A stretch of 64,000 bases of DNA from Desulfobacterales bacterium (GCA_011049715.1 DRHF01000109.1:1379-65378); one strand, 5' to 3'. Shown: positions 1 through 64,000, numbered from the stretch's first letter. The notes: generated from the sequence alone by a model not told the origin. Translations and numbers: made by a program.

Positions 1-76
1 ATTTATAACCACAGGCGATAAAAACAAATCCGAACAAACAGAAAAGGATCCAGATAGCTTTGATGTGTTTTGTCAT
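1..76 (-). CDS. lptE: LPS-assembly lipoprotein LptE, 5' end only (runs off window)
   Basis: Reverse strand reads MTKHIKAIWILFCLFGFVFIA-CGYK: lipoprotein signal with ACGY lipobox, directly downstream of leuS as in the conserved leuS-lptE order. Not in the ORF track. Confidence 0.75.
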   Translation of the reverse strand, partial: MTKHIKAIWILFCLFGFVFIACGYK

Positions 77-149
77 TAAAAACAATTTTTCTCCACTTCT
101 GACGACCCTAAAACAAAATACGCGACCATTCGGCAAATCGGATTTTGGT

Positions 150-2741
150 TTAAACCACTATATTCACCAACTTTTTTTTGACCACGATCACCCGTTTTAT
201 CGGTTTGCCGTTGATAAATTTCGAAACCCGTTCGTCGGAAAGGGCTCTGTCCTTAATGACACTTTCATCTTCATCCGACGGAACATTGAACCGGCTTCTC
301 AGTTTCCCATTGACCTGTACCACGATTAGAAGATCGTCTCTGTCAAGCGCATCTTTCCTGAAGGATGGCCATGAAGTTAGAAAAATACTTGATCCATGCC
401 CAAGGGACTTCCAGAGTTCTTCGCTAAAATGTGGCACCATCGGCGATAAAAGTTGAACCACCGATTCAAGGGAAAATTTTATTACCCCGGGTTTTTCCGG
501 ATTGTGGACATTTGGGTCCAGACCGGACATCGTATTGACAAGGGCCATAACCGCACTGATGACGGTGTTAAAATGGAACCTCTCTTCAATATCCTTGGTA
601 ACTTTTTTAATGGTCTGATGGGTCTGTTTATATAAATCCCGAACCTGACTTTTGAGCAGGTCCGGATCGCCACAAAAAGAAACAGCATCTTTGATGCCAT
701 CCATGTGGTTAAACACCAGGCGCCACACCCGGTTCAAAAAGCGATACCCCCCCTCAACCCCCTGCTCGCTCCATTCCAGGTCCCTTTCAGGTGGTGCGGC
801 AAAAAGACAAAAAAGCCGTGTGGTATCGGCCCCGTATTTCTCCAGCATTGTGTTCGGATCGATGATGTTTTTTTTGGATTTTGACATCTTTTCAACACGA
901 CCTTCAACCGCCTCTTTTCCGCATTTACTGCAAAATCGTTTGGTACCCCTGGTTTCCACTTCATCGGGGAGAAGGAAGCCATGCTGAATACAGGATATCG
1001 TCTCTTTACAGACCATTCCTTGTGTCAGTAAACGGGTAAACGGCTCTTTGTAATCGACCAGTCCATGCTCTTTTAGTACTCTTGTATAATACCTAGAATA
1101 AAGCAGGTGTAAAATTGCATGTTCAACCCCACCGATATATTGATCCACCGGCATCCAATAGTCCACATCCCTTTTATCGAACATGCCGACGTCACAGTCG
1201 GGACTGCAGTAGCGCTCAAAATACCATGAAGATTCCACAAATGTGTCCATGGTATCGGTTTCCCTTCTGGCCTCGGGATTGCCGCATCGGGGGCATGCGG
1301 TCTTTACGAAACTATCCAGCATGGGAAGGGGCGATCGTCCCCCATCCAGGATATCTTCTTCTTCCGGAAGTATAATGGGTAGATCTTCATCCTTGACAGA
1401 TACAATACCGCAATCTTTACAGTGGATCATCGGAATCGGTGCTCCCCAATACCGCTGCCTTGAAATGCCCCAGTCCCTTAATCTGAAACTCACCATCCTT
1501 TTTCCGAAACCTTTTTCCTCGAGATAGTCCGAGATCTCCTCAATCGCTATTCTGCTCTCCGTGCCGTTAAAGTGTCCGGAGTTGAGCATGGTCCCGCTAT
1601 CGACATAGGCTTCTGTCATGGTATCGGCATCGAGGTCTCTATCAAAAGGCTTTACAACTACCACCACATCCAGACCGTATTTTCTTGCAAAATCGAGATC
1701 CCGCTGGTCATGGGCGGGAACAGACATCACCGCACCGGTTCCATATTCCATGAGAGCAAAGTTGGCGGTATAAACAGGCATCCGTCTTCCACTCAACGGA
1801 TTGATGCTATAGGCGCCAATAAAAATACCTTCCTTTTCGTAACTTTCCACCGCCCGGATCGACCGGTCCTGTTTTGACATGCGCTCAACAAATTCACTGA
1901 CCGATCCTTCCTGTCCGGTCCCTTCCGAGAGTTTGGGTACCAGCGGATGCTCCGGGGCAAGGCACATGAACGTTGCACCGAAAACCGTATCCTGCCGGGT
2001 AGTAAATACCGCTATCTCCTCATCTTTACCTTCAACCGGAAACCGGATCTCAGCCCCGACGCTCTTACCGATCCAGTTTTTCTGCATGGTAATCACCTTG
2101 TCGGGCCACCCCGGGAGTTTGTCACTATAACTCAGCAAATCTTCCGCATAGTCGGTGATACGGAAAAACCACTGCCAGAGTTTCTTTTGGCGTACCGGTT
2201 TACCGCATCGCCAGCACATACCGGCTTCCACCTGTTCATTGGCGAGGACAGTCTGACAGGGATCACACCAATTCACAAAAGATTCTTTTCGATAAGCCAT
2301 CCCTTTTTCATACATCCTCAAAAAGAGCCACTGTTCCCAACGGTAGTATTCGGGCTTGCAGGTAGTTATTTCACGGTTCCAGTCATAGGAAAACCCCATT
2401 CGTTTTAACTGGGCCCGCATGGCTTCAATGTTTTCATAGGTCCATTTGGCTGGGTGGGTATTGTTTTCAATCGCGGCATTTTCCGCCGGCATCCCGAACG
2501 CATCCCAACCCATGGGGTGGAGCACGTTGAACCCCCTCATTTTTTTGTACCTTGCAACCACATCTCCGATGGTATAATTTCTCACATGCCCCATGTGTAT
2601 CTTGCCGGATGGATAAGGAAACATCTCCAAGAGATAATATTTTTCCTTGTCTCTATCTGTTTTCACTTCAAACAGCTTTGAGTCTTCCCAAAATGTTTGC
2701 CACTTGGTTTCAATCTTTTCGTGATCGTATTTCTCTTCCAT
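150..2741 (-). CDS. leuS: Leucine--tRNA ligase
   Basis: 863 aa; [13 protein letters not shown] (HIGH motif), KMSKS, FTTRQDT editing domain, [13 protein letters not shown]. Confidence 0.99.
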
Positions 2742-2968
2742 TATTAACGCTATGCCTCAAAATGAATTTATGGATATGAAAAAATGTATGATATCACATG
2801 GCACATTAAATCCCATATTTCAAGACCATCTATCTATTAATTTATCTTAAACATCAAATAAAAGATTTAGTAATAGAAGCTGTTTCAAAATACCAGATCG
2901 TGTTCAAAGGCAAGGGGTTAAGCCAACAATACCTTGACAAACCGAATCTCAAATTATAGAGACGGGCC

Positions 2969-3430
2969 ATGAATTTTCAAAGAAGATCGATTATTCTTCT
3001 TGCAACTGTTGGCTATGTGGGAAAGATTCCTTTTGCTCCAGGCACGTTTGGTTCAATCCCTGGTCTCTTCATCTGGGTTTTTCTAGCGAAAATCGATCCA
3101 CTTCTTTCACTATTCTTAATCCTTTTTCTGGTTTTGTCTTCGATTCCGATCGCTGGTCAAGCGGAGATTATGTTGAATAAAAAAGATCCAAGCGAAATTG
3201 TCATTGATGAAATGGCAGGAATTGTGGTAGCCTTATTCGGTTTGCCGCTGAATGTTTTTTCAGCCACTGCTGGCTTTTTCATCTTCAGGGTTCTGGACAT
3301 ATTTAAACCCTTCCCGATTCGATTTATCGAACGAAAATTACCGGGGGGAGTCGGTATTGTTATGGATGATGTGGTGGCAGGCATTTACTGCAACCTTTTA
3401 CTGAGAACTATTTATCGTTTGACAGGGTGA
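2969..3430 (+). CDS. pgpA: Phosphatidylglycerophosphatase A
   Basis: APGTFGS, DPSEIVIDE, FRVLDIFKPFPI, GIVMDDVVAG motifs. Confidence 0.97.
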   Translation: MNFQRRSIILLATVGYVGKIPFAPGTFGSIPGLFIWVFLAKIDPLLSLFLILFLVLSSIPIAGQAEIMLNKKDPSEIVIDEMAGIVVALFGLPLNVFSATAGFFIFRVLDIFKPFPIRFIERKLPGGVGIVMDDVVAGIYCNLLLRTIYRLTG

Positions 3431-3469
3431 AGACCAAGAGAAGAAAATACAATTCGCATAAGGAAATAA

Positions 3470-3760
3470 CTCAAGTTTCTCACCTGGTATTTTTGGAAAA
3501 GCCACATCAGGCATAGGGTAAAAAGAAATTTTTCTGGAAAAAATTGACGATGAGCGCTTTGAAAACAGAACAAAACCTTTTAAGAATTAGCATTCCAGAA
3601 GCAACCGATATTACAAAAAAATCCGGACCATCGCGTGCCTGTGCACGGTGGTTACTTTATGGTTACCGTTTCAAACTGATTGCCTCATTGTTTTTCCAAA
3701 AAATTCTACTACCCCACACCAGATGCGGCACCGTGCCCCATTGGGGGTGCAAAACTTGAG
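3470..3760. mobile_element. Non-autonomous IS derivative (MITE family A, 291-bp copy)
   Basis: Terminal inverted repeats CTCAAGTTTCTCACC / GGTGCAAAACTTGAG; 7-bp direct repeat GAAATAA at 3463-3469 and 3761-3767; homologous copy at 58004-58201. Confidence 0.88.
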
Positions 3761-3841
3761 GAAATAAATTTAAACACAATCATTTATGTCGTCATCTCAG
3801 AACACAAGCAAAAAAAGCAATAAAATTTTCCATTAAAAATT

Positions 3842-4483
3842 ATGATGTCAAAAAAGTCCGCAGAAAATAAAATCCCGAGAAAAAAAGGCCGTCTTCGAGA
3901 AAATATCGAAGCCATTGCCATTGCCATCGTTCTTGCATTGTTTATTCGCGCTTTTGTGGTACAGGCGTTTAAAATTCCTTCAGGGTCGATGAAGCAGACC
4001 CTGTTGATCGGAGATCACATCCTGGTGAACAAATTCATATATGGGGTGAAGTTTCCCTATTTACGCACCACCATCATTCCGATAAAAAAACCGAAGCAGG
4101 GTGATGTCGTGGTCTTCAAGTTCCCTGAAGATCCGGAGAAAGACTTTATCAAACGGGTGGTCGGGGTCGCCGGGGACGTTGTGGAGGTGCGTGATAAGCA
4201 AGTTTATATCAATCAAAAAAAGACGAACGATACATATGGCATTCATACCGATCCTCACACCTTCCCTTCCGGATTGCAGCCAAGAGATAATTTTGGACCG
4301 GTTACCGTTCCTCGCGATTCCCTTTTTGTTATGGGAGATAACAGAGATCACAGTTATGACAGCAGATTTTGGGGTTTTGTCAATTTGAAAGCGGTGAAGG
4401 GTAAAGCTTTCATGATCTATTGGTCCTGGGACAAAGATAACTTCGGCGTCAGATGGAGGAGACTCGGGAACTGGCTAAAATAA
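3842..4483 (+). CDS. lepB: Signal peptidase I
   Basis: IPSGSM (catalytic Ser), FIKRVVG (catalytic Lys), MGDNRDHSYDSRFWG; one N-terminal TM helix. Confidence 0.98.
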   Translation: MMSKKSAENKIPRKKGRLRENIEAIAIAIVLALFIRAFVVQAFKIPSGSMKQTLLIGDHILVNKFIYGVKFPYLRTTIIPIKKPKQGDVVVFKFPEDPEKDFIKRVVGVAGDVVEVRDKQVYINQKKTNDTYGIHTDPHTFPSGLQPRDNFGPVTVPRDSLFVMGDNRDHSYDSRFWGFVNLKAVKGKAFMIYWSWDKDNFGVRWRRLGNWLK

Positions 4484-4565
4484 GATAAATGGTGAAACCT
4501 TCGATAATCAATGCGAGTGACCATCCGCATGTCCATTCTTTTTCCGGTGTCAGGAGGCACTTGAG

Positions 4566-5864
4566 ATGATAACCCGGATCGAGGGCGGAAGGGTGATCGA
4601 TCCCGGACATATTGATGATGTAAAGGATATCATAATCGAAGAGGGGAAGATTATTGAATTAAAGGATTCCCTGCACAAGAAAACCCGGGGTTCAGACGAA
4701 GAATCCAAAATCATCGATGCTTCAGGAAAAATTGTAACCCCCGGCCTGATCGATATGCATGTCCATCTACGGGAGCCGGGGCATGAATATAAGGAAACGA
4801 TTCGATCAGGCTGTTTGGCAGCCGCTGCGGGTGGTTTTACCTCGATTTGCGCCATGCCAAACACCGATCCTGTAAACGACAATCGACAGACCACAGAATA
4901 TATCCTGAAGAAAGCAACATTGAACGGCCCCGGGGTTCATGTTTTTCCAATTGCCGCCATAACCAAAGGGCTTCAAGGCAAATCCCTTTGTGAATACGGA
5001 GAATTGAAAGATGCCGGTGCGATTGCCTTTTCAGATGACGGCCGGCCGGTGATGGACAGCCAGGTTATGCGCCGGGCAATGGAAAATGCCAATGAGTTCA
5101 ACAGTATCATCATTTCTCACTCTGAGGATCTTGGTCTTTCACAAAATGGGGTGATGAATGAAGGGACACTCGCCGCACAGATGGGCCTGGCCGGAATACC
5201 AAATGCGGCGGAAAGCATCATGGTGATGCGGGACATCGCACTTTGCGAATTGACCCGAACGCCGATTCATATTGCCCATGTCAGCACCCGGGAATCTGTT
5301 TATGCCATAAGAGATGCCAAAACCAGGGGAATACCTGTTACCGCTGAAACCGCCCCTCACTATCTCACCCTTTGTGAGGATTCGGTGAAGGATTATAATA
5401 CAAACGCAAAGATGAATCCGCCACTTCGTTCAATTCAGGACCGGGAAGCGGTTCTGACAGGGCTTGCCGATGGCACCATCGATGCCATTGCCTCGGACCA
5501 TGCGCCCCATTCTTCAACTGAAAAAGAGGTTGAGTTCGACCTGGCGGCCAACGGGATTATCGGGCTTGAAACCTCCCTTTCCCTGGGATTGAAGCTGGTA
5601 GAAAATAATATAATAACCATCATCGACCTTGTTGAAAAAATGTCGACCAACCCGGCACACATCCTCGGCCTTGAAAGCGGTCTTCAAATCGGTAGCTCCG
5701 CTGATATCACCATTATTGATCCTGACAGACCCTATGAAGTCGATTCAAATCGTTTTCAGTCTCTCAGCCGCAACACCCCCTTTGACGGGTGGAACCTGAA
5801 AGGAACGGCGGTTTTAACTATGGTTGGTGGGAAGGTGGTTTTTGAAGAAACCGGAGCCATATAA
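4566..5864 (+). CDS. pyrC: Dihydroorotase (type I)
   Basis: DMHVHLREPG, MPNT, KMNPPLR, SDHAPH, SRNTPF motifs. Confidence 0.96.
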   Translation: MITRIEGGRVIDPGHIDDVKDIIIEEGKIIELKDSLHKKTRGSDEESKIIDASGKIVTPGLIDMHVHLREPGHEYKETIRSGCLAAAAGGFTSICAMPNTDPVNDNRQTTEYILKKATLNGPGVHVFPIAAITKGLQGKSLCEYGELKDAGAIAFSDDGRPVMDSQVMRRAMENANEFNSIIISHSEDLGLSQNGVMNEGTLAAQMGLAGIPNAAESIMVMRDIALCELTRTPIHIAHVSTRESVYAIRDAKTRGIPVTAETAPHYLTLCEDSVKDYNTNAKMNPPLRSIQDREAVLTGLADGTIDAIASDHAPHSSTEKEVEFDLAANGIIGLETSLSLGLKLVENNIITIIDLVEKMSTNPAHILGLESGLQIGSSADITIIDPDRPYEVDSNRFQSLSRNTPFDGWNLKGTAVLTMVGGKVVFEETGAI

Positions 5865-5973
5865 AATCTCTCGTCCCAGCACGATCTCTAAGACCTACGG
5901 GATAAACAAAGGCGCAAAGACGCAAATATAAGGGAACAAGCCGGCGATAATTACTTAGAAATACATCTAAAAA

Positions 5974-7368
5974 ATGACAAAAAAGAAACCCCATATTCTT
6001 GTTGTGGACGATGAGCTGAGCATGAGGGAGCTGCTCGAAATCATGTTCGGTCGGGAAGGATATAAGGTATCATGCGCGGAAAACGGATGCATGGCCATCT
6101 CAATGCTGGATAAAAGCGATTTTGATCTGTTGCTCTGTGATATCCGGCTCGGCGATATTTCCGGACTGGATGTGTTAAGAGCTGCAAAAAAGAAGGATCC
6201 AAATATAGTTGTTATCCTGATATCTGCCTATGCGACAGCCGAGACAGCGGTTGAAGCAATGAATGCGGGCGCCTACGATTACGTGCCAAAGCCCTTCGAC
6301 AAAGAGGAACTCAAACAGACCATTGCCAATGCCCTGGATTTAAAAACCATTGCCCGAGAAAAAGAGCTCCTTGATAAAGAGCTTAAAAAAACCTTCCATT
6401 TTGGTAGAATCGTGGGAAACAGCCCCGAGATGATGTATATTTACGATATGATCAGACAGGTTGCCAAAACGAAAACCAATATTCTGATCACCGGAGAAAG
6501 CGGTACCGGCAAGGAATTGATCGCCCGTGCTATCCATGAACAGAGTGACCGGTCTGACAAGCCCTTTGTGGTAATCAACTGCGGCGGCATCCCCGAGACA
6601 TTACTGGAGAGCGAGCTTTTTGGGCACAAAAAAGGCGCATTCACCGGGGCAACCCAGGATAAAAAGGGACTTTTTGTGGTGGCTGATAAAGGGACTGTCT
6701 TTTTGGACGAAATCGGGGATCTCAGCATCCCCATCCAGGTAAAACTGCTGCGGGCCGTCCAGGAAAAGGTGTTTAAAGCGGTCGGAAGCAATGAGGATGT
6801 TTCGGTTGATATCCGGATCATTTCCGCAACCAACAAAAAACTTGAAGACGAAGTGATCGCCAACAATTTTAGAGAGGATCTTTTTTATCGTCTGAATGTA
6901 ATCGAATTAAAGGTTCCGCCCCTCAGGGAAAGAAAAAGCGATCTCCGCCTTCTTGCCCAGCATTTTTTAGAAAAATACTCCAGTGAAATGGGAAAAGAGA
7001 TCTCAAAAATATCGTCGTACGCCATCGATTTGCTCAATAAATATGATTTTCCCGGCAATGTTCGTGAACTGGAAAATCTGCTGGAGCGGAGTGTGACTAT
7101 TTCCACCACTAACATCCTTCTCCCTGATTCCCTTGCCCTATCGGTTCATAAACGAAGATGGATCGAAGGGATGCAGGATAGACGATTTGATCTTGGTGAA
7201 GTGGCAAAAGGGGTTTCTGTTGACGCCATTTTAGAAGAAATAGAAAGGGCTTATTTGGAAAAAGCTCTAGAATTAGCGGGCGGCAAAAAGGAAACCGCCG
7301 CCGATCTGCTCGGTGTCAGGTTGCGATCTTTACGGTACCGGCTTCAAAAGCTGGGGATTAAGATGTAG
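5974..7368 (+). CDS. pilR: Sigma-54-dependent response regulator (PilR/NtrC family)
   Basis: Receiver domain, GESGTGKE, GAFTGA, FLDEI, C-terminal Fis HTH; lies directly upstream of pilin genes with sigma-54 promoters. Symbol assigned by context. Confidence 0.85.
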   Translation: MTKKKPHILVVDDELSMRELLEIMFGREGYKVSCAENGCMAISMLDKSDFDLLLCDIRLGDISGLDVLRAAKKKDPNIVVILISAYATAETAVEAMNAGAYDYVPKPFDKEELKQTIANALDLKTIAREKELLDKELKKTFHFGRIVGNSPEMMYIYDMIRQVAKTKTNILITGESGTGKELIARAIHEQSDRSDKPFVVINCGGIPETLLESELFGHKKGAFTGATQDKKGLFVVADKGTVFLDEIGDLSIPIQVKLLRAVQEKVFKAVGSNEDVSVDIRIISATNKKLEDEVIANNFREDLFYRLNVIELKVPPLRERKSDLRLLAQHFLEKYSSEMGKEISKISSYAIDLLNKYDFPGNVRELENLLERSVTISTTNILLPDSLALSVHKRRWIEGMQDRRFDLGEVAKGVSVDAILEEIERAYLEKALELAGGKKETAADLLGVRLRSLRYRLQKLGIKM

Positions 7369-7401
7369 AGTGATATAATCGAGACGAGTGAGTGAAAAAC
7401 A

Positions 7402-7436
7402 TACCAATTTTTGTCACAAAAAAACAATATTTGTAA
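7402..7436 (+). promoter_or_regulatory. Probable enhancer-binding-protein (PilR) sites upstream of pilA1
   Basis: Two imperfect palindromes TACCAATTTTTGTCA and AACAATATTTGTAA about 110-140 bp upstream of the -24 box; identical in the second copy (~8255-8289) while flanks have diverged. Confidence 0.55.
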
Positions 7437-7540
7437 AATAATGAGCAGCTGATAGATAGAAAAAAATGCCCTCCGTTTCAAATAAAACTATTTTTCAATA
7501 AATACAGTATGTTAAAAATTATTTTTTAAATGATTAAAAC

Positions 7541-7556
7541 TGGTGTATTTCTTGTA
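7541..7556 (+). promoter_or_regulatory. Sigma-54 -24/-12 promoter of pilA1 (non-canonical -12)
   Basis: TGGTGTATTTCTTGTA = GG-N10-GT; positional homolog of the canonical site at 8396. Confidence 0.6.
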
Positions 7557-7623
7557 AACAGCAGTACCGTATGACAAGCAAGAAAACTTTAAATTCCATA
7601 AAGACCATAAAGGAAGGCATACA

Positions 7624-8073
7624 ATGTTTCAGAAACTGAAAAAGAACAATCAAAAAGGTTTCACATTGATCGAGCTGATGATCGTCATCGCCATCATCGG
7701 CATTCTGGCCGCGATCGCCATCCCCAACTTCATCGCGTATCGTAATAAGAGTTTTTGCAGCCGGGCTGAATCGGATGCCAATGGCGTTGCCGCGGCGGTT
7801 GCAGATTATTTTGCCATACCATCACATGTCAATACACCAACTATTGCCCAATTAAACAACAATGCGGGCTACACGTTTTCCGGTAGAGGCGGTTCACAAA
7901 ACTCGGGAACCGTCGATGGGGCAGATCCCACCGTTAACATAACCGTTTCGGTAACCGATGGGAGTGGTCGGTGTCCGACTGGGTACCAGACTGCCCAAGT
8001 CACAGATGCAGGCAGCTCAGATGGGTGGATAGTTGGTGCAACTTACATCTATTACAAATATGTTACACGCTGA
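7624..8073 (+). CDS. pilA: Type IVa major pilin, copy 1
   Basis: Basic leader and [24 protein letters not shown] prepilin cleavage/methylation motif; 137-aa mature protein. Confidence 0.95.
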
Positions 8074-8142
8074 TGCATGTGCAGGATAAGCATCAGCTGA
8101 AAGGTAGTAGCTGAAAAAAACCCTCCATTTTGTTAAGATCGT

Positions 8143-8222
8143 GGGAAACAGCAACAGATCTGCTCAATATCAGCCTGAGATCCCTACGGTATCAGCTTCA
8201 AAAGCTGGGAATTAAAACGTAA
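8143..8222 (+). pseudogene. Duplicated, diverged remnant of the pilR 3' end
   Basis: Translates ETATDLLNISLRSLRYQLQKLGIKT*, versus pilR ETAADLLGVRLRSLRYRLQKLGIKM*. Confidence 0.85.
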
Positions 8223-8395
8223 AATGATACAATCGAGACAAACAGGCGAAAACATACCAATTTTTGTCACAAAAAAACAATATTTGTAAAATAGCGAGCA
8301 GTCGATAAATAGAAAAAAAATAACCTCTATTTCGTATAGAAATATTTATCAATAAATACAGTATGTTAAAAATTAATATTTAAAATGGTTAAATT

Positions 8396-8411
8396 TGGCT
8401 TAGTTTTTGCA
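8396..8411 (+). promoter_or_regulatory. Sigma-54 -24/-12 promoter of pilA2
   Basis: TGGCTTAGTTTTTGCA = GG-N10-GC, close to consensus TGGCAC-N5-TTGCW, 60 bp upstream of the ATG. Confidence 0.8.
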
Positions 8412-8471
8412 ACATAGCTTGACGAACAAGAAAACTTTAAATCCCATAAAAACCATAAAGGAGGGTGAATC

Positions 8472-8924
8472 ATGTTACAGAAACTAAGGAAAAAGAGCAA
8501 TCAAAAAGGTTTTACATTGATCGAGCTGATGATCGTCATCGCCATCATCGGCATCCTGGCCGCCATCGCGATCCCCAACTTCATCGCCTATCGAAACAAA
8601 TCTTTTTGCTCCAGGGCTGAATCGGATGCCAATGGTGTTGCCGCGTCGGTTGCAGATTATTTTGCCATACCAGCACATGTCAATACACCAACTGTTGCCG
8701 AATTAAACAACAATAATAGCTACACGTATTCCGGTAGAGGCACTTCAATAAACACAGGAACCGTAGATGGCGGTGATCCCAGCCTTAACATAACCATTAC
8801 GGTCACCGATGGGAGTGGTCGATGTCCGACTGAATACCAAATTGCCCAAATCTCAACTGGAATTGGTGTTGATGGGTGGATATCTGGTGCAACTTACATC
8901 TATTACAAATATATTTCACCCTGA
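8472..8924 (+). CDS. pilA: Type IVa major pilin, copy 2
   Basis: Same prepilin motif; 28 of 137 mature residues differ from copy 1 by hand alignment (~80% identity). Confidence 0.95.
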   Translation: MLQKLRKKSNQKGFTLIELMIVIAIIGILAAIAIPNFIAYRNKSFCSRAESDANGVAASVADYFAIPAHVNTPTVAELNNNNSYTYSGRGTSINTGTVDGGDPSLNITITVTDGSGRCPTEYQIAQISTGIGVDGWISGATYIYYKYISP

Positions 8925-8965
8925 TGCATGTGCAGGATAAGCATCAGCTAAAAGGCAGTAAATGT

Positions 8966-8997
8966 AAAGTGGGGGAATCTATCCCCCACTTTTTTTT
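8966..8997 (+). terminator. Rho-independent terminator after pilA2
   Basis: AAAGTGGGGGA-atcta-TCCCCCACTTT stem followed by a T run. Confidence 0.88.
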
Positions 8998-9154
8998 CAT
9001 AGTTTTTGAACTTCCTGAATCACGCCATGTACACCTCTTTTTTTTAACAACAAATTCTTTTTGTGATATAAGTGATTTTGACAATTGATTCGGGAACTTT
9101 AAGTATCCAGTCAAGATACTCCTTTTTGAAAAAGCGGACATTTCACCTTTATGA

Positions 9155-11278
9155 ATGGGCGACGAGACTTTGGGTAAATATAGTTCACCTGAAAACAGCA
9201 AGAAAATTTTTATTGCCTTTTTTTGTTTAGCATTTCTGATCCTTCTCGTCTATTCCAACACGTTTCATGCTTCCTGGCAATTTGATGATAAACCCAACAT
9301 TGTCAACAATGGCTATTTGCACCTCAAGGACCTGAATCCTGAATCCCTGTTTAAAACCTTTTTTACCAATCCGGCAGATCCCTGGAAAACAGGCAATAAA
9401 CTATATCGACCCATTCCATGTCTGACATTTGCCCTTAACTGGTATTTTGGTGAGAACAATGTAATTGGTTACCACATTGTCAACCTGGTTATCCATTCTC
9501 TGACTGGGTTTCTGCTTTTTCTTACTATTTTGAACTTATTTCAATCTCCGAATCTTAAGCATAAATTTGCTGAAAACGCATTTTTCATCGCCCTTTTGAC
9601 GGCAACGCTGTGGGCAATTCACCCGATTCAAACCCAGGCGGTGACCTACATTGTTCAACGAATGACCTCGATGGCCACCCTGTTTTATATTCTCAGCATG
9701 TTTTTTTATGTAAAGTGCAGGTTGAGCAGTTCCTCTCTGCATCGGATCTTATTTCTTTTGGGTAGCGGGCTGGCTTTTTTATTTGCACTTGGATCCAAAG
9801 AAAACACCGCTACGCTCCCTGTCGCGTTGCTTCTGGTTGAGGTGATATGTTTTCAGGATTTAACCTCACAGCGAACTAAAAGGGTATTTCTTTGGGGGTC
9901 CATTGCCGGAGGCATGCTTCTGATTGTCTTGTTTGTTTGGCTCTTCATCCCTGATAACTCGTTTTCATTTATAAAAGGTTATAATCACCGGCCCTTTAGT
10001 CTCACCGAACGGCTTTTAACGGAACCGAGAATTGTGTTTTTCTACTTGAGTCTCATTTTCTATCCAATGCCAAATCGGCTCTCTATTGAACATGATATAA
10101 CTCTTTCCACTTCACTGTTTCAGCCACTGACAACACTCCCGGCCATTTTACTCACCTTGGTTATCATCGGGATCGGATTTTCACAGATCAGAAAACGGCC
10201 ACTTATTGCTTTGGCGATTCTGTTCTTTTATCTCAACCATATCATTGAATCCACTGTCATTCCCTTGGAACTCATTTTCGAACATCGCAATTATCTTCCG
10301 TCTCTTTTTCTTTTTTTGCCCGTTGCTGCAGGATTCTCGAAGTTGCTTACCTACTACCAAAAGAGAAATAAAGCCCTAAGGGCCGTTTTGGCCGGTTTCC
10401 TTGCTTTGTCAATCATCGCAATTGGATCGGGTACCTATATTAGAAACAGGGCTTGGGCCACAGAAATAAGCCTATGGAAAGATGCGATGGTTAAAGCACC
10501 CAAAAGCGCAAGGCCCTTGACCAATCTGGCATGGCAAATGGCCTATGTTTCTGATGCCAGCAAAAGCCAATATGACGAGGCACTTTTACTTTATGAAAAG
10601 GCACTTTTACTTCAAAAATCAAGGACACGTTTCAATCCGATCATCATGGGTAATATGGCTGGGATATATTTCAGGAAAGGTGAACATCCAAAAGCAATTG
10701 AATTGCTGGAAAAAGCCCTGGCTGTGTCTCCGGATTATGCAAAAGGCCGCTACGACTTGATCCAGATCCTGATAACGCTCGGGAGATGGAACAGCGCATC
10801 AGAGCATGCGGATTATCTCCTTACAAAACATGCTGATCATGAAGGATACCTGAATCAAAAAGGATTAATATTATTGCATCAAAAAAGGTACGAAGAAGCG
10901 ATCGAACATTTGCAAAAGTCACTGTCAATTGCACCCCGATTCAAAACGACGTTAATGGGATTGGGTGTAGCCTTAAGTTTAAACGGAAATTACGGCAAGG
11001 CTGAAATCGTCTTGAGGCGCGCACATCAACTACCACCTGGGAGTATGACAGCACTTTTTGGATTGATAGAAAATAGTTTAAGGGCTGGAGATATCCCCCG
11101 AGCCATGGATTATACAGACAAACTGATCAATACTTACAATATTACCGCAGTAAAGCATCAATTGAAGAATCTTTCAAACGATCATTTTGTGCCGCCCTTA
11201 TCACCTGAATTAATCTCTCAGGTAATAGCACGCCTTCTGGCAGAAAAGTCGAAGGAATTCTCGGAAATTCAGAATTAA
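9155..11278 (+). CDS. TMTC-like GT-C membrane glycosyltransferase with C-terminal TPRs
   Basis: WQFDD acidic pair after TM1, YRP, YHIVNL.IH, HPIQTQAVTYIVQR, KEN, FEHRNYLPS, RNRAW...LW; about 11 hydrophobic segments then TPR repeats. Confidence 0.8.
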   Translation: MGDETLGKYSSPENSKKIFIAFFCLAFLILLVYSNTFHASWQFDDKPNIVNNGYLHLKDLNPESLFKTFFTNPADPWKTGNKLYRPIPCLTFALNWYFGENNVIGYHIVNLVIHSLTGFLLFLTILNLFQSPNLKHKFAENAFFIALLTATLWAIHPIQTQAVTYIVQRMTSMATLFYILSMFFYVKCRLSSSSLHRILFLLGSGLAFLFALGSKENTATLPVALLLVEVICFQDLTSQRTKRVFLWGSIAGGMLLIVLFVWLFIPDNSFSFIKGYNHRPFSLTERLLTEPRIVFFYLSLIFYPMPNRLSIEHDITLSTSLFQPLTTLPAILLTLVIIGIGFSQIRKRPLIALAILFFYLNHIIESTVIPLELIFEHRNYLPSLFLFLPVAAGFSKLLTYYQKRNKALRAVLAGFLALSIIAIGSGTYIRNRAWATEISLWKDAMVKAPKSARPLTNLAWQMAYVSDASKSQYDEALLLYEKALLLQKSRTRFNPIIMGNMAGIYFRKGEHPKAIELLEKALAVSPDYAKGRYDLIQILITLGRWNSASEHADYLLTKHADHEGYLNQKGLILLHQKRYEEAIEHLQKSLSIAPRFKTTLMGLGVALSLNGNYGKAEIVLRRAHQLPPGSMTALFGLIENSLRAGDIPRAMDYTDKLINTYNITAVKHQLKNLSNDHFVPPLSPELISQVIARLLAEKSKEFSEIQN

Positions 11279-11297
11279 TATAGGAAGCACCTCTGAA

Positions 11298-13124
11298 ATG
11301 ATCAGAAAAAATGCGATTATAAATCGATTGTGGGATAGGAAATCGATGATTTGCCTTTTCTTGGTTTTAATGACCTTTGCTATTTTTTACCGGTTGTCCG
11401 GTTATGATTTCGTGAACTTTGATGATGATTTATATGTAACGGCAAATTCTCGTGTCCAAAAAGGTCTGAACATGGAGAACATCGTTTGGGCCTTCAGCAC
11501 CACCGATATTGCGAACTGGCACCCCTTAACCTGGCTTTCTCACATGCTGGATGTTCAACTCTGGGGAATGAATTCGGGCCGGCATCACCTGGTAAATGTA
11601 TTTTTTCATATCACTAATGCGTTATTGCTGTTTCTAACTCTCAACCGAATGACAGGCGCACCATGGTGCAGTGGTTTTGTGGCGGTTTTGTTTGCCCTGC
11701 ATCCGATAAATGTGGAATCGGTTGCCTGGGTGGCGGAACGTAAAAATGTCCTGAGCACGTTTTTCTGGATGATGACCATGTGGAGTTACTGCCAATATGC
11801 AGAAAAGCCCGTTCGCGTGAAATATTTAGCGGTAATTCTCTTTTTTATGCTCGGCCTGATGACCAAGCCGATGCTGGTGACATTGCCTTTTGTCCTGCTC
11901 CTTTTGGATTATTGGCCTCTTAAAAGATTCCGGTTCGCGGCTGCTTCTGTTTCAGGCCAATCACATTTTAAAGCCGACATCAAGTCACACTGTATAGGTA
12001 ATTCGCACCAATCGGATGTATCATCTTCCGATTCTTCAGCTTTTCAAAATCGATCGTTTTTAAGTCTGATTCGGGAAAAAATTCCCCTCTTTGTTTTATC
12101 TGCTTTTTCCTGTGGCGTTACTTATCTATCTCAGGATGCTTCGGGAGCTGTTCGTTCTTTGGAGGTGATACCGCTGACATCACGGATTGCAAACGCTCTG
12201 GTTTCTTATGTGGGTTATGTTGGCAAAATGATCTATCCTTTAAAATTGGCGGTTTTCTACCCATATCCAGCAATTATTCCCGGGTGGCGGATTGCCGGAG
12301 CAGGTTCCATCCTCATAACAATGTGTTACCTGTCTTGGAAGATTCGTGTGAAACACCCGTATGTTCTTATCGGCTGGTTCTGGTACCTCGGCACATTGAT
12401 TCCTGTCATCGGTCTGGTACAAGTCGGTTCCCAGGCCATGGCTGACCGCCATGCATATATTCCTTTGATCGGTCTTTTTATTGCAGGTGTTTGGAGTGTT
12501 TCAGAATTTTTGAAAGTTTATCTTTCTCGCTATAAACTGATTCCAATTGTCGCAACTCTATTGATAGGTATTCTTTTCATGATAACCTGGAAACAGATAG
12601 GTTATTGGAAAAACAGCGCGACACTTTTTCAACACACGATAGATGTTACCACTGATAATTATTTGGCTCGAAATAATCTTGGAAATGCAATGGTCCATTT
12701 AGGAAAAAATGATGAGGCATACCAACATTATGCTGAAGCCCTAAGGATCAAGCCACACGATGCGAATGCGCACTATAACATGGGAATACTGCTGACCACC
12801 AAGGGTAAGCTGGATGAGGCCATTGGTCATTATAAGGCTGCCATAAGATCCAATCCATACTTAAAAAAAGCGTATTATAACCTGGGAACGATACTGCAAC
12901 AAAAAGGCAGTAATGCTGAAGCCATCATTAATTTTTTATATGCTCTACGGTTGGATTCGCGTTTTGCAGAAGCCCACAACAACCTGGGCGTCTTGCTGGC
13001 ACAACAGGGAAAGATCAATGAAGCGGCCGCACATTTTTTAATGGCTGTCAGTCTGAAGACTAACTACATCGCAGCAATAAAAAACCTGCAAAAAGCGCGG
13101 AGCGACATGAGGCGTATCGATTAA
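11298..13124 (+). CDS. TMTC-like GT-C membrane glycosyltransferase with C-terminal TPRs
   Basis: FVNFDDDLYV, NWHPLTWLS, HPINVESVAWVAERK, ADRHAYIP, YWKNS; TPRs (NNLG repeats). Confidence 0.8.
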   Translation: MIRKNAIINRLWDRKSMICLFLVLMTFAIFYRLSGYDFVNFDDDLYVTANSRVQKGLNMENIVWAFSTTDIANWHPLTWLSHMLDVQLWGMNSGRHHLVNVFFHITNALLLFLTLNRMTGAPWCSGFVAVLFALHPINVESVAWVAERKNVLSTFFWMMTMWSYCQYAEKPVRVKYLAVILFFMLGLMTKPMLVTLPFVLLLLDYWPLKRFRFAAASVSGQSHFKADIKSHCIGNSHQSDVSSSDSSAFQNRSFLSLIREKIPLFVLSAFSCGVTYLSQDASGAVRSLEVIPLTSRIANALVSYVGYVGKMIYPLKLAVFYPYPAIIPGWRIAGAGSILITMCYLSWKIRVKHPYVLIGWFWYLGTLIPVIGLVQVGSQAMADRHAYIPLIGLFIAGVWSVSEFLKVYLSRYKLIPIVATLLIGILFMITWKQIGYWKNSATLFQHTIDVTTDNYLARNNLGNAMVHLGKNDEAYQHYAEALRIKPHDANAHYNMGILLTTKGKLDEAIGHYKAAIRSNPYLKKAYYNLGTILQQKGSNAEAIINFLYALRLDSRFAEAHNNLGVLLAQQGKINEAAAHFLMAVSLKTNYIAAIKNLQKARSDMRRID

Positions 13125-13147
13125 GTTCATCAAAAGGTTTTTGTATA

Positions 13148-14938
13148 ATGGTTTCAAAACAAAATAGGAAATATTGCCACAGGGAAACTGGATCCAAAAT
13201 ACGGCCGACGGTCGTTGTCGGTCTTTTTCTCATACTGGCAACACTAACTGTTTATTGGCAGGTCAGAAATCATGAATTTATCGGCTATGACGATGATGGA
13301 TATGTTACTGAAAATCCGCGGGTACAAAACGGATTGACCTTAAAAAATATCATTTGGGCATTCGAATCTACACATAAAAGCAATTGGCACCCTACCACCT
13401 GGTTATCCCACATGCTGGATGTTCAGCTTTTCGGAATGAATCCGGGAGGTCACCATATGACCAGTATGCTCTTTCACATATTAAACAGTTTATTGTTGTT
13501 TGCTGTGTTTAATAGGATGACAGGTAAATTATGGCAGAGTGGATTTGTTGCGGCCATGTTTGCTCTCCATCCCCTTCATGTGGAATCCGTGGCATGGGTG
13601 GCGGAGCGCAAAGATGTCCTGAGCACCTTTTTCGGGATGCTGACCCTTTGGAGTTATGCCCGTTACGCTGAACATCCGGATACAAATCGATTTTTGCCGG
13701 TTATAGGGTTCTTTGTTCTGAGCCTTATGGCTAAACCGATGTTGGTAACATTACCGTTTGTTCTGCTCCTTTTGGATTATTGGCCTTTGAGACGAGCTAA
13801 AATCAGATCCTCCGATGATGATGCCGGTAACCTTCAACCGAGGTCGTTAGTGTTTTTCCTAATCTGGGAAAAAATTCCTCTTTTTTTTCTTTCTTTGGCA
13901 TCGTGTTTCGCTACATTTTTTGTCCAGAGAAAAGGAGGAGCCATAGGCACATTTGACACACATCCATTTTTTGTTAGAGTTTCCAACGCCTTGGTTTCAT
14001 ATACAAAATACATCCAAAAGATGATTTGGCCTGACAATCTGGCCGTTCTGTATCCCCATCCCGCCTCGATATACTGGTGGCAGGTTATAGGTGCTTTTCT
14101 ACTACTCAGTGGGGTCACTTTTTTAGCCATCAGATATCTGAAAAAACTTCCATGGCTTGCGGTCGGATGGTTTTGGTATCTGGGTACGCTTGTCCCGGTA
14201 ATAGGTCTGGTCCAGGTTGGTACACAGGCAATGGCTGACCGGTACACTTATGTGCCGTTGATCGGTCTGTTTATCATTTTGGCCTGGGGTGTCCCTCAAC
14301 TTGTGGACAGGTGGCGACACAAAACCAAATTGGTTTTTACGATATTAACGACCCTGTTCCCCATCCTTATAGCAACCTCGTGGATACAGGCGAGGTACTG
14401 GCAAAACAGTATTACGCTTTTCAGGCATACTCTGGATGTAACATCCGCAAACTTCGTTATTCAAAATAATTTGGGATTCGAGCTGGCATTTCAAAGCCGA
14501 ACTGATGATGCGATTAAACATTATAAGGAAGCATTAAGCATAAATCCCGATTTCGAAATGGCTTACATTAATTTAGGGAAGGCCCTGCTTTCCCAGGGTA
14601 AGTTGGATGAAAGTGTCAATTATTATCAGAATGTCTTAGCAATTAAGCCGAATTACGCAGGCGTTCATCACAATCTGGGTATCATGCTGCTTCGCAGGGG
14701 AGAGATAGATAAAGCGATCTTTCATTTCCGAGAGGCACTCCGTATAAGGTATGACTATGCTGAAGTATATAACAGTCTTGGAGCCGCCATGGCAGCTAGA
14801 GGTGAAATCAAGAAAGCCATTATGTACTTTAAAGAGGCACTACGAATAAGGCCGGATCTCCTTACAGCTGAACAAAACCTTAATAAGTTGGAGAATAAAA
14901 TGGCCTTAAAGTCCAAGGTAACTCTTGATTTTAAATAG
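13148..14938 (+). CDS. TMTC-like GT-C membrane glycosyltransferase with C-terminal TPRs (close paralog of preceding gene)
   Basis: FIGYDDDGYV, NWHPTTWLS, HPLHVESVAWVAERK, ADRYTYVP, YWQNS; TPRs. Confidence 0.8.
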   Translation: MVSKQNRKYCHRETGSKIRPTVVVGLFLILATLTVYWQVRNHEFIGYDDDGYVTENPRVQNGLTLKNIIWAFESTHKSNWHPTTWLSHMLDVQLFGMNPGGHHMTSMLFHILNSLLLFAVFNRMTGKLWQSGFVAAMFALHPLHVESVAWVAERKDVLSTFFGMLTLWSYARYAEHPDTNRFLPVIGFFVLSLMAKPMLVTLPFVLLLLDYWPLRRAKIRSSDDDAGNLQPRSLVFFLIWEKIPLFFLSLASCFATFFVQRKGGAIGTFDTHPFFVRVSNALVSYTKYIQKMIWPDNLAVLYPHPASIYWWQVIGAFLLLSGVTFLAIRYLKKLPWLAVGWFWYLGTLVPVIGLVQVGTQAMADRYTYVPLIGLFIILAWGVPQLVDRWRHKTKLVFTILTTLFPILIATSWIQARYWQNSITLFRHTLDVTSANFVIQNNLGFELAFQSRTDDAIKHYKEALSINPDFEMAYINLGKALLSQGKLDESVNYYQNVLAIKPNYAGVHHNLGIMLLRRGEIDKAIFHFREALRIRYDYAEVYNSLGAAMAARGEIKKAIMYFKEALRIRPDLLTAEQNLNKLENKMALKSKVTLDFK

Positions 14939-14979
14939 GAATAGAGATCAAATGTTTTAGTACATTGATTGGAGTCTGG

Positions 14980-15738
14980 ATGTACAAGGGACAAAAAATT
15001 GTCGTCGTCATGCCTGCATACAATGCGGCCCAAACCCTTCGCAAAACCTATGACGAAGTCATGGCTCAGGATATTGTTGACCTGATTATCGTGGTTGATG
15101 ACCAAAGCCGTGATGAAACCGTGATAATTGCCAAGTCTTTGCCTAATACCCGAGTTTACTCTCACGAAAGAAACAGAGGATATGGTGGCAACCAGAAATC
15201 ATGCTATCGACTGGCTATGGAGGCCGGCGGAGATATCATCATCATGATTCATCCGGACTACCAGTATACTCCAAAGCTTATACCGGCCATGGCTTCGATG
15301 ATCGGAAATAAACTGTATCATTGTGTGTTAGGGTCCAGAATATTAGGTGGATATGCTATAAAAGGTGGAATGCCCATTTGGAGATATGTTGCCAACCGGG
15401 TTCTTACTCTAATTGAAAATATTTTACTAAGAGCGAAGTTGTCGGAGTACCATACAGGTTATAGAGCATTTTCCAGGCATCTATTAGAGCGATTGCCCAT
15501 TGAAGCCAATTCTGATGATTTTGTTTTTGACAACCAAATGCTGGCGCAGGTGTTGTGGTTTGGATATACCATAGCCGAAGTGAGTTGCCCCACAAAATAT
15601 TTTACAGACGCCTCGTCAATTAATTTTTCCAGAAGCATTAAATATGGATTTGGTTGTCTGCAAACAGCTCTAACCTTTCGTTTGGCAAAAATGGGACTAA
15701 TAACTTCAATGATTTTTCCTGATAACTTAAAACACTAA
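14980..15738 (+). CDS. GT2 glycosyltransferase, Dpm1/polyprenol-phosphate sugar synthase-like
   Basis: VVMPAYNA, VVDDQSRD, NRGYGGNQK, HPDYQY, GSR, HTGYRAF. Start moved to the ATG behind GGAG. Confidence 0.85.
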   Translation: MYKGQKIVVVMPAYNAAQTLRKTYDEVMAQDIVDLIIVVDDQSRDETVIIAKSLPNTRVYSHERNRGYGGNQKSCYRLAMEAGGDIIIMIHPDYQYTPKLIPAMASMIGNKLYHCVLGSRILGGYAIKGGMPIWRYVANRVLTLIENILLRAKLSEYHTGYRAFSRHLLERLPIEANSDDFVFDNQMLAQVLWFGYTIAEVSCPTKYFTDASSINFSRSIKYGFGCLQTALTFRLAKMGLITSMIFPDNLKH

Positions 15739-15774
15739 TCCTTGATATTGTTACTTCGGCCAGTTTTACCATAA

Positions 15775-15953
15775 GGGTTCGCGCAGAAATAACTTCGCAG
15801 AATTGGCGCTTAGATTTGGTTCAGGTTTGGCTGATCCGAGAGAGTAAAACCACAGGAATAGCGAGTTATTTCGAGGATTTTGCGAGTGAGGCATCGGTCA
15901 AAGATGGGCTGAAGCTAAGATGCTAAAATGTGAAGTTATTTTTGCGCGAACCC
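15775..15953. mobile_element. MITE family B (179 bp), copy 1
   Basis: TIR GGGTTCGCGCAGAAATAACTTC / GAAGTTATTTTTGCGCGAACCC; flanked by TAA on both sides; near-identical copy at 53247-53425. Confidence 0.92.
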
Positions 15954-16050
15954 TAAGCATCTTCACTCATTGGAAACAGCTGACTGTGCAAGTTCGAGCG
16001 ATTGGCCGAAGCTAACAAGGGAAAATATTGGCCGCCGGACAAAATTATTT

Positions 16051-16857
16051 ATGAAAACTAATGAGAACAGAAATTTTCAAGCGCTTTTTAAGGAAGAAAG
16101 ATACTTAATCCTTAAGAATTATCTTTATAATTATCTTTTACGCAAGAGAGCTATTGAAAAATGTTTAAATCAGGAAGAGCCTGAATTGATACTGGAAATC
16201 GGAAGCGGGATTTCTCCTTTAACAACCTTCTTCAGCCGCACTGTGTATTCTGATTTGTCCTTAGATGCTATCCGTTTCCTTAAACAGAAACAAGGAAAGG
16301 GGTATTATGTTATCGCTGATGGAATCCATCTGCCATTTAAGTCGGATATCTTCTCACACGTTATCTGTTCGGAGGTTCTAGAACATATCAAGAATGATCT
16401 GCAGGCAATGAAACAACTCGCCCGCATCCTTAAAAAGTACGCGGGTTGTCTTATTATTACCGTTCCTCACCGAAAGTGTTATTTTACAAACGATGATCAT
16501 TTTGTCAAACACTATCGGCGCTATGAACTCGATGAAATTATAAAAAAGTTAAAATTGGCCGGTCTCAAACCGATTTGCCTACAAAAAGTACTTGGCCCTT
16601 TGGAAAAGATCACTATGAGCTTTGTTGTATATCTATTTTCTATTGTTCAAAGGCATAAACCATCAAAAGAAATATTCCGGAACCCCGGCCACAACCGGTT
16701 TATGAAATTTTTTGTTTTACTTTTCAAGTACGCAAATTTATTTTATCAAGGATATATTTGGTTGGACGCGAAAATTATGCCCATATCCTTTTCCACGGTA
16801 ATCTTAATTAAGTCTATTCTTTCAAACAAGGAATGCAAAGTTAGTGACATAAAATAA
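16051..16857 (+). CDS. Class I SAM-dependent methyltransferase
   Basis: ILEIGSG motif I, ADGIHLPF, CSEVLEHI, DDHFVKHYRRY. ATG start preferred over the upstream TTG. Confidence 0.88.
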   Translation: MKTNENRNFQALFKEERYLILKNYLYNYLLRKRAIEKCLNQEEPELILEIGSGISPLTTFFSRTVYSDLSLDAIRFLKQKQGKGYYVIADGIHLPFKSDIFSHVICSEVLEHIKNDLQAMKQLARILKKYAGCLIITVPHRKCYFTNDDHFVKHYRRYELDEIIKKLKLAGLKPICLQKVLGPLEKITMSFVVYLFSIVQRHKPSKEIFRNPGHNRFMKFFVLLFKYANLFYQGYIWLDAKIMPISFSTVILIKSILSNKECKVSDIK

Positions 16858-16985
16858 AAACCGAAGTGCGGGTATATCTTAGGCCGCAGAAGACTATTTT
16901 AAATATTCGCTCACTGTATTTGTGAAACAAAGGTTAAGGCTATGACTTGGATGAGCATTTGAAGGAATATTTCCAGGTACCATTC

Positions 16986-17099
16986 GATATCAGGGACGGA
17001 TTAAAGCTTGGCATTACCGGCACACCTGCTTTTGTCATAGATGGTAAAGCCTATTTGGGTCAGTTACCACCTGAAATCATCAAAAAAGCAATCGAATAG
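16986..17099 (+). pseudogene. C-terminal remnant of a DsbA/thioredoxin-fold protein
   Basis: Reads DIRDGLKLGITGTPAFVIDGKAYLGQLPPEIIKKAIE* (cis-Pro GTP motif); no CxxC-bearing N-terminal part upstream. Confidence 0.7.
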
Positions 17100-17176
17100 A
17101 GAACCTTTGTTTTTCTGACAGGATAGACAGGATTTATTGGATTCTTTTGTTGCGTTCTCTGCATCTGCTTTTTTCC

Positions 17177-17230
17177 TTGACATTTTGATCTGTATGTATA
17201 TATACACTTATACACTTGATATATACACTA
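17177..17230 (+). promoter_or_regulatory. Sigma-70 promoter and repeated operator of TA module 1
   Basis: TTGACA followed by a TATATA box overlapping three direct repeats of TATACACT. Confidence 0.6.
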
Positions 17231-17248
17231 AACAAATGAGGTCGAGAG

Positions 17249-17521
17249 ATGGAAAAAGTAAATGCGCTTCAAATCAGAAACAATCTGGGTCAAATATTGG
17301 ACCGCCTGAATGAAAAAGGTGAGCCCATCCTAATCAGCAAAGCACACAAAATAAGAGCGGTATTGGTTACCCCCGAACAATTTGAAAAGCGATTTTTAGA
17401 CTGGCAATCTCAAGATAAAAAGAAACGCCTGCTAAATGCAGTGAAAGAACTGAGGGAAAAAAGAGTGGGAAATTTGACGAGTCTTTCTGTTCTGCGTGAG
17501 TTGAGGGGTTATAAAAATTGA
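17249..17521 (+). CDS. Type II antitoxin, Phd/YefM family
   Basis: MEKVNALQIRNNLGQILDRL...GEPILISK; 4-bp overlap with a PIN toxin gene. Confidence 0.85.
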   Translation: MEKVNALQIRNNLGQILDRLNEKGEPILISKAHKIRAVLVTPEQFEKRFLDWQSQDKKKRLLNAVKELREKRVGNLTSLSVLRELRGYKN

Positions 17522-17949
17522 TCTGGGTTATAGACGCTTCCGTCGCTATTCGATGGTTCATTAAGGAAGAGGCACATCCCCATGCGGATGAAGTTTTGAA
17601 AGGGATTATAGACGATCCTGAAAGGTTTGCTGTACCGGAATTATTTGGATTCGAAGTCTTTTCTGTTTTGTGCCGTTTACATTCAAATGGACTCGATGCT
17701 TTTCAAAAAGGGGCCATTCCAATTCTCCAATTGGGCATATTTCGGCAACCTATGACAAGCAACTTGGCAGGGTTGGCAAATAATTTCGTCCAATTGGGGT
17801 TAACAGGTTATGATGCGTGTTATGCGGCGCTTTCAAAAGATTTAAACGGAACCTGGTTGACTTTTGACAAAAAGGCGCATCAGTTGATTCAAAAAGAAAA
17901 AGTATCGCACCTATTGGATGATGAACTCCCAAATGGTTGGCCAGATTAA
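17518..17949 (+). CDS. Type II toxin, VapC (PIN domain)
   Basis: VIDASVAIRW, E, YDACY, LTFD acidic PIN pattern; TTG start. Confidence 0.88.
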   Translation: MIWVIDASVAIRWFIKEEAHPHADEVLKGIIDDPERFAVPELFGFEVFSVLCRLHSNGLDAFQKGAIPILQLGIFRQPMTSNLAGLANNFVQLGLTGYDACYAALSKDLNGTWLTFDKKAHQLIQKEKVSHLLDDELPNGWPD

Positions 17950-18165
17950 ATATATGCTCACTCCAGTCGGTCCCGCCAGGGCTTGAATTTGGTCTGATTT
18001 TTCCTTCTCAAAAAATCAGATCAACCATAGGTTTTACCTTTGCGAACTCCGCGTGCTCAAGCGAACCCTCCGCAGGCGGATAAAGCGGGTGTGAGATAAT
18101 CATTTCATTCACCATAGTGATAAAGGTTGGATCACCAGCATAGTTGATGGTTTCGGAATTATTTA

Positions 18166-19860
18166 ATGGCACCAGCAAAGTATAAAAAATTGACCGAATC
18201 CTACACAAAACCCTACATCAACGTATTCCTTATAGTCCTATTATTCATCTTAATTCTTTCCATTATTATCCTGGCATTGGTTCCGCCAATAAGCAGAGAC
18301 GCTCTTATACACCATCTTGCTATTCCTAAGCTCTATCTAAAACACGGCGCCATCTATGAAATTCCGGATCGTGTCTTTTCCTATTATCCAATGAATCTTG
18401 ACCTTTTGTACATGATTCCTTTGTATTTTGAAAATGACATCATCCCAAAATTGATCCATTTCGCCTTTGCCGTTCTGACTGCATGGCTCATTTACGACTA
18501 TCTAAAAAAAAGAACCGATACCTCATATGCCCTTATGGGCGCGCTTTTTTTTCTGTCGATTCCCATCATCGTCAAGCTTTCTATAACCGTCTATGTGGAT
18601 TTGGGGCTGGTCTTTTTTTCGACAGCATCTCTGCTGCTTCTGTTTAAATGGACTGAAAATCAACATAAACTCAAATATTTGATTGCCTCCGCCGTAACCT
18701 GTGGCCTCGCCCTCGGAACTAAGTACAATGGGCTGATTTCTCTGTTGTTATTAACTTCACTGGTACCTCTAATCTATATCCGCCACACTCACCAAAAAAC
18801 TAAAGGCCAGATGAAAGCACTGGCCTTCGGCACCTTTTTTCTCCTGATCGCGTTAACCATCTTTTCGCCGTGGATGATCAGAAACTACAAATGGCAAAAA
18901 AATCCTGTATATCCTCTTTATAATTCTTGGTTTCAATCGATCGGTTCAGAAGTGTCACCTTCCATATCCGATCCTGATACTGTAGAATCTAAAAGAGGCC
19001 TGGGACATTTTGCCGTTAGAAAACTCGTTTATGGAGAAAAGTGGTGGGAAACACTTCTTATACCTGTTCGAATATTTTTTCAGGGTCGAGATGACAATCC
19101 AAAATATTTTGACGGAAAGCTTAATCCGTTTTTGCTGTTCTTACCATTTTTTGCCTTCATAAAAGGGAAAAAAAGATCCTCTTTTGTAAATTATGATAGA
19201 AAAATCTTTGCCTTTTTTTCAGGTTTTTTTCTGCTTTTTGCTTTCTTTCAAACCGACATGAGAATCCGTTGGGTTTCACCCATGCTTCCACCCCTTGTTA
19301 TGCTCTCAATGCTCGGCCTCTATGAAATGAATGTGTTCTCTTTTAAAAGAAGCACTATTTTTAGAAAAAAAATAATTGCAGTTTTTGTTTATGGTTCCAT
19401 CATCGCCCTTTTTACAATTAATTTCATCTACATTTTCAGGCAGTTTCATTATGTCGCCCCCCTTCCTTATATCACCGGAAAAATCAGCCGTGATGATTAC
19501 ATCGAACGTTTCCGACCCGAATTTCGAGTCATCCGGTTTGCCAACCAAAACCTTCCCGAAACCGCTAAAATCCTTGCCTTGTTTATCGGCAACCGGGGGT
19601 ATTACTTTGATCGTGAACTCTTTTTTGGGCAAGGATGGTTTAAAAAGCAGATCAAACATGCGAATTCGCCAAATGCCATTAAAACATCATTGAAGAAGAA
19701 TGGGATAACACACCTGTTGTTGCGAAACGACCTGTTTTCAAATTGGTTAGACACTGTATTTAATTCTAACGAGAAGCAAATATTTTTATCCTTTTTCAAC
19801 GACTATGCCACCATGCTGCATTCGCACGCTGGGTATTCCCTTTTTATTTTTTCATCATGA
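18166..19860 (+). CDS. GT-C membrane glycosyltransferase (ArnT/PMT_2-like)
   Basis: RDALIHHLAIPK after TM1, YVDL, GTKYNG, PW.IRNY...NPVYP; many TM segments and a C-terminal periplasmic domain. Confidence 0.72.
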   Translation: MAPAKYKKLTESYTKPYINVFLIVLLFILILSIIILALVPPISRDALIHHLAIPKLYLKHGAIYEIPDRVFSYYPMNLDLLYMIPLYFENDIIPKLIHFAFAVLTAWLIYDYLKKRTDTSYALMGALFFLSIPIIVKLSITVYVDLGLVFFSTASLLLLFKWTENQHKLKYLIASAVTCGLALGTKYNGLISLLLLTSLVPLIYIRHTHQKTKGQMKALAFGTFFLLIALTIFSPWMIRNYKWQKNPVYPLYNSWFQSIGSEVSPSISDPDTVESKRGLGHFAVRKLVYGEKWWETLLIPVRIFFQGRDDNPKYFDGKLNPFLLFLPFFAFIKGKKRSSFVNYDRKIFAFFSGFFLLFAFFQTDMRIRWVSPMLPPLVMLSMLGLYEMNVFSFKRSTIFRKKIIAVFVYGSIIALFTINFIYIFRQFHYVAPLPYITGKISRDDYIERFRPEFRVIRFANQNLPETAKILALFIGNRGYYFDRELFFGQGWFKKQIKHANSPNAIKTSLKKNGITHLLLRNDLFSNWLDTVFNSNEKQIFLSFFNDYATMLHSHAGYSLFIFSS

Positions 19861-20121
19861 ATTTAGAGTTGCTGGAGGTCTTTTTATGGTTTTTGTTCCC
19901 CAACAGCTCCAGATATCGTTGTTTCCACTTAGAATTTAATAAAAATCTATCAATACTCTTTCGCATTTATAATAACCACTTGAAAATCTATATTTTTTCT
20001 GCTACCTTTAACGTATTATCACTCTTTTCAATTTTGTTTACGACCATTTATTAAGAACATCTTTTGGGATTTTTACCTAATTTGCAAATACGCGCGGCAT
20101 TAATCATTTTTTTCTTTATAG

Positions 20122-21075
20122 ATGGATCTTTCAAACGCTCACTTTCCTATGCAAAATAAAAAAATATCGGTAATTATTCCCGCTTATAATGAAGCGGAGA
20201 ATATAGGGGATGTAATCAGTGAAATTCGATTACTGCATCCTGATTTTGAGATCATCGTTATCGACGATGGCTCCGACGACAACACATCAGAAGTGGCAAC
20301 CCAGGCTGGGGCGATCGTCTATCAGCATCCTTATAACATCGGCAACGGTGCGGCAATTAAAAGCGGGATGAGAGTTGCTTCTGGAGATATTTTAATTTTC
20401 ATGGATGGGGATGGACAACATGATCCGAATGATGTGGCACGGTTGTTGGAACATTTTCCTGAATATGACATGGTCGTGGGCGCACGCCGCCTCTCGGGAC
20501 ACACCTCAATGACACGAGCCTTTGGCAACAAGATATACAACTGGCTCGGAACATATGTTACTAATTTCCCAATTAAAGATCTTACCTCTGGTTTTCGAGC
20601 CATTAAGACTGAAATTGCTAATAATTTTAGATACTTACTTCCCAACACATATTCTTACCCCACTACCTTGACCCTGGGGCTGCTTCGAAGCGGCAGAAGT
20701 GTGAAATACATACCTATCATGGCACGGATGCGAAAAAAGGGTACAAGTGACATTAAGTTGGTTCGAGATGGAGCCAGATTTTTTATGATCATCATACGCA
20801 TCTGCACCCATTACTCTCCAATGCGGATTTTTCTACCGGTAAGCTTATGCATGTTTGCCCTGGGCCTGATTCGTTATATCCATTCTTTCCTAACAGAAGG
20901 ACGTTTCACCAACATGAGTGCACTGCTATTCGTTACATCTGTTATTATTTTTATGATGAGCTTGATTTCAGAGCAGATCAGCCAGATGCGTTTCGAAAGG
21001 CGCGGACACCGATCACCCCTTCAACAAACTGACGGGGGCTCAGGTAACGAAAAACCACAGGCTCCCATAACATGA
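20122..21075 (+). CDS. GT2 glycosyltransferase with two C-terminal TM helices (Dpm1/GtrB-like)
   Basis: IIPAYNEA, IDDGSDD, MDGDGQH, DLTSGFRA. Start may be the ATG at 20149. Confidence 0.9.
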   Translation: MDLSNAHFPMQNKKISVIIPAYNEAENIGDVISEIRLLHPDFEIIVIDDGSDDNTSEVATQAGAIVYQHPYNIGNGAAIKSGMRVASGDILIFMDGDGQHDPNDVARLLEHFPEYDMVVGARRLSGHTSMTRAFGNKIYNWLGTYVTNFPIKDLTSGFRAIKTEIANNFRYLLPNTYSYPTTLTLGLLRSGRSVKYIPIMARMRKKGTSDIKLVRDGARFFMIIIRICTHYSPMRIFLPVSLCMFALGLIRYIHSFLTEGRFTNMSALLFVTSVIIFMMSLISEQISQMRFERRGHRSPLQQTDGGSGNEKPQAPIT

Positions 21076-22217
21076 GTTCTGTTGAGAATTGTACCTCGGA
21101 ACTCTCACCAAACTTACTTCATCGAATTACGTTTGAAATGCCTTTTAAACTGCTGGTTATTACCCGAAATTATCCTCCTCAAACTGGTGGTCTTGAGAAT
21201 TTCAGTTTTAATTTAATTCGAGAACTCAAAAGACATCTACCTGTTCAGACAATAACTCTCAAGAAAACAAAATTCCACTTATTATTGTTTTTTCCCATTT
21301 CAATTATTTTGGGTCTATTTTTTATAAAAACCAAATCGATCTCTATCGTCCACATTTGCGATGGGTTTTTGTCCCCAGTCGGGTTTGTCTTGAAACTATT
21401 TACTCGCACGCAAGTCACTGCAACTGTTCATGGCCTTGACGTCACTTATGGAAATCTTATCTATCAGTTTTTAATCCCGAAATGTCTCAATAAACTAAAT
21501 AAAATCATATGCGTCAGCCGAAGCACGCGAGATGAATGTGTCAAGAGAGGAATTTTAGCAAAACGCTGTAACGTCATTCCAAACGGAATTAATGTGGATG
21601 CCATTTATCTTTCAACAGGAAAAGAGAAGCTGCTTGAACAAATTAAAGGTGAACTAAAGTGCTCTCTAAAAAATAAAATGATCCTTGTCACAGTTGGAAG
21701 ATTGGTAAAACGGAAGGGAATCGGTTGGTTTGTTGAAACTGTGATGTCTAGGCTTAGACAGGGCTATATCTACATAATCGTTGGTACAGGACCTGAATTC
21801 TCAAATATTCAAGAAATTATTCATAAAAAAAGACTTCATGAACGGGTCCTATTGATTGGCAAAAAGCCCGATCGATTTCGCGATATTCTACTGAACGCAG
21901 CAGACGCTTTCATTATGCCAAACATTTCTATACCCGACGATGTCGAAGGATTTGGAATTTCTGCCCTGGAAGCAGGGGCATGCGGTTTGCCGGTGATTGC
22001 ATCCAACATTCAAGGGATTCGTGATGCCGTATTGGATGGTATCACCGGTTATCTAGTTGAGGAGGGGGATGTGGAGGGATATATATCTAAAATTCACTCG
22101 TTGGATTTTGAACGAGCTAAAATTCGATCTGTTGTGATCAGCATGTTTAACTGGGAGAAAATCGGCCGGCTATATGTTCAAGCGTTGATCCCAGGCAATA
22201 AAAGAAGCTTTTGTTGA
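21072..22217 (+). CDS. GT4 glycosyltransferase
   Basis: NYPPQTGG, VGRLVKRKG, EGFGISALEA (EX7E motif). Confidence 0.9.
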   Translation: MSSVENCTSELSPNLLHRITFEMPFKLLVITRNYPPQTGGLENFSFNLIRELKRHLPVQTITLKKTKFHLLLFFPISIILGLFFIKTKSISIVHICDGFLSPVGFVLKLFTRTQVTATVHGLDVTYGNLIYQFLIPKCLNKLNKIICVSRSTRDECVKRGILAKRCNVIPNGINVDAIYLSTGKEKLLEQIKGELKCSLKNKMILVTVGRLVKRKGIGWFVETVMSRLRQGYIYIIVGTGPEFSNIQEIIHKKRLHERVLLIGKKPDRFRDILLNAADAFIMPNISIPDDVEGFGISALEAGACGLPVIASNIQGIRDAVLDGITGYLVEEGDVEGYISKIHSLDFERAKIRSVVISMFNWEKIGRLYVQALIPGNKRSFC

Positions 22218-22280
22218 AAATGAACGCAGATAAAATTTAAGAAGCTTTTCTATTTAAAACTACATAAGGAATAAATTGAA

Positions 22281-23042
22281 TTAGGCTGGCTTTTGCAAAA
22301 GCCAAATATAACCGGGACACAGCCAATAAGCATACTTAACAATCAAACCGGCGAGTCTGGCTTTTTTTGAGTCTGGCTCGATCATGTATTCAGCATGAAA
22401 TTTCTCCGGTTCTTCAATAATTCTTTGTGTGTAATCAATACACTCAAAATTTTGAACAAGCTTCTTTAATCCCCAATATGATCGATGGTTTTCATAATAT
22501 AAATTACTCTTACCCGATGCACGAATATAAAAATTTGCGAGTGGTTTCGGAATCACTGAAAGAAAGGGCAGATTGTAATGCGGCTCCATGATTTTCATCC
22601 TATTTCCAGCTGAAAAAAAACAAACCCCTTCTGGTTTTAAAACCCTAAAGACTTCTTCCATTAGTCCGCTGGCATCCGGCACATGCTCATAAATATGGGC
22701 ACAAACTACAACATCAAATAACTTTTGAGAAAATTTTATTTTCAGGGAATCATTTTTAATAAATGTCAAATTGTCTTTTTTAAATTTTTTTTCTGCAAAA
22801 TTAATTGCTGATTCGTCAATATCGATCCCCAAAACCTGACCGAAATGATCAGCAAGATAGTTAGAAATTATTCCTGTAGAACACCCTACGTCTAATAGTG
22901 ATTGGGAATGAAAATCTGATTGAAAAAAATCATTTAAAACCGCGACTATCGTTTTTGCTTTTCTTTCTCTGCCTTCATAGTCATACATTTGTTTATGCAG
23001 TATTTCCGAGAAATTGTATTGATAATCTCTATTTTTCTTCAT
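22281..23042 (-). CDS. Class I SAM-dependent methyltransferase
   Basis: LLDVGCSTG, GIDID, HIYEHV, VLKPEG. Confidence 0.88.
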   Translation of the reverse strand: MKKNRDYQYNFSEILHKQMYDYEGRERKAKTIVAVLNDFFQSDFHSQSLLDVGCSTGIISNYLADHFGQVLGIDIDESAINFAEKKFKKDNLTFIKNDSLKIKFSQKLFDVVVCAHIYEHVPDASGLMEEVFRVLKPEGVCFFSAGNRMKIMEPHYNLPFLSVIPKPLANFYIRASGKSNLYYENHRSYWGLKKLVQNFECIDYTQRIIEEPEKFHAEYMIEPDSKKARLAGLIVKYAYWLCPGYIWLLQKPA

Positions 23043-24129
23043 AGGACACTTTCAACATTATCTCTTCAAGGATGACTGCCAAATCCTCCCAAGTTGGGAT
23101 TGGTGGATAATCCGTTATTCTATCGGAGAATCTCCCTTCAAGCACTTCAGAAAGAGATTTAACATCTCCGGCCTTGTAAAGCCATTCGGGATGATTTCGA
23201 AATAATAACTTCAAACTGCCAACCTCGGCTGCAACGATTGGAACATCGCAGGCCATGAATTCCCTTGTTTTCTGAGGAAAGCAATATTTCCCAAACTCAT
23301 CGTCTGCATAGCAGATCACAGCAATATCCAATGAATTAATAAACAAAGGCACTTTATCAAATGGTAGGATTCCTAGGTAATGAACACGGTCATCTATTGG
23401 AATTTGTAAATTCTTATCAAGGGAGCCCGCCAATGCGAGGTGCAAATGATAATATTTTTCTCTTAACTTCATAAATGTTTCTATCAACAAATGCACATCC
23501 CTATTTTTGAATAACCCACCAGCAGTTCCAACGATAAATGCATCCCGGGGTAGGCCAAAGGTTTCCCGGCAATGCATTTTATTAAATGGTTTAAATAAGT
23601 CATTTCGAACTGCAAATTCGATTGGATACACGTGTTTGGTTCTTCCATATTTTTCTTTTATTAACTTTGTAAAGGGTATACTTAAACAGGTTATCGCATC
23701 ACTCTCCCTGATGGCCCAGTGATAAAGCTGTTTCATAATCGGAAGTTTGGCCACAAAAAATTCTGCAAAATTATCATATATGTCAAAAATCACCGGGACT
23801 TTAAATAGTCGTCCAAGTATACAGCCGATGACGCCAAAAAATGAGTCTGAGCAAGCCCACATGACATCTGACTTCATCGCATAGGAGCGAGCTGTTCTAA
23901 TAAAACGAAGTAATCCTGGAAGTTTCATAAATGTAGCATTTATACTATGCCATGCCACCAGTTCATCCTGAAACAAACCCTCTTTTTTATCTGAATAGCT
24001 CAAGCACAATCCCTGAACTTTATGACCCTTTTGAGCCAGTGCTAACGGAATTTCTCTAAACCGGCCAAAACGATCATCAATTAGATCCTTATTCATGTAT
24101 TGGCGTTTCGTTAAAACTAATATTTTCAT
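23029..24129 (-). CDS. GT4 glycosyltransferase
   Basis: MKILVL start, FPQKTREFMACDVPIVA, GT-B length. Confidence 0.85.
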   Translation of the reverse strand: MKILVLTKRQYMNKDLIDDRFGRFREIPLALAQKGHKVQGLCLSYSDKKEGLFQDELVAWHSINATFMKLPGLLRFIRTARSYAMKSDVMWACSDSFFGVIGCILGRLFKVPVIFDIYDNFAEFFVAKLPIMKQLYHWAIRESDAITCLSIPFTKLIKEKYGRTKHVYPIEFAVRNDLFKPFNKMHCRETFGLPRDAFIVGTAGGLFKNRDVHLLIETFMKLREKYYHLHLALAGSLDKNLQIPIDDRVHYLGILPFDKVPLFINSLDIAVICYADDEFGKYCFPQKTREFMACDVPIVAAEVGSLKLLFRNHPEWLYKAGDVKSLSEVLEGRFSDRITDYPPIPTWEDLAVILEEIMLKVSYEEK

Positions 24130-24155
24130 GACTTGAGGATATCCTAATTCAAGAT

Positions 24156-25046
24156 TTAGATACAATTGTTTTTTCCAATCCAGCGTCGTTTAGGCCTTAT
24201 TTTCAGTGGTAAAGGTGATAGTATTAATGCTATTAATGGGGCCATACTCTTATGGCGTATTGTGCGAATGGCAGCTCGAATGGCTAGAACAAAGGTTTTC
24301 AACATGATAGAAAGTATTTTTTTTAATGGGTTTTTGAATAGGATGAAACACAACAGATAGTGCATCCGAGCCATATGATATTCATAGAAGAATGATCCAA
24401 TCCTTGCTGAATGACTACCTTTATGAGATACTAATTCCTTTTCTATCAAGATAATGGGAACACCCTTTTCGTTAGCCCGAAAGGATAGTTCTATATCTTC
24501 GCCATACATAAAAAATTTATCATCAAGATAGCCTACTGTATTGAGAAACGATAAATCAAATGCCAAAGCACAACCAGTTATATAATAAAACCAAACATTT
24601 GATTCGGGTATCCAGGTATTAACTATCAAACCCAAATATTTATGATAATAATTGCCTTTATTTATTCGTTTGTCCCATTTAATTGTTGGAGCTATTAATG
24701 TTGATGGCCATTGATTGAATGCTTTGATCAGTTGCATTTGAGCTCCATCTAACAATACCGCATCATTATTTAATAAAAGAAACCACTTAAAATCTCTCTT
24801 TACAGCTTCCGTAATCGCAAGATTTGCTCCTGCTGCAAAACCCATATTTTCATCTGGAAAAAACATTTGGATATCTTCTTCTTTTTGAAAAATATCCAAC
24901 AGTTTTTCTTTTTCATTTAGTTCGGCTGAATTATCAACGAGAAATATCTTCGAATATAAGGTTTTTCTAACCGAATTGATGCAGTTCATAGTGTCCTGAA
25001 TAGCAAAGTAATTTAATACAATAACCGCAATTTTATTATTAGTCAC
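24156..25046 (-). CDS. GT2 glycosyltransferase (WbbL/RfbF rhamnosyltransferase-like)
   Basis: IVLNY, VDNS, NMGFAAGAN, LLLNND, FFMYGEDIELSFR. GTG start assumed. Confidence 0.87.
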   Translation of the reverse strand: MTNNKIAVIVLNYFAIQDTMNCINSVRKTLYSKIFLVDNSAELNEKEKLLDIFQKEEDIQMFFPDENMGFAAGANLAITEAVKRDFKWFLLLNNDAVLLDGAQMQLIKAFNQWPSTLIAPTIKWDKRINKGNYYHKYLGLIVNTWIPESNVWFYYITGCALAFDLSFLNTVGYLDDKFFMYGEDIELSFRANEKGVPIILIEKELVSHKGSHSARIGSFFYEYHMARMHYLLCFILFKNPLKKILSIMLKTFVLAIRAAIRTIRHKSMAPLIALILSPLPLKIRPKRRWIGKNNCI

Positions 25047-25102
25047 TTTTCCCCACACGGATGGAAATTTTGTAAACGTTCACAGGGTTAGTTAGTAAAA
25101 CT

Positions 25103-26500
25103 TTACGATAACCATACTACGCTTGGTTTTTGCTGTTTAAAGTACGATGAGATGGCATTCACCAATATTGGGAATGTGGCCTCAGAGCGCTGACGGCAAG
25201 TTTGCCTCACTGACAGGATACGCTCCACCCACCGGTTGCCTTTCTGGCTCTGAGTACCATTGCTTCTTTTTCGCCACAATACGCCGAAGCGAAGCGCCCG
25301 TTCCGCTCGATTGTTGGTGGGCTCAACATCGGATTCATCCAAAAAGACCCAAAGTGAATCCAACTCATCCAATATCCGACGGGCCAGCTTACCCGCATCA
25401 TCATCGGCGCCTTCAAACAGCAGCAAAAGCAGTATTAAACGAGAATAAAAATCGGTCCACTGTTTTTGTTTCGGAGGTGCCTGGGCAAATTGACAAAGAT
25501 GTTTCAGCTCGGCAGTCAATTGCTCACCAAAGCGTTGAACCGATTCATCCTTTCGTTCCGACAATGCCTTGGCACGGCGGATCAAATGGGCTAAACACAG
25601 CTGGCGATGATTGATCCAGTTTTTATAGACCCCATAGTCGTCACTGATGAGAATACCACGCCAGTCCTCAATTAGTGCCTCAAAGGCTTTTTGAGACCGG
25701 TTGGGGTGAACCAAAAAGAAACAGACGTTTTTATTGACCATGGTCCAAAGCCATTTGAGCTTACCGTTTTCAAACCAGGAGGTCTCATCGATGCCGTTGA
25801 CACCGGAAGTTCTGGCGATCCGGCCGATGCGTTCATAGATAGGTTTTATGGCTTCTGATGCCCGATCTAAAACTTATTGGATACCGCCAACAGAGATGGG
25901 AACATCCAAAACACTGTTGCAAAAGCGTTGGACAGCTTGACGGCTCATGCCTTCGGTGCCGCTGAGTTCTGCGATCAAGGCGCTGAACCGGGGACCATAG
26001 CCGGATTGAAACTCATTTGGCAGTGTTGCCTTAACCGTTTGTCCACACAGCCGGCATTTGCCCTGTTGCAGTATGTAATGGGTGACATCCATTTGGATTT
26101 TTGGAAGTTCAATCACTTGATGCGTGTAATAGGATTTCAACCGGTTACCGTTAAAGTCTAAGTTTCCACATGAACCCTGCTTCGGTACAATTTTTACCAT
26201 ATGAGTCGGTTTCAGCAGTTGCTGGCGATATCCTTTATGGCCTTTCTGAGCGCCTCTTTTACGTTTCTTTTTGTCGGCCTTCTTCTTGAGCTGCTTAAAA
26301 GGGCCGTCCGATGAAGGCGGTTTATTCGAGTTTTGAGAATTTTGATTGAGCCGATTTTCTAATTGCTCAATACGCTTGGCCAACTGATCAATTTTGACAA
26401 CTAATTGAGCGTTGATCTGCTCCTGGGCCTCAATATATCTGCGGACCGCTTCGGGAGTTTTAAGCCACTCAGACAAGGAAAAAGGTCTTCTAAATTCCAT
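25103..26500 (-). pseudogene. IS66 transposase interrupted by one in-frame stop
   Basis: NSQNSNKPPSSD, GAQKGHKG, IDETSW, QLCLAHLIR, PTNNRAERALR. The two ORF-track pieces share a frame, separated only by TAA at 25874-25876 (IQ*VLDRASEA). Confidence 0.92.
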
Positions 26501-26518
26501 GCCTGAAAGGCTATCATA

Positions 26519-27110
26519 GTGAGACTCCGCCCGCAAAGCGGGTGGCCTCAGGAAGCCCCAAAGGGGCTATTATGATTTATTCAAAATCAAAATCCAGTTG
26601 TTTTACAGCTTCTTCCTGTTCACGAATATATTTGCGGATGGTTTCTTCATCCAAACCAACTGTACTCACGCAGTATCCTCGGGACCAGAAATGCTTACCC
26701 TTCGTTTGTTTGCTTTTTAGCAAATACCGGTGGATTCGAACTGCGCTCTTTCCTTTCAAGAAACCAATTACAAACGCAATGCTGAACTTCGGAGGAACGC
26801 TCAGACACATGTATATATGGTCCAACCTCAAATTGCCTTCCAATAATTCAACTTCACGTTGCCGACAAAGATCTTTTAGAATATCGCCAACATTGCGCTT
26901 AAATTTCCCGTATAATTTCCTTTTCCGATACTTTGGAACAATGACCACATGGTATTTGCAATCCCAACGAACGCGCGATAAACTTTGCCAATCATGCATA
27001 GGTTCTTCCTCCTTATGTCCCTAATGGGGCTTTCCTGGAGGAAGAACCTATTTTATTTCTCGCCGGAATGGTAGAACCTTTCCGGGTCCACCACTAAAAG
27101 TGGTGGCTTA
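26519..27110 (-). mobile_element. IS200/IS605-family element (tnpA only)
   Basis: Subterminal hairpins CCACCACTAAAAGTGGTGG (~27088) and CCGCCCGCAAAGCGGGTGG (~26527); no tnpB. Exact ends uncertain. Confidence 0.88.
26577..26999 (-). CDS. tnpA: IS200/IS605 Y1 transposase, HUH motif altered
   Basis: YHVVIVPKYR, LKGKSA, FWSRGYCVSTVG, IRKYIREQ; DHIYM in place of DHIHM. Confidence 0.93.
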   Translation of the reverse strand: MHDWQSLSRVRWDCKYHVVIVPKYRKRKLYGKFKRNVGDILKDLCRQREVELLEGNLRLDHIYMCLSVPPKFSIAFVIGFLKGKSAVRIHRYLLKSKQTKGKHFWSRGYCVSTVGLDEETIRKYIREQEEAVKQLDFDFE

Positions 27111-27161
27111 ATATCGGAGTTAAATACCCTTGTTTTTATTTACCTAAGATATGAGCTTATT

Positions 27162-28076
27162 CTATTTTTTTCCCCACCTAAAACAGTAATGAATTATTGT
27201 CTCCATCAGCGAGTTATAAAGCGTGGAAATCAATCCATAAATTCCAAAGAGGCTGAGGCATGATTTAAATGTTTTAATTTTAAAATAATTAGCCAGCTCA
27301 TTATTAGATATTCTCGAATAGTATGCAAACAATGAAGCGTTAGTCATTAAGTGCATTTTGATTTTTTCTTCGCGATTTTTTTTTGAAAGCATGCTATTAT
27401 CATGAACTCTGTATCTTGCAGGCGTTATGTCCCCCAAATATTTTCCTTTGCCATACTGCCCAAGAAGCGACCACAGAAACAAATCACCAATTTTAGCTAT
27501 AGCCATTTCTGGCGGAAAGGCAGTTATTACATTTCGAAAGCAAGTCGTTAATGTAAATATAGGGGTACGTCTTTGCAATTCAGTTGACTCTAGGTCTCTA
27601 AGAGCTCCACCAAAGTTTATATTAAGATCTCCAGTTTCATCAAAAGGCTGTGAATTATGATATGTAAGTACATAATCTGGATTTTCTTCCAAAAAAGTCA
27701 CTTGCTTTTGAAGTTTATGTGGATCAACCCAGTAATCATCTCCGTCACAAAGGGCAATGTACTTTGCCCTACTTTGTTTGATGGCAATCGGAGCTATTCT
27801 TCTACCCTTTGAATATTGATTTTCTTCTTGAAGAATAAGCCTTATTATATTTTTGTATTTTCGTGCATACTGCGTGATGATGTTTTTTGTAGAATCGGTT
27901 GAAGCATCATCATGAATAATTATTTCAAAAGGAAAGTCGGTTTCTTGGTTTAAAAACCCTTCGACTGCATCTTCGATATAATTTTCATGGTTATAAGTAA
28001 TACAACAAACGCTCACTAAAGGAGTATTGCTATTACTCCAATTTTTCATTATTTCTTGCTCGGTTTTTGCTCTCAT
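27162..28076 (-). CDS. GT2 glycosyltransferase
   Basis: PLVSVCCITYNH, HDDASTD, CDGDDYW, KLQKQV. Confidence 0.92.
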   Translation of the reverse strand: MRAKTEQEIMKNWSNSNTPLVSVCCITYNHENYIEDAVEGFLNQETDFPFEIIIHDDASTDSTKNIITQYARKYKNIIRLILQEENQYSKGRRIAPIAIKQSRAKYIALCDGDDYWVDPHKLQKQVTFLEENPDYVLTYHNSQPFDETGDLNINFGGALRDLESTELQRRTPIFTLTTCFRNVITAFPPEMAIAKIGDLFLWSLLGQYGKGKYLGDITPARYRVHDNSMLSKKNREEKIKMHLMTNASLFAYYSRISNNELANYFKIKTFKSCLSLFGIYGLISTLYNSLMETIIHYCFRWGKK

Positions 28077-28144
28077 ACAGATCTCTTATCCTTAATACCC
28101 TTAAATAAATTCTCAAACCTCACTTACCAATCGGCAAGCTACTT

Positions 28145-28957
28145 TCATGGTTTCTTAACAATATATAGAACACTCTGTTGTGTTATTCCATGTTTGACAA
28201 ACTGTTGAATACCAAATTCTTCAACACCCAACTGCTCCAATTCAAAGCCTGCTTCAATAATGCGATCAATAAACCCTTGTTTTGAGTACTTTCTCACATG
28301 ATCACCTTGGCCAAATCGACGCCATCTTTCTGCAACATCGCTACAATCAGGATTTTCATCTATTTCCTTAAGTGACAAATCAATGGGAACCATAAGAATG
28401 CCTTGACCGCCATTTTTCAGGATCCTGTACAATTCCCTTAAAGCCTGACGGTCATCTTCAACATGTTCAAGCATATGTGAGCAAATGAAAAGATCAAAAT
28501 AGTAATCATTATAAATAGTCATATCTGAGATATCTACTTTATCGTTTACCCCATCTGCGTGGAGATCTGCTGTACGATAATGAAAATAAGGTAATCCTGA
28601 GAATTCAGAGATTATAAATGAAGACAAACCTTTAGTAGGTGCTAAATCAAGCGTATTGAATGAAGTTTTTTTAGAACTTAATTTCTTGCTGATAAATTGT
28701 CGCAGATAGATTGCGTACAGCCTGTCTCTATCAGCAGCGCCACAATGAGGGCAAGAATATTGCTCTCGATTGCACGTTTCGGCTGGTCCTATTTTGTACC
28801 CATATTTCTTGAAATTATCAAAATAAAACCTGGGAAGTGGCCGAAAACTAATAACTTTTTTCTTGCAAACACTACAGCTATATTTGCCAAAAATATGTAT
28901 TGCCCCACTGAAATACCTTACAATCTCTCTCAATATCCTTTTCCAAATTTTTATCAT
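28145..28957 (-). CDS. SAM-dependent methyltransferase with N-terminal CxxC...CxxC motif
   Basis: CSVC...CPHC, CSHMLEHVEDD, FGQGDHVRKY. Confidence 0.85.
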   Translation of the reverse strand: MIKIWKRILREIVRYFSGAIHIFGKYSCSVCKKKVISFRPLPRFYFDNFKKYGYKIGPAETCNREQYSCPHCGAADRDRLYAIYLRQFISKKLSSKKTSFNTLDLAPTKGLSSFIISEFSGLPYFHYRTADLHADGVNDKVDISDMTIYNDYYFDLFICSHMLEHVEDDRQALRELYRILKNGGQGILMVPIDLSLKEIDENPDCSDVAERWRRFGQGDHVRKYSKQGFIDRIIEAGFELEQLGVEEFGIQQFVKHGITQQSVLYIVKKP

Positions 28958-30426
28958 TTTACCTGTGTCTTCGCTTTAAAAATAATACTTTTTCGCGAAA
29001 ATAGCATATCACACATCTCCATAAAAACACCTGATTGGAAGTAAAGGCAAAGAATACCGTAAATTACTATCCCAATAAATATTTGGGAAAGCAGCAAGGT
29101 AATATTGTTGGAGAACGTGACTAATTGTACAGAATAAATCCCAACTCCCATTACAGCACTTATTGGTAAGTAAGACGCAAAGTCGAACACCTGTTCCTTT
29201 AAAGGATAATCGATCATCTTTCCTGTGTAATAGGCGTTCACAAAATAGGCAAGAAAGGATGTGGCAATCTGCCCATAGATCATGGCTGTGATACCCCACC
29301 GGTAAGTGACGGTAATGGCAATCACAATCAGGATCCTTTTCAGTATCTCAAGTCGGAATAATAGATTGGAACGACCCTGAGCAATCAAAACATTCAGATT
29401 TATTGAATGAACTGGATACAACATTCCAACCACGCAAAGCAATTGCAAGTATGGAACACATGGAATCCATTTTTCGGTGAGCAATACCAGAACCAGCGGT
29501 TTGGCCACAATCGCCAAACCTACCATTATGGGAAAATTGATCACTACCAGCATGGTCAGCGCCTTACGAAGACCATGTTTTAACCGGGGTTTATCATCCT
29601 GCATCGACGAGAACACAGGAAAAGTAACCCGCCCGACTATACTAGAGATATTTGTTACAGGTAGTTGCTGAAGTTCCTTGGCGCGGGAATAAAACCCCAG
29701 GGCCATCGGAGAAAAAAGTTTACCTATCACCACAAGATAAATATTTTGGAAAACAGTATCGAGTAAACCCGAAGCAAAAAGACGCGAGCCAAAAGCAAAC
29801 ATACCGCTCAGGGAATCAAAGCTAAAGACCAGTGATGGGCGCCAGGTGTTGAAAAACCACAATAGAATGATTCGAAAAAGATTGCTGCCAAGCGACTGCC
29901 CCACCAGGCTCCAGACGCCAAAACCATTGAAAGCCATAGTTATACCAATCGCTCCTGAAACAATAGTGGCTATCATGCTTACTTTTAGTTGTGTCTTGAA
30001 ATCTAGCTGCTTTGTGAGCAGAGTAATCTGCACTAGGCCAAAAGCATTAATAATTAGATTAAGAGACAAGGCGTATGTCAGAGTCGCCAACAACGGCTGA
30101 TTATAAAACCCGGCTATCCACGGCGCAGATAGACACAGAAGGCCGGCAGCAAGAAAGCCCACAAGAATATTGAAATAAAATATCGAACATTCATCAATAT
30201 GAGTTACGTCTTGCTTTTGAATCAGGGCCTGGCCAAACCCGCTGTCAATAAACGACTGGGCACCAGCCATAAAAATCGCCATCATGGCAATCAGGCCAAA
30301 CTCTTCGGGTAGAAGCAACCGGGCCAGAATGATCGAGATGATAAGTTGGATTCCCAACTGGCCAAAGCGCTCAAGAAAACTCCAGAAGAGGGCGTGCAAT
30401 GTTTTGTTTTTTAATCCGTCTGACAT
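28954..30426 (-). CDS. wzx: Wzx/WzxC polysaccharide flippase
   Basis: ILARLLLPEEFGLIAM, DSGFGQALIQK, LGFYSRA; 12-14 TM segments. Confidence 0.93.
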   Translation of the reverse strand: MSDGLKNKTLHALFWSFLERFGQLGIQLIISIILARLLLPEEFGLIAMMAIFMAGAQSFIDSGFGQALIQKQDVTHIDECSIFYFNILVGFLAAGLLCLSAPWIAGFYNQPLLATLTYALSLNLIINAFGLVQITLLTKQLDFKTQLKVSMIATIVSGAIGITMAFNGFGVWSLVGQSLGSNLFRIILLWFFNTWRPSLVFSFDSLSGMFAFGSRLFASGLLDTVFQNIYLVVIGKLFSPMALGFYSRAKELQQLPVTNISSIVGRVTFPVFSSMQDDKPRLKHGLRKALTMLVVINFPIMVGLAIVAKPLVLVLLTEKWIPCVPYLQLLCVVGMLYPVHSINLNVLIAQGRSNLLFRLEILKRILIVIAITVTYRWGITAMIYGQIATSFLAYFVNAYYTGKMIDYPLKEQVFDFASYLPISAVMGVGIYSVQLVTFSNNITLLLSQIFIGIVIYGILCLYFQSGVFMEMCDMLFSRKSIIFKAKTQVK

Positions 30427-30499
30427 ATTTCAGGAACTCTTATGCCTCATAAAAGGTTTGGCTACACGATTCAGGATTCGTCAGCACCGCTCGTCTCAT

Positions 30500-30565
30500 T
30501 CAGATATGCTCGAAAAATAACCATAGCAAAGCGCCAACTGTCCTTTACCGCAAAGTCTCGCTCAT
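30500..30565 (-). pseudogene. 5' remnant of a second wzx flippase
   Basis: Reads MSETLR*RTVGALLWLFFEHI*, aligning to the intact wzx start MSDGLKNKTLHALFWSFLERFG. Confidence 0.5.
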
Positions 30566-30647
30566 TTCTTCGCAGCGCTTTCTGTTGATCGACAGGTGCG
30601 TTGCGCGATTCCACGCTGTACAACGACCCCGCTGTTCAGAATAGGAG

Positions 30648-30892
30648 CTATGTTTCTGAATTCAGGTGGGCCATAATCTCCTCCGGGGTATTCCACATCA
30701 ACACGTCAATGATCGAGAGTCCAGGAACGAAATCCCAGCGTCGGCAATCATATTCCATATTCTGGAATTCTTGGATTTTGAGGGTGATGCCGCTGGCAGC
30801 GAAGTTCCCAGTGTCAAAAGTATCAGCTCCGCCAGGGGAATTGAGGTATTCCGTCGCGCCCATTGCTTCTGAAATTCGCAGCGCCCAGTCGA
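30648..30892 (-). pseudogene. C-terminal fragment of a WbqC-family protein
   Basis: WALRISEAMGATEYLNSPGG...FVPGLSIIDVLMWN is a typical WbqC C-terminus; the N-terminal two thirds are missing. Confidence 0.85.
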
Positions 30893-31009
30893 CGACAAAC
30901 GCTTTTCAACACTCCCACGTTCAGGTGCGAGATATAAGATTCCTTTTCATCATCTTTTTGCACAATTTCATTCGATCTGCCGGGTTTTGGTTTTTCCAAA
31001 GAAACAGAG

Positions 31010-31185
31010 AAGTTCAAATACACTGTAGGGGTAAAAACGATCTGATTCTTCCTCCTGAAAATGCGTTTAAATTGGAAAAACACTTCAAACATGCCAAAGT
31101 AGCACTTCTACCAAAATGTGGTCATTTACCTCATGAAGAAAAGGCCGATGATTTCAATAAACTCGTTTTACAATATCTTTCTTGA
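31010..31185 (+). pseudogene. C-terminal fragment of an alpha/beta hydrolase
   Basis: GKNDLILP (catalytic Asp) and CGHLPHEEKADDFN (catalytic His); no GxSxG part upstream. Confidence 0.75.
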
Positions 31186-31197
31186 AAATATCGATTT

Positions 31198-32502
31198 TTA
31201 TGATGTGGGTATCGGTCGAGAAACCCATCGAACAAGATGATGATTTAACATATATCCGTCCCAGGGAAGTTCAAATTGCGTCATCGCACCAAGCTCGGTA
31301 AATCGCTGTACTCCTTTTTCCGCAAATAACATTGTCAGGATTTCATATCTTTCCTTTTCAGCAATCAAGCCAACTGATTGTACATTTGGGGTGATAAGAT
31401 CGGCAACACGCTCCAGACGATCTACTTTTCTAATGAATAACGTTCTGTTTCCTATTGGGGGTCCCAATTTTATCTCATCGTCCGAAAGAATTGTAAACTC
31501 AATACCGTCAGAATACCAAGCTTTATGAAACATATCATATTGTGCTCTTAAATTCAAAATTGCCGAAACTTCCTTTTGAGTTGGAACTGTTTTAGGAATG
31601 GACAGAAGTGCATTATTTAATGCTTGCTTAAGAAGAAACGCAAATTCTTCCAGTTCAGTTTCATCTTCGGTCTCAAGGAACAATGTGTGAGGCGATGCAC
31701 AGGCCTTTTGCTCAAAGACGGACATGTCCGTGGCAATCCGTTTTGAAATAGTCTCCTTGTCAATTGATTGTAAAGAATTTTTATCGATAATCATCAATGA
31801 GGTTTTATTGGAAAAAACCAAATCCATGACTCCAAGTTTGGCAGGAAGCGAACGTAAAGCTTTGACGCTATCATCATTTCCCCAAAATATTCGAACGTCT
31901 GCATGTTCGGAAATAAATCGTCCCAATTCTTTCTTAGAACTATCATATCGGATAACAGCAATAGATCTTGCCAACTCTTTGCAACTATGGTTCTCATCAA
32001 TTGTTACCTTGGAAAGAATTTCCAAGAGTCGGGCCAGTAAATCACCAGATTGGGAAGATGTCTTGATCAGGTTAACATTTTTAGTTAATATTCCCTGGAT
32101 TAGTGATAGAAAACCTAAAGTTGGTACATTACCGGCCATCCAGTGAATCACCAAGCCTCTGGGTAAAGCGCGATATGAGCGGTTTTTTACAGCTGACCCT
32201 GACACGAAGCTATCAAGGACATATATGTCTGAAAAACTGTTTTTTAGCAAACGAATTAGATTTGATTTACGGCACCACCCAGCAATATATGCAATACCAG
32301 AATTCGGAAAAGCACGATGAATGGGATTTTGTCTATCCATTAGTCTCTTACTGAAATCATCGAAAACGTCGATAATCTTACCTACTGGCAATTGTCCCAG
32401 AACATTTCCGGCATTTATAATGCCATCGATAATTTCAGATATTTTATAGTTTTCCTGTGCAACCCGCCCATTATAAAAATCAGCTTGAACTTGCTCCATC
32501 AC
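31198..32502 (-). CDS. luxC: LuxC-family acyl-CoA/acyl-protein reductase
   Basis: PRGLVIHWMAGNVP, NVNLIKTSS, FEQKACASP (catalytic Cys), PWDG...LVRWVS. Confidence 0.88.
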   Translation of the reverse strand: MMEQVQADFYNGRVAQENYKISEIIDGIINAGNVLGQLPVGKIIDVFDDFSKRLMDRQNPIHRAFPNSGIAYIAGWCRKSNLIRLLKNSFSDIYVLDSFVSGSAVKNRSYRALPRGLVIHWMAGNVPTLGFLSLIQGILTKNVNLIKTSSQSGDLLARLLEILSKVTIDENHSCKELARSIAVIRYDSSKKELGRFISEHADVRIFWGNDDSVKALRSLPAKLGVMDLVFSNKTSLMIIDKNSLQSIDKETISKRIATDMSVFEQKACASPHTLFLETEDETELEEFAFLLKQALNNALLSIPKTVPTQKEVSAILNLRAQYDMFHKAWYSDGIEFTILSDDEIKLGPPIGNRTLFIRKVDRLERVADLITPNVQSVGLIAEKERYEILTMLFAEKGVQRFTELGAMTQFELPWDGYMLNHHLVRWVSRPIPTS

Positions 32503-33611
32503 GCAAATTTCTCCGCCATAATATCACCACAGCCCCGAATTTCAGCTTGCTTTGCTCTCCCCAACACCTTGAAAGTTTTTCCTTTCCTTCCACAAGAACA
32601 GTCATCAATCCCTGTAATACAGCCCACATCCTCTGTTAACACCGAATGCCCGGGATAAGATGTTTGTATTGGGGTAATAAACTGAAGCAAGCCTTCTTCA
32701 CCAATTCTCATCGGATTTAATGAAAGCTGATCTCTGACAACAACCTCACCCCATATTGGAACATGTCTTACCCCTGCTTCACATGTTGGATAGATCATAC
32801 CGGATTGTTCTGTAAAACCGTAGAAGTCAACAACATCCCCCTTATTAACACCAAAAACGTCACTACAATCGGCAATCAATTTCTTTGGAGATACTTTTTC
32901 AGACTCAAGTTTCTTCCATCCACCAATGTGTATAATCTTACTGCCTTTGAGTTTGTATTTCATCTTCTTTTCTAAAAGCTTACGTACAACAACCGAGTAA
33001 AGAATATAGGTAAAACCAAAAATTATAATTTCCTCTTTTGCATTTTCAGCCTCAAGTAAAAGTTTGTCAAATTTATCGTCATCAAGGTTGAACTTCCCAT
33101 CTATTTCTTCAAGGCAGGTATGAGTTTTACCGGCACAAAATAATAAGGATCGAATGGTAGAGCTTCTAGCCGTAACTTGCCTATTTCTACCAACAGATTC
33201 GGGGGTATCTATAACAATAAATTTCCTTCGCTTATTTCCAAGCCGATTAAGGACAACTTTGTTAAAACATTTGGACTGCCGGCGGCTTGTCTCTTTATCC
33301 AAAGCTATACGACTAGATCTTCCACTTGTAGTTGCACTTGAGCTTATAGTTCTGAAAATCTTATTTTCAGGTATAGATAACAGCAATGCATCTTTGAATA
33401 TAGAAGCTGGCAAGTACGGCAATTCTTCAATTTGCTGCCATTTATCATAATTAAACCTTCTCTTCTTGCAGAAGTTTTGATATGGCTGACAATTATTATA
33501 ATGATGATGTGCTACTTTTCTTAAAACTTCAATTAATAATGAAGATTTATGCGCTCTATCTAGTGAATATACTTCTTTCATTAAAAGATCGTTAAGATGT
33601 TTAAACTCCAT
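32499..33611 (-). CDS. luxE: LuxE-family acyl-protein synthetase
   Basis: LPYLPASIFK, SSSATTSG, HIGGWK, YGFTEQ, SYPGHSVLTED, GRAKQAEIRGC (C-terminal acylated Cys). Confidence 0.9.
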   Translation of the reverse strand: MEFKHLNDLLMKEVYSLDRAHKSSLLIEVLRKVAHHHYNNCQPYQNFCKKRRFNYDKWQQIEELPYLPASIFKDALLLSIPENKIFRTISSSATTSGRSSRIALDKETSRRQSKCFNKVVLNRLGNKRRKFIVIDTPESVGRNRQVTARSSTIRSLLFCAGKTHTCLEEIDGKFNLDDDKFDKLLLEAENAKEEIIIFGFTYILYSVVVRKLLEKKMKYKLKGSKIIHIGGWKKLESEKVSPKKLIADCSDVFGVNKGDVVDFYGFTEQSGMIYPTCEAGVRHVPIWGEVVVRDQLSLNPMRIGEEGLLQFITPIQTSYPGHSVLTEDVGCITGIDDCSCGRKGKTFKVLGRAKQAEIRGCGDIMAEKFA

Positions 33612-33622
33612 ATTTCTATACC

Positions 33623-33859
33623 TTATGTAAGTTTTGATTCAAAGAATGATACTATCATTTTAAAGTTTTCAAGTTCTATGCCTTCGTCAGGATTTATTTC
33701 AATGGAAAAAGTTTCTTCAAGTGCTGAAATCAACTGAACGTGGGCCAGAGAATCCCAGGATTCAACATTGTCGGGATTCGAGGAATCGGTAATGGAATCC
33801 TCATGAACTTCCATAACTTGGGAAAACACGCCTATACAAGTCTGCCTAACATTATTCAT
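33623..33859 (-). CDS. Acyl carrier protein
   Basis: Small acidic protein with WDSLAH phosphopantetheine Ser motif and LEETFSIEI. Confidence 0.9.
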   Translation of the reverse strand: MNNVRQTCIGVFSQVMEVHEDSITDSSNPDNVESWDSLAHVQLISALEETFSIEINPDEGIELENFKMIVSFFESKLT

Positions 33860-33883
33860 AAAAAATCTCCAGATTAACAATAT

Positions 33884-34846
33884 TTATTTAACAGCCAAAA
33901 CTGCTGCGTAATTAATGTTATGTCCATCTTTCTCAGATTCTTCAATGGTCATTTGTCTTAATGTGCCCAAATGCTCATCTAAAACCCTCCATTTACATTT
34001 GTCTATAAAATCTCGAATTTCTTTCACAGTTCTAAAAAGTAGAATGTGGTCTTCGGCGGGAGAGTTAGCAGCTGTTGAAAAATAGCAAAAGCCTGAGGTT
34101 TTCATTTTAGTAGCCATGTTTGACATCACTGCTTCACCATCCTGAATATGCTCTATAAGCTCTCCCATCAGCAAAGCATCAAGAGATTCATCCTCAACTG
34201 GAATTTCCTTTTGTATATCACAAATAATGGGCTCTGCTCTTTTGGAATCAACACCAGTTGCTTCAATCATCTTTTGCGTCATTTTCAAAGCTGATGGGCT
34301 GATATCAATAAGTTTGGATTGCATCTCCGGACAACCGCGCAAGAGCTCGGAATGAAAAAGCCCATGGCCAACACCAACTTCAGCACCATTTGAAAAGTCC
34401 TTTACCTTGGGAATAAAACTATCAAGAAAAAATTTAAATATTTCCCAATGGTTCGGCCAAAATATCTGGGTCATGCCTAAGCCTACAACATAATCAATCA
34501 TATAATCGTCACGCCCATAAACTTTTCTAAATACTTCTTCATAATCAGAATACCTATAATTGCCTTCTTTCCTAAAGTACATCTCCTCAATGCGAATGGT
34601 TTTCGTATACCAGAGATATGTTTTCGCAATATATTCATATCCATCCTCGCAATCTACTACCTTCAGCATTCTATTTGCAAGACTTTCAGCAAATTCAAAA
34701 TATCGTTTATCAGCAATATTGCAATATCTATTAATTGCTTTTTTCTGAAAAGGCGATAACGCGGCAATTTGTTCAATTATTTTATATAAATTCGTGTAGT
34801 TTTTTACCATATCAGCCACATTTTCCTCCCTCATATTATTTTTCAT
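33884..34846 (-). CDS. Class I SAM-dependent methyltransferase
   Basis: EVGVGHG motif I, IDISPSA, GELIEHI, DHILLF. Confidence 0.85.
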   Translation of the reverse strand: MKNNMREENVADMVKNYTNLYKIIEQIAALSPFQKKAINRYCNIADKRYFEFAESLANRMLKVVDCEDGYEYIAKTYLWYTKTIRIEEMYFRKEGNYRYSDYEEVFRKVYGRDDYMIDYVVGLGMTQIFWPNHWEIFKFFLDSFIPKVKDFSNGAEVGVGHGLFHSELLRGCPEMQSKLIDISPSALKMTQKMIEATGVDSKRAEPIICDIQKEIPVEDESLDALLMGELIEHIQDGEAVMSNMATKMKTSGFCYFSTAANSPAEDHILLFRTVKEIRDFIDKCKWRVLDEHLGTLRQMTIEESEKDGHNINYAAVLAVK

Positions 34847-35534
34847 TTTTCTGAATCACTTCCGGCTCATTAAAGAAAAAACATATTTCAGCTTCAAAAT
34901 TTACATTCAAACCCTTTACTGAACATCTGCGAATAAGGTAGCATTTACCATTATGATGAACTGTTGACTTGTTCTTAAACTTGACTTCTTTATATATTGA
35001 AAACTCACTATTATCCGGCCATTTAAAATTGGTTAAATATGCCCATGATGGCCTACCACTTACCCCAGTATGAATCACCTCGGCCATGCAGTATCGGTAG
35101 TTTGCTTCTACTACTCCACGAACAAGAGAAAATGTGTCAGATATATTATTTAGAACAGTTAAATATATACCATCTTCACTTTTATACTCATCTTCAATGT
35201 ATATACTTCGATCATAATCTTCCTTTCTCTCAACAACTGGTTGTCTTTTTTGTTCAAATAGTAAAAGTTTTTTTCCTCCACTTTCTCCGGTCAAAATGTG
35301 CATCTGGGCAGCAGCATCTCGACTTATAATATTTGAAGCATCATCATCTTTAATCTCTAAAAAACAATTAGACCTAATGAACCGATTGATTTTGAATGAT
35401 TTAATACTTGTGATAAATCCATTCTCATTACTTATCTTATCTATTTTTTGATAACTTTTCAGCATTTCTTCAAAAATAGTTAAACCATTCACATAATCTC
35501 GTTTGCCCAAGTAAAACAATGGAATATATATCAT
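34836..35534 (-). CDS. Hypothetical protein in the acylation cassette
   Basis: Long ORF with RBS GAGGAG, overlapping the next gene, same strand as the operon; family not recognised. Confidence 0.7.
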   Translation of the reverse strand: MIYIPLFYLGKRDYVNGLTIFEEMLKSYQKIDKISNENGFITSIKSFKINRFIRSNCFLEIKDDDASNIISRDAAAQMHILTGESGGKKLLLFEQKRQPVVERKEDYDRSIYIEDEYKSEDGIYLTVLNNISDTFSLVRGVVEANYRYCMAEVIHTGVSGRPSWAYLTNFKWPDNSEFSIYKEVKFKNKSTVHHNGKCYLIRRCSVKGLNVNFEAEICFFFNEPEVIQKNEK

Positions 35535-35629
35535 ACATATTCTCCTCAATTTTCCATCTTACATTTTAGGTAAATAATAGTGTCTTCTTCCGATGTCTTT
35601 TTATCAATAGTTTTTGAATTATGTTGCAT

Positions 35630-36571
35630 TCACGAATACCGTGCTGGTACTCCTGATAATTTCCCGCTATATGTCTTCAAATTCAATTTCTCCGCAGGGT
35701 TTCCAAATAACGTTATGCCGGTTTCTTTAAAATTCTTTACTACAACAGCCCCAATTCCAATTGTTGTATTATCAGGTATTTTGATATGAGGTCTGGCAGA
35801 AGTTGCGGACCCCAAAAAACAGTTCTTTCCGCTCTGTACAGAACCTGCCAGAGAAACATTACTTGCCAAGTGGTTATTTTCTCCTATAATACAGCTATGT
35901 CCAATTAAAGTCCCATGACCTATTAAACTCTTTCTTCCAATAATTGTAGGTGTGTTCTCAAAGGCACCTTTAACAATTGTGACATTAGAACCTATAAATA
36001 CATCATCTTCAATAATGACATTTCCTGTTTGCAAACACCGTATCTTATTTCCTTTTTCATCCCAGGCCCACATGACACCGGTAGCGCCAATTACAGAATT
36101 GGACTGTATATGAATATTATCTCCTATTTTAGTACCTTTATGAATTTTCACTCCGGATTCAATTAGCACATTTTCCCCAATCAAACAGTCCTCTATCAAA
36201 CTAAATGGACCAATAGATGCATTTTTTCCTATAATAGCAGATTCATGAACAATTGAATGAGGATGAATTTCATAATCCCTTTTGTTTTCAAATAAAGAAG
36301 ATATATAATAAAATAATAATTGTGGATGTTTAGTAAAAATGTAAGCGTTTTTCAGCTTTTCATTTATTTTTAAATCGGGCTTACAGATGATAATTGATTT
36401 TTCTATTCTCTCTATACTATCCGGCTTATTACCTTCATAATAACATAATGTTTCTTTTACTTCCGGACCTATGGCTGATAATTTATTAACTTGTATATCA
36501 TCTCCATGTACATTGAATTCTAGATTCTTTGAATTCAAAAAATCTATTATAGTTTCTAATTTAATAACCAT
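35630..36571 (-). CDS. LpxD-like hexapeptide-repeat N-acyltransferase
   Basis: N-terminal LpxD-type domain, left-handed beta-helix repeats (IHPHSIVHESAIIG, GNVIIEDDVFIGSN), IGHSC catalytic His, GNPA. Confidence 0.82.
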   Translation of the reverse strand: MVIKLETIIDFLNSKNLEFNVHGDDIQVNKLSAIGPEVKETLCYYEGNKPDSIERIEKSIIICKPDLKINEKLKNAYIFTKHPQLLFYYISSLFENKRDYEIHPHSIVHESAIIGKNASIGPFSLIEDCLIGENVLIESGVKIHKGTKIGDNIHIQSNSVIGATGVMWAWDEKGNKIRCLQTGNVIIEDDVFIGSNVTIVKGAFENTPTIIGRKSLIGHGTLIGHSCIIGENNHLASNVSLAGSVQSGKNCFLGSATSARPHIKIPDNTTIGIGAVVVKNFKETGITLFGNPAEKLNLKTYSGKLSGVPARYS

Positions 36572-36664
36572 TTTAATAACCTCACATAAATTTCCTTAAA
36601 ACTGTTCTTGGACAATAGTGGTTTTATTATACTTAAAACTACAAATTTAAATTTGTTCCCCTAA

Positions 36665-37861
36665 CTAACTAACTTTTGAGATAGAATATGTGCGTGAAGT
36701 GGTTACTTCTTCAGTAATTTGCATTGCTGTTGTTCTTTCTCTATGAATATGCATAATAATATCACAAATTCGATTCACATCATCCAGACTCAAATCATAA
36801 TAAGTGGGCAATGTTAGAATACGTTCCGAAACTTTCTGCGCTACTTTCAGGGAGGCAACTATCGATATGCTTTTATAACACGCGAAATCACATATTAGCG
36901 GATAAAAATATCGTCTCGCAAAAACATTGTATTGATTCAGTTTTTCATAAAGTTCATCGCGGTTCATGCCGAACTCCTTCTCATCTACTTCGATAGGCAT
37001 GTAGGCGTAGTTGTATCGAATGTCCTCTGGGAGTGGTGGTGGCAGATGGATTCCAGGAACTGTGCTGAACCTCTCGCGATAAAGCGTGTCGATCTGCTGG
37101 CTCTTTTCGATGATTTCGTCGAAATACTTGAGGACATGGATGCCCATAAGGGCCTGTATTTCGGTCATCTTGGCGTTGGTCCCGGGCATCACGACTTCGA
37201 CTTGGCTCTTAAAGCCGAAATTCTTCAGGTAGTCAAAAGTGCTTTTGAGACCCGAATCCTTAAAGGTCAAGAGGCCACCTTCGAGGGAGTGGTAGGACTT
37301 GGTGGCATGAAAGCTGAACATGCTCATATCGCCAAAGTGCGCGATAGACCTGCCGTTCACCTCTACGCCGAATGCGTGCGCCGCGTCGTAGATCAGGTTC
37401 AGATTGTGACGCCGGGCAATGTCTGCCAAGGCGTGCAAATTGGCAGGATAACCAAAGACATGGACCGCGAGGATCGCAGTGGTCCAAGGGGTAATGGCTG
37501 CCTCAACCTTCTCGGGGTCTAATGTATAGTAGTCTGGCTCGATGTCCACGAAAACGGGCCGGATCTTATTCCAGAAGAGAGCGTGAGTGGTGGCAACGAA
37601 AGTGAACGGGGTCGTGATAACCTCGCCGGAAATTCCCATCCCCTGCAGCCCGATTTGCAGCGCCAAGGTGCCGTTGGTAAAGAGACACGCATTATCCGTC
37701 TGGAAATAGTGAGACAACTGACGGGTGAAACGCTGAAGAACTGGTCCGTCGTTCGTCAGCCAGTGGGTATCCCATATTTCCTTAAGGCTTTCACAGAAAT
37801 CCTCAAACCTTGGCAAAAATGGCTTGGTAACATATATCGGCTTTTTAAAAGGTTTTATCAT
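36665..37861 (-). CDS. DegT/DnrJ-family sugar aminotransferase (VioA-like)
   Basis: IYVTKPFLP, TTPFTFVAT, YDAAHAFG, SFHATK (PLP Lys), GTNAKM, RRYFYP. Confidence 0.93.
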   Translation of the reverse strand: MIKPFKKPIYVTKPFLPRFEDFCESLKEIWDTHWLTNDGPVLQRFTRQLSHYFQTDNACLFTNGTLALQIGLQGMGISGEVITTPFTFVATTHALFWNKIRPVFVDIEPDYYTLDPEKVEAAITPWTTAILAVHVFGYPANLHALADIARRHNLNLIYDAAHAFGVEVNGRSIAHFGDMSMFSFHATKSYHSLEGGLLTFKDSGLKSTFDYLKNFGFKSQVEVVMPGTNAKMTEIQALMGIHVLKYFDEIIEKSQQIDTLYRERFSTVPGIHLPPPLPEDIRYNYAYMPIEVDEKEFGMNRDELYEKLNQYNVFARRYFYPLICDFACYKSISIVASLKVAQKVSERILTLPTYYDLSLDDVNRICDIIMHIHRERTTAMQITEEVTTSRTYSISKVS

Positions 37862-38057
37862 GTTAACTCCATATTAGGACGTTGCCACCTTCTATAGGTG
37901 GAAAAAAGAGGGACAGCCATGATTTTATGCGTTTCTTATCTTTTTTTAGCGGATCTGGTGTGTTTGCTGCTATTGTTTAGTATCAGGGAGATGAATTCTT
38001 GAAAATGCAATTTTGTATCCAGCTCCACCCCTTAATTAGCACGAACATAATGAGTTA

Positions 38058-38495
38058 TTAATCGGTTAAAATCACTTCCCAATACCCATTTCGATCACTT
38101 CCAAAGCGTTTTAATCGCTCCGTGGCCTTTAATTTTACAATATGCCCTTTAATCGTATTCGGACTTTTTACAAGAGCTCTGGCGAGATCTTCACGCGTTA
38201 TATTTGGATTTTTACTCAGGAGAGCGAGGATTTGATCACGAGTTCGAGTTTTCTGGGTGGCTTTGAAAATCGTTACCTTAAAACCTTTCTGAATCTCTTC
38301 AAAAACCGGTTGGGGCAGGTCGTACTCGCTAAAGGTCTCAAGAACTCTTTTGATACCAGATCCATATTTTTCGATTATTCCCGCTTCCTTAAATACTGTT
38401 GCGATTTGTTTATTTCGTATGGAAGGAGAATAGTCTCCTCGGATCAGTTGCTCTACGGCTAATCCATCCGGCAGATTACCAGGATTAAAATGCGA
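38058..38495 (-). pseudogene. C-terminal fragment of a RecG_C/HATPase + HTH protein
   Basis: FNPGNLP...IRNKQIA...IEKYGSGIKR then HTH ending GSDRNGYWEV; the N-terminus is replaced by the TA module. Confidence 0.8.
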
Positions 38496-38508
38496 GCAAC
38501 CTCCCTTC

Positions 38509-38928
38509 TCATGGATTATGCCAGTTTTCAATTTTCAGCCTCAAAAACTGTTTAAAATCGTCAATGTTCCGCGTTACCAGGATCAGACCATTCACCACGG
38601 ATATTGCCGCAATCTGTCCATCAACAAATGACGGGGTTAAGCCTTTCGATGATAATCTGGCACGTTCTCTTGCATGCCACTCTGCTGCCCTGTCGTCATA
38701 AGGTAGAATAAGCATCGTGCGTTTGACGATGTCGTTAAGGAATGAAGCGAGTACTTCACGTTTACGGGATCGCGGAAGGCGTTGACAACCAAATTGAAGC
38801 TCATGCCAAACTGGCGCCGCAGTGACGATCTCGTGCTGGAATTTTTCAAACATCTTCAAGACCGAGGTATCCGGGACAGTTTTCACTGCCTCTGATAGTA
38901 CGTTTGTATCAATGAGATATTTCATCAC
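38509..38928 (-). CDS. Type II toxin, VapC (PIN domain)
   Basis: YLIDTNVLSE, DGQIAAI, LVTRNIDDF. Confidence 0.93.
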   Translation of the reverse strand: MMKYLIDTNVLSEAVKTVPDTSVLKMFEKFQHEIVTAAPVWHELQFGCQRLPRSRKREVLASFLNDIVKRTMLILPYDDRAAEWHARERARLSSKGLTPSFVDGQIAAISVVNGLILVTRNIDDFKQFLRLKIENWHNP

Positions 38929-39206
38929 CTCAACTCGACTTCTCTTCCGACAGATAGGTCTCGAAGTCCTTTGAAATCCCTTTCAGATATCTCGATCCCT
39001 TCATCTTCAAACTTTCGTCGAAATTCCGAAATGGCATTCCAAAACCCAGTATATTTGCGGCTGAGCCGTTCATATTCTCGAATCGACAACAACATTGCAA
39101 CCGGTTTTCCTCGTCTGGTCAATTCAACATGTGGCCCTTTTTCGACATAATGGATAATTGTAGGAAGTCTATTTTTTGCTTCAGCTATGGAAAATTGCTT
39201 TTGCAT
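38925..39206 (-). CDS. Type II antitoxin, Phd/YefM family
   Basis: FSIAEAKNRLP, LTRRGKPVA; overlaps the toxin start. Confidence 0.92.
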   Translation of the reverse strand: MQKQFSIAEAKNRLPTIIHYVEKGPHVELTRRGKPVAMLLSIREYERLSRKYTGFWNAISEFRRKFEDEGIEISERDFKGLRDLSVGREVELR

Positions 39207-39242
39207 TATAACCACCTCTTTGACACGTTATATTTTTTGTCG

Positions 39243-39271
39243 ATTATAGCTATCTTTGTGGACATAAGCAA
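39243..39271 (-). promoter_or_regulatory. Sigma-70 promoter of TA module 2
   Basis: TTGCTT-17 bp-TATAAT on the reverse strand. Confidence 0.7.
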
Positions 39272-39489
39272 GAGAATAAAATGGTGTAAGGAACCGAGAC
39301 ATGTGGGAATCGGTGTCGCGTCCCAGATAAATAAAAGCAAAAACAGTTTAACGGGATAAATCTTGATTAGTGCATTAATCTCATTTTTATTATATCGTGT
39401 CCATCACCCTGCGGGTTCGCCTCTGGCGAATCCAATACCGTTTCACAGCGGAATTGCCCTTGAACTTGAATAAAAATCATCGTTTTTAA

Positions 39490-39670
39490 AGACCCATGCA
39501 GCCCCGATTGAGCGCGATCTTCGCTATGCTTCGACAAGCTGCAGGGAATCTTCCACTGATAAGGAAATTGTCTTATTTTAAGATTCGCTCGCTAACCCCG
39601 CAGCCCCGAATGTCTGGATCTTCGCTGCGCTTTAACAATCTACGGGGAATGCGCTCGCTGTTTCGTTCAT
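39490..39670. repeat. Palindrome-rich intergenic repeat (REP/MITE-like)
   Basis: Nested stems such as ACCCCGCAG...CTACGGGGAAT and repeated TCGCT units; single copy in window, ends unclear. Confidence 0.45.
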
Positions 39671-39687
39671 GGATTCTCACACTCAGT

Positions 39688-40104
39688 TCACTTTTTTTCT
39701 AATCTGTGTATAAAAGGCAACTTGATTTGATCAACTATAGTAATGATTTCAAATTCAGGATCTTTGTGAATGAGGGTAGCATTGTAAATAATCGCATGGG
39801 CCACAATGATAGAATCTGCTATGGATATCTGATGAACTGCTTTAATTTCCCCTCCTTTCAACAAAACAGGTTCAGTCAGTTCCGAAATGTGGTTCGCCTT
39901 GATACTCTTCAGGGTGGCATACCTCAATTGAGCTGCTTCAAGGCCCTGGTACTGAATGGTCTTGTAATAGACCTCAAATAAGACCATTGCAGGGAATATG
40001 ATTTTTTTTGTTCGTAAAATATTTTCGACAATATCGGCCCCTTCCTCATTGTCCATCATTGTCAGAATTGCCGATGTGTCGGGCAAAAAGAGGTTACTCT
40101 TCAA
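39688..40104 (-). CDS. Type II toxin, VapC (PIN domain)
   Basis: DTSAIL, EVYY, SIADSII, HKDPEF. Confidence 0.9.
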   Translation of the reverse strand: MKSNLFLPDTSAILTMMDNEEGADIVENILRTKKIIFPAMVLFEVYYKTIQYQGLEAAQLRYATLKSIKANHISELTEPVLLKGGEIKAVHQISIADSIIVAHAIIYNATLIHKDPEFEIITIVDQIKLPFIHRLEKK

Positions 40105-40324
40105 GCCTTTTATCCTCCTGTCTGTCTTTCAGCAGGCTCTGGGTAAGCTTTTCTCCTTCAGAGCAACCACGCAAAGCTCCCACAGGATCTTTCGGCAGTA
40201 GAATTAGCTTTATAACAGATCCGGTATCTATCCAAGCCACCCTTGCACCGGTGGTGATTCCATATTTTCTTCTTAATGCCACAGGAACAACCACCTGCCC
40301 TTTTTTTGTTATTACTGATTCCAT
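40094..40324 (-). CDS. AbrB/MazE-type antitoxin (VapB)
   Basis: ITKKGQVVVPVALRRKYGI swapped-hairpin motif. Confidence 0.92.
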   Translation of the reverse strand: MESVITKKGQVVVPVALRRKYGITTGARVAWIDTGSVIKLILLPKDPVGALRGCSEGEKLTQSLLKDRQEDKRLEE

Positions 40325-40362
40325 TTATTATACCTTTTTATTAAATTATCTTACTTTTTCTA

Positions 40363-40391
40363 ATAATATAGGAATAATTATCAAACGTCAA
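40363..40391 (-). promoter_or_regulatory. Sigma-70 promoter of TA module 3
   Basis: TTGACG-17 bp-TATTAT on the reverse strand. Confidence 0.72.
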
Positions 40392-40436
40392 CTATGTTTA
40401 TGGAGAGCTTTGCACAACCCTCTAAAATTCTCCGGG

Positions 40437-40565
40437 TTCCCTCCAAAGGGAAAATAGCTAAGAAATCACCCTAAAATTATTTTAGCTTACTGATAATACT
40501 TGATATAATATACATTTTATAAAAGTTTTTCTTTTCAAATATGCATATGAGAGGAAAACATGGGG
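40437..40565. repeat. Diverged ~130-bp direct repeat, copy 1
   Basis: Shares AGCTAAGAAATCACC, TAAAATTATTTTA, CTGATAATAC and GAGGAAAACATGGG with 42606-42733. Confidence 0.85.
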
Positions 40566-40822
40566 GTTGCCATTGTATAAGGTGGTGAAGTGCGCCCGGA
40601 ATGATAAAATCGGGCAAAACACCTCAAAAGAAACCCAATGCGAGGCCGATATACAATAAAGTTCATGAAAATTTGCAGATTTTTGAGCATATTGGAATCG
40701 AACGAAATTCACCGACGGACAGTTCGATCTGGCATGGAGTTTTGTGGTATAGACAGAGCTGCATCATCCACCGGAGGCAGGTGTCAGGGTAGTTATACTT
40801 GTGAGTTTGTCTCTTTTGAAAA

Positions 40823-42577
40823 TCAAAATTGTTTTGAATCGGGAAGCAAAACTTCTGAAATCTTAATATAGGTATATGGAGTTATACGAATTTTTTTAAG
40901 TTCTTTGGTTTGAAACTCTTTATTTAGAACGGTGCGTTTGTAAATTTTTTCTGAATCACTATGATATCTTTGAATGGCAACAATCTTGTTAATCTGGCGG
41001 GAGGAATATATTTTTCTCAATTGGTTATTGACAGCTGAATAACTTAACGCACTGTAATCATGTATGATATATAAATTTGGTTGTTCGGCAACAATTAAAG
41101 GATACTGCTTTTTCTTATAATGCTCATTTAAAAATGCCATAACTTGTCCGTATTCATACTGGAGAGACAAACCATTAATAATCCTTTGCTGTATTCCATA
41201 TGGCCAGTAAATCAACAAATGAAATAGGAAAAAAATACTCAATACCAAATGGGAGGATCGACGTTTATGAAATAATGTATGAATGCAAAATATAGTACAG
41301 AAAATTATATACGGTAAAAAAATTAATGCCAAACGGTTATCCATTGGAATTTTAAAATTCCCCCAATAAAAAGAAGTGATAATACCGAATAACACAACGC
41401 ATGAGCTCCCTCCACTGGCAACAAGTTTTTTAAAAGGAAGATCAACTTCTTTGGTGACGAATATCCTCTTTAATATGAAATAAAATCCAAATATTGCTAA
41501 TATTGCAATTACGGGTGAAAAACCCAAGTTTGGATCTAATCCCAAAAGCACCCATATATTATCATGAAAATTTTGAAACAGATTGGTCAGGCTAAATATT
41601 TGCTCCGCTTTTTCAAAAGTGACCTGTCCAATCTTATTTATTTCAGGCATATTCAGAAAAATACGTCGCTGCCAAAATACAGGAACAAATAAAAATGGCA
41701 TTATATATATACAAAACGTATATCGACTACCTTCATTTTTTACAGGCAACCTGAAAAAAAACGGTATTAATAATAAAAAAATTATCGATTCATACCTACA
41801 TTGTGCGAGTAATACAAAAGTTGCACAGAGCAATTCAATATATCTTATGTCCTTACGAATAAATATTTCATACATTATAAAAAAACTGAAAATGATAAAA
41901 AACAGATTTAAAGACTCAAATCCGCTTGAAGTAATACTCATAACATAAACGGGAAACGATGATAGTATTAGTATTGATAACATACCGAAAAACGGATTAA
42001 ACAACCTTGTAAAGAACAAAAATAGAAAAAATAATGAAAAAATACTTAATATAAAATTCAGTATAAATCCGTTGTTAGGGCTATACCCGGAAAGAGTATG
42101 GATTAAAGATACAAGAAAAGGGAATAGGACTGGCCGTTTATCAATAGTTTTAGAATATTCCGGTCTTGCATAATCAGCGTATAATCCCTCAATGGGGAGA
42201 GAAGTCTCCTTATCCTGAAACATCATCATCGAAACACCGATCAAATTTGTCTCATCAGATAAAATTTTAAACTGGGGAGGGGATATGATGAAAATGATTA
42301 CCGTTATTAAGATAGATAATAACAAGCCTGAAAGATGATGATAATTAAAAAATTTGATTTTTTTGTAATAAATACGGAAAAAAAGAAATATCCAAATGAC
42401 AAATGCAACTAGTATGAAAAAATACGCAAAATTCTGAAATAGTAATTTTAAAAGACCAATCGATGGCATTATACCCAGAAAAATTGATGCTGCCATCGCA
42501 GCGGTAAAGTATAAAAATCCACGACGGAAAAACATTTTTATAGAAGAAAATAGAATTAGAATTCGAGACCTTTGCAT
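40823..42577 (-). CDS. AT-rich multi-pass membrane protein, probable GT-C glycosyltransferase
   Basis: ILSDETNL acidic pair, KRP.LFP.LVS, RYE, R after late TM; more than 12 hydrophobic segments. Confidence 0.6.
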   Translation of the reverse strand: MQRSRILILFSSIKMFFRRGFLYFTAAMAASIFLGIMPSIGLLKLLFQNFAYFFILVAFVIWIFLFFRIYYKKIKFFNYHHLSGLLLSILITVIIFIISPPQFKILSDETNLIGVSMMMFQDKETSLPIEGLYADYARPEYSKTIDKRPVLFPFLVSLIHTLSGYSPNNGFILNFILSIFSLFFLFLFFTRLFNPFFGMLSILILSSFPVYVMSITSSGFESLNLFFIIFSFFIMYEIFIRKDIRYIELLCATFVLLAQCRYESIIFLLLIPFFFRLPVKNEGSRYTFCIYIMPFLFVPVFWQRRIFLNMPEINKIGQVTFEKAEQIFSLTNLFQNFHDNIWVLLGLDPNLGFSPVIAILAIFGFYFILKRIFVTKEVDLPFKKLVASGGSSCVVLFGIITSFYWGNFKIPMDNRLALIFLPYIIFCTIFCIHTLFHKRRSSHLVLSIFFLFHLLIYWPYGIQQRIINGLSLQYEYGQVMAFLNEHYKKKQYPLIVAEQPNLYIIHDYSALSYSAVNNQLRKIYSSRQINKIVAIQRYHSDSEKIYKRTVLNKEFQTKELKKIRITPYTYIKISEVLLPDSKQF

Positions 42578-42605
42578 AACCTCCACATTTATACTATCAG
42601 ATGAA

Positions 42606-42733
42606 TTCCCTCCTAAGGAAAACCAGCTAAGAAATCACCGTAAAATTATTTTAACCTTCTGATAATACATGGCATAACGTATATTTTATGATAGTTTTTC
42701 CTCTCAAATACGCATACGGGAGGAAAACATGGG
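42606..42733. repeat. Diverged ~130-bp direct repeat, copy 2 (5' region of the membrane-protein gene)
   Basis: See copy 1. Confidence 0.85.
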
Positions 42734-42934
42734 ATACAGTTTACGTTGTTGACAAATTGTACAAACTTTTCTTAAAAGGTTGTGTGTGAAAAAAAGGAGA
42801 TGGTCATGATTTTATGCATATTTCATATTGAACCGCTAAGACGCTAAGGGCGCTAAGGGTTTTTCTGCTTTGATGGCACAAACCCCAAGTGATATCCTGA
42901 AAATTGTGAAAACAGCGAAATACTTCAATGTACT

Positions 42935-42976
42935 CCTGCCTGCCCCGTGGAATGCGAAGCCTATTCCTCTGGGGTG
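42935..42976. repeat. REP-like hairpin element
   Basis: CCTGCCCCGTGGAAT...ATTCCTCTGGGGT; related inverted copy ACCCCAGTGAAAT...ATTTCACGGGGCAGG at ~44551-44602. Confidence 0.55.
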
Positions 42977-43077
42977 GCTAAAATCCTTATCTTCCTTGAT
43001 CTTGCGAAAACTATCTCATTTCTGGATGGACACTAGCACGTTAGCGCTTATGGAGTGCAGCTCTGGCCCCTATGTTT

Positions 43078-44316
43078 TCAAAAATAGTGGACTGGAATTT
43101 GCATAATATTTTCGGCCAAAAATTCTATTTTATCTGAGTTGTTTACTAATATCCCCAAATGAGCATTAGTATCTTTTATAAAATTCTTCAATGCCGTCAG
43201 CATCCCTTTTTTAATTTTATAGCCCAGTTTGATCTCAATCGGGATAACACCAAAAGGAGCGTCTATAATAAGATCTATCTCTGATTTGTCTCTGGTTCTG
43301 TAAAAATAAAAATCGATACCTGCTGTTAATGTGCACTGAAACCCTCTTATAATTTCTTCTACAACAAAAGATTCAAATGAAAAACCTGCCACAGGGTGGA
43401 TTAATAAGTTATCAAGACCATTAATTTTCAAGAGATGGTGCAGTATCCCCTGGTCACGGAAAAAACCTTTGGGCATCTTTTGCACTTTCTTTAATTTATT
43501 TTTTTCATAACTTCTCAGATTTCGCCATATAAATGTATTATGAATTATTTCCAGATACTCTTTTGCGGTAACGGAGCTGACCTCCAATGCCCTGGCTATG
43601 TCTGACTGATTAATAATTTTACCTGAGTGAAAGGACAGAGTCTGGATAAAAAGACGAAAATTATGAGGGTTGATTCTGGGGAAAAGGCGTTGAATATCTC
43701 TCCTGATATAATCCGAGAAATATTCATCCATCCATAAACCGTGAAACTCCGGAGTATCACAACCTCTTATCCTGGGCTCCGGGTAACCACCTAACTGCCA
43801 ATGGTCGTATATCTGCTTGACATCCAACTCCGGCTTTAAACCTGAAATCAGATCTAAATCCGGGTTATTCTGAGAAATCAGAGAGTAAATTTGCGAAAGA
43901 GGTTTGTCATAAAATTCTGCTGCCTTAAATGGCCAAAGTTCAATAGTTGCAATTCGCCCAGCCATGCTTTCGGACAGCCCTTTGACTATCTCAGGCGAAC
44001 TTGATCCGGTAAGTAAAAATCTGCCGACTGCTTTTCTGTCCTGGTCAATGACACCCCTTAATGCCTTGAATAATTCCGGGTATTGCTGGGCCTCATCAAT
44101 GATAGTTTTTTCACTTTGCCTGACAAAAAAACCTAATGGATCACTTGTTATTAGTTGATAGTCATCCGGTCTTTCCAGATCATAGTATTTCCAATCCGGA
44201 CGTAGTTTTTTAACCAGTGTTGATTTTCCACATTGCCGTGAGCCAATAATGGCAACAACAGGGAACATATCCAAAAGCCGGTCTATTTTTTGCTCGATCA
44301 ATCTTTTTTTATACAT
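43078..44316 (-). CDS. AAA_14 ATPase with C-terminal DUF4143 domain
   Basis: GSRQCGKST Walker A, IIDEAQ Walker B, LTGSS, GGYP, FYRTRDKSEIDLI...IEIK. Confidence 0.9.
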   Translation of the reverse strand: MYKKRLIEQKIDRLLDMFPVVAIIGSRQCGKSTLVKKLRPDWKYYDLERPDDYQLITSDPLGFFVRQSEKTIIDEAQQYPELFKALRGVIDQDRKAVGRFLLTGSSSPEIVKGLSESMAGRIATIELWPFKAAEFYDKPLSQIYSLISQNNPDLDLISGLKPELDVKQIYDHWQLGGYPEPRIRGCDTPEFHGLWMDEYFSDYIRRDIQRLFPRINPHNFRLFIQTLSFHSGKIINQSDIARALEVSSVTAKEYLEIIHNTFIWRNLRSYEKNKLKKVQKMPKGFFRDQGILHHLLKINGLDNLLIHPVAGFSFESFVVEEIIRGFQCTLTAGIDFYFYRTRDKSEIDLIIDAPFGVIPIEIKLGYKIKKGMLTALKNFIKDTNAHLGILVNNSDKIEFLAENIMQIPVHYF

Positions 44317-44354
44317 TATTTTTAAATGCTACCTTTAAAAATGATGGCTGTCAA
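44317..44354 (-). promoter_or_regulatory. Sigma-70 promoter with overlapping inverted repeat
   Basis: TTGACA-17 bp-TAGCAT, 9 nt before the ATG; ATTTTTAAA-N7-TTTAAAAAT palindrome spans the -10 box. Confidence 0.65.
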
Positions 44355-44849
44355 GCAGAAAGCACATATCAAAAACTACTGGATGAAATTACTTAAGAAA
44401 TATGGAATGAGATTTAGGGGACATCCTTCACTAATTAATGCTCATCCACGACTTTAAAATAAATAATATGGCAATGGTGAAGAACGCTGTTGCATTATGA
44501 ACTTATGAACCGCTAAGTCGCGAAGGGTCCCAGTACCATCTGCCCGAGCTACCCCAGTGAAATACGCTACGCTGTCACTGACGTGAATTTCACGGGGCAG
44601 GCGGAGCAGGCGCAAAGGGGGCTTTTTGTTGGTGAATCAAATGAAAACAATAAATCAGCACTCTTCCCTTTTGTTCTACAAGGTGTGGGCTCTTTTGGGC
44701 AGGAGGCTTGGATTTGGTCAAAAAAGCGCATTTTTAAAAGGTCTCAAATACAAGATGCTGTTTATTGATCGATCAGAAATGCAGACATAGCTCCGCCCCT
44801 TAAGTTAAATAGGCATAGTTGATGTAACTTATTGATATATCTATTTAAT

Positions 44850-45443
44850 TTATGAGTGTAGGGCAATAGGTTTTTTTAAGGGCTTCCCGATTCCGCTATG
44901 TTTCTTTGCTTCCCAGATCAACAGCCATGGTCGATTTTTCATCTTTGCATGAAAACTTTCGAACTCGTCTTTTCCCAGCACCAAAGATCGTATCTTACGT
45001 TTGATGTATCGTTCAGTTTTTCTGCTCAAATCGTTAAGATGATATTCGTCGATATCCCCAACCAACAAGAGATCGATGATGCCAGTATCTTTACCCTCTG
45101 CATAGTCATCGATCAGATACGCCCGTTCGAGATCGCCCAGTCTCATTACGATGCTGTCTATCACCTGATCGATCCCCATCACCTTGCTGACCATCGATTT
45201 AAGTTCCGGAAAAAGGGAGTGTTTCGTATTGGCCATATAATAGATCTGCCGACCGTTTTTCTCAGATTTGAGCAGATCGGTCTTCGTCAATTGGTTAAGT
45301 TCTTCACGCACGGAATTGGTAGAAACGTCAAATTCCTTGGCCAATTCTCTCAAATAAGACTTGGCCTGCGGATTAAAGAAAAGGCGGATCAGCAGTTTAA
45401 TCCTTGTCTTTGAAGCGATAAGACCTGATAAAAGATTGTCCAA
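44850..45443 (-). CDS. Winged-HTH regulator fused to a nucleotidyltransferase-like domain
   Basis: SKTRIKLL.RLF, YLRELAKEF, VREEL wHTH; DYAEGKDTGIIDLLLVG resembles an NTase motif; TTG start. Confidence 0.8.
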   Translation of the reverse strand: MDNLLSGLIASKTRIKLLIRLFFNPQAKSYLRELAKEFDVSTNSVREELNQLTKTDLLKSEKNGRQIYYMANTKHSLFPELKSMVSKVMGIDQVIDSIVMRLGDLERAYLIDDYAEGKDTGIIDLLLVGDIDEYHLNDLSRKTERYIKRKIRSLVLGKDEFESFHAKMKNRPWLLIWEAKKHSGIGKPLKKPIALHS

Positions 45444-45457
45444 TATGTTTACCTTTT

Positions 45458-45501
45458 TGAGTAGTTTTATTACTCATAATATGATCATAATTCTGTGTCA
45501 A
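45458..45501 (-). promoter_or_regulatory. Promoter with palindromic operator
   Basis: TGAGTA-N7-TACTCA at 45458-45476; TTGACA on the reverse strand at 45496-45501. Confidence 0.6.
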
Positions 45502-45834
45502 GATTTTTTTTGATAAAATTGAATTTTCGGGTGAATTTTAACCTTTTCCAAAAGGTGGGTTATAATTGAGTATTGAAAAGATTAATCGAGACTTCTTTGA
45601 ATTGTATTTGGTTCCATTGCACACCCCGTTCACAAGCCTCTTTATCTGTTTGGCGTTGGCACAACTTTTTCATTCCTTGACAAAAAAGACAGCCCTTTAA
45701 TATCTTTATTCAGGGTGTATGGCCCACTTTATATTAGATTTTTTTTAACGCACTATCGGTGGTTTCAGCCCGACAAGAGAAGTGGTTATAGAAAAAAAGA
45801 TCTGATTTAAGCCGAAATAGCGCGTGTATGCTTC

Positions 45835-46218
45835 TCAGTTGATATCTGTCAAACGGGTAATTCGAATTGTTGAACCGTTTGATACGGCTTTGAGCGGTTC
45901 TGTATCATCGATGACTTGCCCGACAATATTGACCGGGCTGTACGCCCTTGGTTTTTCACCGGTGCTGACCGGGGTGCGCCCAAAAAAAATGCAAAGTGCA
46001 CTGCCGACCGGCCAGTAGGCCAGGGTCCCGACTTCAACCTCCTCCCGGGCATCCGATGCCTGGTCAGCGGAAACGGGGATATCAAAATAGATCTCCTCTC
46101 CCCAGACATTTACCGTCCCTTCAATCGGCAGAGCTTCGGATATCTTTTGCGCTGTTTCGGAATCATTGAGTTCGGCTAAAAACGACACACCTTCCACTGA
46201 AATGGTGATTTGATTCAT
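45835..46218 (-). CDS. Cyclophilin-like fold protein (TM1367/DUF369 type)
   Basis: ALPI...WGEEIYF, GTLAYWP.G.ALCIFFGRTP, SPVNIVG. Confidence 0.85.
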   Translation of the reverse strand: MNQITISVEGVSFLAELNDSETAQKISEALPIEGTVNVWGEEIYFDIPVSADQASDAREEVEVGTLAYWPVGSALCIFFGRTPVSTGEKPRAYSPVNIVGQVIDDTEPLKAVSNGSTIRITRLTDIN

Positions 46219-46541
46219 TTTTTTTCCCTCATAATTGGTTTAAAATGGGTTAAACTTGAATATTGCATGAAAATTTTTCGATACCTTGATCTCCGATTCG
46301 TAATTACGGTAACATATATTCAGGCAAACAAAAAGCATTTCACCGCCCGTTCGCTTCGCTCCCTCAAGACACAAAGAACGCTGAGAGGGTCTTTCTTTTA
46401 TCCATCAATATAGTTCGAGGTTTAAGTTATTAATTAAGCTATTGAGACAATTCCAGAATCGATCCATTTTTGCTTGACTATGAAAAAATGTAGCTGTAAT
46501 GTAGCTTCTATTTCGATTCGCAAACCAAAAAGGATACAGTT

Positions 46542-48395
46542 ATGCACAAATTACTTCAGGATCATCCGGGCCAAAAAATACTTCTTCTCGGGAATGAATC
46601 GATTGCTCGAGGAGCGATCGAGGCAGGTGTTGCGGTGGCGACCACCTATCCGGGAACACCATCCTCTGAAATCTCGATGAACTTTTTCCAGGTGGCACAG
46701 GAAAGCGACCTCTATTTTGAATACAGCACCAATGAAAAGGTCGCGCTCGAGGTGGCGGCAGCAGCGGCAAACACCGGCGTCCGCAGCATGTGCGTGATGA
46801 AGCACGTTGGGGTCAATGTGGCCGCTGACCCGCTGTTGACGCTCGCCTATATCGGCGTCAAGGCGGGCTTGGTGCTGCTAACAGCAGATGATCCGTATAT
46901 GTTTTCGAGCCAGAACGAACAGGACAACCGGTATTACGGAAAGCTGGCCGGGCTTCCGGTGATCGAACCCTCTTCCGTTGAGGAAGCAAAGGAAATGGTT
47001 CCATACGCCTTTGACCTCTCAGAGACCCTCGGAGAGCCGGTCATCATGAGAACCACCACGCGGATCAATCACTCCACCGGTCCCGTTGTCCTGGGAAAAA
47101 TCAAAAAGATCAACTCCAAGGGCAATTACACAAAGGATCCTTTTAACCAGGTTCCGATTCCAGCGGTGGCCAGAAAACTGCATAAAAGGTTGTTGGACAA
47201 TCTTGAAAAAGCCGAAAAAATCGCCGAAAATTCTCCCCATAATTTTATCATCGGGACTGGCGCCTGGGGGATCGTATGCAACGGGGTCAGCTATAATTAT
47301 GTTCGTGATGCTGTAAGGGATCTGGGGATTAAAACAGAAAGCAAAATACTTCGCATCGGCTTTTCACACCCCCTCCCCCTTCGTTTGATCAAGGATTTCT
47401 TAAAAGGATGCGAAAAGGTGCTGGTGGTCGAAGAAGGCGAGCCGTTTATGGAGGAGACTTTGAAGGCTTTTGCCCAGGAGGAGGGGTTGACGCTGAAAAT
47501 TAACGGGAAAGGGGAAGGTCTTTTCACGCGACTCTATGAGTTCAACCCCGGGCAGGTGAGGCAATCGATCGCAACATATTACGGTATCGATTATACACCA
47601 AAAGCGCTCCTCGATCTTTCCGACATTCCGGAAATTCCACAGCGGCCGCCAAACCTCTGTCCCGGGTGTTCCCACCGGGCCACCTACCATGAAGTGAAGA
47701 TGGCGGCCAAGGGCATGGAAACCATTTATCCAACCGACATCGGATGCTATACCCTCGGCATTCTCCCTCCGCTCTCCATGGCAGATTTTCTATTATGCAT
47801 GGGCTCTTCTGTGGGCACATCATGCGGTTTTTCAAAAACCACGGATAAGAAAGTCATCGCTTTTATCGGGGATTCCACTTTCTTTCATTCCGGAATATCC
47901 GGTTTGGTTAATGCCGTCTTCAACAACCATAACTTTACACTGGTCATCCTGGATAACGGCACGACGGCCATGACCGGGCATCAGCCCAATCCGGGTGTCG
48001 ATATGAACATTTTGAATCTCAGCAGATATGGCCGTGTCTCCATAGAAGCGGTGGTTCGGGGAATCGGGGTATCCCATGTCACCACCATCAAACCGTACAA
48101 GGTGAAAAAAAGCATCGAAGCCATACGGGAAGCCTTGAATTATAATGGGGTTTCCGTGGTCATTGCCGAGGAAATATGTGTTCTGTATGCAAAACAACTT
48201 AAAATAGCGAAGGGAAAACCGTTTGAGGTCACTGGAAAATGTAAAAATCACAGAAACTGTTTGAATGAGATTGCATGTCCTGCGTTTTATATAAGGAACG
48301 ATCAGGTGAAAATCGATCCTGACCTCTGCACCGGTTGCGCGGTCTGCGCGCAGATCTGCCCGGAAAATGCAATTTTACCCATAAAAGCAAAATGA
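46542..48395 (+). CDS. iorA: Indolepyruvate:ferredoxin oxidoreductase alpha subunit
   Basis: YPGTPSSE, MKHVGVNVAAD, SSQNEQD, LCPGCSH, IGDSTFFHSG TPP motif, C-terminal ferredoxin. Confidence 0.96.
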   Translation: MHKLLQDHPGQKILLLGNESIARGAIEAGVAVATTYPGTPSSEISMNFFQVAQESDLYFEYSTNEKVALEVAAAAANTGVRSMCVMKHVGVNVAADPLLTLAYIGVKAGLVLLTADDPYMFSSQNEQDNRYYGKLAGLPVIEPSSVEEAKEMVPYAFDLSETLGEPVIMRTTTRINHSTGPVVLGKIKKINSKGNYTKDPFNQVPIPAVARKLHKRLLDNLEKAEKIAENSPHNFIIGTGAWGIVCNGVSYNYVRDAVRDLGIKTESKILRIGFSHPLPLRLIKDFLKGCEKVLVVEEGEPFMEETLKAFAQEEGLTLKINGKGEGLFTRLYEFNPGQVRQSIATYYGIDYTPKALLDLSDIPEIPQRPPNLCPGCSHRATYHEVKMAAKGMETIYPTDIGCYTLGILPPLSMADFLLCMGSSVGTSCGFSKTTDKKVIAFIGDSTFFHSGISGLVNAVFNNHNFTLVILDNGTTAMTGHQPNPGVDMNILNLSRYGRVSIEAVVRGIGVSHVTTIKPYKVKKSIEAIREALNYNGVSVVIAEEICVLYAKQLKIAKGKPFEVTGKCKNHRNCLNEIACPAFYIRNDQVKIDPDLCTGCAVCAQICPENAILPIKAK

Positions 48396-48414
48396 AAAAG
48401 ACGGGACTTTTATA

Positions 48415-49026
48415 ATGAAAACAACCAGAGTGATTATTGTAGCAGTGGGTGGGCAGGGAAACCTTCTGGCATCCAGGGTGTTGGGCGAAGCCGCATTGAT
48501 TGCGGATGTTCCGGTTCGAATGAGCGAAATCCATGGGATGGCCCAGCGGGGCGGGGTGGTGGAATCTTCCATCGTGTTTGGAGATTCGGAAAGCACGATC
48601 ATCTCAGACGGTGAAGCGGATGTGCTGGTTGGATTTGAACCTTCGGAAACCCTTAGGGCCGTTAATAAATGCAATTCAAAAACCATCGTGATCACCAACC
48701 TTTCACCCCTGGTGCCGTTTACGGTCAGCATCGGAAAGGGCGTCTACCCGGACCTCGACGTTTTGCAAAAGTTAATCCAGGAAAAGGCCGCAAATCTTAT
48801 CGCCTTCAACGCAACAACCCTTGCCAGGGAGGCCGGGAATGTGATGGCCGTCAACATGGTGCTCCTTGGGGCACTGATTCAAACAAAAACCCTCCCCCTC
48901 TCGTCGGATCATGTGAAAGAAGCGATCAGAACCCGGACAAAAAAAGACTTTGTTCAAATCAATGTAACGGCCTTTGATCTTGGCTATTCCGCCGCCCAGG
49001 CAGTGTCTAAGACTGAAAATGCCTAA
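48415..49026 (+). CDS. iorB: Indolepyruvate:ferredoxin oxidoreductase beta subunit
   Basis: VGGQG, SEIHGMAQRGG, NMVLLGAL. Confidence 0.95.
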   Translation: MKTTRVIIVAVGGQGNLLASRVLGEAALIADVPVRMSEIHGMAQRGGVVESSIVFGDSESTIISDGEADVLVGFEPSETLRAVNKCNSKTIVITNLSPLVPFTVSIGKGVYPDLDVLQKLIQEKAANLIAFNATTLAREAGNVMAVNMVLLGALIQTKTLPLSSDHVKEAIRTRTKKDFVQINVTAFDLGYSAAQAVSKTENA

Positions 49027-49043
49027 ATTTAAGGAGGTAAGTT

Positions 49044-50345
49044 ATGCCCTGGAATGATACCTACGAATGCATGCCGGTTGAAGCGCTTGAAAAATTTCAG
49101 GTAGAAAAGCTCAGAGAGACCCTGTCCTGGGTGCATGAAAAAGTTCCGTTCTACCGGAAAAAACTGGATGAAGCCGGTGTAACTCCCGGAGACATTCAAC
49201 ATTTGGAAGATTTATCCAAACTCCCGGTGACGGTCAAAAACGACATGAGAGACAACTATCCTTTTGGTCTTTGCGCCGTCCCGATGGAGAAGCTGGTTCG
49301 GGTCCATGCCTCTTCAGGCACCACAGGAAAGCCAATAACCGGCCCGTATACTGCCGAAGATCTGGATCTGTGGACCGAATGCATGGCCAGAAATCTTTGG
49401 GCAGCTGGAATTCGGAGAGAAGATATCGTCCAAAATACCTATGGATACGGGCTGTTCACCGGTGGGCTCGGTTTTCACCAGGGGGCCAATAAGATCGGGT
49501 GCATCGTTGTTCCAGCCAGTTCGGGTATGACCGAGCGGCAGGTCACCCTGATGCAGGATTTCGGAACCACTGCCCTGTTTTGCACCCCTTCTTATGCGTT
49601 GACCATCGTCGAACAAGCTGAAGAAATGCATATCGATATCAAGAAACTGCCTCTGAAAGTGGGTATTTTCGGCGCGGAACCATGGACAAAGGGGATCCGT
49701 CTGGAAATTGAGGAACGAATGGGGATAAAGGCCCTGGAAGCTTACGGTCTGACTGAAATCGGCGGACCCGGGGTATCGTTTGACTGTGAAGCACAGGAAG
49801 GCCTCCATATCAACGAGGACCACTTTATTCCGGAAATCGTAGACCCTGTCACCCTTCAACCCCTCCCTTTAGGAGAAAGAGGTGAACTCATTTTCACATC
49901 GATCCAGCGACGGGCCATGCCGATGATTCGGTATCGCACCAAGGACATCACACGGCTTTACCGTGAGCCGTGCGCCTGCGGGAGGACCCTGATTAAGATG
50001 GACAAAGTGACCGGGCGTTCCGATGATATGCTCATCATCAGTGGCGTCAATGTTTTCCCCTCCCAGATCGAATCGCTTCTGCTCGATATCGACGAGGTGG
50101 AGCCCCAGTATGTGATCGTCGTAAAAAAGAAGGGGCGCCTCGATCATCTCTCCGTCAAAGTCGAGGGGAAAAGCGAGGTTTATGAAACCGGCGCAGAAAA
50201 GAGGGGGCAAGTGGAAGAAAAAATCGCACATCACATCAAGGGGATGATGGGGATCGGCGTCGAAATTGAACTGGTTGAACCAAAATCGATTGCCCGAAGC
50301 GAAGGGAAAGCATTGCGGGTTATCGACGAAAGACCAAAAGATTAA
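49044..50345 (+). CDS. paaK: Phenylacetate--CoA ligase
   Basis: HASSGTTGKP, YGYGLFTGGLG, YGLTEIGGPG, GRSDDMLII.GVNVFPSQIE, EGKALRVID. Confidence 0.94.
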   Translation: MPWNDTYECMPVEALEKFQVEKLRETLSWVHEKVPFYRKKLDEAGVTPGDIQHLEDLSKLPVTVKNDMRDNYPFGLCAVPMEKLVRVHASSGTTGKPITGPYTAEDLDLWTECMARNLWAAGIRREDIVQNTYGYGLFTGGLGFHQGANKIGCIVVPASSGMTERQVTLMQDFGTTALFCTPSYALTIVEQAEEMHIDIKKLPLKVGIFGAEPWTKGIRLEIEERMGIKALEAYGLTEIGGPGVSFDCEAQEGLHINEDHFIPEIVDPVTLQPLPLGERGELIFTSIQRRAMPMIRYRTKDITRLYREPCACGRTLIKMDKVTGRSDDMLIISGVNVFPSQIESLLLDIDEVEPQYVIVVKKKGRLDHLSVKVEGKSEVYETGAEKRGQVEEKIAHHIKGMMGIGVEIELVEPKSIARSEGKALRVIDERPKD

Positions 50346-50351
50346 GGCGCC

Positions 50352-52373
50352 ATGCAAGCTGAAGACCCCAGAACCCACCGGGACCGATACCGGGTCTTTA
50401 TCGAGGATGTTGCCGATGGGTTTTACGAAACCAATTTAAGAGGGGATTTTACATTTTTTAACGATGCCCTATGCCGGATTTTTGGTTACTCGAGGGAGGA
50501 GATTAAGGATCGAAATTTCCGAAAATTCATGAACAAAAAAAATGCTGAGCTCGCCTATGAGAGTGTCAACTCGGTATATAGAACCGGCAAAAGCATTACC
50601 AATATCATATGGCAGATTATTCACAAGGATGGGGAGACGCGGATCCTTGAAATTTCTTCCAACCCAATATTTGATAAAAGCGGTAAAATAGATGGGTTCC
50701 GGGGAATTGCACGGGATGTCACCCGGGAAAAACGGGCCGACCGGACAAATCATGCGCTGTTTCGCATCGCCATGGCGCTTTATCGTTTCAGGGGCCTCGA
50801 TGAGCGTCTCGAATATATCGTCAAAGAGGTGAAAGACCTCATCGGACTCGAGGGTGCATCGATCATCCTCATCGACGATAAAAAAAATGAATTCTTCTTT
50901 CGGGCGGCCGGTTATGACAATACCGAAATCAGCGAAAAGATAAAAGGAGTCCGGTTTCCGCTGGACAAAGGCGTAGCTGGAAGAGTGTACAGAACCGGCC
51001 GGCCGGTGATTGTTCCCGATACCTCTAAAAGCCCCGACTTCTTCAACCAGGTGGACGTTCAATCCAATTATCAAACCCGAAACATGATTGATGTTCCGAT
51101 CTCGACCTATGATCGAATGATCGGTATCCTCTGCGCGGTCAATAAGAAAGAGGGTGAATTTGACCAGACAGACCTGGAACTGATGAGCACCATTGCGAAC
51201 ACGGTGGCCTTTCCGATTGAAAATGCCAGTATCAATGAAGCGCTCAATCGTTCCTATGAGGAAGTCAAGAGCTTGAACCGGGCGAAAGACAAGGTAATTC
51301 ACCATCTCTCCCACGAGCTGAAAACACCCGTCTCCATCCTTTCCGCCTCATTGAGCCTTTTAAATGCCAAGCTTTCTTCCCACAAGGACAAGAGCTGGAA
51401 GCGAATCATGGAACGGGCGCAACGGAACCTGAACCGGATCCTCGAGATGCAGTATGAAATTGAGGATATTTTGAGAGAGGGAAAATATCAGACGTATTAT
51501 CTGCTCTCCTCTTTGCTCGATGCCTGTGTGGATGAACTGGAGGTTCTGTTTGAGTCCGAAGTTTGGAAGATGGGTAAAGACGTCAAGGGGCTCGCCGATG
51601 CCGGAATTGATGGAATCTTGGGAAAAATTCGTCAAAAGGTGGAAGAACTCTTCGGCCCCCGGGAATCCGTCTCCGAATTGATCGAACCCAATAAATTTGT
51701 TGAAACCCGGGTCAACGGTCTCCGGCCCCGATTTGCCCATCGAACTTGCCGGCTGATCACCCGGTTTGAACCGACATCATCGATCTGGATACCGCCGGAT
51801 GTTCTTAAAAAGGTTGTTGAAGGCCTCATACGCAATGCGGTTGAAAACACACCGGACAACGGCCGAATAGAAGTGACGGTACGAGAAGGAAAAAAGGGAC
51901 CCGAATTTGAAGTCAAGGATTACGGCGTCGGGATAACCCCTGAAAAGCAACGCCTTATCTTTGAAAACAACTTTATTACTTACGAAACCATGCAGTACTC
52001 TACTCGAAACCCTTATGATTTCAACGCCGGTGGAAAAGGCTTCGACCTGCTGAGGATGAAAATTTTTTCCGAACGGTACAATTTCAAAATCCGGATGTCG
52101 TCGAAACGGTGCGGTTACATCCCCCGTGATGAGGACATCTGCCCGGGAAATATTGAGCTGTGTGAACAGTGCAGGAGAGAAAAAGATTGCCCCCATTCAG
52201 GTGGAACCACGATGACCGTTCAGTTCTTACCGGCGGATCAGTACGCCTTGGATCGAACAACAGATGAAAAAACAGAAGATATTATGGACAAAAAAAATGA
52301 CAACAGACAGCAAGAGCCAAAAAAAACATCCAAAAAAATCAGATTCGCCAGAACGCTTCTTCCAGGAGATTAA
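50352..52373 (+). CDS. PAS-GAF sensor histidine kinase with Cys-rich insert
   Basis: PAS, GAF (AVNK), SHELKTP H-box, NAVENT, DYGVGI, GKGFDL. Confidence 0.9.
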   Translation: MQAEDPRTHRDRYRVFIEDVADGFYETNLRGDFTFFNDALCRIFGYSREEIKDRNFRKFMNKKNAELAYESVNSVYRTGKSITNIIWQIIHKDGETRILEISSNPIFDKSGKIDGFRGIARDVTREKRADRTNHALFRIAMALYRFRGLDERLEYIVKEVKDLIGLEGASIILIDDKKNEFFFRAAGYDNTEISEKIKGVRFPLDKGVAGRVYRTGRPVIVPDTSKSPDFFNQVDVQSNYQTRNMIDVPISTYDRMIGILCAVNKKEGEFDQTDLELMSTIANTVAFPIENASINEALNRSYEEVKSLNRAKDKVIHHLSHELKTPVSILSASLSLLNAKLSSHKDKSWKRIMERAQRNLNRILEMQYEIEDILREGKYQTYYLLSSLLDACVDELEVLFESEVWKMGKDVKGLADAGIDGILGKIRQKVEELFGPRESVSELIEPNKFVETRVNGLRPRFAHRTCRLITRFEPTSSIWIPPDVLKKVVEGLIRNAVENTPDNGRIEVTVREGKKGPEFEVKDYGVGITPEKQRLIFENNFITYETMQYSTRNPYDFNAGGKGFDLLRMKIFSERYNFKIRMSSKRCGYIPRDEDICPGNIELCEQCRREKDCPHSGGTTMTVQFLPADQYALDRTTDEKTEDIMDKKNDNRQQEPKKTSKKIRFARTLLPGD

Positions 52374-53130
52374 TGTCGAGTTTCTGATCCATGAATTGAA
52401 GGGTCCTATTTCGATCGTTGAAACAGGTCTCCGTTCCCTGCTGGAGAGAAAAGAAAAATACGGGCCCTTGTCCACCCGGCAGGAAAAAACATTGAAACGG
52501 GCCGCAAAAAACATCAAAAAGACCCGTGAAATGGTCAATGGTTTGCTTGAAATCGGTCGCTCCGAAGCCGGCGCATGCATCTGTTGCCGGTTTCAACCCT
52601 CCCGGACCGTCCACGAAGTCGTTTTGGATGGGCTGGAGACCGCATTGGGGGCTATTTTCGATGAGTCAAAGGAAGATTGGAAAGAGAATGAAATGTATCA
52701 ATTTTTTTCCGAAAATGGCGTTTTCCTCGACATTTCGCCACGCGTGAACAACATTGAGATGCTACAGGATGAAACAAAGTTTCGTCAGATCTTCTTGAAT
52801 CTTGTCACCAACGCCCTTTTCTACCGCAAAAAACGGGTTGAAATCAAAATGAGAATGAAAGACGACCAGCTTCTCCTGGAAATTACCGATGACGGACCCG
52901 GGATCAAACCCGAACATCACGATACCGTTTTTAAACAATACACACAGATCCAAGGCGCCTCATCCGAACTCCAAAGAAAAGGCCATGGACTCGGGCTCGC
53001 AGGCGCCCTTATCTTATCACGATGCCTCGGTGGTAATATTCAAATCAAAAGCGATAAAGAAAAAGGAACCACTTTTTGCCTGACGCTCCCCATAAGACTG
53101 GAAAACAGCGCCCGTTTACTGACCCCCTGA
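52297..53130 (+). CDS. Histidine kinase without sensor domain
   Basis: IHELKGP, NLVTNA, DDGPGI, GHGLGL. Start uncertain (52264 or 52297). Confidence 0.88.
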   Translation: MTTDSKSQKKHPKKSDSPERFFQEINVEFLIHELKGPISIVETGLRSLLERKEKYGPLSTRQEKTLKRAAKNIKKTREMVNGLLEIGRSEAGACICCRFQPSRTVHEVVLDGLETALGAIFDESKEDWKENEMYQFFSENGVFLDISPRVNNIEMLQDETKFRQIFLNLVTNALFYRKKRVEIKMRMKDDQLLLEITDDGPGIKPEHHDTVFKQYTQIQGASSELQRKGHGLGLAGALILSRCLGGNIQIKSDKEKGTTFCLTLPIRLENSARLLTP

Positions 53131-53246
53131 TCGGTGAACGCCCCCAATCGAGGACATGCACCTCAGCCTACACGGGTTTCGCCTCTTTACTCCGCCGGGA
53201 TGCGGTATCCTGAGCAGGTGAACTGACACTTGTGCCCTGCACTTTA

Positions 53247-53425
53247 GGGTTCGCGCAGAAATAACTTCGCAGAATTGGCGCTTAGATTTGGTTCAGGTTT
53301 GGCTGATCCGAGAGCGTAAAACCACAGGAATAGCGAGCTATTTCGAGGATTTTGCGAGTGAGGCATCGGTCAAAGATGGGCTGAAGCTAAGATGCTAAAA
53401 TGTGAAGTTATTTTTGCGCAAACCC
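53247..53425. mobile_element. MITE family B (179 bp), copy 2, inserted in the porB 3' end
   Basis: Near-identical to 15775-15953; flanked by TTA on both sides. Confidence 0.92.
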
Positions 53426-54291
53426 TTAGTTTGCAAAAGTGCAAAGTCGCGGTCGACCATCCCCTGGATACCTTCAAAATCATCATCTGTCAGATGTTGA
53501 AACCGGCCCTGCATTTTCATGTAGTCTTTCACCGGTTTGTCTCCGATGAAATTGAGGGTGTACCCTGTGCCGTCTATGACCTCGTATAGCGGGAACACAT
53601 TAGACTGGACCGCCAGTCGGGAGATCTTGACGGACATTTCCGAGGGTACTTTCCAGCCTGTCGGGCAGGCCGCAAAAACATGGATAAATCGAACCCCTTG
53701 TTTCATATCTTTTGCCCGGGTGAACTTGCGGATCATGTCTTCGGGAAACGCGATGTTGGCGGTAGCCGCATACGGGATACGATGGGCAGCCAGAGCCTCA
53801 ACAATATTCTTCTTATGGGTCTTTTTCCAGCTCCGACCGGGTGTGGTGGTGGTTCGGGCGCCGTAAGGGGTGGATGAACTCCGCTGGGCCCCTGTATTCA
53901 TATAGGCTTCATTGTCATAACAGACATAGATAAAATTCTCGTTCCGTTCAACCGCTCCGGAAAGGGATTGGAATCCAATGTCAAAGGTGCCGCCGTCCCC
54001 GGCCCAGGCCATTACCGTGGTTTCGCTATCTCCCTGCATATCCAAAGATGCCCGAACACCGCTGGCGGTGGCCCCGGCCGTGGCAAAGGCGGCATGCAAA
54101 ATCGGCACCTTGAGACTGGTCTGCGGGTAAGCGCCTGAAATAACCCCCCAACAGCATGCGGGAATCACAACCACGGTCTTTTTGCCCAATGCTTTTAATG
54201 CAAATTTCATGGCAATGGCAGCGCCACAACCCGGACATGCCACATGCCCGGGGTAGAGATAATCGATATCAGGGATATATTTCGATATCAT
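53395..54291 (-). CDS. porB: 2-oxoacid:ferredoxin oxidoreductase beta subunit (PorB-like)
   Basis: GHVACPGCG, GDGGTFDIG, DNEAYMNTG, CPTGW. Substrate not determined. Confidence 0.9.
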   Translation of the reverse strand: MISKYIPDIDYLYPGHVACPGCGAAIAMKFALKALGKKTVVVIPACCWGVISGAYPQTSLKVPILHAAFATAGATASGVRASLDMQGDSETTVMAWAGDGGTFDIGFQSLSGAVERNENFIYVCYDNEAYMNTGAQRSSSTPYGARTTTTPGRSWKKTHKKNIVEALAAHRIPYAATANIAFPEDMIRKFTRAKDMKQGVRFIHVFAACPTGWKVPSEMSVKISRLAVQSNVFPLYEVIDGTGYTLNFIGDKPVKDYMKMQGRFQHLTDDDFEGIQGMVDRDFALLQTKGLRKNNFTF

Positions 54292-54319
54292 ATCAGTTCA
54301 ACCTTTTCATGGTGCGGGC

Positions 54320-55489
54320 TCAATTTTTTACCTCCACAACCTGAGTCTCCACCCAGGTACTTTCTCCCTTTGGAAGCTCGCCCTTTTTTGTTTTCCAGTA
54401 TATCGCTTCCAAACTGTCCGGCGTCACATCCCTGCCACCGAGCCCCGCAATATACCCAAACACCGGCGGGTGCGGATCCATGTTATAAAGGGCGGATTTT
54501 AGCTCCTGGCAAAAAATACCGCCGGCCCCAAAAGAAATATTTCTATCGATGACCGCCACTTTTTTGGCCGCTCTCACCGCCCGGCGGACAAAATCAGCAG
54601 GAAAGGGCCTGAACATTTTGATTTTGAGCATCCCCGCCTTTTCCCCTTTTGATCTTAAATCGGAAATGACAGAGCGGCAGGTGCTGGCGATCGTTCCGCT
54701 CACAACCAGTATAACCTCTGCATCTTCACACGCAACCGCTTCCACCGGACCGTATTGACGATCAAAAAGGGTAGAAAATTCTTTTTCCACCTCCAAATAA
54801 CATGAACTGACCTGTTCCATGGCCATCTGAATATTCTGTCGCATTTCCATGTAGATCGATGGGGGCGTCAGCTGGCCCATGTTACAGGGCTTTTCGGTGT
54901 CAAGTTTTACACCGGATGAAAATGGGGGAAGAAATTGATCCACCTGTTTCTGCTCGGGGATATCGACCGGTTCCAGGGTATGGGAAAGAAAAAAAGCATC
55001 CTGGATCACCATGACCGGAAGATTCACCCATTCGGCCAGCCGGAACGCGTGAAGTGTGGTATCAAAAACCTCCTGACCATCTTCACAGTAGAATTGTATC
55101 CACCCGGTGTCCCGCTGGGCGAGGCTGTCGGTCTGATCGGCCCAGATATTCCATCCGGGCCCCAACGCGCGGTTTACCTCCGCCATGACAATCGGAAGGC
55201 GGGCCCCGGAAGCCCAATGCAAAAGTTCATGCATCAGGGCCAGCCCGTGTGAAGACGTAGCAGTAAAGGTTCGCACCCCCATGGTCGAAGCGCTGATCAC
55301 CGCAGCCAAAGCAGAGTGCTCGCTTTCCACACATAAAAATCGCGCATCCATGGTACCATTTTCGCAATATTCCGACAATGCCTCCACGATATGTGTCTGT
55401 GGAGTGATCGGATAGGCAGAGATCACCTGAACCTTTGCCAGACGCACCGCTTCCGATGCTGCATGGCTTCCCTCCATGACCTGTTTCAT
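54320..55489 (-). CDS. porA: 2-oxoacid:ferredoxin oxidoreductase alpha subunit (PorA-like)
   Basis: AYPITPQT, ESEHSA, TATSSHGL, GLGGRD; start overlaps the upstream stop (ATGA). Confidence 0.92.
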   Translation of the reverse strand: MKQVMEGSHAASEAVRLAKVQVISAYPITPQTHIVEALSEYCENGTMDARFLCVESEHSALAAVISASTMGVRTFTATSSHGLALMHELLHWASGARLPIVMAEVNRALGPGWNIWADQTDSLAQRDTGWIQFYCEDGQEVFDTTLHAFRLAEWVNLPVMVIQDAFFLSHTLEPVDIPEQKQVDQFLPPFSSGVKLDTEKPCNMGQLTPPSIYMEMRQNIQMAMEQVSSCYLEVEKEFSTLFDRQYGPVEAVACEDAEVILVVSGTIASTCRSVISDLRSKGEKAGMLKIKMFRPFPADFVRRAVRAAKKVAVIDRNISFGAGGIFCQELKSALYNMDPHPPVFGYIAGLGGRDVTPDSLEAIYWKTKKGELPKGESTWVETQVVEVKN

Positions 55490-57216
55490 ATGTTCTCCTC
55501 CTCCAGGACGATGGCGTTTCGGGGACATTCCACCACACAGATGCCGCATCCTTTACAGTAATCCAGATCAATCACCTTCTTTTCGCCCCGACCTATAGCG
55601 ACCTCGGGGCAAAACAACCAACAGTTATCGCAATCGTTGCAGATGCCACAGTTAAAACATCGTTCGGCTTCTTTTATTGCTGCCTTGGTTGGCAAAGCCG
55701 GCTCAGGTTCAGTGGGCAGATGAAGGTCGTTTTTCCCATGAGTCGCGGGAACCCGGGAGGATGATTCAAAGTAATCCGTGTTGATTTCATCAAACAAAAC
55801 AACGTGGGGATTTCTTTTTTTGCGATCACCGCTGCGATAGATCTCCATGGAAAGAGATGGCCCATCCCCTACCCGACACTCATCAATACATTCTTCAATG
55901 GCTTCCCAGCCTTTTTTAAAATAAATATCCAGAGCCATTGCCGCCTGTTTCCCCGATGCGATGGCATCGGCCACGCTCTTGATCCGGTTGGTTAAATCAC
56001 CACCAAAAATCACCGGCCGATCATCCACTGTAAATACCGTGTGGGTCAGGCTCAGGCTTTTGCCTGCATTTTCTGCGGGAAGATACCAGGATTTACCGGC
56101 TTCGGCGCCAATGGCGCTGAAAACATTTTGGACCGACAGGGTTTGATGCCCGGATCCGTCGGGGACAACATTCGCCCGGCCCATTTCATCCCTCCCGCTT
56201 ATCTTCATTCGCTGCAGTGTCAGCAGATACCCACCTTTTTGTTCCTGTATCTGCAAAGGGGCAACCCGTTCGATAATTTCAACACCCTCCTCAATGGCCA
56301 TTTCCACTTCGTGCTGAAATGCCGGCATGTCTTTTTTGCGCCTGCGATATACCAAAATAGGATTTGTCCCCTCGCGAACCAACGACCGGGCAACATCAAC
56401 GGCGGTATTCCCGCCGCCGATCACTGCTGAAGACCCACTAAACCCGGATGTTTGATTCCGGCGAAATCGATGGAGAAATTCGAGCCCTTCAATTGCTTTC
56501 ACCGCTCCCGGGATTTTCATTTCCAGCGGTTTTGTGTGTCCGCAGGCCATGAAAATCGCATCAAATCGTCCTTTCTCATTTTTAAGAAAATCTCGGGTCA
56601 CCGGTTTTTGGCAATGGATCTTAACACCCTGGTGTTCAATCCGTTGGATTTCATTTTTTAAAATGTGGGCCGGTAATCGAAAGCCGGGGATTCCCCAACG
56701 CAGGACCCCGCCGGGTTCGGGATGCTGATCAAACACTTCGCAAGTGTAACCCAGCGCCGCCATAAAATAAGCCGCAGACAGACCCGCCGGCCCGGCGCCG
56801 ACAATGGCAACCCTTTTCCCGTTGTCCGGAAGCGGGTTCATCGCCCTCTCCTTCCCGTTTGACAAAACCATATCGCCGAGAAACCGTTCAAGGTGCTGAA
56901 TTGCAACGGGCTCATCCCATTCGTTCCTGTTGCAGGACGCTTCACAGGGATGAAAACAGACATGCCCGCAGGTCGAAGGGAATGGATTTTCCCGTAGCAG
57001 GGTTTCCCCTGCCTCCTTGAACAAGCCCCGGCTGATCAGCATCTCGATCCGGGAAATATCTGTTCCGGCAGGGCAGGCAACGCTACAGGGGGCGGTTTTT
57101 TCATCATACCGCGGTCGAACAAATCGCCACATACCGGTTTTATTGATTTCGGTGGACATATGAGATCGTGCATAAAATAACGGAATCCTATTTATGGATT
57201 TTTCTGCTGCAGTCAT
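55486..57216 (-). CDS. PorD-type ferredoxin subunit fused with a GltD/NfnB-like FAD/NAD(P) oxidoreductase
   Basis: NKTGMWR..RP (PorD N-terminus), CSVACP...CGHVC..PCEASC, GAGPAG, GGGNTA, YRR, EAERCFNCG, then CNDCDNC...CP and YCKGCGIC...CP. Confidence 0.88.
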   Translation of the reverse strand: MTAAEKSINRIPLFYARSHMSTEINKTGMWRFVRPRYDEKTAPCSVACPAGTDISRIEMLISRGLFKEAGETLLRENPFPSTCGHVCFHPCEASCNRNEWDEPVAIQHLERFLGDMVLSNGKERAMNPLPDNGKRVAIVGAGPAGLSAAYFMAALGYTCEVFDQHPEPGGVLRWGIPGFRLPAHILKNEIQRIEHQGVKIHCQKPVTRDFLKNEKGRFDAIFMACGHTKPLEMKIPGAVKAIEGLEFLHRFRRNQTSGFSGSSAVIGGGNTAVDVARSLVREGTNPILVYRRRKKDMPAFQHEVEMAIEEGVEIIERVAPLQIQEQKGGYLLTLQRMKISGRDEMGRANVVPDGSGHQTLSVQNVFSAIGAEAGKSWYLPAENAGKSLSLTHTVFTVDDRPVIFGGDLTNRIKSVADAIASGKQAAMALDIYFKKGWEAIEECIDECRVGDGPSLSMEIYRSGDRKKRNPHVVLFDEINTDYFESSSRVPATHGKNDLHLPTEPEPALPTKAAIKEAERCFNCGICNDCDNCWLFCPEVAIGRGEKKVIDLDYCKGCGICVVECPRNAIVLEEENI

Positions 57217-57217
57217 T

Positions 57218-57826
57218 TTATTCGTTTTCCTGTTTCTCCGTTTTTTCCACGCCGTTGCCCTGGTCCACCATGCCAAAACAGGCCACTGCTTCAAATGCAA
57301 GGGTTGCCGCCTTCACATTTTGTTCCGGCTTCACAGAAATTTCCTCTTGAATCGCCGAGGTCACCGCATGCAGTGGTAGTGTCTCCATAATTCCGGAAAA
57401 CGCCCCCGTCATTGCCGTATTTATCATCGGATGGGTATGGGTTCCCAGATCATTATCCACCGCAATGCCGGTGGCATCCACATGTGCCAGTTTATATCCG
57501 TTAAACGGTTCCAGGTTCTCCGGAAGGACCGGGGAATTTAACAAAATCCACCCGCCGGGTTTGAGGCCCCCTGTCACATCCGCTGTCTCCAGAAGCTTGC
57601 GGTCCTGAACAATTACAGCGTCCGGATTATACACGTTGCTTCTGATCAGGATCTTCTTTTTATCGAGCCGCAGGTATGCCTCAACCGGCGCCCCCCGCCT
57701 CTCCACACCAAAATGTGGAAAGGTCTGGACATAATACCCAACGGAGAAAAAGGCCTTTGCCAGGATGACCGAGGCCACCACCGTACCCTGCCCTCCGCGA
57801 CCATGAAATCGAATTTCCTGCATCAT
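57218..57826 (-). CDS. porC: 2-oxoacid:ferredoxin oxidoreductase gamma subunit (PorC-like)
   Basis: EIRFHGRGGQG, FGVERRGAP, NTAM.GA. Confidence 0.93.
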   Translation of the reverse strand: MMQEIRFHGRGGQGTVVASVILAKAFFSVGYYVQTFPHFGVERRGAPVEAYLRLDKKKILIRSNVYNPDAVIVQDRKLLETADVTGGLKPGGWILLNSPVLPENLEPFNGYKLAHVDATGIAVDNDLGTHTHPMINTAMTGAFSGIMETLPLHAVTSAIQEEISVKPEQNVKAATLAFEAVACFGMVDQGNGVEKTEKQENE

Positions 57827-58003
57827 GACCGATCTGCCTTATGATTATCGAAAAATTGAAGCATGCCCTGCCGTGCCATCCAATGCCTTTTGAAATTAAA
57901 GCATATTTTCGTTGAAGATGTGGCATATTGCCGGCTTAAAACAATTTGCTTTGCGATGATGACGGCACAATCAAAATGTTGGTCCAGACTTATACATAAA
58001 TAT

Positions 58004-58201
58004 TTCAAGTTTCGCACCTGATATTTTAAGGAAAGTTGCATCAGGCATAGGGTAAAAAGAAACCAGACCATCGCGTGCCTGTGCACGGTGATTACTTTAT
58101 GGATACAGGTTCAAACTGATTGCTTCATTGTTTTTCCAAAAAATTTTATTTACCCCACGCCAGATGCTGCACCGTGCCCCATTGGGGGTGCGAAACTTGA
58201 G
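58004..58201. mobile_element. MITE family A (198-bp copy)
   Basis: TIR TTCAAGTTTCGCACC / GGTGCGAAACTTGAG; 7-bp duplication TAAATAT at 57997-58003 and 58202-58208; lacks ~93 bp present in the 3470 copy. Confidence 0.88.
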
Positions 58202-58218
58202 TAAATATTTACATCGAT

Positions 58219-58680
58219 GCTTATCAAACACGTAACCCGAATGCAAGCGCCTATTACCGCTGCGTCGAAGATCATTTTGAACAATTGGAAGCTGTCTGGG
58301 ACGACCGTTATCAGTGCCGCTTTGACTTTTGGCGATTTTCAAAATTTTTATCCCCATCTGCATATTCTCGCCACCGATGGCTGCTTTTACAACGATGCCG
58401 CCTTCATGGTATGCCCACCGCCTGATACCGGTGAACTTGAAAAGCTGTTGCGTTATGAAGTCTTCAAGATGCTTAAAGCGGAAGGCAAAATCACTGATGT
58501 CGTGATCGAAAACATGCTCAATTGGCATCATAGTGGCTTTAACGTTTATTGCGGCAAAACCATATGGCCGCACAATCAAGAGGGCCTGGAAAATCTGGCG
58601 CGCTATATTATTCGAGCCTCCTTTTCCCAGGAGCGCATGACATATGTTGCGGCACAGGATACATCCGACGGGATTGCCAA
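58219..58680 (+). pseudogene. IS91-family (Y2 HUH) transposase remnant with internal deletion
   Basis: One frame reads AYQTRNPNASAYYRCVEDHFEQLEAVWDDRYQCRFDFWR, another TFGDFQNFYPHLHIL...HSGFNV...LARYIIR; Zn-binding region and C-terminus missing. Confidence 0.85.
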
Positions 58681-58719
58681 AAGGGTTTTCATCTACCAAT
58701 TTCAACCGTGAACGGTTAC
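58681..58719. mobile_element. Isolated IS66-like terminal repeat
   Basis: Ends GTGAACGGTTAC, matching the reverse complement of the IS66 end at 25072 (GTGAACGTTTAC); sits where IS91 homology stops. Confidence 0.5.
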
Positions 58720-59206
58720 AAATCCGATTCCTTCTGACCAGCAATCCTTGAACCACGGTGGCCGGATACGGGATTTGTAAGGCAATGCCCTACAAAAAAA
58801 TCAGCCAAAACCTTACAGACAAATAAAATTCTTTGCTGTATAACTATGCATAAAGACTGAAGTTTCACCGTTTTTGAAGTCTTTTTATCTCTTAATTGTG
58901 CGGCTTGCCATGAAAGACATGATTTTTCCGTCGCACAGGCAAGACAACCGGAAAGCTGTGCCATTTGTCATAATACCGGGGGAGGGAGATCCGCAGATCG
59001 AGGCCTATAATATGTCGATGCACGGAACCACTTATCGCGCTAAAATCGATCAAATGAATCTCCATGATGCTCAATGGATTGTGGGTAGCGTTTTGCTCCA
59101 TTTTTCAAGCCCCGGAAAGGCCATTTCTAAGGGGTTTGGGGAAGGTCGATATTTTCTTGACATGAACGATTGTGTTGCAACCCGTCAATAATGGAGGGCA
59201 CAACCC

Positions 59207-60091
59207 ATGAAAAAAATTGCTATTGTTTTGATGTTATTATTTGTTGGCTTCTACCCTGTCAAGAGCTCAGCACAAAAAACAATTACCTGGCCAGAAGTCG
59301 ATTTTCCACCGTATGACATTCAGAGCGGACCTGACAAAGATAAGGGAATACTAAACGAAATTTTAATAATCATACAACAAGGCCTTTCCGAATATCAACA
59401 TGAGAGGGGAGATTTGATTAATTTTAACAGAATGTGGAAGCTATTACAACAAGGTGAAAAAATATGTTATCCAGGTGTCATGAGGTCACGTAATACTGAG
59501 AGCATTGGACACTTGTCAGTACCAGTGGGTGTCGCTCCATACATTCCAAGCTTTGTGTTCATCATAAAAAAAGACAAATCTCATCTTTTTGAAAATCAGT
59601 CTGTTCTCTCATTGAAGGATGTTTTAAAGAAATCCAACCTTCACTTGGGTATTGCCAGTCGTGGATATGGAAGTAGAATTAATGCTATTCTAGATAAACA
59701 AAAAGGAGAAAGCCACATCCATGTGAGATCAGGATCGGGTAATTTTTCTGCTCTCATGGAAATGTTGTTTAAGGATCGTCTTGACTATGTCTTAGGCTAC
59801 TCCCATGAAGCGGTGTACCAAGCCAAGTTGATGAACAGGGAAAACGAGATTTCCATTATCAATATAACAGAAACCGCTGGTGACGTTATAGTGGGGCGGG
59901 TAATTTGTCCTAAAACCGATTGGGGCCGTAAGATCATAAAGAAAAGCAATGCATTTCTGAAGAAAAAGCAATCCATTCAAAAAATTAGAGATATCGTCCT
60001 GAAATGGGTCAACCCAAAATTAAGGGAGGACTTTAGGAAGAAATTTGACGATGTTATCACAACCGATACGTGGACTTCTGTGGACCAATGA
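59207..60091 (+). CDS. Periplasmic substrate-binding-fold protein (TIGR02285-like)
   Basis: Signal peptide, TITW...DFPP, RGYG, MLFKDRLDYVLGY, CPKTDWGRKII; precedes a sensor kinase. Confidence 0.75.
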   Translation: MKKIAIVLMLLFVGFYPVKSSAQKTITWPEVDFPPYDIQSGPDKDKGILNEILIIIQQGLSEYQHERGDLINFNRMWKLLQQGEKICYPGVMRSRNTESIGHLSVPVGVAPYIPSFVFIIKKDKSHLFENQSVLSLKDVLKKSNLHLGIASRGYGSRINAILDKQKGESHIHVRSGSGNFSALMEMLFKDRLDYVLGYSHEAVYQAKLMNRENEISIINITETAGDVIVGRVICPKTDWGRKIIKKSNAFLKKKQSIQKIRDIVLKWVNPKLREDFRKKFDDVITTDTWTSVDQ

Positions 60092-60117
60092 ATGTCTCGA
60101 TATAGGAGTGTAGCATC

Positions 60118-62331
60118 ATGCTATTCTTATGGAAATCACAAAACCGTTTAGTATACAAGCTGATAGTAAGCATATTGCTCTTCAGTGGCACAATTACGGT
60201 CATTATAACGGCAATTCAATTATATGCTGAATACCGTAGAGACGTAAATGACATTGACGTATTCATTTCCAAGATCGAAAAAAGCTTTCTATCTCCTATT
60301 GCTTCGAGTCTATGGCATTTAGATATGCAATCAGTCAGGCTGCAGTTAGAAGGAATACTCCGTTTCAGGGACATTGAATACCTTGAGATTACAGAGGAAG
60401 GCAACAAAGTTGTCGTAGTTGGGAGCCCGCAAACCAAGCATGAGATCGTAAAAAGCATTCCTCTGATTTATAATTTCAAAAATCAAGACCGTGAAATTGG
60501 AAAGCTGACCGTTGCTGCAAGCCTATCAAGGATTTACTCTCGACTATTTGATAGAGCTATTTCCCTACTAATATCGCAAGGAATAAAAACCTTTTTGGTC
60601 TCGAGCTTTATCCTGATGATTTTTCATTTACTGGTCACCAGGCATCTGGGTTCAATAAATTTATATTTGAAGAGCTTAGATCTTAAAAACCTTCCACGAC
60701 CATTAAGGTTAAATCGTCGCGTTTCCACGAAACATGATGAATTGGATCAAGTGGTAGATTCGACGATTGAGATGGCCGTGAATCTCCATGAATCATATCA
60801 GACCATAAACACTGAGCTGGAATTGCGAAAACAAGCTGAGGATGAACTGCGGGAAAGTGAGGAGCGTTATCGTGCTCTGTTTGAAGACAATCCAATTGAA
60901 ACCATCGTTGTCGATAAGGATGCGCGTATCACGATGTACAATAAGGCCAAAAAAACATCCGGTGACAGGTTACCCCGAATTGGAGATGTGATGTACAGGG
61001 ATTATGCGGCAAGCCATCTCATCGATATGCATCAGGAATTGATGGAATGTATTAAGCGGGGAGAATCAAAAGACTTTTCGGATCAGGACTACAAAGGCAG
61101 ATTTCTTGACATCAAAATGTTTCCTTTTGAGGAAGGCGCTATAATTATTTCGATTGATCAGACCGAAAAAAAGAACCTGGAAGCCAAACTCCAACGTGCC
61201 CGGAAAATGGAGGCCATGGGTCTTATGGCAGGAGGCATTGCCCATGATCTGAACAACATCCTGTCAGGGATCGTAAGCTATCCGGGACTGCTCTTAATGG
61301 ATTTATCCGAAGACAGTCCGCTTCGAGAGCCTATCGAGACCATACAGGAGTCTGGCATGAGGGCTGCCGATGTGGTCTCGGATTTGATCACCATCGCCAG
61401 GGGGGTGGCTACCGGTAAAGACGTCCTAGATCTCAATACCTTGGTCGAAGAATATCTGGATTCTGCCGAGCACCAAAAGATAGAAAGTATCCATCCCCTG
61501 ATTACTTTCAAAACTGCGCTTGATTCCGAATTGTTGAATATCACTTGTTCGGCCTCTCACGTTAAAAAGATCCTGATGAATCTTGTAACCAATGCCTCGG
61601 AAGCCATTGATGGCGCCGGAACCGTCACCGTGGCGACCATAAACCAATATCTGGATGAACTCCTTAGGGGATATGAAGATGTGCGCACAGGTGAATATGT
61701 GGTACTGACCATATTGGATGATGGGTCCGGCATATCTTCTCAAGACCTGGATAGAATATTTGAGCCCTTCTATACCAAGAAAGTGATGGGTAGAAGTGGT
61801 ACAGGTTTGGGCCTTGCTGTTGTCTGGAATGCAATCCAAGATCATAATGGGTACATAGATGTGAGAAGCAGTAGGAAGGGGACCACTTTTGAGCTTTATT
61901 TCCCTGCGACAAGAAAGGCGTTGGCTCCCGAGAAAGAAGCGATCCCTCTGAAAGAATATCAAGGGCATGGAGAGAAGGTCCTGGTAGTTGATGATGAGGA
62001 GATGCAAAGGGAGATTGCTTGCCGGTTGCTGACCAGACTGGATTATACCGCTGACGCTGTCTCAAGCGGCGAAGAGGCCGTTGAATATCTGAAAGAAAAT
62101 CCCGTGGACTTGATCGTACTCGATATGGTCATGCCCAAAGGGCTCAACGGACGTGAGACCTACGAAGAGATAATAAAGATCCGTCCCGGACAGAAGGCGA
62201 TCATAGCGAGTGGGTATGTCAAGTCAAAAGAGGTAGACATGGCCCAGGAATTAGGGGCAGGCAAGTATATAAAGAAGCCGTATACCCTGGAAAAGGTTGG
62301 CCTCGCTGTTAAGGAAGAATTGGAAAAATAG
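60118..62331 (+). CDS. Hybrid sensor histidine kinase (2 TM, HAMP-like, PAS, kinase, receiver)
   Basis: AHDLNN, NLVTNA, FEPFYT, GTGLGL, VVDDE, LDMVMP. Confidence 0.95.
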   Translation: MLFLWKSQNRLVYKLIVSILLFSGTITVIITAIQLYAEYRRDVNDIDVFISKIEKSFLSPIASSLWHLDMQSVRLQLEGILRFRDIEYLEITEEGNKVVVVGSPQTKHEIVKSIPLIYNFKNQDREIGKLTVAASLSRIYSRLFDRAISLLISQGIKTFLVSSFILMIFHLLVTRHLGSINLYLKSLDLKNLPRPLRLNRRVSTKHDELDQVVDSTIEMAVNLHESYQTINTELELRKQAEDELRESEERYRALFEDNPIETIVVDKDARITMYNKAKKTSGDRLPRIGDVMYRDYAASHLIDMHQELMECIKRGESKDFSDQDYKGRFLDIKMFPFEEGAIIISIDQTEKKNLEAKLQRARKMEAMGLMAGGIAHDLNNILSGIVSYPGLLLMDLSEDSPLREPIETIQESGMRAADVVSDLITIARGVATGKDVLDLNTLVEEYLDSAEHQKIESIHPLITFKTALDSELLNITCSASHVKKILMNLVTNASEAIDGAGTVTVATINQYLDELLRGYEDVRTGEYVVLTILDDGSGISSQDLDRIFEPFYTKKVMGRSGTGLGLAVVWNAIQDHNGYIDVRSSRKGTTFELYFPATRKALAPEKEAIPLKEYQGHGEKVLVVDDEEMQREIACRLLTRLDYTADAVSSGEEAVEYLKENPVDLIVLDMVMPKGLNGRETYEEIIKIRPGQKAIIASGYVKSKEVDMAQELGAGKYIKKPYTLEKVGLAVKEELEK

Positions 62332-62365
62332 ACGGTTTTTGACCTACAGGTCGTTGGAGGATATC

Positions 62366-63982
62366 ATGAACAGACATTCACTTTCTTTATCTCACCTATT
62401 CCCCCTGATTCTTGTCATTGTTTTGCTGGGGAGTGGTCGCATATCCTATGGAGCAAGCGGCACGAGCTACCGTATTGATAAAGATACGGCAGGGCATATA
62501 GAAGTGACGGATCACATTCTCAATCTGAGTATCATCTCTAATGATCCCAACACGTACAAGGCTGAATACGAAGCCGGCTTCATTCAAGGAAGATTGCAAA
62601 AAGACCAGATCATCGCCACTCGGGACAATTTATGGGACTCAGCCTTTCTAACGGACCAGTCCCCGACCTTCGTCAAAAAAATCCCGCCGTCCGCTCAAGA
62701 AATCGTGGCGGCTAAGGCGGCTTTATTGGCCAACTACAATTACACTCTGGCCTATGTACAAAAAACAACCGACAAGAAACTGCAAACCAGACTTCAACGC
62801 TTGATGTACCGCTTACTAGGCATTTACCACGGCGCCAAACTCAAAACACCGGCAGTTCTCAAGTTTGGCAATGATGCCTTTCCCTTAGCGAGTTATTTTT
62901 CCAAAGAAGAGATGGTCCTCGCTTATGAAACACCTGCTCTCACCTTTATGGATATCTATTTTATTAACGGATTCATGGATCTGTTTGATGTGCTCGATAG
63001 TGAGCATCTTCCCAAGTGTTCCGCCTTTGTAAAGAAAACCGGGGATGACATTTTTATCACCCACAATTCCTGGATGAGTTTCCTCGATCAAAGTGGGGCC
63101 ACCACTTATTATATCAATGGGGATTATCTGACCGTTAATACAGCGTTCCCTGGATTTATCGGCTCGGCAACCGACTTTGGTTATAACAATAAGGGTATCA
63201 TGTTCAATGAGACCACACATCACGCTACCTTTACCAAGCCTAAAACTAATGCCCTGTGGATGTATTTAAGAGGTACTTTGGCGGAACAGTTTGCCAGCTC
63301 CTTGGATGAGTTTTATGAACTTGTATCTCTTGAAGCCTCGGGCACTTACATGAATGGCTACATGATTGTAGACACAAAAACCAAAGAGATCGGTATTGTG
63401 GAGATGTCGTACAAAAACTTTGTCTACTTCAAACCGGACGGGGCCAAGGGCTACCAAGTTATTACCAAACCTGAAGGCCTATCAAAAGAGTATGATAAAA
63501 AGCTCCTGCAACCGGACTACATCTTGGGCGTCAATTATCCTATCTCAAAACAAATTGCCAATGACCTCAAGGCGATTGACAATCGTCCGCTCCGGCGCAT
63601 CCAATTTATCGCTCAGATCGGCGGCGTCAAAGATATCGAGTCCGCTAAAAAGCTGATCACCTACACCGCCCCCAACGAGCCCTTGTCTATCTATGGCAGA
63701 TGGGATCTGGGCTATGGAACGACCCCCACTCCACGGACACTCCCCGATGGTGCTGCTGATGCCAAGGCCGTCTCCGCAAAAATGACATCCTATGTATCCA
63801 GCTTAAAAGGCGTCCTCGATTTAAAATCAAAAAATCACGCTTTTTGGATGAAGCTTGGCTCGGCAAAGATAAAGGGCAAACCTTTTATTTGGAGCCAATC
63901 CAAGTGGAAGGGTCAAAAGCTTAGGGACGTCCCCGATGCTATCGATGGGAACTTTCACTACTTGAATACTTACATTAATTAA
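62366..63982 (+). CDS. Secreted Ntn-hydrolase, phospholipase-B-like
   Basis: Signal peptide, AGFIQG, KCSAFVK (nucleophile Cys), HNSW, NETT, SGTYMN.YM, RWDL...GAADAK; ATG behind GGAGG. Confidence 0.75.
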   Translation: MNRHSLSLSHLFPLILVIVLLGSGRISYGASGTSYRIDKDTAGHIEVTDHILNLSIISNDPNTYKAEYEAGFIQGRLQKDQIIATRDNLWDSAFLTDQSPTFVKKIPPSAQEIVAAKAALLANYNYTLAYVQKTTDKKLQTRLQRLMYRLLGIYHGAKLKTPAVLKFGNDAFPLASYFSKEEMVLAYETPALTFMDIYFINGFMDLFDVLDSEHLPKCSAFVKKTGDDIFITHNSWMSFLDQSGATTYYINGDYLTVNTAFPGFIGSATDFGYNNKGIMFNETTHHATFTKPKTNALWMYLRGTLAEQFASSLDEFYELVSLEASGTYMNGYMIVDTKTKEIGIVEMSYKNFVYFKPDGAKGYQVITKPEGLSKEYDKKLLQPDYILGVNYPISKQIANDLKAIDNRPLRRIQFIAQIGGVKDIESAKKLITYTAPNEPLSIYGRWDLGYGTTPTPRTLPDGAADAKAVSAKMTSYVSSLKGVLDLKSKNHAFWMKLGSAKIKGKPFIWSQSKWKGQKLRDVPDAIDGNFHYLNTYIN

Positions 63983-64000
63983 TTGTAACTGCCCAGCGTA

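Follow-up and report, generated by a model that had tools for sequence, protein, structure and literature searches.

A luciferase-free LuxE-LuxC cassette with a methyltransferase and an orphan protein, most likely for N-acyl decoration of an amino sugar

What might a LuxE-LuxC pair be doing beside an acyl carrier protein (ACP) and sugar genes, in an assembly in which no luciferase was found? Here, we propose that the seven genes of this locus are most likely an operon that decorates an amino sugar with an N-acyl group other than acetyl, and not a light-organ remnant. In general terms, a small acyl group would probably be assembled and modified on the operon's own ACP and then joined to an amino sugar in a surface glycan. 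We draw a distinction between the kind of gene set, which is known and widespread (ACP, AMP-ligase, Fe-alcohol dehydrogenase and LuxE-LuxC, first noted in V. cholerae O1), and what is new here, namely a rare variant in which a methyltransferase (MT) and an orphan protein (UNK) stand in place of the ligase and the dehydrogenase. The features are given in coordinates of the window, which is the whole 64,000-nucleotide stretch of DNA analysed.

36665..37861, (-): DegT-family, DesI-like NDP-4-keto-6-deoxyhexose 4-aminotransferase (PF01041, E 8.4e-94)
35630..36571, (-): LpxD-like left-handed beta-helix (LbH) N-acyltransferase, hexapeptide-repeat (NF002060 LpxD match)
34836..35549, (-): orphan protein UNK, predicted double hot-dog fold; likely start at the Met of codon 6 (35534)
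33884..34846, (-): SAM-dependent class I methyltransferase (MT) with an eight-helix N-terminal cap (Methyltransf_11, E 6.2e-11, residues 156-256)
33623..33880, (-): dedicated ACP (PF00550, E 1.6e-4; ACP models 1.3e-7)
32499..33611, (-): LuxE-like adenylate-forming acyl-protein synthetase (PF04443, E 2.6e-75)
31198..32502, (-): LuxC-like NAD(P)H-dependent acyl-thioester reductase (PF05893, E 2.5e-78)
31009..31182, (+): alpha/beta-hydrolase 3' remnant of about 58 codons, convergent with luxC, non-functional
28954..30426, (-): Wzx/MOP flippase, downstream of the cassette on the same strand (NF007773, 275 bits, cut-off 273)

The seven genes and their products

The seven reading frames, all intact, tightly packed and on the (-) strand (31198..37861), run from upstream to downstream as DesI-like aminotransferase, LpxD-like acyltransferase, UNK, MT, ACP, LuxE and LuxC, with spacings in that order of 93, 80, -11, 3, 11 and -4 nt, the last being the overlap of the LuxC start with the luxE stop. 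An earlier note on this DNA had described a tightly packed, one-strand set of seven genes here, and the position and identity of each reading frame were borne out. The same note called the cassette very AT-rich (20-30% GC). Its GC is indeed low, though the extent was overstated: single genes have 0.32-0.39 (the aminotransferase 0.47) in a window of 0.425, and 26% of the 111 60-base lines, whose mean is 0.38, lie at or below 30% GC.

The ACP, which likely starts at the Met of codon 8, has a WDSL motif with its Ser at residue 44 of the reading frame. LuxE matches 7xc6_E (7.6e-20), where C361 aligns to the Cys of 'KGCSLS' and is invariant in a 15-sequence alignment (A2), and LuxC matches 7xc6_A (7.6e-18), where C268 aligns to the Cys of 'QQACFS'; we take both cysteines to be the acylated residues. 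The catalytic Cys motifs that had been read as intact find their counterparts in the solved LuxC-LuxE complex. A true bioluminescence system (LuxCDABE) was considered and rejected: LuxE reaches 92.6 bits against the NF052244 equivalog (cut-off 550) and LuxC 112 bits against NF052251 (cut-off 750), and neither LuxA/B nor LuxD is there. The luciferase family PF00296 (LuxA/LuxB) had no match at an E threshold of 0.001 anywhere in the assembly (5.38 Mb, 94.8% complete), and neither gene is in the window; for LuxD (PF02273) the assembly holds no full gene and one partial match (26.5 bits, 79 residues) on another contig. The earlier note's statement that luxA, luxB and an intact luxD are missing extends, apart from the partial LuxD match, to the whole assembly; the one hydrolase sequence beside luxC is the remnant. 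LuxAB elsewhere in the genome, which that note held would tell against its reading, was looked for in the assembly and not found. The present pair, whose LuxC has no second family member in the assembly, shares two protein families with the lux fatty-acid reductase LuxC-LuxD-LuxE (7xc6), with the cysteines aligned, and presumably also its reaction course, from acid through acyl-AMP and thioester to aldehyde. Identity is however about 25%, far under the equivalog cut-offs, and in place of LuxA/B and LuxD there are an ACP, an MT and sugar genes in an anaerobe-type genome with an indolepyruvate:ferredoxin oxidoreductase.

On the sugar side, the best NCBIfam model for the aminotransferase is TIGR04427 DesI (319 bits, cut-off 650; PseC 200 and ArnB 170 bits), and among solved structures DesI (2po3) comes closest by a wide margin (E 3.7e-70, 240 bits; the next at 4.3e-46, 161 bits). 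We propose that it makes the amine to be acylated. A true RmlB (dTDP-glucose 4,6-dehydratase; 477.7 bits, cut-off 365) is encoded elsewhere in the same genome, so the sugar precursor should be available. The acyltransferase is LpxD-like without being LpxD, scoring below the cut-offs of both NF002060 (168.4 bits, cut-off 207) and TIGR01853 (168 bits, cut-off 242.5); the NF002060 match spans 4-315 of 345, and hence includes the N-terminal nucleotide-binding domain. Among solved structures, LpxD (3eh0/4ihf/4ihg, 4e-29) ranks above LpxA and the acetyl-CoA enzymes PglD, PerB and VioB, and His225 aligns to the histidine in the 'IAHN' motif of E. coli LpxD, presumably the catalytic residue. The acyl donor is presumed to be an acyl-ACP.

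The two remaining proteins are less readily placed. UNK has no Pfam or NCBIfam match and 0 matches to PDB sequences at E up to 10, and the AlphaFold prediction is a double hot-dog fold. An 11-sequence alignment has no invariant His for a His/Asp dehydratase dyad; Asn21 and Asn135 are near-invariant. We propose that UNK may be an ACP loader or other acyl-thioester enzyme. It has no sequence similarity to the double hot-dog acyltransferase/decarboxylase LnmK (6x7l) or to MadA/MadB, the hot-dog malonyl-ACP decarboxylases (PMC8666670), and in the structural comparison many thioesterases and dehydratases outscore LnmK. The AF2 model of the MT (pLDDT 96) has only generic class I methyltransferases as structural matches, and BioC and UbiG models match its sequence weakly.

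Related loci and known systems

Eighty loci, collected by means of a LuxE alignment and with layouts confirmed by Pfam in 17, supplied the gene-neighbourhood analysis that the earlier note had suggested. LuxC adjoins LuxE in 76 of the 80 (all four exceptions end within 0.6 kb after LuxE) and is fused to it in 57 of those 76. The layout is mostly of the tetronate type, with ACP in 63, AMP-ligase in 62 and Fe-alcohol dehydrogenase in 59 of the 80 loci, whereas the variant in the window is confined to seven. The MT occurs in 7/80 and UNK in 6/80; the seven MT loci have neither ligase (0/7) nor Fe-alcohol dehydrogenase (0/7), and the other 73 have ligase in 62, Fe-alcohol dehydrogenase in 59, and MT or UNK in none. 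LuxE here is 38-45% identical to majority-type LuxE, and the LuxE of the variant forms one clade (8 rows, SH-aLRT 100). We regard the five-gene core (UNK, MT, ACP, LuxE and LuxC) as a version of the tetronate-type cassette that is rare and moves horizontally.

The majority layout is that of the V. cholerae O1 tetronate genes rfbK-L-M-N-O (wbeK-O, VC0248-VC0252), which, in the passages that treat them, are given as N-acylating perosamine, a 4-amino-4,6-dideoxyhexose, and as having, besides a LuxE/LuxC protein and an Fe-alcohol dehydrogenase, an ATP-binding ligase of 471 aa (PMC4772473; PMC9915646, with its Table 1; PMC3441752). Morona et al. (1995, Gene 166:19, as cited in the relevant passage of PMC4772473) put the pathway forward on the evidence of sequence; its product is 3-deoxy-L-glycero-tetronate, a four-carbon acid amide-linked to perosamine (PMC3441752). 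Tetronate ends in an alcohol, at the position that a carboxylate would take in a diacid precursor. Set against the cholera genes, the reading frames of locus L021 measure 2478 nt, 1125 nt and 473 aa, and 59-62 of the 80 loci share the cholera layout. The present locus resembles the cholera set in its dedicated ACP, LuxE and LuxC catalytic pair, glycan setting, lack of luciferase, adjacent N-acyltransferase and presumed 4-amino-4,6-dideoxyhexose acceptor, the LpxD-like LbH and DesI-like DegT genes lying directly upstream of the core. It differs in having MT and UNK instead of a WbeL-like AMP-ligase and a WbeM-like Fe-alcohol dehydrogenase (no AMP-binding protein or Fe-containing alcohol dehydrogenase is among the seven genes), in separate LuxE and LuxC genes in place of an 825-aa protein, in a LuxE of its own clade, and in an aminotransferase that is DesI-like and not a perosamine synthase. 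With these differences, the product should not be tetronate.

LuxE/LuxC/ACP sets are also described, in the portions of two papers that deal with them, in flagellin glycosylation islands of Aeromonas group II (PMC7874193) and Enterobacteriaceae (PMC4875605). These "fatty-acid-synthesis-like" genes lie by pseudaminic-acid genes, as do the closest relatives of the present core (L002-L004), in which core and LbH stand amid pseB/pseC/pseG/neuB/CMP-transferase-like genes, flagellin and Maf, with no GNAT (PseH-like) gene seen in these loci. The same portions list a 3-oxoacyl-ACP reductase and an AMP-dependent synthetase in the islands, and neither the cassette MT nor a hot-dog protein. The earlier note knew of no characterised pathway with this exact set. 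That stands in so far as our literature searches found neither the exact set, with MT and orphan replacing ligase and dehydrogenase, nor a biochemical test of any step in any member, the cholera genes included; the kind of set, on the other hand, has precedents in cholera O1 and the flagellin islands.

A third point of comparison is the flagellin locus of C. jejuni, for which excerpts of the literature give genes for 5-N-(2,3-di-O-methylglyceroyl)-pseudaminic acid, with Cj1295 (PMC3068675), and an FkbH-domain gene, cj1302 (PMC7099621). The logic of the toolkit is common to both (ACP, loader, SAM methyltransferase and N-acyl exchange on an amino sugar). There, however, the loader is FkbH, supplying a glyceryl unit, and LuxE/LuxC are absent. 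We assume the Campylobacter methyltransferase to be a member of the MT family of the window. That family, whose member is 71-72% identical in L002-L004, keeps company with an ACP and a loader (FkbH or AMP-ligase) throughout the loci examined, and in five of five further genome loci an ACP lies within two genes of it. In L111, L112 and L113, where the MT members are distant (26-28% identity) and the sets are FkbH / ACP / AAC(3)-like / DUF4910 by Maf or NeuB, the loader is an FkbH domain (303 and 259 bits); in L114 it is an AMP-ligase, with LuxE-LuxC; in window-type loci UNK accompanies MT and ACP. Since the MT family is thus seen with ACP and three different loaders, UNK may be supposed to occupy the loader's place, an argument built on the seven window-type loci, G166 (on the same contig as L005) and the one locus with ligase and MT (L114), few of them independent.

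A proposed route and its rivals

In light of these comparisons, how might the cassette work? UNK would replace the AMP-ligase and load holo-ACP with a dicarboxylic acyl unit that already exists as a thioester, for which our first guess is a malonyl-type CoA ester; as an assignment for this hot-dog protein, ACP loader is possible though rather doubtful. LuxE would then adenylate the free distal carboxylate and hand it over via its C-terminal Cys361 to Cys268 of LuxC, which with NAD(P)H would yield the aldehyde, and this distal reduction we put forward tentatively. The MT, in place of the Fe-alcohol dehydrogenase, would add a methyl to the group on the ACP, at a hydroxyl or enol oxygen or, with lower probability, at the alpha-carbon. 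O-methylation is an equally tentative assignment; as the cassette has no enzyme to turn aldehyde into hydroxyl, it would depend on an enol, on a hydroxyl already present or on a housekeeping reductase. The LpxD-like enzyme would move the finished group from ACP to the 4-amino group that the DesI-like aminotransferase would have put on an NDP-4-keto-6-deoxyhexose, and the sugar would enter a Wzx-dependent surface glycan. As a whole we judge this the best explanation, with reasonable though not high confidence, its individual steps being inferred; ACP-dependent N-acylation of the sugar is its likeliest part. That no light is made and that an ACP-borne acyl group passes via the LpxD-like enzyme to a 4-amino-4,6-dideoxyhexose was already the earlier note's view, and it agrees with the DesI-like aminotransferase, RmlB and the occurrence of LbH in 15 and DegT in 16 of the 80 loci near LuxE-LuxC.

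Where we depart from that note is in the Lux pair, which it had loading the ACP. In a version worked out from it, a small monocarboxylic acid in free form would be charged onto the ACP by LuxE, MT and UNK would tailor it (for example by methylation and dehydration), LbH would transfer it, and LuxC would be an acylating aldehyde dehydrogenase, interconverting aldehyde and thioester, or a by-product trimmer. LuxE is named an acyl-protein synthetase, is the sole adenylating enzyme of the window-type cassette (AMP-ligase 0/7) and starts 11 nt from the end of the ACP gene, and LuxC belongs to an aldehyde dehydrogenase-like superfamily. Yet Cys361 is kept, and its aligned Cys in 7xc6 sits in a LuxE chain paired with LuxC; the frequent fusion and the 4-nt overlap here point to direct hand-over from LuxE to LuxC; and a LuxC reducing the ACP thioester would destroy the LbH donor. 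Given the fusion in 57 of 76 loci and the retention of both transfer cysteines, the pair probably does not load the ACP and is more likely a reducer of carboxylate to aldehyde, and we consider the loading version unlikely. More improbable still is a fatty route. Here UNK would behave in the manner of LuxD or plant FatA, releasing a fatty acid from housekeeping acyl-ACP for LuxE/LuxC to turn into the fatty aldehyde, while a long (hydroxy)acyl chain would be added by the LpxD-like enzyme, giving a lipid-bearing glycan. This route leaves the cassette ACP and MT without a role, no consumer of free fatty aldehyde is encoded, the Lux equivalogs are missed widely (112 vs 750 and 92.6 vs 550 bits), and the only relative with a known product, cholera O1, has a four-carbon acid (PMC3441752).

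Could the cassette instead be a recently acquired passenger, possibly silent or misassigned, with no role in the organism's glycan? Its GC (0.32-0.39 against 0.425), the IS66/IS200 and VapC/Phd genes around it and the hydrolase remnant favour this, as does the absence of LuxE of this type from 11/11 same-family and 28/29 same-order genomes searched. The assembly, moreover, is a metagenome-assembled genome (461 contigs, 94.8% complete) with 5.35% contamination, and at 5.4 Mb is much bigger than two same-genus genomes (2.9 and 3.6 Mb). All seven reading frames are nevertheless intact, with end-to-end model matches and catalytic residues kept, the neighbouring glycan genes are equally low in GC, and Wzx comes next on the same strand, which leaves the passenger reading very improbable.

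Surroundings of the cassette

Glycan loci are often low in GC, and the nearby glycosyltransferase and methyltransferase genes, at 0.33-0.38, are low like the cassette. The aminotransferase, with its different GC (0.47), is only 22-29% identical to aminotransferases in the relatives' loci; we regard its coupling to the core as recent and not conserved. The flippase, which reaches 340 bits against the O-glycosylation flippase model (cut-off 720), gives a context of glycan export. Pilin and GT-C genes lie beside the locus, with no flagellin within the window. The IS66 and IS200 insertion-sequence genes occupy 25.1-27.0 kb, and the VapC/Phd toxin-antitoxin genes 38.5-39.2 kb. The hydrolase remnant, which has weak BphD C-terminal matches, is 39% identical over 61 residues (E 2.7e-7) to a hydrolase lying inside the cassette of a related locus (L008).

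The cassette and its host

The seven minus-strand open reading frames at 31198-37861 are all intact, and their identities match those given in the earlier note. From aminotransferase to luxC they are:

36665-37861, minus strand: DegT-family aminotransferase (E 8.4e-94)
35630-36571, minus strand: hexapeptide-repeat acyltransferase (LbH; best models LpxD, 168 bits against a cut-off of 207)
34836-35549, minus strand: UNK, a 237-aa ORF without a Pfam or NCBIfam match
33884-34846, minus strand: class I methyltransferase (MT)
33623-33880, minus strand: ACP, an 85-aa phosphopantetheine carrier with a WDSL serine
32499-33611, minus strand: LuxE (E 2.6e-75)
31198-32502, minus strand: LuxC (E 2.5e-78)

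The tight packing described earlier is borne out by spacings of 93, 80, -11, 3, 11 and -4 nt, from aminotransferase to luxC, as is the retention of the catalytic cysteines: by alignment to the solved LuxC-LuxE complex (7xc6), LuxC Cys268 corresponds to 'QQACFS' and LuxE Cys361 to 'KGCSLS', positions that we take to be the acylated residues. In addition, LbH His225 aligns to the His of E. coli LpxD 'IAHN', and LbH is nearer to the acyl-ACP-using LpxD and LpxA than to the acetyl-CoA-using PglD, PerB and VioB. The best solved relative of the aminotransferase is DesI (2po3, 240 bits; runner-up 161). The AT-richness of the cassette is real but milder than had been claimed, with 26% of its 111 sixty-base lines at or below 30% GC; GC per gene is 0.32-0.39 (aminotransferase 0.47), against 0.425 for the whole window. 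Promoter and terminator counts across 30300-38300 lie within shuffle range (32 versus 24.8 +/- 4.5 and 4 versus 5.5 +/- 2.7, respectively).

The reported absence of luciferase and of an intact luxD extends to the entire assembly (5.38 Mb, 94.8% complete), in which there are zero luciferase-family matches and LuxD gives just a 26.5-bit partial match, elsewhere than here. There is one LuxC-family gene. With neither luciferase nor LuxD, and with the Lux equivalog cut-offs missed, bioluminescence is ruled out for practical purposes. The assembly comprises 461 contigs; because of its contamination (5.35%) and its size, 5.38 Mb as against 2.9 and 3.6 Mb in the two same-genus genomes searched, the bin may be mixed and the host of the contig uncertain. 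An indolepyruvate:ferredoxin oxidoreductase in the window (768 bits) points to an anaerobe. Elsewhere the genome encodes a true dTDP-glucose 4,6-dehydratase (477.7 bits, cut-off 365.1), along with merely a 28-bit match to NeuB. Since this dehydratase is present and the aminotransferase is nearest DesI, a dTDP-4-amino-4,6-dideoxyhexose, of putative nucleotide and configuration, is a reasonable candidate acceptor.

A rare variant among related LuxE loci

LuxE has 4955 relatives at E <=0.001 among 7690 candidates; roughly 90 metagenomic clusters reach 50% identity or more. An alignment of 15 LuxE relatives, run against one genome of each species, matched 327 stretches, of which 240 passed confirmation. 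The best 80 of these 240 were analysed further, and neighbours were called by tblastn with window and locus proteins as queries (E <=1e-6, query coverage of one half or more, no farther than 7 kb from LuxE). This neighbourhood analysis of non-luminescent luxCE, suggested in the earlier note, finds LuxC adjoining LuxE in 76 of the 80 best loci, and the four loci without LuxC all end within 0.6 kb past LuxE.

Genes accompanying LuxE in the best 80 loci
LuxE and LuxC in a single open frame: 57 of 76
ACP: 63 of 80
AMP-binding ligase: 62 of 80
Fe-alcohol dehydrogenase (Fe-ADH): 59 of 80
DegT aminotransferase: 16 of 80
LbH acyltransferase: 15 of 80
NeuB: 12 of 80

Pfam annotation of 10 loci gives the order ACP / ligase (~485 aa) / Fe-ADH (~375 aa) / LuxE-LuxC (~827 aa), and the tetronate genes of V. 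cholerae O1 have this same majority layout. Cassettes of the L018 and L039 type, from marine flavobacteria, are also of the majority type. The Vibrio fortis locus resembles the cholera tetronate set: two of its ORFs measure exactly 2478 nt and 1125 nt, and its ligase is 473 aa long. One majority-type, split-gene cassette (L060) has a 4'-phosphopantetheinyl transferase (PF01648; L060:6772-7152) directly upstream of its ACP; the window has none. The V. cholerae O1 antigen consists of perosamine (4-amino-4,6-dideoxyhexose) N-acylated by 3-deoxy-L-glycero-tetronate, and WbeL, a 471-aa protein with an ATP-binding site, is required for tetronate synthesis (PMC3441752). RfbN is noted to have a LuxE domain (PMC4772473, which cites Morona et al. 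1995), and annotation places LuxE/LuxC/ACP sets in the islands for flagellin glycosylation of Aeromonas (in 98 strains of group II; PMC7874193) and of Enterobacteriaceae (PMC4875605). The openly accessible literature searched holds no biochemistry of the tetronate genes or of glycan-locus LuxE/LuxC. Within that same scope, the statement that no characterised pathway has this exact set stands, but at the level of sequence this kind of cassette was already known in 1995.

The window belongs to a variant with a different gene content. MT occurs in seven of the 80 loci (L002-L008) and UNK in six; none of the seven MT loci has a ligase or Fe-ADH, and none of the remaining 73 has MT or UNK. The order UNK-MT-ACP-LuxE-LuxC is retained in L002-L006 and rearranged in L007 and L008. 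Between the window and L002-L004, identity is 71-72% for MT, 68-69% for LuxE, 58-62% for LuxC, 47-59% for ACP and 38-51% for UNK. In a quick maximum-likelihood IQ-TREE of 81 LuxE sequences, the eight window-type sequences form a single split (SH-aLRT 100, branch 0.81), within which the window is sister to L002, from an uncultured Desulfobacterium (support 99). The variant is rare and patchy: searches for window-type LuxE came up empty in two same-genus, nine more same-family and 28 of 29 same-order genomes, and, across the phylum, the UNK profile matches two of 400 other sampled genomes and the MT profile (E <=1e-30) five of 400.

These loci lie in glycan contexts. In L002-L004, the core and an LbH stand amid PseB-, PseC-, PseG-, NeuB- and CMP-transferase-like genes, with no GNAT seen at the expected PseH place; the L002 core adjoins flagellin and Maf genes, and that of L004 a Maf gene. 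LbH is replaced in L005, L007 and L008 by an aminoglycoside-3-N-acetyltransferase (AAC(3))-like acyltransferase (PF02522), a protein also found at the LbH place in L012, L014 and L032; in L005 and L007 it is accompanied by a DUF4910/DUF2172 aminopeptidase-like domain or protein (Campylobacter Cj1295 family). Because the window aminotransferase and LbH share just 22-32% identity with their counterparts in the related loci, the mobile unit is the five-gene core, paired with differing amine-making and transfer enzymes. What is new here is a distinct LuxE/LuxC clade with orphan double hot-dog and ACP-linked MT families replacing the ligase and dehydrogenase.

UNK, MT and the proposed acyl chemistry

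Relatives of UNK number 10 among 106 candidates in a single-sequence search and 38 among 2306 candidates, from 5.8 billion clusters, in a profile search; none of the 38 has a name or Pfam domain. At least 14 of them have a longest contig equal in length to that of a LuxE relative, which suggests, short of proof, that the two are co-located. The AlphaFold2 model (11-row alignment; pLDDT 86.2, pTM 0.85) has two helix-in-sheet repeats, and Foldseek, as well as VIA-align over 48,161 chains, matched double hot-dog proteins only, with scores too alike to choose a subfamily. In the alignment, no His is invariant; E27, E28, Y112, D113, R114, R144, E148, R152 and C223 are. The nearest named clusters in a language-model atlas, a weak lead, are AfsA/AvrD hot-dog acyltransferases (0.91, 155-160 shared features). 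The hot-dog enzymes MadA/MadB are described as decarboxylating malonyl-ACP, and LnmK as a double hot-dog acyltransferase/decarboxylase (PMC8666670).

The MT model (pLDDT 96) has an eight-helix N-terminal cap (residues 7-148) over a Rossmann core, and its structural and family matches are generic. By exhaustive HMMER the family has 1001 representatives at E <=0.001, of which 79 remain at E <=1e-30; most are ~300 aa long and align over almost their full length. In all five further genome loci examined, an ACP lies within two genes of the MT-family gene:

L111 and L112: radical-SAM / MT / FkbH-domain protein (303 bits, cut-off 146.65) / ACP / AAC(3)-DUF4910; Maf beside L111
L113: NeuB ... MT / ACP / MaoC hot dog / unknown / FkbH-domain protein (259 bits)
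L114: ACP / AMP-ligase / LuxE / LuxC / MT
L115: window type, the contig being the one that also gave L005

In L111 (G048:C222) and L112 (G158:C139), a separate, Cj1295-like DUF4910 comes ahead of the radical-SAM protein, which is of the B12 type, and AAC(3)-DUF4910 is a fusion; L111 also adjoins formyltransferase-like genes. FkbH loads glyceryl units, and the methyltransferase of the Campylobacter locus is presumably a member of the window's MT family. The L111 and L112 sets resemble the Campylobacter genes tied to di-O-methylglyceroyl-pseudaminic acid. C. jejuni NCTC 11168 flagellin carries 5-N-(2,3-di-O-methylglyceroyl)-pseudaminic acid in a Cj1295-dependent manner (PMC3068675), and its flagellin locus contains an FkbH-domain gene (PMC7099621).

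What, then, might UNK and MT do? In its FkbH settings, MT could hardly do other than O-methylate a hydroxyacyl-ACP, which is why our preference for the cassette enzyme, too, is O-methylation (at a hydroxyl or an enol), at somewhat short of an even chance; C-methylation of a 1,3-dicarbonyl thioester is rather doubtful. We tentatively give the loading of the ACP to UNK, because three different partners (FkbH, AMP-ligase and UNK) fill the loader slot beside members of the MT family; the other candidate roles for UNK are decarboxylase, thioesterase and dehydratase.

As for the whole scheme, we infer the chemistry by way of the majority type. The cholera product, a four-carbon acid, terminates in an amide on one side and in an alcohol on the opposite side, and the simplest reading of ACP, ligase, LuxE-LuxC and Fe-ADH is that the ligase would tie a diacid to the ACP through one of its carboxylates, LuxE-LuxC would take the second carboxylate to the aldehyde, Fe-ADH would complete its reduction to the alcohol and the acyltransferase would pass the finished group onto the amino sugar. 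In the window type, LuxE is the sole adenylating enzyme, so the acyl group on the ACP would have to come from a donor that is activated beforehand; MT would occupy the place of Fe-ADH, and the LpxD-like enzyme would hand the acyl group to the 4-amine. The weak point is that the cassette has no enzyme for taking the aldehyde to a hydroxyl. In its fullest form, which as a whole is a long shot, UNK would be the founder of a new acyl-CoA:ACP transacylase family with the double hot-dog fold, replacing the adenylating ligase and drawing on a central-metabolite diacid thioester; with LuxE/LuxC and an O-methyltransferase directed at the ACP as its partners, it would yield a methylated C3/C4 oxo or methoxy acyl group without a ketosynthase (for example, from malonyl-CoA, a 3-methoxyacryloyl- or methoxy-alkanoyl-type unit). 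The module would be mix-and-match, with slots for loading (FkbH, AMP-ligase or hot dog), tailoring (LuxEC, Fe-ADH or MT) and transfer (LbH or AAC(3)-like).

The version in the earlier note, that LuxE charges the ACP directly, is unlikely: the frequent fusion of LuxE with LuxC and the retained cysteines fit this less well than they would a self-contained acid-to-aldehyde reductase. A fatty 'liposugar' route, in which UNK would be a thioesterase like LuxD, is less probable again, and we give the least credence to the cassette being a passenger that is silent or wrongly binned.

N-acyl groups other than acetyl, carried by amino sugars and nonulosonic acids, affect phage receptors, antigenicity and motility. 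The variant separates fixed parts (ACP, LuxE-LuxC) from exchangeable ones (ligase or hot dog; alcohol dehydrogenase or MT), which gives a direct experimental handle on the job of each, and adds the ACP-linked MT family and the structurally confident, sequence-orphan hot-dog family to the candidates for glycan tailoring and glycoengineering. It is a natural experiment for dissecting a widespread, neglected pathway and brings no new principle; were the hot-dog transacylase reading true, it would mean a new class of N-acyl decoration on the 4-amino sugars and pseudaminic acids of anaerobes.

After the ACP, L007 and L008 encode 637-639-aa proteins (L007:12373-14286, L008:12340-14259) that combine an AprA N-terminal domain, a winged helix and an AprA MT2-like domain (E 2.6e-68 and 1.5e-74). 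Domains of these kinds methylate and decarboxylate malonyl-type ACP thioesters in the loading module of apratoxin, and the two proteins give a hint of substrates of the malonyl type. Another protein considered as AprA-like, of 602 aa in L111, is unrelated to that of L008.

Surroundings of the cassette in the window

Downstream on the same strand lie a Wzx flippase, methyltransferases and glycosyltransferases, broken up by IS66 and IS200 genes: a split IS66-family transposase (25103-25741 and 25874-26536, minus strand) beside an IS200/IS605 transposase (26577-26999, minus strand), mid-run between GT2 genes at 24156-25058 and 27162-28076. The 771-bp wzx-luxC gap holds the 3' end of an alpha/beta-hydrolase gene (31009-31182, plus strand, ~58 codons), 39% identical to a hydrolase within the Desulfospira joergensenii cassette (L008:8345-9205).

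Upstream come a truncated HATPase_c_4/HTH ORF (38058-38531), a VapC/Phd toxin-antitoxin pair (38509-39215) and a PIN-domain gene (39688-40104), which, with a second PIN-domain gene at 17518-17949, flank the glycan region. Beyond, at 5974-14938 (plus strand), are a sigma-54 response regulator of the PilR type, two genes for proteins like type IV pilins (7624-8073, 8472-8924) and, after these, three proteins of 596-707 aa with TPR C-termini, whose N-terminal ~450 residues match zero Pfam families. A PMT_2 (GT-C) membrane glycosyltransferase (18166-19860, plus strand) adjoins an ArnC/AglJ-like polyprenyl-phosphate glycosyltransferase (20122-21075, plus strand), a pair suggesting that single sugars pass from a lipid carrier to an acceptor in the periplasm, for which the pilins are a possibility. 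A second PMT_2 protein is encoded at 40823-42586 (minus strand), where the 1-kb GC is ~0.31-0.34.
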